DNA of 64,000 nucleotides, taken from contig OZ360226.1 of the NCBI GenBank assembly GCA_977017645.1, forward strand, positions 37,758,001 to 37,822,000, given 5' to 3'. Origin of the DNA: Torpedo marmorata (Eukaryota). Positions within the stretch are counted from its first letter, which is position 1, and the number at the start of each line of letters is the position of its first letter. The notes under the pieces were generated by a model. That model did not search any database. It was not told the origin of the DNA and saw nothing but the letters and a program-made list of their open reading frames with translations. Made by a program: the position numbers and the translations under genes. Shown here in pieces: positions 1-64,000 of this stretch.

Positions 1-573
1 TTTGCCTCACCCCTTCGGGATCTTGGCGGTCGCCCCCATTTCAGCTGAGGCGACTCCGGGATTTCCTATCACGGCAAACCCCGATTTGCCTCTTTACTAT
101 ATTTTCTTTGGTTATTTTCTTTGGTCGACCTTAAAGGGTTAATAAGCATACTCTTAGGGGCCGGAAAGCCTTCAAGGTCTTGGATGAACTCAAAGGGGCC
201 AGAAAGCTTTCAAGGTCTTGAAGGATGTGACAGGACCTGAGACAGTAACTCCCTTTTTTACCTTATCAACTTAACTGCAAGTTGGGTGTTATCATCAAGA
301 GACAGAACTATGTGTGTTTAGAAGATAGAATGAAGTTCTAAAAGATTAATCGATGGAATTATTGAAACCTTGTGTAGCCCATGACTGCTTCATTGTAAAA
401 AGCTGTTTACTGCACTGCATATAAGCAGACAAGATTAAGCAGAAAGCAGAGCATTGACTCAGTGCGGACTGGGCAAGCTCTCCGTGACATTGTCATGAAT
501 AAAAGTCTCTTGAAGCTCTACCCTGAACGTCTCTGCCTGGGTTAATTCTGTGACTAGTAGATTTTCCTCGACA
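1..573 (+). mobile_element. 3' part of an LTR (ERV/LTR-retrotransposon-like), truncated by window start
   Basis: TATA-like catataag ~418, AATAAA 498-503, then a U5-like stretch ending ...cctcgaCA at 573; direct repeat ggggcc(g/a)gaaagc(c/t)ttcaaggtcttg at ~157 and ~195. No partner LTR in window. Confidence 0.45.
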
Positions 574-799
574 ATCAGCTATTTCATGGACAATATTCAT
601 GGCTCAATCAACAGCACTAAACAAAATTAACTGGTCATATCAAACTTTTACAGTCAAATTACACTTCATTTTAAAATAAATTTGCCCAATAATTTAAGAT
701 ATGATTGATAAAACAAGAACCAAAGAAAATGAATAGTTTCTTAAGGCAAATTAATACTACTCCAAGGCCACCAAAGTTTTATCTTTATCATCGAACAGC

Positions 800-1003
800 A
801 CATTTATTGCACCAGTGCAATTGTGTGTATTTATTATTCCTTTTATATTTATTGTCTTTTTCTCTCTCATAACACATGATGTGAATTTAATTTATACTTA
901 ATTTTTGATCATGTGTTTTATGTACCTGTGTAGCTGCAGCAATCAAGAATTTCAGTGCATGTGTATATTGTATTTTTGTATATAATATACTCTCATCATC
1001 ATC
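800..1003 (+). repeat. LINE 3' UTR/tail fragment
   Basis: gctgcagcaatcaagaatttcagtgcat...ctctcatcatcatc matches the tail at 36400-36487 and the reverse copy at 11230-11325. Confidence 0.5.
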
Positions 1004-1919
1004 TTCACATTGATGCTTTAGGAGCTTGATGTGCAGAATAGGGATGCAACAAAGCAATGCTGACTACACATAAACAAATATCATTGGCTGCTTAGTGATA
1101 GGGATGTCCATTTAAGCATGTAAAAAGTGTTTTATTCAATGGAAATATTTTATTTCTTTTAAACCAACCAACCTTTATAAAGCTTAAAGGCTGAAAGTGC
1201 AAAAAGTAGTAATATATTGTTACAATGTTTCTTTAATCCTACAATTTTTCCCACAAGTCCCAGATTTTTTAGCCAAGCTACAAACACCATTTAAAAATCT
1301 CACCTTATAATTTCCAAATATAAAAGGTAAAACAATAATCAAAGAAAATAACTAGATTCTCAAGGCAAAATATTAGTTGCTGTTGATTTTTATTGTCAAC
1401 CACTGGTTTTATTTGTGGTGGGGGGGGTAAATAAATGAGGTGATTTGGGAAAGAGTTTCAGGGTACTGGGAGGAATAGGGGTTTGATTATTCAATGTATT
1501 GAACTCAGGGATTGGTGATGGGTCAAATGGATATTGACAATTATACTGGAGGAGAATGAAAAAATGATTGCTTATTTATATAAAGGGAAGAAAAATACAA
1601 TTTAATGTAGCTGAAATGTACCTATAATTCTCAAAATGGCAGGGATACAGCATATTGTAAGTATGATCAAATGAGATTAACATTTCAGAAAAATGAGACA
1701 GAGGCATTCAAAGAAAATTGCCAGACTACAGTGGCTTGGTAAAACCAAAGTCCCATCCCACCAATGTACAAAAAAGTCAAAATACATGACCTTGAATCCA
1801 TATTTTGGAGAAAATTAAGGAATGTGTGAAAATTCTAGGAAGTGATAAATGAAATTGCACCAGTGCTCTATTTACTAATTTATTACTGGAAAGACCATTC
1901 AATTTGCAACTCTTAATAG

Positions 1920-2053
1920 TGTTACGTCGCAGACCTGCAGCAATAGAAATTCACCAAGACAGTGTTATTGTTTTTCTTTTAAAACAATATTTTTATTAAT
2001 AACTATTAATAATATAATACATTGATTAAATTAACCCCAACTATGCGCGAATA

Positions 2054-2112
<59 letters not shown>

Positions 2113-2816
2113 TACCCAAACCATTACAGCTTTTGAACAATTCTGGAAAGTCATTCCAAAGTTCAGTCTTAGAAATCCTGTGTTGAAACACAGACTTTTA
2201 AACTGATGCCCAGAAGTAACCACGAAGGAGATGGGAGAGACTGAGTGACCCGACTGCTGAAAACTCACGAATCCTTGTCGAGTTTCTTGCTGAGAAACAT
2301 CCTTTAGGACGAGCGGTTGTCACAACTCCCCTTTTCCTTGCGTAGGGGAAACAAAACGTGTGACTTCCACAATGCTTCCAAACCCAGGTATGGGTCAGTC
2401 GAAATGACAATTACTTTGGTCATGATCCGATGCAGCTATTCTCCTGCTTCCTTTACCCAGATACGGGTCGATCAAAGTGACCTTTACTTTAGTCACGGTG
2501 TGGTTCAATAATTCCCCTGACAGGGAGATTCAGCCGAATTGTCCATTTCACAGAGTCACTCTACCTCAGTATTCCATGAGATGGCTGGTGGTTAATATGA
2601 ATTGTGTTTCCTTCAGTGTTCCACTCAAATGACTCTCTCACCACGTGTGTCCCTGGAAAAAGCAACAAATGTTCTTTCTCTTCCTCCAGAGTATCAACTT
2701 TGGGTATATTCTGTATTTAGATGTTGCCACCCAGTCACTCCACAGCTGTGAATGGTTGCAGCTGGTACTAGCCCTTAAAGTGATGCTCACACTAAATGAA
2801 ATGGGAGCTCGTAATA
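1920..2816 (-). repeat. 3' LTR of Gmr1-like element 1
   Basis: tgttacg...cgtaata termini; aligns with 9489-10252; followed on + by cctcccccca (PPT on -). Confidence 0.92.
2057..2111. repeat. (TG)n microsatellite inside LTR
   Basis: Perfect dinucleotide run; shorter equivalent at ~9627-9656 in the other LTR. Confidence 0.97.
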
Positions 2817-2988
2817 CCTCCCCCCAACAAAGAAAATTTTGAGCTGTAAGAGCAAAATTTTAACTGCAACCTACAATGTTTGAAATAATACATTCACTAT
2901 TGTTACATGATATAATACAGACAAATATAACATTTTTCAGCAACGAATACAAATAATAAGTTTCAATTTGCTGCAAAACATTGCAAAC

Positions 2989-4330
2989 TTAACATCTTGA
3001 AAGGTAATCAGCAATTACATTATCCTTGCCTCTAATATGAGTTATCATTAAATCATATTCCTGCAGAATTAGACTCCAGTTTAACAATCGTCTATTTTTG
3101 TTTTTCATTTTACTCAAGAACACTAAGGGATTATGGTCAGTATACACAACAAGTGGTCCCTGAGCTGTGCAGATGTAAACATCAAAATGCTGCAAAGCCA
3201 GTACAAGTGACAATAATTCTTTCTTTACGGTAGAATAATTATTTTGATGTTCATTGAATTTCTTGGATAAGTAAGCCACTGGATGGTCAATATCATCACA
3301 ACCATTCTTTTGTAATAACATTGCTCCCGCAGCTTCATCACCAGCACCTACTGCTAAAGAAAATGGCTTCTCAAAGTCAGGTGGCTTAAGCACAAGCTCG
3401 TGACATAAAATGGCTTTCAGTTTATAATATGCTTCCTGATAAATTCTGTCCAAACAAACTTTTCACCCTTCTTCATAAGGTTAGTTAAAGGGAGGTCGAT
3501 ATCAGCAAAATTTTTACAGAACTTTTGATAATGCCCTACCATTCCTAAAAACCTCTTAACAGCTTTCTTACCCGTGGCAATGGGAAACTCAGAAATCATC
3601 TGAACTTTTGCCTGAACAAGCGCCAACTTGCCTTGACCAACAACATAACCAAGATAAGTCACAGTAGCATGGCCAAATTCACTTTTAGCTAAATTAACAG
3701 TAAGGTTTGCTTTTGAAAGTTTGTCAAACAATTTCTCTAACTCAGTGATATGTGCTTCCCAGGTCTAATTCCCCGTAACCAAATCATCAATATAAGCATC
3801 CATATTCTCTAAACCTTGAATCACAGAATTAATCATTCTTTGGAATGTCTCTGGAGCATTTTTCATTCCAAATGGTAAAACATTGTATTCATATAACCCT
3901 GATGAGGTCACAAATGCAGAAATTTCTCTACCCCTGTCTGTTAAGGGAACACACCAGTAACCTTTTAATAAGTCCATCTTCATAAGAAACTTAGCCTTTC
4001 CAACCTTGTCCACACAATCATCCAACCTTGGGATAGGATAAGCATCTGTCTTTGTTACCGCATTAACTTTTCTATAATCAGTGTAAAATCTAACCGTCCC
4101 ATTTGGTTTAGGCACCAGGACACATGGTGAACTCCAATCTGATGTAGAACATCTAACAATATCATTATTTAACATATATTCAATCTCTTGATCTACCAGT
4201 GTGCACTTTTCAACATTCATTCGATATGGATGTTGTTTGATAGTTTTGCATCTCCAACATCCACTTCATGACAAGTTATTGGGGTTCTCTTAGGCACGAC
4301 TGGAAACAAGTTCCTAAATTTTAAAAGTAG
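2989..4330 (-). pseudogene. pol: Gypsy reverse transcriptase-RNase H, disrupted
   Basis: ORFs 3765-4220 (SPCVLVPKP, DYRKVN, LPFGMKNAP, YIDD), 3417-3731 and 2989-3453 (YSTVKKELLSLV, VYTDHNPL, NVIADYLSR). Confidence 0.93.
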
Positions 4331-4433
4331 CTGTTTCATTTGCTACTTTTCCTGGGGCTGAGGATGAGCCAATTTAACATCCAAAGTGTGCAAAAAATTC
4401 AAATTAGACAGACGAACTGGGACAATGTTTTAA

Positions 4434-5070
4434 AAAACACAAATGGTGGAGAAACTCAGCAGGTCAGTGTATTTTATGCAGCAAAGGTAGAAATACATAA
4501 CCGACGTTTCGGGCTTGAGCCCTTCATCAAAGTATGAGAAAATGCCGGCAGGCGTCCGATCAAAAGAGTGAGGGGGGAAGGGGGGGTGGCAAAGGCAGGA
4601 GATGATAGGTGGAGAAAGGAGGGAGGGGACAGCAGCAAAGAGGGGGAGGAGGGATGGCTGGGTGGGTGGAAAAAAACTGGAAGGACAGGTAAGGGGGGAG
4701 GGGAAGGAAAAGACAAGCAGGTTTAGTGGAAAGCAGAAAAGTCAATGTTAATGCCATCTGGCTGGAGAGTGCCCAGACGGAAAATAAGATGTTGTTCCTC
4801 CAATTTGCGGGTAGACTGGGTGGGATAGTACATAAGGCCATGGACAGACATGTGAGTGTGGGAGTGTGACTCGGAATTGAAATGGTTGGCTACTGGGAGC
4901 TCGCTGTTGTTGCAGATGGAGAGGAGATGCTCAGCGAAGCGATCTCCCAATCTACGACCGGTCTCTCCGATGTAGAGAATGCCACAAAGGAAGCACCGGA
5001 TGCAGTAAATAAGTTCTCTGGATGTACAAGTGAAGTGTGGCTTCACTTGAAAGGCCTGTTTGGGGCCCTG
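4434..5070 (-). mobile_element. Penelope-like element 3' fragment (GIY-YIG C-terminus plus pLTR tail) inserted in element 1
   Basis: ORF 4723-5133 has LIYCIRC..CGILYIGETGRRLGDRFAEH...VANHF...RKLEEQHLIFRLGTLQPDGIN; downstream pyrimidine tract and a hammerhead-like motif at ~4495-4535. Confidence 0.88.
4723..5070 (-). pseudogene. Penelope GIY-YIG endonuclease fragment
   Basis: IY-x-YIGETGR motif with CCHH residues; 5' truncated and fused by chance to gypsy sequence upstream. Confidence 0.85.
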
Positions 5071-5169
5071 GACACAAGAGTCAGCTTGTATCGACTCATG
5101 GTCCCTAGACTCCTTAGTTTTATCAACAACCAATACTGCTGGTGAAGGCTGTTATTTGCTCAAAGCCAA

Positions 5170-6130
5170 GTTATCTTTTGACACAACTTTAGTTTTAATA
5201 TTTCAAAGTGGTACTGCTTCTGGAAACCTGGAGGCTGTACACATGACAGTTAACAAATACTGATTCCCAGCTTTTGTCTTGGGCAATGGGCCAACACAAT
5301 CCACAATAACTTTAGAAAAGGGTTAGTCAAAAGCAGGAATGGGTTGTAATGGAGCCACTGGGGGAACCTGATTAGGTTTACCCACAACCTGACAAATGTG
5401 ACATGTCCGGCAAAATGTCACAACATATTTTCTTAAACTAGGCCAATAGAATTGTTTCATAATCTTATACTGTAGTGGCCCGCGACCTACTCCGCAGGCC
5501 GATACAGAGAGCCGTGTACGAACACGGCGATTGCGCAGGCGGTATGTGATTCGGATGGCCCGTTCCCATAGGCCACAACAGCAATGAGGGAATGGGCCAA
5601 TCCCTAAGGATGGATCATGGCCCGACCAATCCTGGGCGTCGCGCCCCATCCGTGACGCAGCAGTCAGGCTTGGCCCGCCTATAAAAGGCAGAGCCGACGG
5701 CAGAATAGGCAGTTCTGTCTTGACGCTCAGAGTGAGTGTATCTCTCTCCTGAGCTCCAGAACTAGAGCGACGACCAACTCGACAACCAACTCGATGACCA
5801 ACTCGACGCGCAGAGCTATAACCGTAGCGAAGCGCTACAATACATAGTTTTCCTTACACCAAGATGACCACCCAAGGGCGTGCTATGGGCCAAGGTTAAA
5901 ATTTCATCCCTATAGGCTTTAGGAACTACAACCTGGTGAGCAACTGCCCATTCTTCACTGGCAGGGATATCAGGTGGTCTCCACTTCCTCATCAACACGC
6001 CTTCCTTGAAATAATAGCCAACTGGCACTTTCTTAATTTCATCATCAGAGAAAGCCTTATCTCTCACTTCAGTAAGATCAGGATCTTTGTTCTGCCCCAC
6101 TATAAACTCTTTTCGGGATAACAACAAATC
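5170..6130 (-). pseudogene. Gypsy integrase N-terminus (HHCC zinc finger and start of core); most of core deleted
   Basis: ILTLAHSTPLGGHLG, FYWPSLRKYV..FCRTCHICQ, PFSKVIVDCVGPLP, RFPEAVPL; interrupted by the solo LTR. Confidence 0.85.
5471..5839 (+). mobile_element. Solo LTR (369 bp) of an unrelated family inserted in the integrase
   Basis: TGTAGTG...CGCTACA termini; TSD ATAC (5467-5470, 5840-5843); CCAAT boxes and TATAAAA at ~5679. Confidence 0.88.
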
Positions 6131-6527
6131 TTTACACTCGGGTTTAACACCAGAACTCTGGTCCAATAAAGAAGGAGGTAAAGTCTTTGGCAGGTCAACC
6201 TGAGTGCTGTTTTGTACTATCACAGATTCCGGTCCCTATGAAATCAGTCTGCACAGGACCATCTGCACTGGCAAGCTTTTTAGCCATAGCCCGAGTCACT
6301 GCGCAGGCTGGATATATATCAGAATCTGTCTTTGTCTCATCAATGACTGGCTTAGCTGTCAACCGCACCGCAGGGACAACTTTACCCTCTGCAAGGTCAT
6401 TTCCTAATAACAACGAAACTCCCTCCACTGGTAAACATGATCAGATCCCTATCGTAACAGGTCCATCAACTAATGCTAATTTCAACACTATCCTGTGCAG
6501 AGGTATTGACTCCGGATCACCCCCCCA

Positions 6528-6657
6528 TCAGAATCAGAATCAGAATTTATTGTCATGAACAAGTCATGAAATTCAGTGTTTTGTGGCAGCATCATAGTGC
6601 AATTAACATTCATATTAACCATCTTACGACATTACTATAAAAATTATAAACAATAGT
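6528..6657 (-). repeat. Short Rex1/Babar-type LINE 3' tail inserted in the protease
   Basis: (atcaga)n plus tttattgtcatgaacaagtcatgaaattc; same tail as 55693-55800 and 60130-60203. Confidence 0.75.
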
Positions 6658-7109
6658 CCCAGACCTCGAATCAAATTTATTTCACCTGTGGCAGTCTCAT
6701 CGCCATACTCCAAAACACTGACCAACACGAGTGACTGGGCGGCCCCAGTATCTCGAAGGATTTTCACTGTCACTTGTGGTGACCCTTCCTTTATTGAAAC
6801 CAAACCCTCTGACACAAAATATTTGAATTCATCCCTAATATTATCAGCAGGTCTGGAACATTTTTGATTTCTATGTGTTTCATCTCTTTGAATACATGCA
6901 TCTGGCGCTGCCTCCTTTTCTTTCTTTTTTCTCAGCATGGAACAATTTGCTATCATGTGACCAGGTTTCTTACAAAAGTGGCAAAGGGGACCCAAGGTTT
7001 TTCCTTTACTTGCTTCCCTTCCTCTTTACCCCTAGCACTACTTCCCGATTTATTTTCTAACTTACTTGGATAGTCCATATTACCCTTTTGGAAGGTTCTA
7101 CTTGGTACA

Positions 7110-8406
7110 CAAGATCACAATATCACAAGATAAAGGAACAGAAGTAAGCCATTCAGCCCATCGAGCCTGCTCCGCAACTCCACCCTGAGCTAAACTTTTC
7201 TCACATCTAATTACAAATTTCGGCCTTTTCCCCATATCCCTTGATACCCTGACTAATTAGATACCTATCAATCTCCTCCTTAAAACCCCCCAATGATCGG
7301 GCCTCCACAGGTGTATGTGGCATGAATTCCACAAATCCATGACCCTCTGGCTAAAGAAATTTCTCCTCATCTCGGTTTTAAATGGGTACCTTCTAATTCT
7401 AAGACTGTGCCCTCTTGTCCTGGATTCACCCACCAAACAAACATCTTATTCACATCTACTCTGTCCAATCCTTTCAGCATTCGAAATGTTTCTATGAGAT
7501 CCCCTCTCATTCTTCTATACTCCAATGAATACAGTCCAAGAGCCGCTAAACGTTCCTCATATGTTAGCCCTTGCATTCCAGGAATCATCCTGGTAAATCT
7601 TCTCTGTACTCTCTCCAACATCAGTACATCCCTTCTAAGATAAGGGGCCCAAAACTGCACACAGTACTCCAAATGAGGTCTCACCAGTGCCCCATAGAAC
7701 CTCATCAACACCTCTTTACTCTTATACACTATTCCTCTTGAAATGAATGCCAACATAGCATTCGCTTTCTTTACTGCCGATCCAACCTGGTGGTTAACCT
7801 TTAGGTTGTCCTGAACGAGGACCCCCAAGTCCCTTTGCACTTCTGAATTTTGAATTTTCTCCCTATCCAAATAATAATCTGCCTGTTTATTTCCTCTTCC
7901 AAAATGTACAACCGTACATTTCTCAACATTGTATCTCATCTGCCATTTCTTTGCCCACTCTCCTAAGCTGTCCAAGTCTCTCTGCAACCTTTCAGTTTCT
8001 TCAACACTTCTTATTCCACCACCTATCTTGGTGTCATCTGCAAACTTAGCCACAAACTCATTCAATCCATAGTCTAAAAAGAAGCGGCCCCAATACCAAC
8101 CCTTGCGGAACAGCACTAGTAACCGGCAACCAACCCAAAACAGGAACCCTTTATTCCCACCCTTTGCTTCCTGCCTATTAGCCAATGCTCCACCCAATCT
8201 AATATATTTCCTGTAATTCTATGGACTCTCATCTTATTAAGCAGCCTCTTATGTGGCACGTTATCAAAGGCTTTTTAAAATCCAAATATACAACATTCAC
8301 AGCCACTCCCTTGTCCATCCTACTTGAGATTACCTCAAAAAATTCCAATAGGTTGGTCAGGCAGGATCTTACCTTCATGAAACCATACTGGCTTGGACCT
8401 ATCATC
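7110..8406 (-). mobile_element. CR1 LINE, 5'-truncated, inserted in gag
   Basis: ORF 7367-8197 (KFADDTK, LVRPHLEYCVQFW, LERVQRRFTRMI); (tcttgtga)n-like tail; TSD TACA (7106-7109, 8407-8410). Confidence 0.92.
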
Positions 8407-9467
8407 TACAAACTTAACCTTGTGGGTTAAAGCATACTCACCGCTAGTTTTGCAGATTCCTGCCAAGTTTCCACTCCATTTTCATCTAAATATGTTTTTA
8501 TGTCATTAGGAATGCACCTTTTAATTTCCTTAACTAACACAAGCTCTCTCAGTCGGTTATAATCATCATTTGCTTTTTTTTATGTGCACCATCGATCAAA
8601 GCACACAGTTTTGTCATACGCAAAATACATATAATACTGGTTCACCGATATCCTCAAATTCATGAATTTTTGCTTTTAAGCTTCTGGAACCAATTCATAA
8701 GCCTTAAGCATGGCTTGCTTTACAGTCTCATAATCAGCAGCTTGTTCGGTTGTAAGGGCAGAGTAAGCCTGCTGGGCTTTCCCTTTAATCACACTTTGCA
8801 ACATGAGGGACCAATGGTATTGTGGTCATTTTAAATTCTCGGCAACTTTCTCAAAATGCTGGAAGCATTTATCAATCTCAGCCTCATCAATTAGAGGAAC
8901 TAACCTAATCTCCCTGCTGGTCACAAACCTCTCACTCGGACCAGAAGGTGGAACTCCGTCTCTCATCTTCTCTCTCTCAACTGTCTTTGTTTCTCTGCTT
9001 CCTCCACCTCAAGTCTATGTTTTTCTAACTCTAACTCAAATACACGTAGCTCAAACTGCCTTTTCTTCTCTGCTTCCTCCACCTCAAACTGCCTTTGCTC
9101 CTCTGCTTCCTCAAATCTACATTTTTTCTAACTCAATCTGTTCCATTGATAACCGCTGCTCAAGGGATTTACTCTCGGGAAACTGCTCTAACTCCTCGTT
9201 GCTATATAGTTTTGTTCTATAATTCTTCAGATCTCCGCCTTTTTCATAGACGGTTTTATCGCTACAAGTCCCAACCTTTGGGCAATATCCACCAACTCAT
9301 CCTTTTTTGCCCTCTGCAAACCCAGAGAGGATGGCTATTATAAAAACTCATAAATATCCATTGCTGCTGTTTTCCACACACCCACAAGCCTTTTAATTGG
9401 CTTTCAAAAGGGAATTTAATCAATCAAATCGAAAATCAATCAATCAATAAGCTCCAATTTTGGTCAG

Positions 9468-9485
9468 ATCCCGGACAAGCCCCCA
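9468..9485 (-). promoter_or_regulatory. Primer-binding site, tRNA-Pro
   Basis: - strand TGGGGGCTTGTCCGGGAT, one mismatch to the complement of the tRNA-Pro 3' end. Confidence 0.85.
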
Positions 9486-9488
9486 ATT

Positions 9489-10252
9489 TGTTACGTCACA
9501 GACCATCAGCAATAGAAATACACCAAGACAGTCTTACTGTTTATCTTTTAAAACAATATATTTATTAATAACTACTAATAATATAAAACATTAGTTAAAT
9601 CAAACCCAACGATGTGCTAATATACTTGTGTGTGTGTGTGTGAGTGTGTGTGTGTGGGATACCCAATTCTGGAAAGTCATTCCAAAGTTCAGTCTTAGAA
9701 ATCCTGTGTTGAAATGCAGACTTTTAAACTGATGCCCAGAAGTAATCACGAAGGAGGTGGGAGAGACTGAGTCACGAATCCTTGTCAAGTTTCTTGCTGA
9801 GAAATATCCTTTTGGATGAATGGTTGTCACAACTCCCCTTTTCCTTGTGTAGGGGAAAAGAAATGTGTGACTTCCACGATGCTTCCAAACCCAGGTATGG
9901 GTCAATCAAAGTGATCTTTCCTTTGGTCACGGTGTGGTTCAATAATTCCCCTGACTGGGAGAATCAGCTGAATTGTCTATTTCACACAGAGTCACTCCAC
10001 CTCAGTGTTCCATGAGATGTCTGGTGGTCAATAATGAATGCTGTTTCCTTCAGTGTTCCACTCACATGACTCTCTCATCACCTGTGTCCCTGGAAAAAGC
10101 AACAAATGTTCTTTCTCTTCCTCCAGTGTATCAACTTTGGGTATAGTCTGTACTAGTTGTTGCCACCCAGTCTCTCCACAGCTGTGAATGGTTGCAGCCG
10201 GTACTAGCCCTTAAATTGATACTCACACTAAATGAAATGGGAGCTCGTAATA
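9489..10252 (-). repeat. 5' LTR of Gmr1-like element 1
   Basis: Aligns with 1920-2816 with several indels; adjacent to the PBS. Confidence 0.92.
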
Positions 10253-10519
10253 ATAGCAACATATTTCAGAAAATAATCACAATTTAAGAGTAATGTGTTA
10301 GCCTCAGAAGGAATAATGTGTCGATTCAGCTGGGTGATAGCTCAATTTCAATGATTAAATTAGAAGAAGAAATTACAAAAACTGAGTTGTATTCCCTAGA
10401 ATTTTGAATATTAAGGAGAGAATTTCCATATTTATTATGGGAATTGATGAATATAGAGCAAATGTTTTGCATCATTTGGTAATTTTAGAATGAAAGAAGC
10501 AGGTCAAAGAATTATTAAG

Positions 10520-10980
10520 TTCTGCAGCAGGAAAACATAACCTTCGGGCCAACTTGTCTCCACCAACCAAACTAGTCCAATTTGGTCCATATATTTCTAA
10601 ACCTTTCCTAAACAAATACTTTTTTAAATGTCTTTTGGATGTTACAATTGTCCCAGCTATCAATTCCCCTTGCCGCTCATTGCATATGCCTACCACCCTC
10701 TGAGTGAAGGGATGCCTTTCGGGTCACTTCTAAATCTTTCCCTGTCACCTTTAATCTGTACCCTCTAGTTTTGATTCCCCTACCCTAGCACCATGTACCT
10801 TATGATTTTATAAACATCTATGAGGTACCCCTCTTGTCTCCTTCACTCCAGGGAGTAAAACCACAACCTATCCGTCCTCTCCTTATAATTCCAGATCACT
10901 ACTCTTGGAAACAGTCTTGTGAATATTTTCTGTGCCATTTCCACCTTCATGATATCTTTCCAAAGGCTTGGTGACCAGCT
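10520..10980 (-). repeat. Old CR1 3' fragment
   Basis: Degenerate similarity to CR1 3' ends at 7110-7650 and 19071-19600. Confidence 0.7.
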
Positions 10981-11229
10981 GTCTTTCAGATGAAATATGT
11001 CTACTTCAAAATAGATGGAAAGTCTTTGATAGAATGCTGTCCATAATGGATGCCAGCTTGGATCTGAGGCAGAAAGCCTGACTTCATTTGTAACTACCCA
11101 TAATTCTCTTCCAAGTCACACATTATCTTGATCTGGAAATAAACTGCTTTTCTTTCCTTGTCAAACCAGGTCAATTTTCAAACAGGAATACCCCACAAAC
11201 AACATGTAATGATACCAGATGAATCCAGT

Positions 11230-11325
11230 AATGATAATAATAGTGATAGTGATAATGATAATGAGTTTATTGTACAATGCACATATGCACTGACATTCTT
11301 ACTTGCTGCAGCCAATCAGGTACTT
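11230..11325 (-). repeat. LINE 3' tail
   Basis: (gataat)n plus gagtttattg...attcttacttgctgcagc, the reverse of the tail at 930-1003. Confidence 0.55.
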
Positions 11326-11434
11326 CACAAAAAAAACTACTGTAAGTATACCTCAAATTGAATTAAAAAGAGAGAGAGCATTGGATAGGACAACTTTATT
11401 CTTCTTTAAAACCCTAAATCCATGGAAGAATGTA

Positions 11435-11525
11435 CAAGGGGCCTTAATTTAATGCCTCATCCAGGAGATGGCACTTTCTGTAGCTTTAAATAAAGTGCTT
11501 CCTTAGTAACGGCAGACTGGGACTA
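11435..11525 (-). repeat. Degenerate Deu-domain SINE fragment
   Basis: ggggccttaatttaatgcctcatccaggagatggcac resembles the reverse complement of the Deu-domain core as recalled. Confidence 0.4.
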
Positions 11526-14029
11526 AAGATCAGTCCAAGTATTCAAGCTATGAGCTCTTGCCAAATTATTTTTTCTGTATTTAATTGTAATAATCTCTGG
11601 GGAGGGGGGGGTAGTGCAAATATGTGTTTAATAAAAATAAGATAAGAAGCAGGAAGAGTGTTGAGTATTTTGACATCGATTGCATTTGATGCTTCATTTA
11701 ATTTTTTTTCACAAAGAGTTGCCCAAAGGCCCTCAAGTGCTCTGGGCCCTCTGCCATTTTCCCAAATAATCTGGTGACCATTCCAAGCACTCTCCTCTAC
11801 CCAGATTGGAACTTGAACTGGTCTGGATGGGTTGACACAATTAATACTAAACAATTAAATAAAAATAGAAAATTGTGAAAACATATAGGTAGCAGCTGCA
11901 GAGAAATATAGAAAGTTTAAATAGGTTAACATTATTCCATGTGAACTGGGGTATCTCCTGGTGTGAAACACCCAACTAGTTCCAGCCCAGCAATCAGAAA
12001 TATTTTTCACAAGGTATGTCAAGAAGAGCTGGCCAGCAGTGAAAACTGTGCTGTGTCTCAAGAAACCTCCCAGCACTTTGGACTCCCCTGGCAGTGATTC
12101 CTGGAAACAGGGCATTCTCAGTCAGAAAATACTTCTGATCCACTATCACTTCCCTACTCAGGGAGCAGAAATATTTTTATGTTATGTATATGGTCTGTGC
12201 CATTAATGGGAGACCATCTGAGCACATGCTTATTGTTAATGACTGCCTGCATTTGTGGAAAGCTGCCAATGCCAGCTAAGTACACGAACTCATCACTGTA
12301 CAAGCACAGTGCCTGGGGGGAATCCCACCTGATGCTGCGATAAATTTTGGAGAGATTGCAGAAATTAGCTGCGGCCGCTGGGAAAAAACTCCGTGCTAAA
12401 GAGGTTGAGAGTGAAGGTGACCTTGACATTCACAGGCAGAGCAAGCCAGGCAGCAGAACACTGTGGAAATTCTTTCCACAATGATTCACATATTCTTGAG
12501 GACATCCTCAAAAAACCTAAGCCTGCAAATACACAGTTCATCAGGGAGGTCCAAGTAGGATGTAGCATTTCTGAAGAAATTGCTAGGAGACTGTTTGCAA
12601 ATGAGCAAGTCTTTGCCTCCTGCTCTATGGCCCCAAATCCGTGAGGAGTCAGTCAAGGCAATAACAATGTCCTGGTAATGGAGTACTGGCAGCAGAGCCA
12701 TCAATGAGATGACTATCTCAACAGCAAAGCAAATTATTAGTTGTACACACTGTAGTCTTTGCAAAGTATCTGAGCAGCTTGCGGTCAGTCCAGAAGCTGC
12801 CCTCTCAGCAGAATCTCCTTTTAAATTGACAACTGCAATGACACAACATACTCCCACTAATTCCGTGACAGTTTAATGAATGTCAGAGATTGCAGCCAAC
12901 GGCTCCCATACAGTCAGAGAGGGAGAAAACATATGCTCTGTGACTCAACATCATGAGCTGAACAACTGGTGCCAGAAGAAAGTTACACGTTGGAAAATGG
13001 ATGGTCTGAGGTAATTTCCTGTTGGGTACACTTACATTTGGAAATGACAGCTATCGCACCCGAACCTGAGTTAAGTTGCCATCTGCAAATAAATAAAAAG
13101 TGTCCCAATGGATCCATTTTCTTAGATCTAAAGTTTATTTTTTATATAGTAATTCATGCCCTAAAATCTACCAGGCATGAATAGAATTTTTAGTATTTAT
13201 GAGATCCTGCAAATGCACTGACTTTTGGTTCTTTTCCAACAGGCAGCATCCCTGAACATTGGGCGAGCTGGAGCCTGTGTGGTGGTTGTCAAGATGTGAC
13301 AACGCAGTCATTGCTTGAAGCTTTCTCTTCGATTACTTTGAACTGGTATTTGTAACTTACTTCTGCATTCTACATTCTCACCAGCAATCCATGGAGCCTC
13401 ACTGCAGGTTTCAAGGTTCATCTTTTTACCACCAAGAAGCATCAGCTTGATTGAAATAATTTGAGAGTGCTGGTAAAAAAAAAAAATCTGAAACAGCTGT
13501 GGACCAACTTAAATCCTGTGTAACAATCAGCGTGACCAATGCAAAACAAAACAGAGAATGCTTTCAAGAAATGTTACATTAAAATTTTCAAATGTATTGA
13601 AGCTAAATCTTTAGAATTGCCAATACATCTGCAGATCACCCGAAGCACTTAAGTCAGAAAACTCTGAATTCAGTATTCAACATTTAATAGATTGAGTCAA
13701 CCATGGAGAAATTGCCACATATCAAATTGGGAAGGGAAAAGATCACATCTTCTCATGAAAAATGAACTTTTGTGGAGAATTGTCCAGAAAACATTCCAAA
13801 TGAAACTTGCATCACCAAAAAAAAAGTCAAGCACATGACAAATTTCTATAAGTCTCTTGGTAATAACAATGAATAAATACTGGAGATTATTGGTAAAATT
13901 GTGGATTATTGTTGAAATCCTTGTCTTTTTTATTCATTGTTATTATTATGGCACTCATGTATGTTGCTGCCAAGGCATCAATCATTTTACACTTGTGTCC
14001 AAAGCTCTGTAGTTATTATGTGAGACAAT

Positions 14030-15098
14030 GCTGCAGTTTAGTTTGCAACACTCATGCCTCTGAATTAGAAGGTTGTAGATTTAAGTTCATGAAGAAACTT
14101 CCAAGCACAACAATCTGAGCTAATTCTTCAGTGCAGTACATAAGGAGAGCAGCAACATTGGAGCTGCTGTCAATTTTATAATGCGGGTACTCCCCGACTT
14201 ACGACGTATGCGACTTACGTCCATCCGCACATACGACCAAAATTTGTTTTTAAATATATAAGAAAAAATATAAAATTTACGTGGTTTATGTTGTACTTGA
14301 CAAACTATAACAGGGATACAGGACATGTCAGAGCCAAAATGTGCGTACTTACTTTGTTCGTTGGCGTCCCGGGGTCCATAGGCTGGGCGCGGCCATCTTG
14401 ATTCCTGTGCGCATGCGCGAGTCTTTGGTTGGCGCATGTGCGGTGGGTTTGCGTATTGGAGTTTGGTTGCTGCATGCACGGTGGGTTTGCGTATTGGTGT
14501 TCAGTTGGCGCATGCGCGAGAGTTAAGGGCGCGAATTCAATATCGTCAGGATGCTTAACTCTCGTGCATGTGCCAACCAAACTCCAATATGCAAACCCAC
14601 CGCGCATGCGCCAACCGAAGACTCGCGCATGCGCACAGGAATCAAGATGGCCGTGCCCAGCCTATGAACCTCGGGACGCCGATTAACAAGGTAACAAGTA
14701 AGCATGGACCAGAATGTGGAAAGATTCGCCAAGGTTGATCGACAAATTCAGGAAGCTTTAAGTTGTTATCGTCAAATCTACGATGCGCTGGCAAAATTCC
14801 GACTTACATCCATTCCGAGATATGACCGATCCTTCGGTCCCAATTACGGTCGTAAATCGGGGACAACCTGTATCTTCAAATATTTCACTTTGCAGCTAGA
14901 ATTGGACGATTCCATTTCAAGGGCAAAGGAATTGTCTCAGCATTTGTTTTAATTGTAACATGCTGGCTACTGTTGTAATTTGGCTACAGCTTTCTCAAAT
15001 CATGACAATGACTAAGATTCCAAAGCACTTAATTGGCTATAGCATTTTAGTGCAGGCTGAGATTGTGAACGGTGATGTATAAATGCATATCTTTATTT
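14030..15098 (+). repeat. Deu-domain SINE (SacSINE1/AmnSINE-like) interrupted by a DNA transposon
   Basis: cagtgcagtacataaggagagcagcaacattggagctgctgtc before 14180; 3' tail cacttaattggctatagcatttt...tataaatgcatatcttt at 15020-15098. Confidence 0.55.
14184..14870 (+). mobile_element. Non-autonomous Tigger/pogo-like DNA transposon with internal foldback
   Basis: TIRs cgggtactccccgacttacgac / gtcgtaaatcggggacaacctg; TA after 14870 (TG on left); transposase C-terminal-like remnant MDQNVERFAKVDRQIQEALSCYRQIYD at 14704. Confidence 0.8.
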
Positions 15099-15352
15099 AA
15101 AAGTCATTCCACCATAACAAATGGAGATGAGATAAATGACCAAATTCTATGCGTTTTGGAAGCAGAGGCAGATGGTTTCTTGTATCAAAACAGCATCTCC
15201 AGCAAAGCTTAAATATACACAGTATGCAGACTCACAAGTCAGTTGAGAGAGTCAAGTTGACTGTCAGTTATTGATAATAAAAACAATAAGTGACCCGAAG
15301 AATCTTTGAACAACTTGCTATTGCAACTTGATATTGCAGGACACAAAATTTA

Positions 15353-16303
15353 CCGTATATTTCGGTGTATAAGTCGACTCGCGGATAAGTCAACCCCCTT
15401 TTTCAGCCTAATTTTAATGGTTTTATTGTATATCCGGCATATAAGTCGACCCCCAATTTTCAGGCTGTCCGGGCCTCCCAGCAATAACAATTCAAAATTT
15501 GTTACAACACCCCAATCGCCAAGTAACAAAGCTGTAAATTAAGCAAGTAAGTAAAAAAAACCTTTGCTTCTGGCCGGGAAGATGCCAAACAGAGCTGGGT
15601 CCAAGTCTTCAGCTTCGGCTGCAGCCAGAGTCGGCGACGGGCGACTCCATTCTCCACATCGGGTGCGGTGCTGTCCTCATTGAAAAAGTCGCCTCGCTGC
15701 GCAAGTGTGCTCGGTGCAGGAACCACGGTACGTGTCGGCTCCCGAGCAGGTGCGGGGACTCATTCTCCTGGGCAGGAGTGGCGACGTCGTTCTCCCGAGC
15801 AGGTGCGGGGACTCGTTCTCCCGGGCAGGAGCGGCGACGTCATTCTCCCGAGCAGGTGAGGGGACTCGTTCTCCCGAGCAGGAGCGGCGACCTCGTTCTC
15901 CCGAGCAGGTGCTGGGAGCTCGTTCTCCCGAGCAGGTGCGGGGACTCCTTCTCCCGAGCAGGTGCGGGGACTCGTTCTCCCGAGCAGGTGCGGGGAGCTC
16001 GTTCTCCCGGGTAGGAGCGGGGACCTCGGGCTCTACCATTGTAGAATATCTGGGTGGTTTATGGCGGCACCCGGCGGTGAGAGGTGTCGGGGAGCGGCGG
16101 CGCCGGCGGTGGGGAGGTGCTTCCAGCGTCGACTTATACGCCGAATCAGGTTTTCAAGGGTCGACTTATACGCCGAATCGGCGTGGAGTGGTTTTTGAGC
16201 TGATTTTAAGGTCTCAAAAGTATATCTGGCGTATAAGTAGACCCCCGTTTTTTGAGAGATTTTTGAGGGTTTCAAGACTTGACTTATACGCCGAAATATA
16301 CGG
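15353..16303. mobile_element. Non-autonomous Tc1/mariner-superfamily (Tc2/pogo-type, CCGTA-ended) MITE
   Basis: TIRs CCGTATATTTCGGTGTATAAGTC / GACTTATACGCCGAAATATACGG; TA TSD on both sides; subterminal tataagtcgac repeats. Confidence 0.88.
15736..16030. repeat. GC-rich minisatellite (~24-25 bp unit, ~11-12 copies) inside the MITE
   Basis: Repeated ctcgttctcccgagcagg(tgcgggga/agcggcgac). Confidence 0.92.
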
Positions 16304-17359
16304 TATATATAATTAGAAGATTTCAGAGATGAAGAAGTGATAATATATTTTAGACTTTATTTGGTAACTCACTCAAAAGTATCAAAATCACTATTTGTGA
16401 ACAAGGAAGATCAGCATGCGTTCATTCTTATAATTCACTTTGCAAATCGCTTGGCTCATTACGTTGAAGTTTCTTAGTGTCACTTGAATGATAATAAGAT
16501 TAATTGGCTGACACCTCAGAACTGTGGAAGAAATCTCTCAAATATTGTTCCCCATGGTCTTCTTACTATATTAGTCCCCTTCTCAGAATTCAGAATATTT
16601 TACTTTCAAAATGCATTTCAGAAATCATATAAAATCAGAGAATTATAATCACCAGTATTTGCAGAGCCAGCATGTTGATGCCCAAAGTAAGGAGCAACTT
16701 GCAGTAATTGAATTATCAAGTCTAAATCATTCTTACTTTTATTTATTTTGTCTTAATGGAAATATTTATTTATATTTAAATGTAATCTATTTTATTTCTG
16801 CCTAATGGTTGATAAGAGAGATCGTGGAGGCTAATTATTTACTAATTATAAAATGCCATGCTCAGGATTGAAAAAAAAAATCAATGTACCAGATATTGTT
16901 TCTTCAACTTTATGGAATGTTTCATATATTCCCTACATTTCTTCCTTTATTCTCTCCCAAATCCCCTTGTACATATTTTAAGTATTCTCTCATCACAAGT
17001 CAGCATCTGTGTCATTGATTGTTGTCGTACATTGGAAGGAATTGGCATTTCTGCTAATGTGCATTGCTGGATAAAGAATAGGAGAGGAAATCCCTTGAAC
17101 CACTTCAATAGACTTCCTTTCGCCCAGTGTTAGTAATTTGAAAGAGTAATCCAATTAGTTCCTTTCCTCCAATCCATCTCTGCAAAATTTCCAATTCTCC
17201 CTTCTCTGTTGATTTTGCTCTCTGCAGACAGCCAGTGAAGTCCACAACATGATAACTCACTTTGGAAAGGAAAAGGCTCATTCTAATTTCTGGTACCTTT
17301 GCCAATTACTTCAAATCTGTGCAAAAAAGAAGAAAATAAAATCCTGTAAATACATGAAT

Positions 17360-17550
17360 CGTAAAATAAAAATGCCATTTACTGGAAACATTCAGCAGGT
17401 TAGACAGCATCTGTGGAAAGAGAGTTCATGCTCCAGGTCAAAGACTCTTCATCATAAAGGTTCAGTCTAATGAAGGCCTTTGTTCTGAACCGTTAATTGT
17501 TTCTCTTTCCACAGATGATTGCTGGTGTGTTGAGTGTTTCAGCATTTTTT
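17360..17550. repeat. Palindromic Penelope pLTR-derived element
   Basis: catctgtggaaagaga (17408-17423) is the reverse complement of tctctttccacagatg (17502-17517); arms resemble the pLTR tail at 4434-4535. Confidence 0.65.
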
Positions 17551-18179
17551 CTTCTTATTTATCCTAAATCTGTCCCCAGTCACTCGCTCTCTTACACACC
17601 AATGAAGCAGTTTTTCCTTATTTACTCAGTAAACACAATTCATGTTTGGTGATACACGTAAAGTATTAACAACCTTCTGGATAAATATAAGAAAGCGAAA
17701 TGCCAGCTGACTTTTTTGTCATAGCTCCAGTCCAGATATGTTGTCATCAATTTCAGCCCCTCATATGCAAACAGAGGAAAGCACAGATCAGGATTTTCCT
17801 GGTATGTATCCATTACCAAGGGCATTTACCTCTGGACCATGAAGGGAGTTACAAATACTTTTCCCTCGTTTTATTGTTGCTTTTCTTTTTCACCCATTTG
17901 TCTGTTTTTTAAACCTAAGCACAGAATTATCTCTTGATAGTAATGTTTACAACACTTTGTAGTTTTGGTGATGGCTCCCCAATTGTTCTCCTTTTTTATT
18001 TTGATTTGAGAGAAAATTGCAAAGTTGAGACTGTGCAAAAAAAAACCACTTGTGCACTGTCATCATGCACATTCATTTTTGCAGTGTTTCAGGTGTGGTA
18101 AGTTGGTGTATGACGGATGTGTATATAAACCTTGGAAAATATTAATTAGACAGACACATTGCCCACAAAAGCACAAGTA

Positions 18180-18446
18180 TTTTAAATTTAAATTTAAATT
18201 TTAGACATACAGCACGGTAACAGGCCCTTTCGGCCCACGAGCCCGTGCCGCCCAATCACACCCAATTGACCTACAACTCTCAGTACATTTTCGAGGGTGG
18301 GAGGAAACAGGAGCCCCCGGGGAAAACCCACGCAGACAAAGAGAGAACGTACAAACACCTTACAGACAGCGCAGGATTCGAACCCTGGTAGCGATCACTG
18401 GCGCTGTAACAACGTTGTGCTAATGGCTACGCTAACCTTGCCGCCC
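18180..18446 (-). mobile_element. tRNA-derived SINE (HE1/V-SINE-like)
   Basis: - strand starts gggcggcaaggttagc; B box gggttcgaatcc; V-domain-like core; CR1-like tail ending (tttaaa)n. Confidence 0.85.
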
Positions 18447-19070
18447 AATTATGTGACACTGCATTAAAAGACCAAATAAAAACTACACATGAAGCCATTA
18501 AGTATCAAGCTTGCCAAAAGGAGTTACGTAATTGTGCAGCAATCTAGCTGCAACATCTTTTAGAACACTCTGTCATAGCTTTTTCATTGGTCTGATAAAA
18601 TGTTGGAAGTATTTCAGCTTTGTCACATGCAAGAAATAGTATGAGAAATCCGTGAAATACAGCATGAATTAAACATATAAAATAGTGTGACTCTTTGTTC
18701 TTGTGTCCTGCTTGATAAACATGGTTCACCATCTTTAACATTGGCATCAATGAAACCACATACATTACATAGAGGAATGCAAGGATTGTGGAGATTCTGG
18801 ATGACTAGCATACAGAAAGAAGTTTCATCTAGGATGGAAAATTCAAATGCAATATTGCCAATGAATTGAATTGAAATTAATTGTTTATTGTTACATGTAC
18901 CAAGATACAGTGAAAAGACATGTCAATCCACACAAGTTAGCAGGGCATGCAGTAACAACACAAAAGTGTTGAGTGCAGTGTTACATGTTAAGTTAAAGAG
19001 TGCAGAGTATGGTGTTATAGACAAAATGCAGAATCCAGAGAAAAGTACTGCATAAGGCATTATATTTTAC

Positions 19071-20722
19071 CAACCATATAACATTTACAGCACAGAAACA
19101 GGCCAATTCGGCCCTTCTAGTCCATGCCAACACATTCTCCCACCTAGTCCCACTGACCCGCACCTGGCCCATAACCCTCCACACCTCTCTTGTCCATATA
19201 CCTATCCAACTTTTCCTTAAACATTAAAATTGAACCTGCATCTACCACTTCGGCCGGAAGCTCGTTCCACCCTCCTACCACCCTCTGAGTGAAGAAATTC
19301 CCCCTCATGTTTCCTCTAAATTTTTCCCCCTTCAATCTTAATCTATGCCCTCTTGTTTGAATCTTCCCCACTCTCAATGGAAAAAGCCTGTCCACATTGA
19401 CTCTATCTTTCCCCTTCATAATTTTAAATACCTCTATCAAATCACCCCTCAACCTTCTATGCTCCAGGGAATAAAGTCCCAGCCTGTTCAACCTTTCCCT
19501 ATAACTCAAACCCAGAAACCCAGGCAACATTCTTGTAAATCTCCTCTGCACTCTCTCTATTCTGTTTATATCCTTCCTGTAATTCGGCGACCAAAACTGC
19601 ACACAATATTCCAAATTTGGCCTCACCAATGCCTTATACAACTTCAATATGACATCCCAACTCCTATATTCAATACTCTGATTTATGAAGACCAACATAC
19701 AAAATGCTTTCTTCACCACCCTATCTATGTGTGACTCAACTTTCAGGGAATTATGTACCAGAATTCCTAAATCCCTCTGTTCTACTGCACTTCTCAATTG
19801 TCTTCCATTTAACATGTATGACCTTTGCTGATTAATCCTACCAAAATGTAACACCTCACATTTATCAGTATTAAACTCCATCTGCCATGTTTCCGCCCAC
19901 TCTTCTAACTGTCCAATATCCCCCTGTAAGCTTTGATATCCCTCTTCACTGTTCCCAACACCACCAATCTTTGTATCATCTGCATACTTACTAATCCAAT
20001 TTACCACCCTATCATCTAGATCATTAATATATATGACAAACAACAATGGACCCAGTACCGATCCCTGAGGCACTCCACTAGTCACCGGCCTCCAATTTGA
20101 CAAACAATTTTCCACCACTACTCTCTGGCATCTCCTATCCAACCATTGTTGAATCCATTTCACTACTTTGTCATTAATACCTAATGCTTGAACCTTCCTA
20201 ACGAGCCTCTTATGCGGAACCTTGTCAAATGCCTTACTAAAGTCCACATAGACAACATCCACAGCCTTCCCCTCATCAACCCTCTTAGTAACCTCATCGA
20301 AAAACTCTATGAGATTTGTCAAACATGATCTACCACGAACAAAACTGTGTTGACTACTCCTAATCAATGCTTGTCTTTCCAAATAACTGTATACACCATC
20401 TCTAAGAACACTCTCCATTAATTTACCTACCACCAATGTCAGACTCACAGGCCTATAATTTCCAGGTTTACTTTTGGAGCCCTTCTTAAGTAGCGGGACA
20501 ACATGAGCTACCCTCCAATCCTCCAGCACCTCCCCCGTGGCCAGTGACATTTTAAATATTTCTGTCAGAGCCCCCACTATTTGTACACTAACCTCCCTCA
20601 GGGTCCTCGGGAATATCCTGTCAGGACCTGGAGATTTAGCCACCTTTACACTCTTTAAAATAGCCAATACTACCTCCTCATTAATCTTTATATTATCCAT
20701 GACCTCACTGCCAGATTGCCTT
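19071..20722 (-). mobile_element. CR1 LINE, 5'-truncated, young
   Basis: Uninterrupted RT ORF plus CR1 3' tail (gcctgtttctgtgctgtaaatg). Confidence 0.95.
19144..20700 (-). CDS. CR1 ORF2 reverse transcriptase (C-terminal 518 aa; endonuclease lost by truncation)
   Basis: KSPGPD, NYRPVSLT, DFSKAFDKV, GVPQGSVLGP, YADDTK; no stops. Confidence 0.9.
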   Translation of the reverse strand: MDNIKINEEVVLAILKSVKVAKSPGPDRIFPRTLREVSVQIVGALTEIFKMSLATGEVLEDWRVAHVVPLLKKGSKSKPGNYRPVSLTLVVGKLMESVLRDGVYSYLERQALIRSSQHSFVRGRSCLTNLIEFFDEVTKRVDEGKAVDVVYVDFSKAFDKVPHKRLVRKVQALGINDKVVKWIQQWLDRRCQRVVVENCLSNWRPVTSGVPQGSVLGPLLFVIYINDLDDRVVNWISKYADDTKIGGVGNSEEGYQSLQGDIGQLEEWAETWQMEFNTDKCEVLHFGRINQQRSYMLNGRQLRSAVEQRDLGILVHNSLKVESHIDRVVKKAFCMLVFINQSIEYRSWDVILKLYKALVRPNLEYCVQFWSPNYRKDINRIERVQRRFTRMLPGFLGLSYRERLNRLGLYSLEHRRLRGDLIEVFKIMKGKDRVNVDRLFPLRVGKIQTRGHRLRLKGEKFRGNMRGNFFTQRVVGGWNELPAEVVDAGSILMFKEKLDRYMDKRGVEGYGPGAGQWD

Positions 20723-20759
20723 GAATGAGAGGTCCATTTAAATGGACCAATGAGAGGTC

Positions 20760-20867
20760 AATTTAAGACTGATAACAGCAGGAAAGAAACTGCCCTTGAA
20801 TTTGGAGGTTTGTGTTTTCAAGTTCATGCCTGACAAAAGGGAAGGGAAGAAAATGTGACTGGGATGG
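20760..20867 (-). repeat. Old LINE 3' fragment split by the ERV insertion (continues 35193-35560)
   Basis: Sequences flanking the ERV join across the GATGG TSD into one Rex1-like 3' region. Confidence 0.6.
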
Positions 20868-21939
20868 TGTAATGGGAGGGTCATGTGGCCTCTCCAATAG
20901 GCAAGAGATCGGAAGTGATCTCACCTGCCAATCAAGGGTTAGATATGCCCACCTGTGAGGCTGATGCGTGATTGGCCCTCACAGTTGATGTGTGATTGGG
21001 TTTCCTGGTGCCAATCAATGGTTAGATCTGCCCACAGGTGAGGCTGATGTGTGATTGATCCTCGCAGGTCACATGGACGGGCCCTGCATTGTAAAAGCCC
21101 ACCACGTGAAGCAGCTCTCTCTTTGCTGCTCCCTCATGATCATTGCTTTCTTTTTCAATATTTTTATTGGTTTCATCAAATAAATGTTACATAGGTACAT
21201 GACAATAAAATAAAGTATTAACAAATCTTATATAGCAATAAAAATGGTATTGAAACCTACGTTACATTAAAAATAAATTTTTTAAAAACACTATACTAAT
21301 TATCTAAATATCAATCCCCTCCCTTCGGAGGCTACTGGCTTAACACAAACAGTCCACTACTAATAATAAAAAAAATAAAGGTAAACATTGGGATCAAAAA
21401 CCAGAAACTAGTTAATCTTACAAATTTTGAAAGTAATTAAGAAAATAACCCCATAAAGAAACAAAGTTAAGATTCATTTCAGTAGTGGAACATCTAATTT
21501 TTTCCAAAGTCAGACATGCCATCATATCAGACAACCATGAGTATGAGTGGGAGGGACAGCATCTTTCCATCTCATTAATATGGCCCTTCTTGCGATAAGG
21601 GAGGTGAGGGCAACTACTTGGGATTGTGAAGCAGTCAATATCAAACCTGTTGGCCCACTTATTCCAAAGAGAGCAATAAAAGGATTTGGAGTCAAAGTAA
21701 TATTAAGAACTAAAGACAAGGTACGAAATACCCCTTCCCAAAAATTGGAAAGAGAAGGACATAACCAGAACATATGATAGAATGTACCTTCTTCAGTTAT
21801 ACATTTATCGCATTTAGAAGAGAAATTAGAATAGAATTTAGTCAATTGGACTTTGGAATAGTGGGCCCGGTGCACTACCTTAAATTGTAATAATGAGTGT
21901 CTAGCACAAAGAGAGGATGAATGAAACAAAGAGATCAGT

Positions 21940-22610
21940 TATTACAGAAGATGGATCAGATGGAAAATCAAAGCTGAAGGAATAATGTTAAAATACTGGG
22001 ATTACCTGAAGGTTTTGAATCACAAGAACCAACTCAATTTTTTCAGAATTGGCTTATGCAGATATTTGCTTTTGATCAAGCAGTGGAGCTGGAAAGAGCT
22101 CATAGAATTGGAAGACGGAATCAGATAGATCGGAGACCACGTCCTGTTTTGATGAAATGTCTTAGGTATCAAGATAGAGAAAGAATACTAAGATCGGCGA
22201 TTCAGAAATCAAGAGAGAATGGGGCTCCGATGATGATTAATGGTAACAGAGTGTTTTTTTATCCAGACCTAAGTCCAGTGGTGGTTAATAAGCGGAAGGA
22301 ATTTAATGCTACGAAGGAAATATTATGGCAGAAAGGTTATAAGTTTTCGTTTAAATACCCTGCGGCTTTGAGAATTCAAGATGATGGTGATAAATTTCTT
22401 TTGTTTATGGATCCCCAGCAAGCATTTCTTCATGCGCAAAATCTTCCACGTTTGGCTAGAAGCTTTAGCCTTACTCCGCGGCGGCAAGAGCAAGATCAAG
22501 AAATTCAACAAGGACAAGTTGTGTTGCCATCTGCTTCACCAAGAGAAGGAAATATTCTAGTTCAAGTTGAAGAAGAACAAGAAGAACTGGTTTTGGGAGA
22601 AGTTAATTGA
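21940..22610 (+). pseudogene. L1 ORF1 (RRM/CTD part)
   Basis: RNNVKILGLPEG; ELERAHRIG..RPRPVLMKCLRYQDRERIL; VFFYPDLS; FKYPAAL. Confidence 0.85.
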
Positions 22611-22875
22611 ATTTATGCTGTATAGATTTCTATTGATCTGTTGGGGGGAAGTGGACGCATTGGTACTTCTTCCGAAACAATCACCACCTTAGCGGCGAGA
22701 GCTGCTACTCGAACAATGGAGGGGGGTAACACTGGGATAGAAACACCAGTGTTTTTTTCAAGGGAATTTTTCTTTTTTCTATGTCTTTCTTTTACTTTAC
22801 TTGAGGGGAGAATAAGTAGAATGCAATTTAGGAGGGGAACGCTAGTGGACTTGATGGACAGAGAAAGGTTACAAT

Positions 22876-25800
22876 TTGATTATGGTGGATTCTAGAAGTA
22901 TAAATTTAGTAAGTATTAATATAAATTGGCTTAACAACCCAATTAAGAGGAAAAGAACTTTGGCATATATGAAAAAGTTGAAAGTAGATATAGCTTTTTT
23001 ACAAGAAACCCATTTAACAGAGGTTGAACATCAAAAATTAAAAAGAGATTGGGTTGGACATGTGGTAGCTTCTACATTTAATTCTAAAGCTAGAGGGGTA
23101 GCAATTTTAGTTAATAAAAAATTACCCTTTAAGATACAATCAGTAGTGACAGACGTGGCAGGTAGATATGTTTTGGTATATTGTCAGATTTACTCAGAAT
23201 TTTGGACCCTTATGAATTTATATGTCTCAAATCCAGATGATGAACAATTTATTCAAGATGCATTTTTACATTTATCAGATGCTAAGGAAAATATTTTAAT
23301 TGGGGGAGATTTCAATTGTTGTTTAGATTCAATAATGGATAGGACTTCTAGATCGTCTGTTAGACCTAAATTAGTTAAAAGAATTATTAGTTTGATGAAA
23401 GATTTGAACTTAATAGATATCTGGAGGAAATTGAATCCTAGAGAGAAAGATTATTCATTTTATTCTTTTAGACATGATTCATATTCTAGGATAGATTTAT
23501 TTTTAATATCTTCACAAATTCAAGATAGAATATCACAGGTATCATATAAAGCGAGAATAATTTCAGACCATTCGCCTTTGCTAATGACTTGTATAATCCC
23601 GGAAAAAGAGAAAACTATATTTAATTGGAGATTTGAATTAGGGGAAAAAGCTCATAAGGTTTTAGCATGGCAATTGACAAAAGAGCAAGTTTCTAAAACT
23701 ATAAATGCTATAAAGAAAAAAAATGCTGGTGAAATAACTTATAAACCCCAAGAAATAAATGAATCTTTTAAAGATTACTATCAGAATTTATATAGATCTC
23801 AGGTTGATCATGATGATTTGAAGATTAATAGATTTCTATCTAGAATTACTTTACCTAAATTGAATATTCAGAATAAAAATTCTTTGGATCTACCCTTTAC
23901 GATGAGAGAAGTTAATGAGGTTCTATCAACGTTGAAAAGTGGTAAATCCCCTGGTGATGATGGATTTCCAGTAGAATTTTATAAGGAATTTAAAGATTTA
24001 ATAATACCTCCATATATGGAAGTATTGAATCAAATTACGGAAACCCATTTATTACCGAAAACATTTTGAATGCTATTATTACAGTTATACCAAAGAAAGA
24101 TAGAGATGTATTAAAAACTGAGTCATATAGACCTATTTCTTTATTAAATGTAGATTATAAAATAATGGCAAAAATTTTGGCTAATAGAATAGCTAAATAT
24201 TTACCAAATTTGATACATTCAGATCAAGCTGGCTTTATTAAAAATAGATATTCAAAAGATAATATAGCTAGATTACTAAGTTTAATTAATTTACATAAAA
24301 AGAAACAGGATTTACCACTGGTGGTAACGCTGGATGCAGAAAAGGCCTTTGATAGATTAGAATGGAATTTTTTATTTAAGGTGTTAGAGAAATTTGGTTT
24401 TGGGAATATTTTTATAAATTGGATTAAAACTATATATAGAGAACCTACAGCTAAAGTAATTACAAATGGACAAATATCGCCAAAATTTCCTTTAACGCGC
24501 TCTACGAGGCAGGGATGTCCCCTATCACCAGCCCTATTTGTTTTGGCAATAGAACCTTTGGCTGAATTGATTAGGATAGATCCTAATATAGTAGGGATTA
24601 AAGTAGGTATGGAAGAACATAAGATTAGTCTGTTTGCAGATGATGTATTAATATACATCACTTCAACAACTAGCTATTATATTAACAGAATATGGTGAAA
24701 TATCTGGGTATAAAATTAATTCAGATAAAAGTGAAATAATGGCTTTATCTCTAGGTGATTATACTAGATGTAGAGAGGTTACGGAATTTAAGTGGGCAAA
24801 AGAAGGAATTAAATATTTGGGAGTTAAAGTGGATACAAAATTAGAAAATTTATATAAATTAAATTATGTACCTTTATTTACGAAAATAAAGAAGGATTTG
24901 GAAAATTGGAAAGATTTGCCTATAACTTTAATGGGAAGAGTAAATTGTATTAAGATGAATATTTTTCCAAGTATTCAATATCTTTTTCAATCAATTCCTT
25001 TTGGAATTCCAAATTTTTTTTTTAAAGATTTAAAGTTTATTATTAGGAATTTTTTATGGAAAGGGAAGTTAGCAAGAGTAAGTATGGATAAGTTAACATG
25101 GAATTATGAGATGGGAGGATTGCAACTTTCTAATTTTCAATATTATTATAAAGCAGCTCAATTAAAATTTGTTAATGAATTTTTTGATTTAACTAAAACT
25201 TCTGCCTGAGTTAATATAGAATTAAATAATATAGGATTAAATTATAAAGAGGATATTATTTATAAGTGGAATTCTAAATTATTATTAGTAAGAAAGAAAA
25301 ATTCACCGATTATTAAACATTTGTTGGAAATATGGACACAGGTAGATAAAGAAATAGGTGGGAAAGGGTTAATTTCTTTAAATATGCCATTATATCAAAA
25401 TCCACTTTTACCATTTACTATGAATAATCAGTTATTGAAAGTATGGTTTCAAAAAGGAATTAAGAATTTTAAAGATTGTTTTGAGGCTGGAAGAATTGTT
25501 ACATTTCAAAGATTGAAGGAAAAATTTAATGTAATAGATAATACATGGTTAGCTTATTATCAAGTTAAAGCTTTTTTGATTGAGAAATTAGGGGATGATT
25601 TGATTGCACCAAGACAAAATGAGTTAGAATTATTAATAACTAAAGCAAATGTCAATAAGTTTATTTCTCAAATGTATAAATTATTTCAGAGAAAAATGCC
25701 TAAAGTAGGATTACATAAATCAAGATTAAAATGGGAATTAGATTTAAATGTTAATATAGCTGAAAATCATTGGAAAGATTTATGTAAATTAAGTATGACT

Positions 25801-26309
25801 AAAGTTATTAATGTTAGATATAGATTAGTACAATATAATTTTTTCCATCAATTATATTTAACACCAAAAAATTAAAGAAATTCAATCCGACATTATCGGA
25901 TTTGTGTTTTAGATGTAAGAGTGAAGTAGGTTCTTTTGTTCATTCTACATGGTCATGTCCAAAAATTCAAGATTTTTGGTTGAAAGTTAAGAATTTTTTA
26001 GACAGAGTTTTTAATGTTATGTTTCCAATGGATCCTATGTTATTTTTATTCGGAGATATTAGAAAATTTAGTATTAGGAATAGATTGAATATGTATCAGG
26101 TAGAATTTGTACAAATTGCTTTAGCTGTTTCAAAAAAATGTATTGCTATTACTTAGAAATCAGATTTAGATGTAAGTTTAGATAGGTGGCATGCAGAACT
26201 CCGTTCGTGTATTCCACTGGAAAAGATTACTTATAATTTACGTAATAAGTATCATTCTTTTTTGAAAATTTGGAGCCCATATATGAGAGTTATGGGTTTA
26301 AGGATTTGA
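22876..26309 (+). pseudogene. L1 ORF2 (APE endonuclease-RT-CCHC), frameshifted
   Basis: LQETH, GGDFN, SRIDLFL, SDH; [27 protein letters not shown]; CFRC..HSTWSC; split over several ORFs. Confidence 0.92.
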
Positions 26310-28885
26310 AATCTCTAGATATCAGGTCTTTTGGCGAGTTTAACCTCCATGATAAAATTAGTTTGTAGATGGTTCTCCCCTTACTATTAATCTATCTTTC
26401 TTTTTCTTTCTTTTTTACTATATATATATTTTTTTTTATTATTCCTTTTTTTTAGAATAGTGGGGATGGGGGGGGGTGGTTTGGGAAGGGTGGGAGGGTA
26501 TGGGGGGAGGAAATATATATCACATGTATTTTGAAAGTTACATATTTTGATTTATGTATTTTGTGATTTAAAAATTTAAATAAAATTTAAACAAAATTAA
26601 AAAAAAGAGAGGATGAATGCACTCGCTTCAAAATAGAATTCCATGTAGTTTCAGAAAATAACTGTTGAAAATCCTGTTCCCATATTTTTTTCAAATTCTG
26701 TCCAGGGAACTGTCCCCAGAATTTATAAGTAATTCATAAAGGCCAGATACCACCATTTTATAATTAGGTTGAAAATTATAAATCATCCCTATCATATTAG
26801 GTTCCAGGTCTTCAGGGAGCTTCAAAATTAAATAATTCAAAAAGCTTCTAACCTGTAAATAATGAAAGAAATTATGTCTAGGTATTGAAAATTTGGTGGA
26901 TAATTGTTCAAAAGAGGTAAGATTGGATACCTAAATTTGACCAATGATGATACCCTATATCGTGAACTGAAGTTAAAAGGAATTACCTAAAATAGGACTA
27001 ATCTATGGTACCCAAAATGTTTCCTAAATTGAAACCAGATTCTCAATGTATGTCTAACAACAAAATTATCAGTTAATTTGGAGGCCAAGAAAGGTAAAGG
27101 TGCTCCAAGTATTGAAAGAAGAGAATACTTTTTAGTGGATTTAATTTCTAAATTAATCCATCTTGAAGCACCTAAATTTTCCTTGTGATGAATACAAAAA
27201 ATAATGTATCTAATATTAGCTGCCCAATAATAAAACCTAAAGTTGGGTAATGCCAAGCCCCCGTTCTTTTTAATATTTTGAAAGAAAACTTTTTTAAGAT
27301 GGAGGTGCTTATTTTTCCATATAAAAGAAGATATGATAGAATCCAATGAATCAAAAAAGGATTTGGGAACAAAAGCAGGTACAGCTTGAAAAATGTATAA
27401 AAATTTAGGAAGGATATTCATCTTGATAATATTGATGCATCCAATTAATGTCATCGAAAGAGGGGACCACTGTGTCAAGGACTTCTTGATATGACTCATT
27501 AAGGTAAGAACATTTTCTTTAAACAAATTATTGAATTTCTTGGTAATAGTAATACCTAGATAGTTGAACTGATTGTTAGCTATTTTAAAAGGAATAGAGG
27601 AATCTTAAGAGCAGGAAGAACTCAAAATGAACAACTCACTCTTCTGCAAATTCAATTTATATCCTGAAAATTGCCCGAATTGATAAAGAAGTGATAAAAT
27701 AGATGGAATCGATCTGTCAGGATTCGATATATACAACAAAAGATCATCTGCATAAAGAGACACTTTATGAATATTTCCTGCTCTTGTAATTCCTGAAATA
27801 TCAACCGATTACCGAAAAGCCACTGCTAATGGTTCTAAAGCCAAATTCAATAATGATGGGCTTAAAGGACATCCCTGTCTGGTACCACGATACAACTTAA
27901 AAGGTTTGGATTTAATTGAGTTAGTAAAGATTGAAGCTGTACGAGATAAATATATCAGTTTAATCTAATTTATAAATTGGGGACCGAAATTAAATTTCTC
28001 TAACACACTAAATAAGTATTCCCATTCAACTCTATCAAAAGCTTTTTCAGCTCCTAAGGAAATAATACATTCAGAGGACAAAACTGTAGGAGAATAAAGA
28101 ATGTCTAACAAACGACAGATATTAAATTGTAAGTAACATTCCTTAATAAACCCAGTTTGACTAGATGCATAATATTCTCTAAACTACGAGCTAAAATCGT
28201 AGACAGTATCTTATTGTCAATATTTAAGAGGGAAATTGGTCAATAGGAGAAACAGTCTAATGGGTCCTTATTTTTTTAGCAATAAGATAATTTGAGGCAT
28301 CATAAAAAGTTTCTGTCAACTTCCCACTAACTAAGGATTGAGTAAAGACAGCATCCAAATGGGTTATAAGTAAATGGGAAATGGTTTATAAAAGTCCACT
28401 GGGAAGCCGTCGGGAACAGGGACCTTGCCAGACTGCAAAGAGTTAATAGCTGTTACAATCTGCTGCTCAGAGATAGGCTATTCCAGCTTTAATTATTCTC
28501 TGAAGAAACTGAAGGAATAGTCAAACTATCCAGGAATTGCTGAAGAGAATTTTGGTCTTTGATCGAATCAGAGCTGTACAACTTAGAGTAGAACCGAGAG
28601 AAAGTGTCATTTATTTCAACATGATCATTAGCAATCTTACCATCGTCTCAACGAATCTCAGTAATAAGCCGTTTAGCTGTATAATTTTTAATTTGGCTAG
28701 CTAAAATTTTTCCTGGACGTGCCCTGCATTGTAAAAGCCCATCACGTGGAGCAGCTCTCTCTTTGCTGCTCCCTCAAGATCATTGCTGAACTCCAGGCCA
28801 CGGGCAGCACAGGAGGGCCAATTGCGATGGACCTGCCCTGGATCCTGAGCCATGGGTGACACTAAGAACAGTTTCATGTGTATAT

Positions 28886-29177
28886 ACTTGTTTAGTTACT
28901 CGATATCCCGTGCCTGATGGTGATGGGCAGAGTAGATTTAACCCTCATTTATTTTACTTGGTATACTGTGCCTGTGGGTGGTGAGCACTGTAGGTTTACC
29001 CCCGTTTAGTTACTCGGTCTACCGTGCCTGTGGGTGGTGGTTACTGTTAGTTTAACCCCCGTTTAGTTACTCGGTCTACCGTGCCTGTGGGTGGTGGTTA
29101 CTGTTAGTTTAACCCCCGTTTAGTTACTCGGTCTACCGTGCCTGTGGGTGGTGGTTACTGTTAGTTTAACCCTTGTT
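28886..29177. repeat. 57-bp tandem repeat (~5 copies) inside the ERV LTR
   Basis: gtttagttactcgg recurs at 29004, 29061 and 29118; only ~1.3 copies in the 3' LTR remnant. Confidence 0.92.
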
Positions 29178-29374
29178 TCACAATCAGGAGTTTAGATTGT
29201 TTAGCAGTGTTTTATTTGCACCATGTGTAGTTATTTGTGTATTATTGCTGTGCATTTGAGTGTGTGCCCTGTTGTGAATTCTCCTATGTCTCAATAAAGA
29301 CTGTAGTTGAATACTAACATATCTCCAGCCTTGGTTCTCTTTGAACCCGTCGAACCTATTCTGTTCGTAACAAA

Positions 29375-29394
29375 TGGTGCTGCGAGCAGGGTTC
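29375..29394 (+). promoter_or_regulatory. Primer-binding site, tRNA-Ser-like
   Basis: TGGTGCTGCGAGCAGGGTTC 2 nt after the LTR end; close to the complement of vertebrate tRNA-Ser(TGA/CGA) 3' ends. Confidence 0.7.
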
Positions 29395-29422
29395 AGGGGG
29401 TCTCAACTGGATACACAAGGCT

Positions 29423-29870
29423 GTGATGCTTTTCACGATACTAAACAGCATGTGTGTGGGTCTCCTGTTGTTTGTGTGTGCCCTTCTACGTGCCCTTGTG
29501 AACAGAACTAACAGGAAGGGCCCCATGGTTAGAGAAGGTAGAATCCAAGGATGGTTAGCTGGAAAAACTGTGAGGGAGACGATCTACTTGCTCGAGGGGC
29601 CAGAATATGTAGAAAGGGGAACACGTGCTCGGTTCCGAAAGATGGACATGAAAGGCAGAACTAAAGTCAGAGCAGGGATCGACCAGTGGGTGGGACCCTC
29701 CGCTCCACTGCCGTAGGATTGGGGGTGGTCTCCCAGCAGATTTGTTTGGTGGCCCTTTCCCGGTAGGGAGACCCGATGCCCTATATCTCTATGGCTGCAC
29801 ACTGGGGAAATGGGAACACCCAGCGGTGGCTGACACTTGTCGACACCGGTGTTGAGAACACTCTGACTAA
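29423..29870 (+). pseudogene. ERV gag-like remnant (ends PSAPLP*) and aspartic protease N-terminus
   Basis: ORF 29423-29716; frame from 29767 reads GDPMPYISMAAHWGNGNTQRWLTLVDTGVENTL. Confidence 0.7.
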
Positions 29871-30454
29871 ACTGGAGAGAGTGAGTTTCCCTCATTCACA
29901 GGATGACACTTCTGCGGGCGCTGGAAGTGGTGATGGCAGCACTGAACGGTGATTGGAGGAGACTACGCATGGCTGACGTATATGCCGGCAGAGTCAACAA
30001 CCTTGAACGTTGCCAAAGGACTGCCACGAATACTGATCCCTGCTGACACTGAAAACAGAGACTCTGGGGGAAAACTGTCCAGCTCTGCGGGTTTTGATAT
30101 TCCTGTTGATAGGCCTATCAATAACAACTCAAAGACTGTGAGAGCGAGTGAATCATAGGCTTTTATTGGCTAAGAATGGAGCTGAGCTTCCTCCTCGATC
30201 AGGTCCGGACTGAAGGGGGGTGGCCGAGATACAGTGGCCTTTATTCAGGTGAGGAAAGGGGAGGGATTACCTGGACACCCAAGGGAGGGGAGGGAGTAGC
30301 CATCAGTCCGGCCCGCAGTACCTATACGTACCACCAATACAAGCACAGTGGTTTACCACATTCACCCCTCCTTTTTAAAAAGAGTCCAGCGGGGTGACGT
30401 GACCACTCCATTTACACAAAAAATATATACATATATACATACAGACCCTCCTTT

Positions 30455-33400
30455 TCACAGGTCGAGGCGATCCGGCGGCCGAATTTTCCGCTGTGACCTG
30501 CGTAATGGCGGGTCGGGCTGTGGTGCTGGGGAAGATATTAGTGATGGGGGAGGTGGTAGGGTCGTCTGTGCCGTCGCCTCCTGCCTGGCCTCTCGGAACG
30601 ACTGCGGTGCCGCTGAGGGGGCGGGGTCTAGCACATCGGGTGGGGCGTTAGGAAGAGGTTGCTGCGTGTTCTGTGGTACGTGGACTTGCCCGTCGGAATG
30701 CCCAACTGGCGCCCCATCAGGCGGCAGGTCTCTGATGGAGACGGTGTCTTCTCGTCCATCCGGGAAGACCACGTACGCATACTGGGGGTTGGCGTGCGCC
30801 AACTGCACCCTCTGAACCGTCGGTTCATATTTGCTGCTCCGAAGGTGGTTCCGGAGCAGCACTGGTCCCGGGGACATCAGCCAGGCAGGTAGGGAGGTCC
30901 CGGTGGTCGACTTCCTAGGGAAAGAAAGAAATCGTTCATGAGGGGTTGCGTTGGTGGAAGTGCACAAATGGGACCGGATAGAGTGGAGGGCTTCGGGGAG
31001 AACATCCTGCCAGCGGGAGACCGGCCAGCCCTTTGACTTAAGGGCTAGGAGCGCGGCCTTCCACACCGTGGCGTTCTCCCTTTCCACCTGTCCGTTTCCT
31101 CGGGGGTTGTATGCTGTTGTCCTGCTAGTGGCGATGCCTCGGTCCTGCAGGTACCGGCGCAGCTCCTCACTCATAAAAGCTGCTCCCCGGTCGCTATGTA
31201 TGTAGTTTGGGAACCCAAACAGCGTGAATACCTGGTGGAGAGCTTTTATGGTTGAGGTAACTGAGGTGTCGGGGCAGGGGATGGCAAAGGGGAACCGCGA
31301 GTACTCGTCAACAATGTTTAGGAAGTACACGTTGCGGTTCGTGGAGGGGAGGGGCCCCTTGAAGTCAATACTAAGACGTTCAAAGGGGCGCGTGGCTTTG
31401 ATCAGCTGTGCCCTGTCCGGGCGGTAGAACTGAGGTTTGCACTCTGCGCAAACACGACAGTCTCTGGTCAAAGCCCTGACCTCTTCCAGGGAGTATGGCA
31501 GGTTCTGTGCCTTCACGAAGTGAAAAAGCCTGGTAACTCCTGGGTGACAGAGGAGGTCATGTAGGGAGTGTAATCGGTCGATCTGCGCGCTGGCGCACGA
31601 TCCCCGGGATAGAGCGTCTGAGGGCTCATTGAGCTTCCCGGGCCGGTAGAGGATGTCGTAGTTATAGGTGGAGAGTTCTATTCTCCACCTCATGATCTTA
31701 TCGTTTTTGATCTTACCCCGCTGCTGGTTGCTGAACATAAATGCTACCGAGCGTTGGTCGGTCAGCAGGGTAAAATGCTTGCCGGCGAGATAGTGCCTCC
31801 AGTGCCTGATTGCTTCCACGATGGCCTGGGCTTCTTTCTCCACCGCGGAGTGCCGAATTTCGGGGCCTTGAAGGGTGCGCGAGAAAAACGCCACCGGCCT
31901 TCCCGCCTGGTTGAGGGTAGCAGCCAGCGCGAAGTCCGACGCGTCACTCTCTACCTGGAAAGGTATCTCCTCATCCACCGCGTGCATTGTTGCTCGCGCA
32001 ATGTCCCCTTTTATAAGGTCAAAGGCCTTACGTGCCTCCGAGTCAAGGGGAAATACGGTGGATTTTACCAGGGGTCGGGCCTTATCTGCATAATTCGGTA
32101 CCCACTGTGCATAATATGAAAAGAACCCGAGGCATCGCTTGAGTGCTTTGGGGGTGGAGGGTAGTGGAAGTTCCAGTAGGGGGCGCATGCGATCGGGGTC
32201 TGGCCCAATCACCCCGTTCTCTACCACGTACCCCAAAATCGCGAGGCGCGTGGTACCGAACACACATTTATCTTTATTGTATGTTAAGTTAAGTGCTTTA
32301 GCCGCCTGCAGGAACTTCCGGAGGTTGGTGTCGTGATCCTGGCGATCCAGCCCACAGATGGTGATATCGTCCAGGTACGGGAAGGTGGCTTTAAGTTTAT
32401 ACACGTCCACAATGTTATTCATCTCCCGCTGGAACACAGAAACACCGTTGGTAACCCCGAACGGGACCCGCAGGAAGTGGAACAGTTTCCCGTCAGCCTC
32501 AAACGCAGTGTACTGGCGGTCCTCCCGGCGGATAGGGAGCTGATGGTACGCGGACTTCAGGTCAATCGTGGAAAAGACCTTGTACTGGGCGATCTGATTA
32601 ACCATGTCCGCTATCCTTGGTAGCGGGTATGCGTCCAACAAGGTGAACCGGTTAATCGTCTGACTGTAGTCCACCACCATCCTCCTCTTGGCCCCTTTTA
32701 CCACGACCACCTGGGCCCTCCAGGGACTATTGCTCTTTTCAATAATCCCCTCTTGTAGCAACCTCTGAACCTCCGCCCTGATAAACGCCCTGTCCTCCGA
32801 ACTGTATCGCCTGCTCTTGGTTGCAACAGGCTTACAGTCCGGGGTCAGGTTGGCGAATAGCGACGGAGGCGAGATCTTAAGAGTGGAGAGGCCACAGGTA
32901 GTCTGGGGCTCATTATTAAGGAACTGGGGGTTGACTACAGTGATCGCAGGGTGGGGACCATCGTACCGCATAGTGACACTGCGCAAGTGACTCTGAAAAT
33001 CAAGCCCCAACAATACAGGTGCACATAAACGATTCATTATTAACAAAGAAAAATGTTTGTACTTAGTCCCCTGTACCACAATATCAGCCACACAAGCCCC
33101 CCGGATGTCTGTTGTGTGTGCCCCAGACGCCATGGCCACCTTCTGGCTTACCGGTATAATCGTGAGGCCACAGCGCTGGACAGTGTCCGGGTGGATGAAG
33201 CTCTCCGTACTGCCCGTATCGAAGAGACAGGTGGTCTTGTGTCCCTCCACCAGAATGTCCATCATGGATCTTGCTAACTGGTGAGGGATGCTCTGGTCGA
33301 GGGTGACTGACGCAAGAGTTGCGATGTATTCATCGTCTTCTTCTTCCACCGCCGACAAGTATTCATCGTCTTCTTCTTCTTCTTCCACCGCCGACAAAGA

Positions 33401-34537
33401 TGGCCGCCCCCGCGGCTCGCACGTGTCGCTGCAAGATGGCCGCCCCCGTGGCTCGCACGTGTCGCTGCTGCCGCTGCTGTAAAATGGCGGCGGTAGTATC
33501 GCTGGAAGTACGGATGCGGGTGGTGCAGGAAGTGCCAGCATCAAAGATGGCCGCCTCCGCGGCTCACACAAGGCCGGTTCAGGAAGTGCCAGCATCAAAG
33601 ATGGCCGCCCCCGCGGTTTGCACGAGGCCGGTTCCGGAAGTGCCAGCGTCAAAGATGGCCGCCCCCGCGGCTCGCACGAGGTCGACGCTGGAAGCTGCTG
33701 CAGGTTCAGGTAGGATGGCTGCCCCCGCAGCTCGCACGCGGCGCTACTCGGGCCCGGGTGCGACTTGGAGCGGCAGGCCTTCATGTAATGGCCTTTCCTG
33801 CCGCATCCGGAACAAGTTGCGTCGCGGGCCGGGCAGCGCTTCCGCGGGTGTTTCTCAAGCCCGCAGAAGTAACACTTCTCGGGCTCGCGGCTGGCGGCAG
33901 CGGCGGTGAGGATCGCGGTCGCGATCGGGTCAGCACGGATGGCGGCGGCGGCGGTCAGTTCGTTCACCGGGCTAGGGGATGGGGCCGACCACGTTGCGGG
34001 CTGGGCCTGCATGGCATCGGCGTTCCGCTGCGCGGTCTCCAGCGTGTTGACCATCGCTACCGCCCCCGAAAAGTCCAGGTCGACGTGCTCTAATAGTCTC
34101 TGGCGCACATCTACCGACCTGAGCCCCATGATGAACGCATCTCGCTCCACCACTCGCAAGTGTTCCTCCGCAGTCTGGGCTTTACAGTCGCACGCCCGTG
34201 CAAGTGACTGGATGGCCCTGACATATTCCACAGTCGATTCCCCGGTTCGCTGCCTCCGTGAGTAGAGCCGGTATCGCGCGTAGACCGCGTTGACGGGCGC
34301 TAGGTAGATTCCTTTCAGGGCCTCGATGGCCCCCGTGTAGGTTCGGTGTTCTCTTACCGTCGTGTACACCCGATGGCTCACCCTGGAGGTAAGGACTCTC
34401 AGTTGTTCCTCTTCACTTTCGGCTTTCACTGTGAACATGAACGATTCGAGGCAGGCCAGCCAGTGTTCAAAGATGTTACTAGCCTCGGGGGCTAGGTGGT
34501 CGAGGTCTAGGATAGCTGGTCGTAGTGCTCCTTCCAT
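30455..34537 (-). CDS. Gag-Pol polyprotein (gag, double zinc knuckle, PR, RT, RNase H, IN)
   Basis: Open frame of 1375 codons, likely ATG at 34537 (MEGALRP); CYFCG..H..CPA..CSGCGRKGH..C; FDTGS; YLDD; VESDAS; HPG..C..C; SIDFKGP; HSDRG; NGQVER. Confidence 0.95.
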   Translation of the reverse strand: MEGALRPAILDLDHLAPEASNIFEHWLACLESFMFTVKAESEEEQLRVLTSRVSHRVYTTVREHRTYTGAIEALKGIYLAPVNAVYARYRLYSRRQRTGESTVEYVRAIQSLARACDCKAQTAEEHLRVVERDAFIMGLRSVDVRQRLLEHVDLDFSGAVAMVNTLETAQRNADAMQAQPATWSAPSPSPVNELTAAAAIRADPIATAILTAAAASREPEKCYFCGLEKHPRKRCPARDATCSGCGRKGHYMKACRSKSHPGPSSAACELRGQPSYLNLQQLPASTSCEPRGRPSLTLALPEPASCKPRGRPSLMLALPEPALCEPRRRPSLMLALPAPPASVLPAILPPPFYSSGSSDTCEPRGRPSCSDTCEPRGRPSLSAVEEEEEDDEYLSAVEEEDDEYIATLASVTLDQSIPHQLARSMMDILVEGHKTTCLFDTGSTESFIHPDTVQRCGLTIIPVSQKVAMASGAHTTDIRGACVADIVVQGTKYKHFSLLIMNRLCAPVLLGLDFQSHLRSVTMRYDGPHPAITVVNPQFLNNEPQTTCGLSTLKISPPSLFANLTPDCKPVATKSRRYSSEDRAFIRAEVQRLLQEGIIEKSNSPWRAQVVVVKGAKRRMVVDYSQTINRFTLLDAYPLPRIADMVNQIAQYKVFSTIDLKSAYHQLPIRREDRQYTAFEADGKLFHFLRVPFGVTNGVSVFQREMNNIVDVYKLKATFPYLDDITICGLDRQDHDTNLRKFLQAAKALNLTYNKDKCVFGTTRLAILGYVVENGVIGPDPDRMRPLLELPLPSTPKALKRCLGFFSYYAQWVPNYADKARPLVKSTVFPLDSEARKAFDLIKGDIARATMHAVDEEIPFQVESDASDFALAATLNQAGRPVAFFSRTLQGPEIRHSAVEKEAQAIVEAIRHWRHYLAGKHFTLLTDQRSVAFMFSNQQRGKIKNDKIMRWRIELSTYNYDILYRPGKLNEPSDALSRGSCASAQIDRLHSLHDLLCHPGVTRLFHFVKAQNLPYSLEEVRALTRDCRVCAECKPQFYRPDRAQLIKATRPFERLSIDFKGPLPSTNRNVYFLNIVDEYSRFPFAIPCPDTSVTSTIKALHQVFTLFGFPNYIHSDRGAAFMSEELRRYLQDRGIATSRTTAYNPRGNGQVERENATVWKAALLALKSKGWPVSRWQDVLPEALHSIRSHLCTSTNATPHERFLSFPRKSTTGTSLPAWLMSPGPVLLRNHLRSSKYEPTVQRVQLAHANPQYAYVVFPDGREDTVSIRDLPPDGAPVGHSDGQVHVPQNTQQPLPNAPPDVLDPAPSAAPQSFREARQEATAQTTLPPPPSLISSPAPQPDPPLRRSQRKIRPPDRLDL
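33330..33740. repeat. In-frame tandem repeats between gag and protease
   Basis: 57-bp units encoding CEPRGRPSL(T/M)LALPEPAS, 33-bp SDTCEPRGRPS units and LSAVEEE..DDEY repeats. Confidence 0.88.
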
Positions 34538-35192
34538 CAGAAGTTCTTTAGCCAATAAAATTGATAGGCCTATCAATAACAACTCAAAGACTGTGAGAGC
34601 GAGTGAATCATAGGCTTTTATTGGCTAAGAATGGAGCTGAGCTTCCTCCTCGATCAGGTCCGGACTGAAGGGGGGTGGCCGAGATACAGTGGCCTTTATT
34701 CAGGTGAGGAAAGGGGAGGGATTACCTGGACACCCAAGGGAGGGGAGGGAGTAGCCATCAGTCCGGCCCGCAGTACCTATACGTACCACCAATACAAGCA
34801 CAGTGGTTTACCACACCTGTGTTGGGGGAGGCCTGGAGGTAATGATCGCCAACCAACTTCGCCCCACACCAGAAACAGCCACACATCCAGTGACCGTCAG
34901 TGGGTTGGGTGTCTCAAGGGCGGGTCTTAACCCTTGTTTAGTTCATCGGAATGCCGTGCCTGTGGGTTGTGGGTACTGTTGGTTTAACCCTTGTTTCACA
35001 ATTGGGAGTTGAGATTGTTTAGCAGTGATTTACTTGCACCTGATGTGTAGTTATTTGTGTATTATTGCTGTGCATTTGAGTGAGTGCCCTGTTGTGAATT
35101 CTCCTGTGCATAAATAAAGACTGTAGTTGAATACTAACACGTGTCCAGCCTTGATTCTCTTTGAACCCATTGAACCTATTCTGTTCATAACA

Positions 35193-35560
35193 GATGGATC
35201 CTTTAATATGTTGGGAGCTTTGTCAAGACAGCAAGAGGTATAGACAGGGTCAATGGAGGGGAGAGGCGCTTGAAGTGCATTCACAACTCTGAAGTTTTTT
35301 GCGGTCTGAAGCAAAATAGTTCTCCTGACCAAACAATGATGCATTTGGACAGGATATTTTTGATGGTGCATCTGTAAAAATTGATCAGAGATTACAGGAC
35401 ATGCTAAATTTCCTAAAGCTTCTGAATAAGTAGTCGGTGGTGGGCATTTTTAGTTGTCGCATCGATGTAGTTGGACCAAGGCAGGTTGTTGGTGATATTT
35501 CCTCCTTAGAATTTGAAGCCCTCAACCATCTCTACCTCAGCACCATTGATATATGCAGGG
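35193..35560 (-). repeat. Old LINE fragment (continuation of 20760-20867)
   Basis: Degenerate Rex1-like C-terminal coding (LDKAPNILKDP). Confidence 0.55.
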
Positions 35561-35759
35561 ATGTGTGCACCCCTGAAGGAGGTAGTTCACTGTCAGCACC
35601 TGCATTAATAAGAATGGGCACAAATGTTGGCTTTCCCATTGACAGCTAAATCCCAAAAAATGAAATAAAAATAAATGAAATCTCAATAAAATGTCTACAT
35701 TTCAGATTGGCGTAGCAATTTCTTCTAAGCCCTCCTTCGTCAAACTCTCTTTTCTCATG

Positions 35760-36487
35760 CACCTGTCATCATTAATGGAACAACAGTGGAGAGGGTTAAT
35801 ACCTTCAAGAAGCTGAAGTTCACATATCAGTGGATCTCTCCTGGAAACAGCATATTGAAGCAAACAGGGAGGCACACCAATACCTCTACTTTCTAAAATG
35901 TCTAAGGAGATTTTGCATGTCATCAATACTCTATCGAACATCTACAGATGTAATGTGAAAAGTATATTGACTGATTGCATCACAGCCTGGTTTGGAACTC
36001 AAGTCCCCAGGAATGCAAAAGGCTGCATAAAGTGGCATCACAGGCTCTGAACTCCCATCCATTGAAAACCTCTATGTAAGGTGTGCTTCAAGAAGGTAAC
36101 CAACATCATAAAGGATCTCCATCATCCTGGCTGAAATCTCTGTTCACTGCTACTTTCAGGGAAAAGGTACAAAAGCCTGAAGTCCAGGATCTCTAGGTTC
36201 AAGAACATTTTTTTCAATAACTATCAAAGGCTCTTAAATCTTCCCATACTACCCTGACCAGTAACTACCAAAAGATCTGCTTTCACTTTTGAAACATCAC
36301 ATGTTTTTCTTGCACTAACTGCAACTGTGGGTATTAATTTATCTACACTTTACAGCATATTGCGGTAATTTATTCTGTTGTAGTTAATATATCTTATGTA
36401 CCTGTTTAGGCTTCAGCAGGTAAGAATTTCAGTGCATCTATAGATATCTCCCTTATGTAATGACAATAACCTCTCATCATCATCATC
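35760..36487 (+). repeat. Old Rex1/Babar-type LINE 3' fragment
   Basis: Degenerate similarity to 57750-58200; (cat)n tail. Confidence 0.7.
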
Positions 36488-36494
36488 ACCCTCT

Positions 36495-36780
36495 CTCTTC
36501 TAACAGAAATACATGAGTTTAAGACCACAAACCTCCAGATTCATGAAGTATATTTTTTACCGTTATCAGACTCTTGAACAACCCTCTCATTTGTATAAGA
36601 TGATGCTTGTTCAACTGTACTTTTAATTTAACACTTTTGCTTTACTATAACACTATGTTCCTATTCGTGCACTAACTGCTGTACAATGTAGAGGTGAGCT
36701 TTCCTGGATAGCAAGCAAAGCAAAGATTTTTTTTGGTGTATCTGGGTATACATGACAATAAACAATTCAATCCAATGCAA
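36495..36780 (+). repeat. Old LINE 3' tail
   Basis: Ends catgacaataaacaattcaatccaat. Confidence 0.45.
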
Positions 36781-37287
36781 CGGACCCACTATAGTGCAGT
36801 TATAGACAACTGTAAGCACCCTAGGAAATGTTTGTTACTTTGTAATTAAATTCTAAGAATTCTGGTTGAATCCAGAATTAAACAACTAGCCTGTTATGTC
36901 CACCACTAAGTTGAAACCTGGCCCAAGTTATTCTCCTCCTTTAGTTGGAAATTAGTTTAAATTACCTTAAATTATTCTGCCCTCATCACATAAGATCGCA
37001 TGACAAGCCATCAATTGAAGCCGCACTGGTGTGTTATACTCTGAGCTGTAATCAATTAACTGAGAATATGAATGAAGTGCAGTCAATTGAAGCCAATTAT
37101 GAAGAACAAGAGTATTAAAAACAGTTAATTGCTGCATACTGGCTAAATGTTTAAGCCAATCCTTTGCTGCCTTATATTGCAATGAATTGATTATGGACAC
37201 TGTTTCATGCAACATTTCTCATCCATATTAGTGTTTATGGCCCCTGGGTGTCATGTCAACTTCATTAATAAAACTGGAGCTGTATAA

Positions 37288-38262
37288 AGTCAAGTCACCT
37301 TTATTTGTCGTTCATACCATATACACAGTAAAGACGAGATAGCGTTTCTCCAGGACCATGAGCAAATTTACATAAATAGCATAATACAATAAAAAAAATC
37401 TATGACATGCTAATACACATATATAGCTAAAAATTGATGAGCCTGATGGCTTGGGGGAAAAAACTGTTGCACAATCTGGACGTGTGGGCCCGAATACTAC
37501 GGTGCCTCCTTCCAGATGGCAGAAGGGAGAAAAGTTTACAAGAGGGGTGTGAGAAGTCCTTCACAATGTTATTTGCCTTCCGCATGCATTGTGTGTTGTA
37601 GATATCCATCATGGTAGGAAGAGAGACCCCAATAATTTTCTCCGCTGACCCCACTATCCTCTGCAGAGTCTTACGGTCTGAGATGGTACAGTTTTGAAAC
37701 CAAGCGGTGATGCAATTGCTCAGAATACTCTCAATACATCCTCTGTAGAATGTAGTAAGGATGGAGGGTGGAAGATGAACATTCCTCAGCCTTCGCAGGA
37801 AGTAGAGGTGCTGCTGGGCTTTCTTGGCTATGGAACGGTGTTGAGGGACCAGGTGAGATTCTCCGCCAAGTGCACACCAAGAAATATGGTACTCTTGACG
37901 ACCTCAACGGTAGAGCCGTCCATGGTCAGTGGAGAGTGATTCCCCCGGGCCCTCCTGAAGTCGACAACCAACTCTTTTGTTTTATTAACATTCAGATGCA
38001 GGTTGTTGGCTCTGCACCAGTCCATTAGCGACTGCACCTCATCTCTGTACGCTGACTCATCGTTCTTGCTGATAAGGCCCACGACGGTCGTATCATCAGC
38101 GAACTTGATGATATGGTTCGAGCTGTGTTTTGCTACACAGTCATGAGTCAGCAGAGTGAACAGCAATGGACTAAGCACACAGCCCTGGGGGGTCCCCGTG
38201 CTCAGTATAATGATTTTAGAAGTGCTGTTTCCAAACCGGACTGCCTGAGGTCTCCCCGTCAG
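37288..38262 (-). mobile_element. Rex1/Babar-type LINE, 5'-truncated
   Basis: GTPQGCVLSPLLFTL, KFADDTTVVGLI, KTKELVVDFR, SFFPQAIRL; (gactt)n tail. Confidence 0.88.
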
Positions 38263-38559
38263 GTATAGAAGGCAGATGTATTTTGTGAAAGTTCATTAAG
38301 TTACTTACAACCATTTGGAAGTTTTTTGGTTATCATTGATTATTCACTCCAGATTTACTTAAATTTCCTGGCTGCCATGGGTGAGTTATGATTTTTTTTG
38401 TTGCTTCTTCCGCAATGCTCCAGGTTTTTGAACTTAAGTCCAGTAAGTTAATCTTTTTGCTGCTGTACGCACTCAAATATGGATGTCAGCAACAAAGTGG
38501 AGTGGGGAAGAAAGGTGGTGACTGTTAATTAGCTGGTTCCAAAGGAGTATTCTGGTCAA

Positions 38560-39005
38560 GGATGTGACTATAGTGGAGAGATTGTGGAGCATATTCACCT
38601 TTATGTTTCCTGGCATAAAGAGGTTTGGTTATGTGGAGAGATGTGATAAGTGAGGTTTGTTTTCCTTGGAATGGAGAAATCTGAAAGGAGACTGTATAAA
38701 ATGCTGAGAGACATAAATAGGGTACTTAATGTTTCCCTTTAGCTGATACGTCTGTGATCAGAGAGCATTAGTTTTAGTTCGGGGGTAGGAAAGCTTAGGA
38801 AGAAAGAAAGGTTGTACACTGCCTGAGGTGATGCTGTAGGCATGTTCTCGCAACACTTACAATGTATTTAAAAGAGAATTTGGAAGTCCTGTGGCTTAGA
38901 GAGTTATTGGATTCTGTTGATATATGGGATTATTATAGATAATTGATGGCTCACACAAAAAAGATGGGCCAAAGGGCCTGTATCCGTGCTGTATGCCTTT
39001 ATGCA
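38560..39005 (+). repeat. Old CR1 3' fragment
   Basis: Ends gatgggccaaagggcctgtatccgtgctgtatg, a CR1 tail. Confidence 0.65.
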
Positions 39006-40107
39006 TGCTTATCCACACTTGCATAAAAGCACACCCAAAATATGTTCAATAACTGCATATTCATTTTCAGCTGAATTTTCAGAAATTGTCAGCAAAATGA
39101 TATACAAATCTCATGTAATTGTTGATTGCCACATGAGACAGCAAGAATTTCTTAAAATGCCTCCTAACCAAACTGAGGTTTATGACCAATCACAATATTA
39201 CAAATCTCATTTGTATGAATTAACATTATTAAATCTAAATTATTATTATTAAATATTCCCAATTCTAATACTGCAATTTCAAGTTCAGTTCTATGCATTT
39301 GTTGAATATATATTTGGCATCAGAACATGCAAGGTTGAAGGTAATGTATGTCAATATTTATAAGCTTGAGAGTATAAAAGTGATCATTTATAAAGAATGT
39401 TTCAACTGGATCCTCTGCAGTTCAAAACTAAGGGGGTCACTGATACAATTTTCTAGTGACTGGTCTCCTTCATAATCTGATTCATTCTGTTGTGAAACTT
39501 ACTCCTCAAGGTTCTCTTTACTCAACAGAAAGCAAAGGTTATTCAGGAATAAATGTTGGTTTGATGTTGGGGGTAAGAAATAATTGGCAATCACAAGTTA
39601 TAGATTAACAACTGCTGTAAATATTATAGTGAGTTTACTACATTTAATACAGAAAAAAAACTGATAAGATTTCAGGTAAATGAGTGTCAAGGACAAGGGA
39701 AAAAATTACTTTTGCATTGGAGTGTGAAAGTAATTGTCTGCATTAAATCTATATTGCAACTGTTCCTATTACACTAAGGTACCAATTACTTTGAAGTAAA
39801 ATTAGAAATGATAGCTTTATAGTCAGCTAAGTAATAAAACAATGTAGTTAGAAATTAACATAGTCAAAGTAACTGGAAATAACATCTTGCATTATCCTTG
39901 TATCTGACCTCTCAGTCTCTAGAAAATTGGTTTTACCATCCTTTGAAGTATTCAACACATGCTGCTTATATTGCTGATGTCCAATTCAATCTCATGATAA
40001 AATTCACGAAGTTGGGCAAAAGCCTATTTATTACATGAAGCTCTGTTGTTTTTTAGACATGATCATGTACTAAAATGGGATTGTGGCTGTTCCCATTGTG
40101 AGTTCCA

Positions 40108-40600
40108 TTAACGAGACTGAAGCTGTCTCCAGGGCCCTACATTCACTTTGCAAGTCCTGTCCTGGTTTAACCTATCAAAGTGAAACCCCTTGCACTTGTC
40201 CAATTTAAGTTCATTTATCATTCCTTGACCAATTTGTAGTTCATCTTGATCTTGTTTTAATCTTGTTTCTTCTTCACTATCCACTATACAACCAATTTTG
40301 GTGTCATTCATAAATTTACTAAAACAAATGATAACTACATTGTCATCCAAGTCGTAACTGTAAATGACAAGCAACACCGATCCCTGTGGCACACCACTGA
40401 TCACAGCTTGGTATCTGAATAACAACCTTCCACTACCACCATCTGACTCCTACGATCAAACCAGTTCTGTATCCAATTGGCCAACTAACCCTGGATCCCA
40501 TGTGTTCCGACCTTCTGGAATAGCCTGCCATATGACTCTTTGTCAAAGGCCTTGTTAAAATGTAGAAACATCTACCACCGTGCCCTTGGTCACATCCCTT
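40108..40600 (-). repeat. Old CR1 RT fragment
   Basis: SGVPQGSV...SKFMNDTKIG. Confidence 0.75.
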
Positions 40601-40974
40601 TGATGTTACTGTGTCCCAAGAAGTAACATGCAGAGTGTGCAAATTACATTTTCAAGCTGTTATGGACCATGACTGACCATTTGGACTGCAGATGGTCAGC
40701 AAGAAGGATGACGTCTTTTGAGTACACATTGGGACCAGGTACTGAAAGAGTTAACTTACCCAGGGCTGGCTGTGCTCAGAGAGAGAGAGAGACATAGAGA
40801 GAGAGACAGGCTGTGGAAAGATACTTTGTTGCACTTTTGCAAAAACAGGTACAAACCTCTGCAAAAAGCATTCAAAGGATGGTAAAACCCAATTTCTAGA
40901 TACGGAGAGGTCAGATACAAGTATAGTGCAAGATGTTATTTCCGGTTACTTTGACCATATTAATTTCTAACTAC

Positions 40975-41901
40975 TGTTACAAAATCAAACCAGCAACGAC
41001 AGAAGACGCAATGCAAAAGGGGCAAAATTGAAATCTATATTTATTAAACACAATTAAACATATAATTTCACAACAAGTAACCCCACTATAAACGTCTATA
41101 AACACTATTCTTATCTAAAAGTTGTGTGTGTGTGTGTGTAAAGCCCAGACCATTACAGTCTGTGCCCAACCCTTATGTAAAAATGGAAAAACTTTCCCCA
41201 AAAACCCCAGGTCAGTCATAAAAAACAAGTCAGTCAAAAAAAAAGAATAATACAGTCTACAAAATTCACTCTAAGTTCAGGCTTCAAATTCAGCTCTGTG
41301 TCTGGTAGAAGTACTTCTGAATGAACGTTGGAGAGAGACAATGACTGTTTATGCTTACAAATACTTGTTTTCTTCTCTGATGACATCCCCTTCTTGTATG
41401 TTCATAAGGATTGCGAGTTCAGATCAGTATACCACTGATTTAGGCATGTGCTTGAATCTCACAGCTAGTCTCGCTGATCTCACGCCTGTTCTCCACAGAA
41501 GTTGCTTTTAACTCAGAATTTCTCTGAGACAGGAGGCCATGTGCTATTCTGCCAGTCTTTTCTCTGACTAGGCACAAGCCTGGATTTGGCTGTGTTCTCT
41601 AGCCTTTGCAACTTACAACTGTTTGCTTCTTGCAGAGATCTACACCTGCTTTTTGCAAAAGTGCAACAAATGTATCTTGTTCACAGTCTGTCTCTCTCTC
41701 TCTCTCTGGTCTCTCTCTGTCTGGGTACACCAAAAGTGCAACAATGTATCTTTGTCCACAGCTTGTCTCTCTCTCTATCTGGGTACACCAAGTCCTGGGG
41801 AAGTTAACTCTTTCAGTACCTAGCCCCAGTGTATACTCCAAAAGACTTCATCCTTCCTGCTGTCCGTCCGCAGTCCAAATGGTCAGTCATGGTCCATAAC
41901 A
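40975..41901 (-). mobile_element. Solo LTR, related subfamily, antisense within the 5' LTR
   Basis: tgttac...cataaca; TSD CTAC (40971-40974, 41902-41905); termini are the reverse complement of the host LTR termini. Confidence 0.9.
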
Positions 41902-42644
41902 CTACATTGTTTTATTCAGTTTGGAGTTGCAAAAGGCTGACGCAACAACATCAAAACCAGGCTTGTTCATTCCAGTAGAAAGACTGGGGAAAATAGCACA
42001 TGGCCTCTTGTATCAGCTAAATCCTGAGATAATGCAACTTTCGTGGAGAACAGGCGCGAGATCAGCGAGACAGGGTGTGAGATATTAGTGCACGCCTCAA
42101 TCAAGGGAAAGCCATTGGAAGGAAAGCAGGCCAAGCATTCGTAAGCTTAAACAGTCATTGTCTCTCTCTCCAACGTTCATTAAGAAGTCCTTCGTGCAGC
42201 AAACAGAGCTGAATTTGGACCCTGAACAGAGAGAGTGATTTTTGTGGACTGTATTTTTGGGACTGATTTATTTTTATGACTGACCTGGGGTTTTGAGGAA
42301 AGTTTTCTATTTTTTTAACTTGAGGGTTGTGCACAGACTGTAATGGTCTGGGCTTTACACACATACACACTCTTCAGATAAGAATAGTGTTTATAGACAT
42401 TTGTAGTGGGGTTGATTGTTGTGAAATTATATGTTTAATTGTCGTTAATAAATATAAATTTCAATTTTTCCACTTTGCATTGCGTCTTCTGTCATTGCTG
42501 GTTTGAATTTGTAACAAATAGGGGGCTCGTCCCAGATTGAATCAAGCTCCAGCTTGGTAATTGAAGGAATCCCAGTCTGGTTTAAGACATTTCTTTTGTA
42601 AAGCTAATTAAAAGCTAGTGTGTGTGTAACATAAACCAGCGACA

Positions 42645-44235
42645 ATGGATGTAGAAATTTTTTTGGAATCACTCAATCCTGATACTTTAAAAAAGGCTAA
42701 AAAGGAACAGATAGTGGCTCTAGCAACAGAGTTGGGCATTGCTTCTGTAAAACCATCAATGAAAAAAGCAGAAATTGCGAGAAAAAATGCCAAATACTAT
42801 ATAAAAGGAAAAAGTTTGAGGACAGCATGTTAGAGCAGTTTCCCAAGGGTAAAACTTCTGAGAACACACAGTTGGAATTGAAGAAATTGGAATTGGAACA
42901 AAGGAGATTAGAAATGGAATTGGAACAAAATAGATTAGACTTGGAGGCAGCTAGGGAACAAAAGAGATTAGATTTAGAGAGAGAGGAGAAAATTAGGCAA
43001 TATGAGCTGAAAAATATTAAGTTGGAAAATGAAAGGAGACAAGAAGAGCGCCAAGATCAAATTTGTGGTCCTGTTGAGAGGTATTTGGCCAGTAGAGAAG
43101 TTAGGTTGGTTCCTCCATTTGAGGAGGCAGAAATAGATAAGTACTTCCAACATTTTGAAAAGGTGGCTGTGAAATTAAAATGGCCACAAGACCAATGGTC
43201 TCTTATGTCACAAAGTGTAATAAAAAGGAAAAGCTCAGCAAGCTTATTCTACTCTTACCATGGAGCAAGCTGCTGATTATGAAATGGTGAAAAAGGCTAT
43301 ACTCCAGGCTTATGAGTTAGTTCCAGAGGCTTATAGACAGAAGTTTAGAAACATAAAAAGATCAGCAACCCAATCTTACACATAGTTTGCCTATGAAAAG
43401 ATTGTGCGTTTTGACCGGTGGTGCACATCTAAGGCGGTAAACAATAATTACAATCAATTGAGAGAATTGATAATAATTGAGGAGATAAAAAGGTGTGTTC
43501 CTGAGGATATTAAGGCATACTTAGATGAGAAGGAGATGAAAACTTGGCAAAATTCAGCTAAGTTAGCAGATAAATATGCTTTAACCCACAAGCCTTAGTG
43601 GACGTCAGACAGAATTTTCCAAAAGGGCACTGTGGATGATCCCAAGCAAGTGGAAAGTAAATTTGGAAGTGGTGTTAAGGAAAGAAATGAAAGGAAGTAG
43701 AAAAAGAAAAACACTTCGGGTCCCATTTGCCACTACTGTAGGAAGGCTGGTCCTATGCTAGCAAGCTGTCCAGTGTTGAAAAAAAAGAGAGAAAAGGATG
43801 CAACACCTAATGCTTAAATTCAGAGTGAGAAGAGGCATAACACCCAGGAAGGAGACAAATTTATTGACAAAGTTAGGGATGTATTTAAACCTTTTGTGAC
43901 TGATGGTTTTGTTTCAGTTAAAGCAGGATCATAGCAAGGTCCAGAGAAAATCTTGCGAGACACTGGAGATGCTCAGTCACTTGTGTTAGATAGTGTCTTG
44001 GAATTTTGTGAAGCCACTGACACCAGTGAAATGAATTTAATGAAAGGAATTGGGGGTAATGTTGAGTCCATTTCTTTGCACAAAATAATGTTGAACTCAG
44101 CCTTGGTGGAAGGACATGTTATAATAGGAGTGAGATCAGATTTGCCAGTAGAGAAGTCTCACTGTTGCTCGGCAATGACTTGGCTGAGGGTAAAGTAGTT
44201 CCTACAGTGCAAATGACCACTTAGCCAGTCATTGA
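42645..44235 (+). pseudogene. gag: Gmr1-type gag and protease of element 2
   Basis: VPPFEEAEIDKYFQHFEKVA..KWP, YELVPEAYRQKFR, CHYCRKAG, LRDTGDAQSL; frameshifts and stops. Confidence 0.88.
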
Positions 44236-45094
44236 TATTACAAATTCAAACCAGCAACGACAGAAGACGCAATGCAAAAGGGGTAAAATTGAAATTACTA
44301 CTTATTAAACACAATTAAACATATAATTTCACAACAATTAACCCCACTATAAACATCTATAAACACTATTCTTATCTAAAAGGTGTGTGTGTGTGTGTGT
44401 AAAGCCCAGACCATTACAGTCTGTGCCCAACCCTTGTGTAAAAATCGAAAAACTTTCCCCAAAAAAACCCCAGGTCAGTCATAAAAACAAGTCAGTCAAA
44501 AAAAAGAGAATAATACAGTCCACAAGATTCACTCTCTAAGTTCAGGCTTCAATTCAGCTCTGCGTCTGGTAGAAGTACTTCTGAATGAACGTTGGAGAGA
44601 GACAATGACTGTTTATGCTTACAAATACTTGTTTTCTTCTCTGATGACGTCCCCTTCTGGTATGTTCATAAGGATTGCAAGTTCACATCAGTATACCACT
44701 GATTTAGGCGTATGCTTGAATCTCACAGCTAGTCTCGCTGATCTCACGCCTGTTCTCCACAGAAGTTCTTTTTTCTCAGAATTTCTCTGAGACAGGAGGC
44801 CATGTGCTATCCTGTCAGTCTTTTCTCTGACTATGCACACGCCTGGATTTGGCTGTGTTCTGCACCTGCTTTTTGCAAAAGTGAAACAAATGTATCTTGT
44901 CCACAGTCTGTCTCTCTCTCTCTGGTCTCTCTCTGTCTGGGTACACCAAGAGTGCAACAATGTATCTTGTCTGGGTACACCAAGTAGCTGGGGAAGTTAA
45001 CTCTTTCAGTACCTGGCTCCAGTGTATACTCCAAAAGACTTCATCCTTCCTGCTGACCGTCCGCAGTCCAAATGGTCAGTCATGGTCCATAACA
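44236..45094 (-). mobile_element. Second antisense solo LTR of the same subfamily
   Basis: Highly similar to 40975-41901; TSD TTGA (44232-44235, 45095-45098). Confidence 0.9.
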
Positions 45095-45214
45095 TTGATA
45101 AGTCAGAAAAGGACTCTGATATTTATCCGGCATGTGCCATAACGAGGGCCATGTCTAAGAAAAATGTCACTGTAGAGAAGGCAGTGGAAAATAAATTGGT
45201 GAAAGAAAAATTCA

Positions 45215-48200
45215 TTGATAATCAAAAAACATGTGGAAAAGGTTGAACAATCTCCTGTGTTAGACCCATACACTAATCAGACACCTAAAGGCACTGATTT
45301 GTTACTATCCCGACAGGAGCTAATAGCAAGGCAAAAGGAGGATCCTGATTTTGCTGAGGTGAGGGATAAGGTTCTCTCTGAAGAGGAGATTAAGAAAGTG
45401 CCAGTGGATTATTATGAAAAAGATGGGGTGTTGATGAGAAAGAGGAGACCATGTGATGTTCCTGCCAGTGAAGAATGGACAGTAGTGCAGCAGGTTGTGA
45501 TCCCTAAAGTATATATGGATGAAATAATAACTTTGGCTCATAGCACAACCTTAGGTGGTCACCGTGGTGTGAAGAAAACTATACGGAAGATAATGAAACA
45601 ATTTTATTGGCCCAGTTTGAGAAGGGAGATTGTAAGCTTTTGCCGGGCCTGTCATGCTTGTCAGGAAGTGGGTAAACCTAATCAGGGTCCCCCGGTGGCA
45701 CCCTTTCAACCTATCCCTGCTTTCAGTGATCCTTTCTCGAGAGTGATTGTGGGCTGTGTTGGCCCACTTTCCCAAAACCAAAGCAGGGAGTGAGTATTTG
45801 TTAACAATTATGTGTGCAGCCACCAGATTTCCAGAGGCCATTCCTCTGAGAAACATTAAAGCAAAGGCAATTGTAAAGGCTATGGTAAAGTTTTTCACCT
45901 TGGTAGGTTAGCCAAGGGAAATTCAATCAGATCAGGGTAGTAATTTCATGTCAGGCGTATTCCAACAAGTGGTTGATAGACTGGGAGGTAAACAGATTGT
46001 ATCCTCTGCGTACCATCCAAAAAGTCAATTGGCCTTGGAGAGGTTTCATTCGACTTTGAAAAACATGATTAGAACTTATTGTTGTGAGAAGGAAAAGGAT
46101 TGGGATGAGGGGGTTCATTTTTTTTTTTTTTTTTTTAAATTATTTTATTTAAATTTTAAATCACACAATACACAAATCAAAATATATAGTTTCCAAAATA
46201 CAAGTGATATAAATTTCCTTCCCCCAAACCCTCCCATCCCACCCTAACCCCCCCCCCCACCCCACTATTCTAAAAATAGTTAAAAAAAAAGAATGAAAAA
46301 GAAAAATAGATTAATAGATTAATAGTGAGGAGAGAACCATCTAAAAACTTATTCTATCCTGGAGGTTAAACTCGCCGATAGACCTGATTTCTAGAGATTT
46401 CAAAACCTTAAACCCATAATTCTCATATATGGGCTCCAAATTTTTAAAAAAGAATGATATTTATTACGTAAGTTGTAAGTAATCGTTTCCAAAGGAATAC
46501 ACGAACGAAGTTCTGCATGCCACCTATCTAAACTTAAATCTAAATCTGATTTCCAAGTAATAGCAATACATTTTTTTGAGACAGCTAAAGCAATTCGCAA
46601 AAATTCTACCTGATACATATTCAATCTATTCCTAATACTAAATTTTCTAATATCTCCAAATAGAAATAACATAGGGTCCGTTGGAAACATAACATTAAAA
46701 ACTCTATCTAAAAAATTCTTAACTTTCAACCAAAAATCCTGAATCTTTGGACATAGCCATGTAGAATGAACAAAAGAACCTACTTCATTCTTACATCTAA
46801 AACACAAATCCGACAATGTCGGATTAAATATCTTTAATATTTTTGGTGTTAAATATAGTTGATGAAAAAAATTATATTGTACTAATCTATATCTAACATT
46901 AATAACTTTAGTCATACTTAACTTACATAAATCTTTCCAATGATTTTCAGCTATATTAACATTTAAATCTAATTCCCATTTTAATCTTGATTTATGTAAT
47001 CCTACTTTAGGCATTTTTCTCTGAAATAATTTATACATTTGAGAAATAAACTTATTAACATTTGCTTTAGTTATTAATAATTCTAACTCATTATGTCTTG
47101 GAGCAATCAAATCTTCTACTAATTTCTCAATCAAAAAAGTTTTAACTTGATAATCTAACCATGTATTATCCAATACATTAAATTTTTCCTTCAATCTTTG
47201 AAACGTAACAAATCTTCCAGCCTCAAAACAATCTTTAAAATTCTTAATTCCTTTTTGAAACCATGCTTTCAATAATTGATTATCCATAGTAAATAATAAA
47301 AGTGGATTTTGATATAATGGCATATTTAAAGAAATTAACCCTTTCCCACCTATTTCCAACAAATGTTTAATAATCGGTGAATTTTTCTTTTTTACTAATA
47401 GCAGTTTAGAATTCCACTTATAAATAATATCCTCTTTATAATTATCTCCTATATTATTTAATTCTATATTGACCCAAGCAGAAGTTTTATTTAAATCAAA
47501 AAAATTGTTAACAAATTTTAATTGAGCTGCTTTATAATAATATTGAAAATTAGGAAGTTGCAATCCTCCCATCTCATAATTCCATGCTAACTTATCCATA
47601 CTTACTCTTGCTAACTTCCCTTTCCATAAAAATTTCCTAACAATAATCTTTAAATCTTAAAAAAATTTCTTTGGAATTCCAAAAGGAATTGATTGAAAAA
47701 GATATTGAATTCTTGGAAAAATATTCATCTTAATACAATTTACTCTCCCCATTAAAGTTATAGGCAAATCTTTCCAATTTTCCAAATCTTTCTTTATTTT
47801 CTTAAATAAAGGTATATAATTTAATTTATATAAATTTTCTAATTTTGTATCTACTTTAACTCCCAAATATTTAATTCCTTCTTTTGCCCACTTAAATTCC
47901 GTAACTGCTCTACGCCGAGTGTAATCACCTTGAGATAAAGCCATTATTTCACTTTTATCTGAATTAATTTTATACCCAGATATTTCACCATATTCTGTTA
48001 TTATGATAGCTAATTGTTGAAGTGATGTAATAGATTTCATCATATATATTAATACATCATCTGCAAACAAACTAATCTTATGTTCTTCCATACCAACTTT
48101 AATCCCTACTATATTAGGATCTATCCTAATCAATTCAGCTAAAGGTTCTATTGCCAAAACAAATAAAGCTGGTGATAGAGGACATCCCTGTCTTGTAGAA

Positions 48201-49216
48201 CGAGTTAAAGAAAATTTTGATGATACTTGTCCATTTGTAATTACTTTAGCTGTATGTTCCTTATATATAGTTTTAATCCAATTTATAAAAATATTCCCAA
48301 AACCAAATTTCTCTAACACCTTAAATAAAAAATTCCATTCTAATCTATCAAAAGCCTTTTCTGCATCCAACGTTACCACCAATGGTAAATCCAGTTTCTT
48401 TTTATGTAAACTAATTAAACTTAATAATCTAGCTATATTATCTTTTGAATATCTATTTTTAATAAAACCAGCTTGATCTGGATGTATCAAATTTGGTAAA
48501 TATTTAGCTATTCTATTAGCCAAATTTTTTGCCATAATTTTATAATCTACATTCAATAAAGAAATAGGTCTATATGACTCAGTTTTTAATACATCTCTAT
48601 CTTTCTTTGGTATAACTGTAATAATAGCATTCAGAAAAGTTCTTGGTAATAAATGGGTTTCCGTAATTTGATTCAATACCTCCATATATGGAGGTATTAA
48701 TAAATCTTTAAATTCCTTATAAAATTCTACTGGAAATCCATCATCACCAGGAGATTTACCACTTTTCAACGTCGATAAAACTTCATTAACTTCTCTCATC
48801 GTAAAAGGCAAATCCAAAGAATTTTTAATGAGGGGGTTCATTTGTTGTTATTTGCAGCAAGGGAGTCTGTCCAAGAATCATTTGGTTTTAGTCCATTCGA
48901 GTTAGTTTTTGGACATGAGGTGATAGGTCCTTTAAGGTTATTAAAAGAACAGTGGATTAATAGTGATGTGCATTTAAATCTGTTGGATTATGTTTCCAAA
49001 TTTAAGGATCGGTTGCATAAAGCTTGTGACATGGCAAAGGAGACTTTAAATGCCACTCAACAGAGAATGAAGGTTTGGTATGATCGAACGGCCAAGATGA
49101 GAACTTTTAAACCTGGTGAGAACGTATTAGTTCTGTTTCCCACACATTCAAATCCTCTTAGTGCAAGATTTTCAGGACCCTATGGAGTTAAGTCAAAAAT
49201 TAATGAGGACAGATGA
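45215..49216 (+). pseudogene. Gypsy integrase of element 2, split by L1
   Basis: AHSTTLGGHRG..CHACQ, IQSDQGSNF, SAYHP..LERFH, SPFELVFG, GPY motif (RFSGPY). Confidence 0.88.
46121..48827 (-). mobile_element. L1 family B, 5'-truncated
   Basis: poly(T) at ~46121; TSD ATGAGGGGGTTCATTT (46105-46120, 48828-48843); ORFs 47657-48841 and 46400-47599 nearly identical in protein to 23870-26309. Confidence 0.95.
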
Positions 49217-49234
49217 GACACACAGGTCTGTCAT

Positions 49235-50013
49235 GTGAATATGATTAAGCCATATTTTGAACAGGTACCGCACAAAGAGTCTGAACATTTACCAGAGGTG
49301 CTGGTTATCGACCAGGGTAAGGAGGAGACAGATAAAACCAGTTTCAGAGAGGGTCATGGGACTGTTAATTATCTGGGTTATGTAGTAGAGGCCAAGTTTG
49401 TGACTATTTCTGAGTTCCCTGTTCCAACTGGTCAGAAAACTCTGAAGAAGTTCCTGGGAATGATTGGCTACTACTGCAAGTACTGTAAAAATTTTGGAGA
49501 TCTTGCACTCCCTCTCACAAATTTGCTTAGAAACGGAGAAAAGTTTGTATGGTCGACAGGTTGTCAGGAAGCATTTGTCAAATTGGAAGCCATTTTATGC
49601 CACCAACCTGTGCTTAAGTCACCTGATTTAGAAAAGCCATTTTCTTTAGCCGTGGATGCCAGCGATGAAGCTGTGGGTGTGTTGCTGTTACAGAGGAAGA
49701 ACGAAGAAGACATTGACCAACCGGTATCCTACTTCTCGAAGAAGTTCAATGATCATCAAAGGAATTATTCAACTATAGAAAAAGAGTTGTTAGCTCTTTT
49801 GTTGGCTCTACAACACTTTGATGTGTATATCTGTACAGCTCATAAACCACTCATAGTGTATACTGACCATAATCCATTGGTTTTTCTTTGTAAATAAAAA
49901 ATAAGAATCGACGTTTGTTAAATTTGAGTCTAATTTTGCAAGAATATGATTTAATTATAACACATATAAAAGGGAAAGATAATGTAATCGCTGATTGTCT
50001 TTCCAGATGCTAA
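49235..50013 (+). pseudogene. RT C-terminal end and RNase H of element 2 (RT catalytic core deleted)
   Basis: FLGMIGYY, LAVDASD, YSTIEKELLA, VYTDHNPL; no YxDD region between IN and RH. Confidence 0.85.
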
Positions 50014-50146
50014 ACTTTATAAATAAAAATAGTTCATATTTTTGTGTTTGTGGATTAACATTGTGGGTTTTGTTTATATTATGACACCTCAATTAATTTC
50101 CAAAATTTTGTTCTTGCAGACCAAAATTTTCTTTGTGGGTCGGAGG

Positions 50147-50839
50147 TGTTATGGACCATGATTGATCATTTGGACTGCAGATGGTCAGCAGGAAGGATGA
50201 CCTCTTTTGAGTACACACTGGGACCAGGGAGTGAAAGAGTTAACTTGCCCAGGGCTGGCTGTGCTCAGAGAGAGACACACATATAGAGAGAGACAGGCTG
50301 TGGAAAGATGCTTTGTTGCACTTTTGCAAAAGCAGGTGCAAACCTCTGCAAAAAGCATTCAGTTTGGAGTTGCAAATGGCTGTAGCAACAACACCAAATC
50401 CAGGCTTGTGCATTCCAGTAGAAAGACTGGGGAAAATAGCACATGGCCTCTTATATCAGCAAAATCCTGAGATAAAGCAACTTTCGTGGAGAACAGGCAT
50501 GAGATCAGCGAGACAGGGTGTGAGATCCAAGTACACGCCTCAATCAGTGTATACTGATTTGGAACAGCAACCCTCGTGCACCTCCCAAAAGGGAAAGCCA
50601 TTGGAAGGAAAGCAGGCCAAGCATTCGTAAGCTTAAACTGTCATTGTCTCTCTCTCCAACATTCATTAAGAAGTCCTTCGTGCTAGCACACAGAGCTGAG
50701 TTTGGATCCTGAACATTGAGAGTGATTTTTGTGGACTGTATTTTTGGGACTGACTTATTTCTATGACTGTCCTGGGGTTTTGGGGAAGGTTTTCTATTTT
50801 TTTTCTTGAGGGTTGGGCACAGACTGTAATGGTCAGGGC

Positions 50840-50883
<44 letters not shown>

Positions 50884-51031
50884 ATCTTTAGATAAGAATA
50901 GTGTTTATAGACGTTTATAGTAGGGTTGATTGTTGTAAAATTATATGCTTAATTGTCATTAATAAATATAAATTTAAATTTTGCCCCTTTTGCATTGCGT
51001 CTTCTGTCATTACTGGTTTGAATTTGTAACA
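50147..51031 (+). repeat. 3' LTR of element 2, with (CA)n at 50842-50881
   Basis: tgttatgg...tgtaaca; preceded by PPT-like gggtcggagg. Confidence 0.92.
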
Positions 51032-52639
51032 ATGCATATACCAGATAATGTTTTAAGTAAGGATTTTTGATGCACGTCAACTAATCTAGCAGCCAAGGTA
51101 CACATCTGAACCTATGCAAGGACAAAAGTTTCATTATTAATAAAATATTTTTGATTACTTAAAAAAAAATGAAAATGTGAAGCCTGACAAAGTTATTCCT
51201 CAATCAGTGACTGAGGATGAACAGGGAAATCAACGCTATTGAAGGACAGATTGGAGCATTCAAGTCAGGAGACCTAGCCTTCTGTATGAAAGGGCTAACA
51301 TCCCCTTTATCCTCAGCACTGACAACTGAGGCTGGTAGATGTTGTGTGCAAGGTATGAAAGCGATGCTTCAGCTTTTTTAATTGCCATATAATTGGTATG
51401 ATCCCTGTGCAATGTGCTCTGAAAACCCTCAATGAAGGATGTAGGTTTTCCCTCAAAGCCAGCAGAGAGTGGAGGAAAAATACAAAGCATGAACTTGTGA
51501 TCTCTCTCAGGACACAGCAGATGCCATGCCAAGATAAATCATGATTAGAATTGTTCAAAAGTTTCCCAATGATTACTAACTAGTTCAGAAACAATTGTTG
51601 GTGATATTGAGCATTCCCAAAATGACCCATGTGTTACATCATGGATAACAATAAATGCCTCCAAATTTTTAGCCAGTGTTTTAAAGTGCACATGTAATAA
51701 CATAACAACTGCATAGTTATCAACATCAGGAAATTCAGTGACAAGAACTGCCTGTCTTCGAATTATAAACACCTTTGATATTTTGAAGTATAACATTTGT
51801 GTGTATTCCAGACATGTACTAAAAACTAGACTTATACCACTGAAATGTATGACATTAGAGGTCTGAAGGATAGACTTCAGAAAGAAAACAAATGTCATGT
51901 TATTTTATGACTGACCTTGGATAACAGGTTGATTCATTAAAATAAAGGTCAGCCAGCATCTCAATGAAAATCAATTTTTGAACCATTATTTTTTTTAATG
52001 AAGAACTCCCAATTACCATCTGATTTGTAGTCTCTGAAAGGAAATCCTTCTAAAAGTAAACATAAAAATATGTAATTAAGTAATTCTTACAAAACATCAT
52101 TCAACTGAATGCTAAATATACTTGTATAATGTATAAAATCTGAAGCTGCAGCTTATTTGAGGGAATTTATGTGAGAGAATCAAGGTGTAGGTCATGAAAA
52201 TGGCAAGTAAAATAGGATTAGACCTTGCATTATATCTACAATACAGGAGCAGCAACAGTTCCAAAACTCAGACTGATTGAATTCAACAAAGCAAGTTTTG
52301 GAAGTTGAGTACAACAAGGAGACATGAGACGAAGAATGGATTCCTTTGCTCAGCCACTTATGCAGGCCAACTTATTAAATGCTTATTACGAATTGTGTAG
52401 AGCAAGTGTTTTGCATCACTGGGGAAGACAGTACATACACTGAACATTGGCAAAGGTTTGGCTTGTGAGCTGATTCGATGCTAAAATAGCAACTCTTTCA
52501 CTTAATCAGGGAAGTGTTGTGGAAGGATACCTGTGGTTTAAATTTCATTCCTCTGAGGAGGAAGAATTCTGGATGTAAAAGTCCTGAATGGATGGATCGT
52601 TGGATTTTTAGCATGAAAAAGAATCACAATTTCATGAAA

Positions 52640-53070
52640 ACAGTGAGAAACTGGAGGGACTCAGCAGGTCAGGCAGCACTCATGGAGAGAAATCGTAGGT
52701 TAATGTTTCTTTTTTAATTTTAAATATACATCACGGCAACAGGCTCTTCTGCCCCACGAGCCTGTGCCACCCAAATACCCCAATTAACTTACAATCCTCA
52801 TACGTTTTGAAGGGTGGGAGGAAACCCATGCAGACACAGGGAGAATGTACAAACTCCTTACAGACAGCGCCGGTTTTAAACCCGCGTTCTGCTAACCCCT
52901 GCACTAACTGTGCCGCCCTTTGGGGTTGGGACACTATCGAGACTCAATGAAGGGTTTCAACCCAAAACGTTGAAGGACCATTTCTATCCATTGCTACCTG
53001 CCTGACCTGCAGAGTTCCTCCAGCATCTCATTGTTTGCTCAAAAATCAGGCATCTGCAGTTTTTATGTTT
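52640..53070. repeat. Palindromic Penelope pLTR-derived element interrupted by a SINE
   Basis: ctggagggactcagcaggtcaggcag vs ctgcctgacctgcagagttcctccag; hammerhead-like caatgaagggtttcaacccaaaacgttg at ~52946. Confidence 0.65.
52712..52918 (-). mobile_element. HE1-like SINE
   Basis: Same family as 18180-18446. Confidence 0.8.
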
Positions 53071-53749
53071 CTCACCAGAAGATAGGAGCAGGAGTAGACC
53101 ATCTGACCTCTCAAGCTTGCCCCTCCATTCAATATGATCCTGGCCAATCTGTGCTGGCCTCAAATCCTCCTCTGTGGCACATTACCATCATCTTTCAAAG
53201 ATTTACCTACCATCTACAGTATATAGCTATTAATCTCACCTCCACAAATGTCTAGGTATTAAGACAATGGGATCAGCACAGTAAAAAAAGAGTTGAGCTT
53301 AGTTTTATTACATAATGGAGGCAGAAACAAGGCGGTGGAGCCACTGTCTCAGTCGCAAAGACTCGTGCAATCTTGATCTCCAGTGCTCTCTGTGTGGAGT
53401 TTGTACACTTATATGTTTCCTCCAGGTGCTTCAATATTCTCCCACATCCCAAGAGAATCAATGAGACCAGTTCCATCAGCTGGTATCATTTCAATGGCCA
53501 ACAGTTACAACAATCTTGTCAGGTTAGAACAGCCAAATGTTGCAGCTGCCAAGACAAAGTTTACATTTCAACAATCTACATATCCAAGATCAAGACGAGC
53601 AACAAAAGCAATTTCAGTGGCAATTTGAAAGAACAGCAGAAGTGAGGAATCCATTGTTTGCTGTTCCTTTCAAGCAATGGATTGGTTTAAACAGTCTCTG
53701 TGCCATTTTCAGTAAAAACAGCAAACAGACAGATTTCCCTACGGATCAT

Positions 53750-54065
53750 CACGTAATTAATACCATGAACATCGATTTTTGTCCCCAATTTTAGGTAAGC
53801 CCCCATTTCTGTCCAGTTCCACAGTTTCCATTACTTCTTTACCAATACACATTTTTATTTTTCTCTCTAACCTTCCCCTCTCCCCCTCTCCCACCTTCCA
53901 TCCAATACCCAATCACCTCTTAGCCCTTCCCCAGTTTCTTTGCCCACCATTTTTTTATTAATATACATGATATCACCTGCCCCTATTTTAATTTTGATAA
54001 AAAGTCCTAACCCAAAATGCTGACTATATTTATATCCATGGATGCTCTCTGACCCACTGAACAAA
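53750..54065 (+). repeat. Old Penelope 3' end
   Basis: atgaacatcgatttt (MNIDF), pyrimidine tract and degenerate pLTR tail. Confidence 0.55.
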
Positions 54066-55479
54066 CTATGAAAACTGGCCAATTTAATAAGAAAAGATTG
54101 ACTTAGCAACCTCAGTTTAGATTGGAGGTATTTTTGCATTGAGATGCTTAAAAGTTTGATCTTTTCCTGTATCAAAAAGCTATGAATGTATGTCTGGAGA
54201 AATCTAAATTGGTAAAACAGGCTACAATGCATATATTCTCATCTGATTCAAAGCTTTCCCATCATACACCCAAATCAGTCCACTATCCTTTAAATCATCT
54301 TTGAGGAAGGACTGGATAGACCAAAACAAAATGGTGTTTTTGAACAAACCAGGCAGGTTGAATGGTTGTGTCTGAGGTGGATAAAAGGCTGTCTGGAGAT
54401 TATGAAGCCACTATAAATCAAGCTGAAGGCAATGGACATTACCTGCTGGACCTCAGAGCAGATTTAGTAGGATCAGCAAGAGGATCTTTTCCCTGTCGGC
54501 ACAATTAACCTTCAATAAGGATAATCAGCAGTGCAAACCATCAACACACTCAGAGGGCTTTGATCGTGCACTAGGCTAAGTTAAGTAGTTAAGATATGGC
54601 TCAAGAATACCTAGTCCACCATGAATAATATCTTGCAAAGAGAGGATGATTGTGTCACCAAGTTGAACTTTTAATTTCTGTAGGCCCAGAAGAGGGAAGT
54701 CTTCATGTTTTGAAGAAAAGAGATTCTGTAAGTATACTGTAATGTGTTTTTTGCAATAAGAAATTGAGTACCCTGGTTTGAAAGTTAATGTAAAAATCCT
54801 TTCACCATCTTCAGGAAAGAGAGATCAGCACCTGGACAGAAAATCTAGCAAAGCTAGGCTCTCTCCTGTGGACAACAGAAATACATACAATTTCTTCCAG
54901 AACTTGCACTAACGCATAAATAATTGCATTGGGTGTTGGAATAGGGTGTGGAACAAGGAGCAACAAAGCGTAAATGATAAATGTGGGTAAAAGACAAAAG
55001 ATTTAAAGGTGAAACTCTCCTTGTTTATTCTGATGTCACTAAGTTGAACAGATATGTGAACGTTTGGGGTACTGGAGTAATGAGCCATGTGAGTCTCAAG
55101 GGCACGAGAAAGTGATTGTTTTCACTTCTCACATCTCCTCCTCTATGAGTAAAATAATTCACAGATCAAGAAAGGAGAACTTGCATGGAATTGGACAGAT
55201 CCTTTACTAATAACAGATCATAATGGATTACTAGTGATGTCAGGTCCTAAATAAGCAAGGATGCAAAGATAGATCACCTTTCTATTGCAGTATGACTACA
55301 CGAGTACAACATTTCAAAGCAACAAACCATGGTTTGTGGGGACTGTGTGAGAACTTGGATATGAGAGGTGAAAATGTGATCTATGTTAAATATATTTACT
55401 GCCCATGTCTGAAAATGCAGAAAAGAGTGAGTGTTGAAATGTTTCTATGAAGAAACTTGAAAGAATGGAGAATACATGA

Positions 55480-55690
55480 CCAGTGTACAAACTAAGACCT
55501 GAAAGTTCTTTGAAAATATAAAGAGAACATTGGACAGAGGAGAATGTTGTGTACTTGGATTTCCAGGAGATGTTCGAAAAGGGGTTGCATATAAGAATTA
55601 TCCATAAGATAAGAATACATGGAATTGGGGATAATGTGCATTGATAGAAGATTGGTTAACCAATTGAAGGCAGAGTGTTGGGATAAATGG
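55480..55690 (+). repeat. Old CR1 RT fragment
   Basis: gtgtacttggatttccagg (VYLDFQ), cagagtgttgggataaatggg. Confidence 0.55.
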
Positions 55691-55692
55691 GT

Positions 55693-56500
55693 AGAATCAG
55701 AATTTATTGTGATGAACAAGTCACAAAATTCATTGTTTTGTGGCAGCATCACAGTGCAAACATTCATATAAACTACTTTACAAAAAATAAATAAAAATAG
55801 TGCACGAAAAGTCAAAGTAAGGCAATGTCTTTGGTTCATTGATCATTCAGGAATCTAATGGCAGCGGGGAAGAGGCTGTCCTTGTGCCGCTGAGTGCTTG
55901 ACTTAAGGCTCCTGTACCTTTTTCCCGATGGTAGCAGAGTGAAGAGGGCATCGCCTGGGTGGTGGGGGTCCTTGAGGATAGAGGTTTCTTTCTTAAGACA
56001 CCGCCTCTTGTAAATGTCCTTGATTGAGTGAAGTTTGGTGCCTGTGATGTCGTAGGCTGAGTTATCAACCCTCTGGAGTTTTTTCTTGTCCTGAGCATTG
56101 GCACCTCCGTACCAGACAGTGATGCAAGCAGCCAGAATGCTCTCCATGGTACACCTGTAGAAGTTTTTGGGAATCTTCGATGACATACCGAATCTCCTCA
56201 AACACCTCACAAAATATAGCCGCTGGCGAGCCTTCTTCGTGATTGCATCGATATGGCAGCTCCAGGACAGATCCTCTGAGATGTTGACACCCAGGAATTA
56301 GAACTCCACTACCAAGCCCTCGATGAGGACTGGATTGTGTTCTCCTGACTTCCTCCTGAAGTCCACAATCCTTGGTTTTGCTAACATTGAGTGCAAGGTT
56401 GTTGGTGTGACAACACTCAATGAACTTATCTATCTCCCTCCTGGTACACTTCCTCATTGCCATTTGTGATTCTGCCGACAACCGTGGTGTCATTGGCAAA
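55693..56500 (-). mobile_element. Rex1/Babar-type LINE 3' fragment
   Basis: NNLALNVSKTK, NFYRC..ESIL..CITVWYG, SLFPAAIRFLN; (attctg)n tail. Confidence 0.85.
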
Positions 56501-58470
56501 TACCCAGGTGACCGGTGCCGTAGCAGGATAGCTGGACACCACCACGCGCCCTGATTTGAGGCCAGTGGTTCTGCCCCTCATGGCACCGGCTAATGGGAGC
56601 TATCTCCCAGGTGAAGTGGAGATTCCAGATGAAAATGGAATCAACAAGGGACACAAGACAGCTGTGGCAGGGCCTAAATGCCATAACCTACTACAAAACC
56701 AAATCCGGTGAAGTTGCGGACAGCAAAGCTTTGCTCCCAGAGGAATTCAATGCCTTCTACGCCCGATTTGATGACCATAACAACGAAGAACCACCCCTCC
56801 GCATCCCCACGACCCCTGCTGATCCCATCCTGTCCAAATCTGAGGATGACATGCTTGCTGCCTTCAGGAGAATGAATCCGAGGAAAGCATCTGGCACGGT
56901 TGGAGTACCAGGCCAAGTATTAAAAATCTGTGCTGACCAACTTACCAATGTATTCACGGATATCTTCAATATCTCAATCCAGCAGGGCATGGTACCCACC
57001 TGTTTCAAACAGGCGTCAATCATACCGGTGCCCAAGAAGAGTGCAGTAACCTGCCTTAATGACTATCAACCAGTAGCACTTGCATCAACAGTGATAAAGT
57101 GTTTTGAAAGGCTGGTGATGAAGCATATCAGCTCCTGTCTGAGCGGTGACATGGATACATTCCAGTTCGCCTATCATAGCAACAGGTCTACAGTGGATGC
57201 CATCTCACTGGCTCTACACAAAGCCCTGGAACACCTGGGCAGTAAAGATGCATTCATCAGGATGCTCTTTATCAACTACAGTTCGGCATTTAACACCATC
57301 ATCCCCTCAAAACGGATCAGCAAACTCCAAGTACTGGGACTCAACAACTCACTGCGTAATTGAATCATGAATTTCCTCACCTCCAGAACACAATCAGTGA
57401 GGATTGGTAAGAACATCTCCTCCACAATCTCCATCAGTACCGGAGCACCACAGGGCTGTGTTCTTAGCCCCCTGCTCTACTCACTTTACACTTACGACTG
57501 TTTAGCTCGGTACGACAATAACACCATCTACAAATTTGTCGACAATATCATGGTAGTGGGTTGTATAAAGAAGGGTGATGAGTCATCATACAGGATGGAG
57601 ATTGAAAACTTGGCTGAATGGTGCACCAACAACAACCTTGCACTCAATGTCACCAAAACTAAGGAGCTGATTATTGACTTCAGAAAGGGAAAGCCAGAGG
57701 TATACAATCCAGGGGTCATTGGGGGATCAAAGGAGGAGAGGATGAACAAATTTAAGTTCTTGGGAGTCACTATCTCGGAGGACCTTTCCTGAACCCAACA
57801 CACTAATGGCATCGTGAAGAAAGCACCTCAGCGCCTCTACTTCCTCAGGAGTTTGTGGAGGTTTGGTATGATACCAGAAACCCTGGCAAACTTCTACAGA
57901 TGTGTGGTGAAAAGTGTGCTGACCGGCTGCATCACGGTCTGGTATGGGGACACCAATACCCCTGAGCGTAAAGCCCTCCAAAAGGTAGTGGACAACAGCC
58001 CAGGACATCACAGGCAAAACCCTCCCCACTATCGAGAACATCTACAGGGAACACTGCTGTCGGAGACCAGCAGCAATCATCAGGGATCCACACCACCCAG
58101 CACACACTCTGTTCTCACTGCTGCCATCAGGAAAGAGGTATAGGTGCCACAAGACTCACACTATCAGGTTCAGGAACAGCTGCTACCCCTCCACCATCAG
58201 ACTCCTCAACAACAAACTCAATCAGGGACTCATTTAAGGACTCTTACCTGTGCAATTTATTGTTTTTTTTATTCTCTCTGTATTGCACAGTTTGTTTACA
58301 TTTGTTATCTGTTTACAGTTTTTTTATTTGTTTACATGTATACGTTGTGTAGTTTTTTTGCACTACCATTACGTGGTAATTCTGCCTCAACTACAGGAAA
58401 AAGAAACTCAGGGTTGTATGTGATATCATTTATGTACTCTGACAATAAATCTGGAATCTGAATTTGAATC
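56501..58470 (+). mobile_element. Rex1/Babar-type LINE, 5'-truncated, degenerate RT
   Basis: CFKQASIIPVPKK, DYQPVAL, SSAFNTI, GAPQGCVLSPLLYSLYT; tail aataaatctggaatctgaat. Confidence 0.9.
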
Positions 58471-58667
58471 ATAACTGAATGTACTAAAGATAGTTGAAGT
58501 CTATGTTTACCTGTGAATTCCCTGATGGCTTCATTTCCAACAATAGACCTCAGTTTTAATCTGCTCTGTTCACAAACGTCATGAAGTGGAATGCAACTAA
58601 GCTTATTGTTTCTTTATACATTCTGGGTTTGAGTGGAATAGCTTAATGCTCTCTGGAAGCTTTCAAA

Positions 58668-59290
58668 GGTTCAAGATGTCTTTTATTGTCACATAATAAT
58701 ACATAAAAATGTAATATACATGATGTACTTCAACGTTTGTCTGCTGTAAGGCAAACAAAATGTCGCCATGTGCATTGCCCAGTGCCCCAAACAATAAGAG
58801 AAAGAGAAGCCAAAGAGGGTCCCTTCAGAGGCACCGAGTGTCTATGAATTCTCCTCCAGTGCTCCCGTAGCCTCTGCAGCCACACAGACTCCTGTTCAAA
58901 TCATTGCCAGCCTGAGATCTAGGTCCAAACCTTCGATACGATCAGGGAGCCCTTTCTTGCCCTTTGCATCCTTCAAATCCCGGTTCCAATACCTAGTTCC
59001 CATGAGTCAGTCTCCAGCAGCCCGCAGCCTGTGTGAATCCTTCGACTGCAAGTTTCCAGCAGCCTGTGTGAGTCTTTCAGACGCTGATCTGCTGGTCTGC
59101 TGCCATGGTCACCTTCCTGTTGGGTCATCTGCCATGCTTCTCCTTCTCAACAGGGGATGTTCTCCCTGTTTCTGGTGCCCTGCGCTGGTCCACTGCTCTC
59201 CCGGAATCTGCATCCCTCGTGGTACACTGCCCAGCACAGGCCCCACCATCTTGGGCACAGACTTCTGTGGTTGCAGGATCTTAAAATAAA
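58668..59290 (-). repeat. Probable non-autonomous LINE-tail-bearing repeat
   Basis: Begins ggttcaagatgtcttttattgtc (LINE-like 3' end on -); body GC-richer than flanks with no recognisable ORF. Confidence 0.4.
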
Positions 59291-60129
59291 ACACTGTTGG
59301 CTCTTTTAATAGGCCATTTAAGTAAATATTACTGAATCAATATAAGTAATTGCCTTTATCATTTAATGAGATGTACGGAGCCATCGGCAACTCACCGGGC
59401 AGTCAGCGCTGTATCTCTGCTCCCCACCCTCCTGCGTCCGCAGCTGTGGCAGGGCTGCCATTACAGCAGCTCTGGGAGCACTGCCATTTTTTTTTAAGGA
59501 GCAAGTGTAGCAAAAATATTCAAAACACGGCAGGAAAAATTAATTGGCCATTTTCTTGCTGACTACAGAACAACTCCACACAGTTCAATAGGTATGAAGG
59601 GATTAGTAAGAACCTTCTTAAAACTTGATTATTGAAATCTTAGTTTCTCCAGCACTTTTGTGCATTGCACGACAATCATAGGGTCTGTAGACTTTCCTGT
59701 TTAACTCGACTGAAATTTAGCTTCTCGAGTTGAACAAAATAGTTGTGCTTAAATTTTGGCAAAACACAAATCAGAAAGATTGGCATTACAGTTTCTGCAA
59801 AATTATTTTGGCCGGCTGAGTTGGTCAAGCACATATAAATTGTACTTGTATCAACAGGGTTCTGGTAGAAGTTGTTGACAAAATCTGAAGTCCAAGTGAA
59901 GATTTCATTATGAGAGATAACCAAAAGTTTGTGTAAAGTGCTTGGTTTTATGAAACATCTTGGAGCATATATAATGCAGCACAGGAAGATGTTTAAGATA
60001 ACCATTTTTGAGCTTGAATCCTTTGTACAGATATCAATGTTATGCAAGTTATGTCCCTGAAAAATGATTTTGTTCTCACCTGTCTTTCAGTGTTGGTGGA
60101 GTCTTTAACCACTTATCAGTATTATAATA

Positions 60130-60203
60130 TCAGAAACAGAATCAGAATTTATTGTCATGAACAAGTCATGAAATTCGGTGTTTTGCGGCAGCATCATAGT
60201 GCA
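60130..60203 (-). repeat. Short LINE 3' tail
   Basis: Same sequence as 6528-6600. Confidence 0.7.
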
Positions 60204-61332
60204 ATTTTGGTCAGTATCCTGAATTATAGTGGTAGACAGCTCCATTGGTACACAGGCTGAAGAAATATTAGCAAGCTCACTCCAGATTACGAACTAGCCT
60301 TTTGTAATACCTTGGGGTATTTCTTGCCTCGCTTAAACCATAAATTATTCTCTCTGGCATCAGCTTGCATCTTGTATTTGAGAATGACAATAAGAATGAA
60401 ATACTACTTTCTGCTTGATGCCATAAATTCTTTATGTGCCTATTGATCAATGTGTGTTGTGACAATATTGGAGAAAGAAGCTTTGTTACATTGAATTAAC
60501 TAACCTGACTTTATACAGAAAGTGTCATAAATGAAATAAATGGCTCATACAATATATATTTTCTTTAATTTTTAAAACAATGCAATTTATAGCCCTATGT
60601 TTGCAAAATGAAGGGGATATCAAATGCCAATGTCAACTAAATGTTAACAATTATACTACATTCATTACTGACATTTCCATTTTTAATCCAACCTTAAACT
60701 ATTGAAAGAATGTGTGGATTGAGTAGATGCTGTTCAAAGCTAATACCATCAGAGAGTGTATACATTAAGTCAACTCTAATTGATCTCGGGTTAGTGCCAG
60801 AGAAAGTCAAACCTCTGAAGAAATACATCACTATTTAACACCGCTCTAACAGAGCAACAGAATAATACCTTATGAATTACCCAGTATGAGAACAACTGCC
60901 TGTGGGCAGCAACTTTAATGGAATATAAGAGTCTGGTCACCAGAACTGAAGGTGGAATGCACTAGCCCTGCAGCCCCTCGAGGACAGCAGGATGAGTGGA
61001 CATGGAAGTGGTGGAATGTTACCTGTCATCGCGAAGAAATCTTATGATGGGCAACTTTCCAGGAAAGTTATTCTGAAAATACCTTCGCATGAAGATTCTT
61101 CAATTGCTTTTAAAGTAAAGTTGTTAGCTCATTTTAAGATCACCATTCAAATAACCTCCGAGCAAATTCAATGTACATTTCCATGATAAGACTGAGTCAA
61201 TATCAATAATTGCCTTCATCATTTAATTATATTTCTGGAGGATCAGATATATAGAAAATAACCCAAAGAAAATGAAGAGAAAAGACAGCAAACTACTCTG
61301 GGTGCATAACATTTGAGATGACACACAAATGA

Positions 61333-61957
61333 CATTGTGACGAAAGCCTCTACTTCCTCAGGAGTTTGCAGAGGTGTGGCATGACATCGGAATCCCTGGC
61401 AAGTTTCTACAGATGTGTGGTGGAAAGTGTGCTGACCGGCTGCATCATGGTCTGCTATGGGGATACCAATGCCCCCGAGCGAAAAGCCCTGCAAAAGATA
61501 GTTGACACAGCCCAGGACATCACGGGTAAAACCCTCCGCACCATCGAGAACATTTACAGGGAATGTTGCTGTTGGAGAGCAGCAGCAATCATCAAGGATC
61601 CACACCACCCAGCACAAGCTCTGTTCTTGCTGCTACCATGAGGAAAGAGGTATAGGTGCCTCAAAACTCACACCACCAGGTTCAGGAACAGCTGCTACCT
61701 CTCCACTGTCAGACTCCTCAACAACAAACTCAATCAGGCACTTATTTAAACACTCTTACTTTTGAATTTTATTGATTTTTTCCTCTCTGTATTGCACAAG
61801 TCAGTTTGTTTACATTTTTAAAATTTGTTTACATGTGTACGTTGAGTCAATTTTTTGCACTGCCAATAATTGGTAATTCTGCCTTGCCCGCAGGAAAAAG
61901 AATCTCAAGGTTGTATGTGATGTCATGTATTTACTCTGACAATAAATCTGAATCTGA
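61333..61957 (+). mobile_element. Rex1/Babar-type LINE 3' fragment
   Basis: Aligns with 57810-58470. Confidence 0.88.
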
Positions 61958-63376
61958 GGATGGAGTTGTTGTGTAAGCTTACTGGAGGTAATCATATTTG
62001 AAATAAAAACAGAAATGTGGAAAAAAAAGCTCAGTTAGCATGGGAGGAGAGAGATACACAATGCATATCTATTCATGATTGCATGTGCTAAATATACAAT
62101 TTGGTAGCTTACCCTTATGTACTGATCAGCTTTGGAAATCAATCTCAATAGACTCAAATTTAAGAAGCTGAGAGCAACATGAATAAACTCGCATTCGTAT
62201 TTTGCAAATTCAACTGGGGGTCAATTGTCAAATCCTACAGATATAATATATCGTCCATGACGTTTGATCAAAATTGATAGATGAATGCTTCTGCAGAAAA
62301 TGTAAATGCAAGGTAATAGGAGTGGGAAGACAAGGGAGTGATGGTGAGGCAGAGAAAGATCAAGTCCTCTGAGAGAGGAAACCTATCTCTTTCCCTGCTA
62401 TCTACTATTTTAATTAAGTCATACAATATGGAAACAGGCCATTCAGCCTGTCACATCCAGACTAACCAATGGGTATTCATCCATTTCCCAATATAGAATC
62501 TTCATTCCCAGTTACAATTTCAAATAAACTAATTTCTAGTCATTTTTTTAAGATTCCAACATATAATTTTATGATTTTCTTGCATTCTTTGGCATCTCAG
62601 TTGCTACTGTTCTGGCTTTCAAGTGTTCAAAAATCCCTGACAGAAATTTATATTTAGATTCTAATCAACAGCTGAGCAAAGTATAAAGTGTCCATACAAA
62701 TTAGATCACTGTTGGAGAAGCTACCTTAAATAAATCTTTAATTTGTTAAGTTACCTCCTCCACTGTTCTCTTGCGACATTATTTATCATGGGAGTGATCC
62801 TGAAATTGATTGAAGTTCCCCATAAGATCATTAGGCACATTTCTCACAGTTTAGTACACATAACTGCCATGGAATAAAAAAAAAATCTATCAGTATTAAG
62901 GGGATTTAAGTTCCATGGAGTCAACTGTGTTGGTTCATTTGAACTTGAAAAATAGTTTTGCATTGAAATCTGGGACGATGGCAGGGTTTTCATTAAGCAT
63001 TTCTCATTCTCCATGTTTACTAGGCTAAAATAGATGAAGTTATTGGAGAGATTCAATTGCACCCATACTGGTGGTAAGTTAGTGAAACTGTTGCCCACTT
63101 GATTAGGGGAGTTGATGGGTTGAAAGGGAAAATAAGTTATAGGGAAATAGTTGTGAGAATGCGATTCCTCTGAGAGCAACAATTGACAGGATGGGTAAAT
63201 GGCCTCCTGTATCATTATAAAATAGTAAAATACAAATATGAAATAAATGTGTTGCTCTGCAACACAGTTCCTGAACTGTGCACTGCATGATCTAGAGTTT
63301 GAACTAAGGGCATCTGAGTTGTGTGAAGGTGAGGAAAGGCCAATTCTCATCCTGAACCTGCCAACATCACAGGTCC

Positions 63377-63560
63377 ATGAGAAGCTGGAGGGACTGAGAG
63401 AGTCAGGCAACATCCATGGAGAGAAATGGCCAGTCAACATTTCAGGTTGGACAAGAGCTGACCATTTCTCTCCGTGAAAGCTGCCTGACCCATCGAGTCC
63501 CTCCAGCTTCTCATTATTTGTTTTAAATTCCAGCATCTGCTGTTCTTGTGTTTCTCAGGT
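63377..63560. repeat. Palindromic Penelope pLTR-derived element
   Basis: atgagaagctggagggact (63377-63395) is the exact reverse complement of agtccctccagcttctcat (63496-63514); inner arms also pair. Confidence 0.75.
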
Positions 63561-64000
63561 CACCTGGGAGGTGAGCTTTAGGAGCAGGGTTATTGGATAG
63601 TGCTCAAATTGTCCAGCAATATATTACAGGTATATTTATTTGTGGATGTGAGTGTATCTTGTTTTTGTCGCTCACAAATAAAAATCACAAACTTTCTCTG
63701 GTCCTGACTTTTGCTGAGCAATTTTCTCTGAGAACAATTGCAATTTTATTATAAACATTGAATTATTTGTACATTTTTGGGGACATAAAGTAGACAATCT
63801 CTCTTGGGACATGGGATGTGAATCATTAGCTTTTATAGGGTTAATATGGAAATCTGGTGGAATTTATGGTAGATGATGGAATTACACCCATCAAAATAGC
63901 AGGGAACTAAATCTTGCAACTGAGGTGAAGTTGTAATATAGTTGTAACTTTCTGTTTTATGTTTTCATTATTGCCAGAAATGATGAATGTCAGATATTTC

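Follow-up and report, generated by a model that had tools for sequence, protein, structure and literature searches.

Class III endogenous retroviruses (ERVs) are known from chondrichthyans (PMC4422223, PMC11089739, PMC6001957), where clade III accounts for the majority of ERV reverse transcriptase (RT) loci (2,843 in 6 genomes; PMC11089739). These ERVs are also treated as clade Huo (PMC6001957), CmiERV lineage I clusters with snakehead retrovirus (PMC4422223), and ERVs with gamma-type env have been reported in 6 cartilaginous fish, the class III example being ERV-SA.a-Ppe (bioRxiv 10.1101/2021.11.23.469661). The closest described element to the one analyzed here is XtERV-S of Xenopus tropicalis, which was reported together with related ERVs of African frogs (Yedavalli et al. 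2021, PMC8278194).

We analyzed an ERV copy in a 64,000-nt stretch of the Torpedo marmorata genome (hereafter the window; contig OZ360226.1) and its relatives in the same genome. The copy is a dead, heavily deleted and old class III ERV of the ERV-L/ERV-S group that, as a single copy, shows no sign of function. It is a further example of a kind known from frogs, that is, class III viruses accompanied by deleted copies. We consider it highly probable that it is a member of a pol-less deletion family derived from an env-bearing class III ERV and likely multiplied by helpers.

Comparison with described systems

The ray elements and XtERV-S have in common an ERV-L-related gag-pol with a YIDD RT, a tRNA-Ser primer site, TGT/ACA ends, a 5-bp target site duplication (TSD), an in-frame gag/pol stop, a gamma-type transmembrane protein (TM) with the ISD and CX6CC, a CXXC near the start of the surface protein (SU), as well as internally deleted copies and solo LTRs (PMC8278194). 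Several differences are apparent, nevertheless. XtERV-S is a young, intact element that carries a dUTPase after the integrase and has 19 deleted copies, which retain only gag pieces (PMC8278194). The ray copies, by contrast, are old and decayed, their deleted family is much larger and keeps env, and no dUTPase was seen in the pol-bearing relatives. Furthermore, unlike XtERV-S, the RT clade of the ray relatives consists of ray-type sequences.

HERV-S uses a tRNA-Ser primer, and mammalian ERV-L a tRNA-Leu primer. The ray elements, with env present, dUTPase absent and a serine primer, show the ERV-S-type layout; when compared by description, they share with ERV-S/HERV-S the class III affiliation, the presence of env and the lack of a dUTPase (PMC8278194). 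With mammalian ERV-L (MuERV-L, HERV-L), they share the RT clade, the pattern of the protease N-terminus and the 5-bp TSD, but ERV-L has a dUTPase and is described as env-less (PMC11359688), so that the ray relatives, in which env is present, fall outside ERV-L proper.

The original prediction further suggested a MaLR-like non-autonomous element. Like ERVL-MaLR, the ray family comprises pol-less, class III-derived LTR elements with abundant solo LTRs and presumed helper dependence, and the spread of short pol-less units is supported below. The likeness does not extend to env, remnants of which the ray family keeps together with protease scraps, whereas ERVL-MaLR is eutherian and, in the account available, lacks both pol and env (PMC11359688); moreover, ERVL-MaLR has a single ORF derived from ERV-L gag, in contrast to the ray family, which has no coherent ORF. 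The ray family is an analogue of ERVL-MaLR, not a member.

In the literature that we found on cartilaginous-fish ERVs, ERV-L, XtERV-S, gamma-type env and non-autonomous ERVs, there is no description of this family, although the supplements of PMC6001957, PMC11089739 and bioRxiv 10.1101/2021.11.23.469661 may list the lineage. The expectation that such lineages are sparsely described in elasmobranchs thus holds for the lineage itself but not for clade III, given its share of chondrichthyan RTs (PMC11089739). With the present findings, the env-bearing ERV-L/ERV-S group gains a branch from elasmobranchs that is apparently undescribed, and the XtERV-S layout (class III gag-pol combined with a gamma-type TM) extends beyond frogs. 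They also show that class III ERVs acquired pol-less parasites outside mammals, and the deletion series and probable recombinant described below provide a usable record of parasite formation. Because class III ERVs of cartilaginous fish and deleted derivatives are already known, these results are of specialist interest, useful rather than surprising.

Structure of the copy

The copy spans positions 20868..35192 (14,325 bp by coordinate arithmetic, plus strand; Table 1), of which 12,354 bp belong to nested insertions, namely two L1s and one gypsy element, in agreement with the predicted total of about 12 kb. Subtraction of 7,640 bp (the L1 stack with its duplication) and 4,714 bp (the gypsy element with its TSD) leaves 1,971 bp of own sequence, which matches the anticipated unit of about 2 kb with TG/CA ends and a GATGG TSD. 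The copy begins with TGTAAT, ends with TAACA and is flanked by GATGG on both sides; the chance of a 5-base flank match is about 1 in 1,000. The parts follow in the order LTR, tRNA-Ser primer site, leader, gag end, protease start, pol end, env start and LTR end.

Table 1. Features of the ERV copy and of the elements inserted in it (window coordinates)
Feature	Positions	Strand	Basis or remark
Left 5-bp TSD, GATGG	20863..20867	+	sequence comparison of flanks
5' LTR, first 280 bp	20868..21147	+	starts TGT; short internal repeat; TATA-like word near 21090
L1 stack inside LTR	21148..28713	.	endonuclease, RVT_1 and zf-RVT domains
Second copy of LTR bases 21074-21147	28714..28787	+	74-bp duplication flanking outer L1, 4 differences
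5' LTR, last 585 bp	28788..29372	+	ends ACA
tRNA-Ser primer binding site	29375..29394	+	2 nt past LTR
Leader and first gag codons	29395..29560	+	comparison with closest copies
gag 3' remnant	29561..29716	+	ends PSAPLP, then TAG at the family's gag stop position
Class III protease, first 33 codons with DTG	29767..29865	+	truncated by pol deletion
Last pol codons and start of env (surface part)	29866..30106	+	joined to protease remnant
Ty3/gypsy element	30107..34815	-	TSD CCTGT 30102-30106 / 34816-34820
Further env surface remnant	34821..34926	+	ends at private 3' deletion
3' LTR, last 266 bp	34927..35192	+	88.9% to 5' LTR
Right 5-bp TSD, GATGG	35193..35197	+	sequence comparison of flanks

The two pieces of the 5' LTR, split by the L1 stack, add up to the 865 bp previously estimated. 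The last part contains about five 57-bp tandem repeats and an AATAAA at 29293-29298. The outer L1 is 5'-truncated, lies on the minus strand and contains a plus-strand L1 (21924-26603) flanked by a 16-bp duplication (21908-21923 / 26604-26619); the 74-bp segment duplicated around the outer L1 is present only once in other LTRs. The gypsy element is young, with 254/254 identical LTR positions and an intact 1,389-codon frame. After integration of the ERV, an L1 would have inserted into its LTR, followed by the second L1 inside the first and, most recently, by the gypsy element.

When CCA is added to the 3' ends of the tRNA-Ser genes of this genome, the primer site matches them at 19 of 20 positions (L074, TGA; L076, CGA) or 18 of 20 (L071, TGA), in line with the tRNA-Ser-like site proposed earlier. 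The predicted ORF ending in PSAP is present as well (29345-29716, ending PSAPLP*), but its 123 codons are pieced together from leader and gag segments in shifted frames: at 29561, about 590 nt are missing relative to the closest copies, and no other match spans this gap. XtERV-S also has PSAP near the gag end (PMC8278194). Exact PSAP before the stop occurs in 1 of 14 other comparable copies, so that the motif is not conserved and is at most a candidate late domain; variants among these copies are PSTL, PTTP, TSAP and TSTP, and P[TS]AP repeats occur in another subfamily. The protease remnant lies in a different reading frame from the gag stop, and between it and the pol end about 4 kb encoding protease, RT, RNase H and integrase are missing. 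The matches of the pol-end and env-start segment (29866-30106) score 85-99, values reached by 0 of 150 shuffles with each of three relatives. The pol and env remnants (29866-30106, 34821-34926) were missed in the first reading of the sequence.

At the 3' end, the copy lacks about 600 bp of the LTR together with the polypurine tract and the env transmembrane part, and the env-to-3'-LTR junction is spanned by the window copy alone among 40 scored loci; this deletion is private. The loss would have followed integration, and it deprives the element of the means to be replicated in the manner of an LTR element.

A pol-less family and a probably mosaic copy

The first 280 bp of the 5' LTR yielded 2,700 first-look candidates in the genome, of which 40 were scored (82-89%); the size of the deleted family is represented by 699 and 2,700 first-look candidates. 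Class III RT was absent from all 20 fetched family loci over 10 kb, and in 8 of the 20 the internal region measures 995-1,341 nt. The window copy and four loci on four other contigs share the same protease-to-pol-end junction, so the proposed internal deletion, with about 4 kb of pol absent, recurs at dispersed loci. This junction was found in 5 of 40 scored loci, so the subfamily of the window copy is small. Five other loci are of a shorter type, with 75-77 nt between the primer site and the pol end; two of these (L033, L038) are near-identical neighbors, probably through local duplication. The deletions are nested: a longer protease piece is retained in L026, L028, L031 and L039, 33 codons in the five loci with the window-type junction, and none in the short type. 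Among 19 solo LTRs, 6 have a perfect 5-bp TSD and 2 more match at 4 of 5 bases, with no perfect duplication of 4 or 6 bp. TSDs were recovered for few two-LTR copies: L026 and L057 have perfect TSDs, L030 and L061 match at 4 of 5 bases, and L034 and L025 match poorly.

The shared junctions and the lack of RT in 20 of 20 loci support non-autonomous spread of the pol-less family. Under this model, the family RNA would have been packaged, reverse-transcribed and integrated in trans by proteins of complete relatives, and the deletions may have arisen through template jumps of RT between short repeats. Splicing was set aside as the cause of the deletions because the breakpoints fall within short repeats, ahead of any AG. 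We lean slightly towards a broader scenario in which rays evolved their own MaLR analogue, independently of mammals, with an ERV-S-like parent giving rise to pol-less subfamilies, and to thousands of LTRs, through stepwise shrinkage and recombination with each other; the window copy would then preserve one of these recombinants.

The window copy itself looks like a mosaic between two subfamilies. Its env segment groups with the gag/protease-less subfamily (100/100), and a long branch sets it apart from the gag/protease-bearing copies, at 73-77% identity. The gag end and protease reach 77-85% with the latter and, as read from the alignment, all 5 clean leader sites are of their type. The copy may thus be a recombinant of two pol-less subfamilies. 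It is less likely that no recombination occurred and that the copy branched off early within the short subfamily, keeping a gag/protease remnant and an older leader which later copies lost. The nested deletion series is compatible with such a history, as is the env tree, a star that allows a basal position of the window copy; the distance of env from the gag/protease-bearing copies, in combination with a gag end, protease and leader of their type, speaks against it. So do the 90 nt before the primer site, which are closer to L025, L034 and L035 (71-77/90) than to L021-L023, L026, L031 and L039 (51-61/90). This alternative touches the mosaic step alone and, within the best explanation, carries a sizable minority of the weight.

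Recombinant or not, the helper-dependent, pol-less origin of the copy has to be weighed against an ordinary full-length class III provirus that lost pol and other parts by chromosomal deletion, with no non-autonomous phase. At least two deletions of the copy, the env-to-3'-LTR junction and the gag gap at 29561, are indeed private, and the genome holds many decayed pol-bearing copies. However, five loci, each on a different contig and with no flanks in common beyond diverged repeats, have the same breakpoint of the 4-kb pol deletion (75-76 nt spacing), and the LTR and env are 78-91% identical to pol-less copies compared to about 62-75% to pol-bearing ones. Chromosomal loss as the origin of the pol deletion is therefore largely refuted, and we regard this history of the copy as improbable.

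Pol-bearing relatives and class assignment

Decayed pol-bearing copies are numerous in the genome, and 150 of 150 RT matches scored at 64-100%. Loci L051-L070 match the class III Pol P0005 from protease through RT, tether and RNase H to integrase (tblastn), the protease lies in the pol frame, as judged from junction frames, and the YIDD active site is present in the frames of L060 and L061. The P0005 matches end at about residue 955, before the dUTPase of P0005, and in L061 and L063 the integrase core runs directly into the C-terminal domain, followed by env. The env of L063 has a TLV_coat match above the family cut-off, and an ALDYLL-type TM motif occurs in 13 of 20 family loci, suggesting that the parent carried a gamma-type envelope. 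In 12 of 26 copies, as in the window copy, an in-frame TAG lies 29 codons ahead of the HW motif of the protease. In 11 of the remaining copies, most of them picked for open frames, the codon at this position differs from TAG by one base; W or Y occupies the position in 10 of the 26, 9 of these picked for long open frames. The parent may have made Gag-Pol by readthrough of this stop.

The relatives have the same tRNA-Ser primer site as the short copies, and their polypurine tracts are of one sequence type. With up to 2 mismatches allowed, the primer site is present at 14 of 20 loci of the family and at 8 of 20 loci that bear pol. That the window copy derives from such elements is indicated by collinear matches, which run from the primer site through gag and protease to the pol end and env. 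Among pol-bearing copies we found none whose LTR is close to that of the window copy (of the 20 best LTR matches, 19 are solo-like); the LTR of L061 shares just about 60 bp at 79%.

The class III identity put forward in the original prediction is supported by two lines of evidence. The protease peptide, compared with retroviral and gypsy proteases, matched 39 class III-type proteins at E<=0.001 but 0 of 120 class I proteins, 0 of 2 gypsy and 0 of 3 other Pols, the best class I match having E 2.4. Because the window copy lacks RT, the class was assessed on its pol-bearing relatives, six rows of which, decayed and projected on one reference, fall together with ray proteins into a 99/99 clade with P0017, a dUTPase-bearing ERV-L-type Pol whose cluster includes a Mus musculus protein. 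Of 58 rows, 6 that were short, poorly filled or redundant were removed first and 19 more later, among them P0295, a partial match that sat outside class I in an earlier tree; the tree includes no foamy, lokiretrovirus, class II or labelled HERV-S rows and gives no firm branching order within the class III clade. AU tests rejected joining the relatives to class I (p 0.001) and, as the weakest rejection, to gypsy (p 0.028). Unlike CmiERV lineage I, the relatives were also rejected as a clade with L109 (p 0.001), which we take to be snakehead retrovirus. Placement in class III (clade Huo, ERV-L/S side) is thus supported by both the protease matches and the RT tree.

It is very improbable that the copy is instead a non-autonomous Ty3/gypsy or class I/epsilon element with a chance ERV-L-like protease motif: although the peptide has just 33 residues and by itself no Pfam or useful PDB match, the env transmembrane remnant of the relatives is of class I type, and gypsy here likewise has a 5-bp TSD, the RT clade, the AU tests and the protease search all favor class III, the relatives have env and a separate RNase H after the tether, class III elements with a gamma-type TM are already described (PMC8278194), and this reading needs pol-bearing loci unrelated to the window copy, which is hard to reconcile with their matches to it in primer site, gag, protease and env.

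In a PDB search with the RT of a relative, foamy PR-RT ranked first (E 3e-18) and MLV next (2e-16), values too close to classify. The foamy protease family PF03539 gave zero matches in the genome and zero in controls, in a search without a positive control; the A9 protease and F-type env of foamy viruses and lokiretroviruses were not found, the env being gamma-type. The nearest named proteins to the element come from Hemitrygon and Narcine, which fits a cartilaginous-fish host, and the gag of one ray relative is automatically annotated as Fv1-like.

Structure and class of the window copy

The window copy is a real class III endogenous retrovirus and belongs to a pol-less family. Without the L1 stack and its duplication (7,640 bp) and the gypsy element with its target site duplication (TSD; 4,714 bp), the 14,325 bp reduce by coordinate arithmetic to 1,971 bp, in agreement with the residue of about 2 kb in the original prediction, and the anticipated TG/CA ends and 5-bp duplication are in place. 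By the same arithmetic, the two pieces of the 5' LTR, split by the L1 stack, sum to 865 bp, the length that had been estimated; the 3' LTR is reduced to its last 266 bp, with 88.9% identity to the 5' LTR. The proposed tRNA-Ser-like primer site matches the genome's own tRNA-Ser genes, with CCA added, at 19/20 (L074, L076) or 18/20 (L071) positions.

Features of the window copy, its surroundings and related loci
Feature	Position	Strand	Details
Window copy	20868-35192		starts TGTAAT, ends TAACA; GATGG on both sides
Primer site	29375-29394		
Pol end and env start	29866-30106		
Outer L1	in 5' LTR	minus	74-bp duplication (21074-21147 / 28714-28787), 4 differences
Inner L1	within outer L1	plus	16-bp duplication
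Second inner-L1 copy	46121-48827	inverted	
Gypsy	30107-34815	minus	TSD CCTGT
RT frame	19144-20757	minus	directly left of window copy
L1-like LTR insertion	L025, ~840-1723 (oriented)		compare window 21148
L1-like LTR insertion	L027, ~3848-5505 (oriented)		compare window 21148
Equal-score protease matches	C40, C194, C245, C468 (four places), C618, C645		

At E<=0.001, the 33-residue protease peptide of the window matched 39 of the 216 proteins that class III searches had yielded, with gag-pol proteins of the stingray Hemitrygon as the best matches (2e-11); among 120 class I proteins, none reached this threshold (best E 2.4). Nor did the peptide match either of two gypsy Pols, the class I Pol of this genome, or the records L109 and L110; L109, a 10,688-nt IMG/VR record, is presumably the snakehead retrovirus. 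A reverse transcriptase (RT) tree was computed from 33 rows over 248 columns; 25 of 58 rows were left out, and foamy, loki, class II and labelled HERV-S sequences were absent. In it, six loci of this genome joined one Hemitrygon protein (99/99) and then a second Hemitrygon and a Narcine protein (90/91). All are nested in a 99/99 clade together with P0017 (a dUTPase-bearing Pol whose cluster has a Mus musculus member), an RT from baboon, and proteins from bird, turtle, amphibian, lungfish, bichir and killifish; the rows are decayed, with X at breaks, and the branching within this class III clade is tentative. The class III placement thus stands, on a peptide that matches class III proteins only and on the RT of the relatives. 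Clustering of that RT with gypsy or class I, the contrary outcome named in the prediction, was not seen: constrained groupings with class I (p 0.001), gypsy (p 0.028) and L109 (p 0.001) were rejected.

The nearest named proteins come from rays, and the lineage is of a ray type and apparently undescribed. No description of this pol-less family was found in the literature searched. To this extent the lineage is sparsely described in elasmobranchs, as had been supposed, but clade III as a whole is not: PMC11089739 counts 2,843 of its RT loci across six chondrichthyan genomes, where they form the majority. Clade Huo is present in all major vertebrate lineages (PMC6001957), CmiERV-I is linked to snakehead retrovirus (PMC4422223), and gamma-type env ERVs occur in six cartilaginous fish (bioRxiv 10.1101/2021.11.23.469661).

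The pol-less family and its pol-bearing relatives

The 6.2-Gb genome was searched with a 729-bp internal stretch and with the first 280 bp of the LTR; first-look candidates, which are not copy numbers, came to 699 and 2,700, respectively, and 40 were scored in each case. Twenty internal matches were retrieved as loci of 10 kb, and class III RT was found in none of them. The internal region, from primer site to purine tract, spans 995-1,341 nt in 8 of these 20 short loci, and the transmembrane motif ALDYLL...G...VV.K..CTYIP is present in 13. Among the 20 best LTR matches, one continues into a primer site and 19 are without internal sequence; of these 19, six have a perfect 5-bp TSD and two match at 4/5 bases, and none has a perfect 4-bp or 6-bp TSD. 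The primer site is recognizable, with <=2 mismatches, in 14/20 short and 8/20 pol-bearing loci.

The relatives came from a protease peptide search (1,368 candidates, 150 scored), from which 20 loci were fetched, 10 for long open frames and 10 by score. To differing extents, they match the class III Pol P0005 over protease, RT, tether, RNase H and integrase, and the matches end ahead of its dUTPase. In L061 and L063, integrase core, C-terminal domain and env are directly joined, with CWVC close to the env start; the env stretch of L063 matches TLV_coat above cut-off. Decayed pol-bearing copies are common, since an RT query gave 150/150 scored matches at 64-100%.

An in-frame TAG lies 29 codons upstream of the protease HW motif in 12/26 readable copies; the others have W or Y (10 copies, 9 of them picked for open frames), K (1) or indels (3). 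Because XtERV-S has the same layout (PMC8278194), the parent would, by analogy, have read through its gag stop. According to that paper, XtERV-S, with 19 deleted copies and >140 solo LTRs, resembles the present lineage in its Ser primer, TGT/ACA ends, 5-bp TSD, in-frame stop and gamma-type TM, and it has a PSAP, as does the window copy; unlike the relatives here, it carries dUTPase. The env-bearing, dUTPase-less layout of ERV-S, as given there, is that of the present lineage.

The suggestion of a MaLR-like, non-autonomous provirus holds in part. The family is pol-less and would operate like MaLR, but it is not a MaLR, because env remnants are kept and MaLR is pol- and env-less (ERV-L being env-less; PMC11359688).

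Protease matches that have equal scores and share one 189-codon frame are repeated on small contigs, and L067, a pol-bearing locus, adjoins a tandem array, which suggests that a class III fragment is carried within a large repeated unit. In the pol-bearing subfamily of L052 and L059, gag ends in tandem proline-rich repeats, with up to 25 P[TS]AP words in L052.

Deletions and probable mosaic structure

Remaining in the window copy are, in order, the leader, a few codons from the start of gag, the end of gag with TAG, 33 codons of protease, the last pol codons, the env start and scraps of env surface; the segment with the pol end and env start scored above all 150 shuffles against each of three relatives. 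The junction from protease to pol end drops about 4 kb, with a spacing of 75-76 nt in the window and in four further loci, each on a contig of its own. Of 402 candidates, 40 were scored, and no locus besides these five spans the junction; the five have no common flanks beyond diverged repeats. More protease is retained in the family copies L026, L028, L031 and L039 (about 180 nt in three). In five loci, two of them near-identical neighbours, the leader is joined to the pol end 75-77 nt from the primer site. The leader and pol end have in common a short ACTAACC word at the leader break, and a CACAC word is common to the protease and the pol end; these words fit RT template jumps between short repeats, which may have created the family deletions. 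Two losses are private to the window copy. One removed about 590 nt of gag; the other took the env TM, the purine tract and most of the 3' LTR and, among 40 scored loci, is spanned by the window copy only. The latter loss would postdate integration, because a copy without a purine tract could not be reverse-transcribed in its present form.

In the env segment, the window copy groups (100/100) with 13 copies that lack gag/pro, while five that carry it stand apart, and in the 90 nt upstream of the primer site it is nearest to three short copies (71-77/90 vs 51-61, other short copies being lower). All 5/5 clean diagnostic sites of the leader, read by eye from the alignment, are of the gag/pro-bearing type. 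The simpler and rather likelier explanation of this pattern is recombination between co-packaged RNAs; alternatively, the window copy would retain an ancestral state.

The predicted PSAP motif is genuine gag by position, lying two codons upstream of the family gag stop. This putative late domain is exact in only 1/14 comparable copies; CpG decay could be behind some variants.

Age and nested insertions

The two LTRs diverge by 0.11 across 264 sites, or by 0.094 across the 193 unique sites, a small sample of 17-27 differences. Under an assumed rate, this corresponds to about 210-250 million years (the shark rate of 2.2e-10 assumed in PMC4422223) or 21-25 million years (the mammalian rate quoted there). 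Safer than either age is the order of events: provirus, outer L1 (4/74), then inner L1, with a young gypsy (0/254).

The gypsy element has LTRs identical at 254/254 positions and an unbroken 1,389-codon frame for protease, RT, RNase H and integrase. It is without a tRNA-like primer site, and the 13 nt that follow its 5' LTR form a perfect complement to a stretch at position 188 of its own LTR. This primer region resembles that of self-priming elements of the Tf1/sushi type.

The segment duplicated around the outer L1 far exceeds the usual L1 TSD size and is single in other LTR copies. Among 13 LTR stretches picked as interrupted-looking, two (L025, L027) have an L1-like insertion adjoining a TATA-like word, at sites inside the segment of which the window has two copies; an L1 insertion preference near this word is possible. 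The second, inverted inner-L1 copy, about 20 kb downstream, is 90-97% alike, and the RT frame to the left of the window copy presumably belongs to a CR1-like family.

The genome also harbours a young class I ERV family (e.g. L077-L083), with 1,232 Gag_p30 candidates, of which the 150 scored are nearly all equal in score, with long open frames; across the RT region, its Pol and ERV proteins of birds and snakes are 57-64% alike. NCBI gives the name Fv1-like to several gag-only gene models of the related stingray ERV in Hemitrygon akajei (P0208, P0209, P0212-P0214), whose intact gag frames may represent young copies or co-opted genes.
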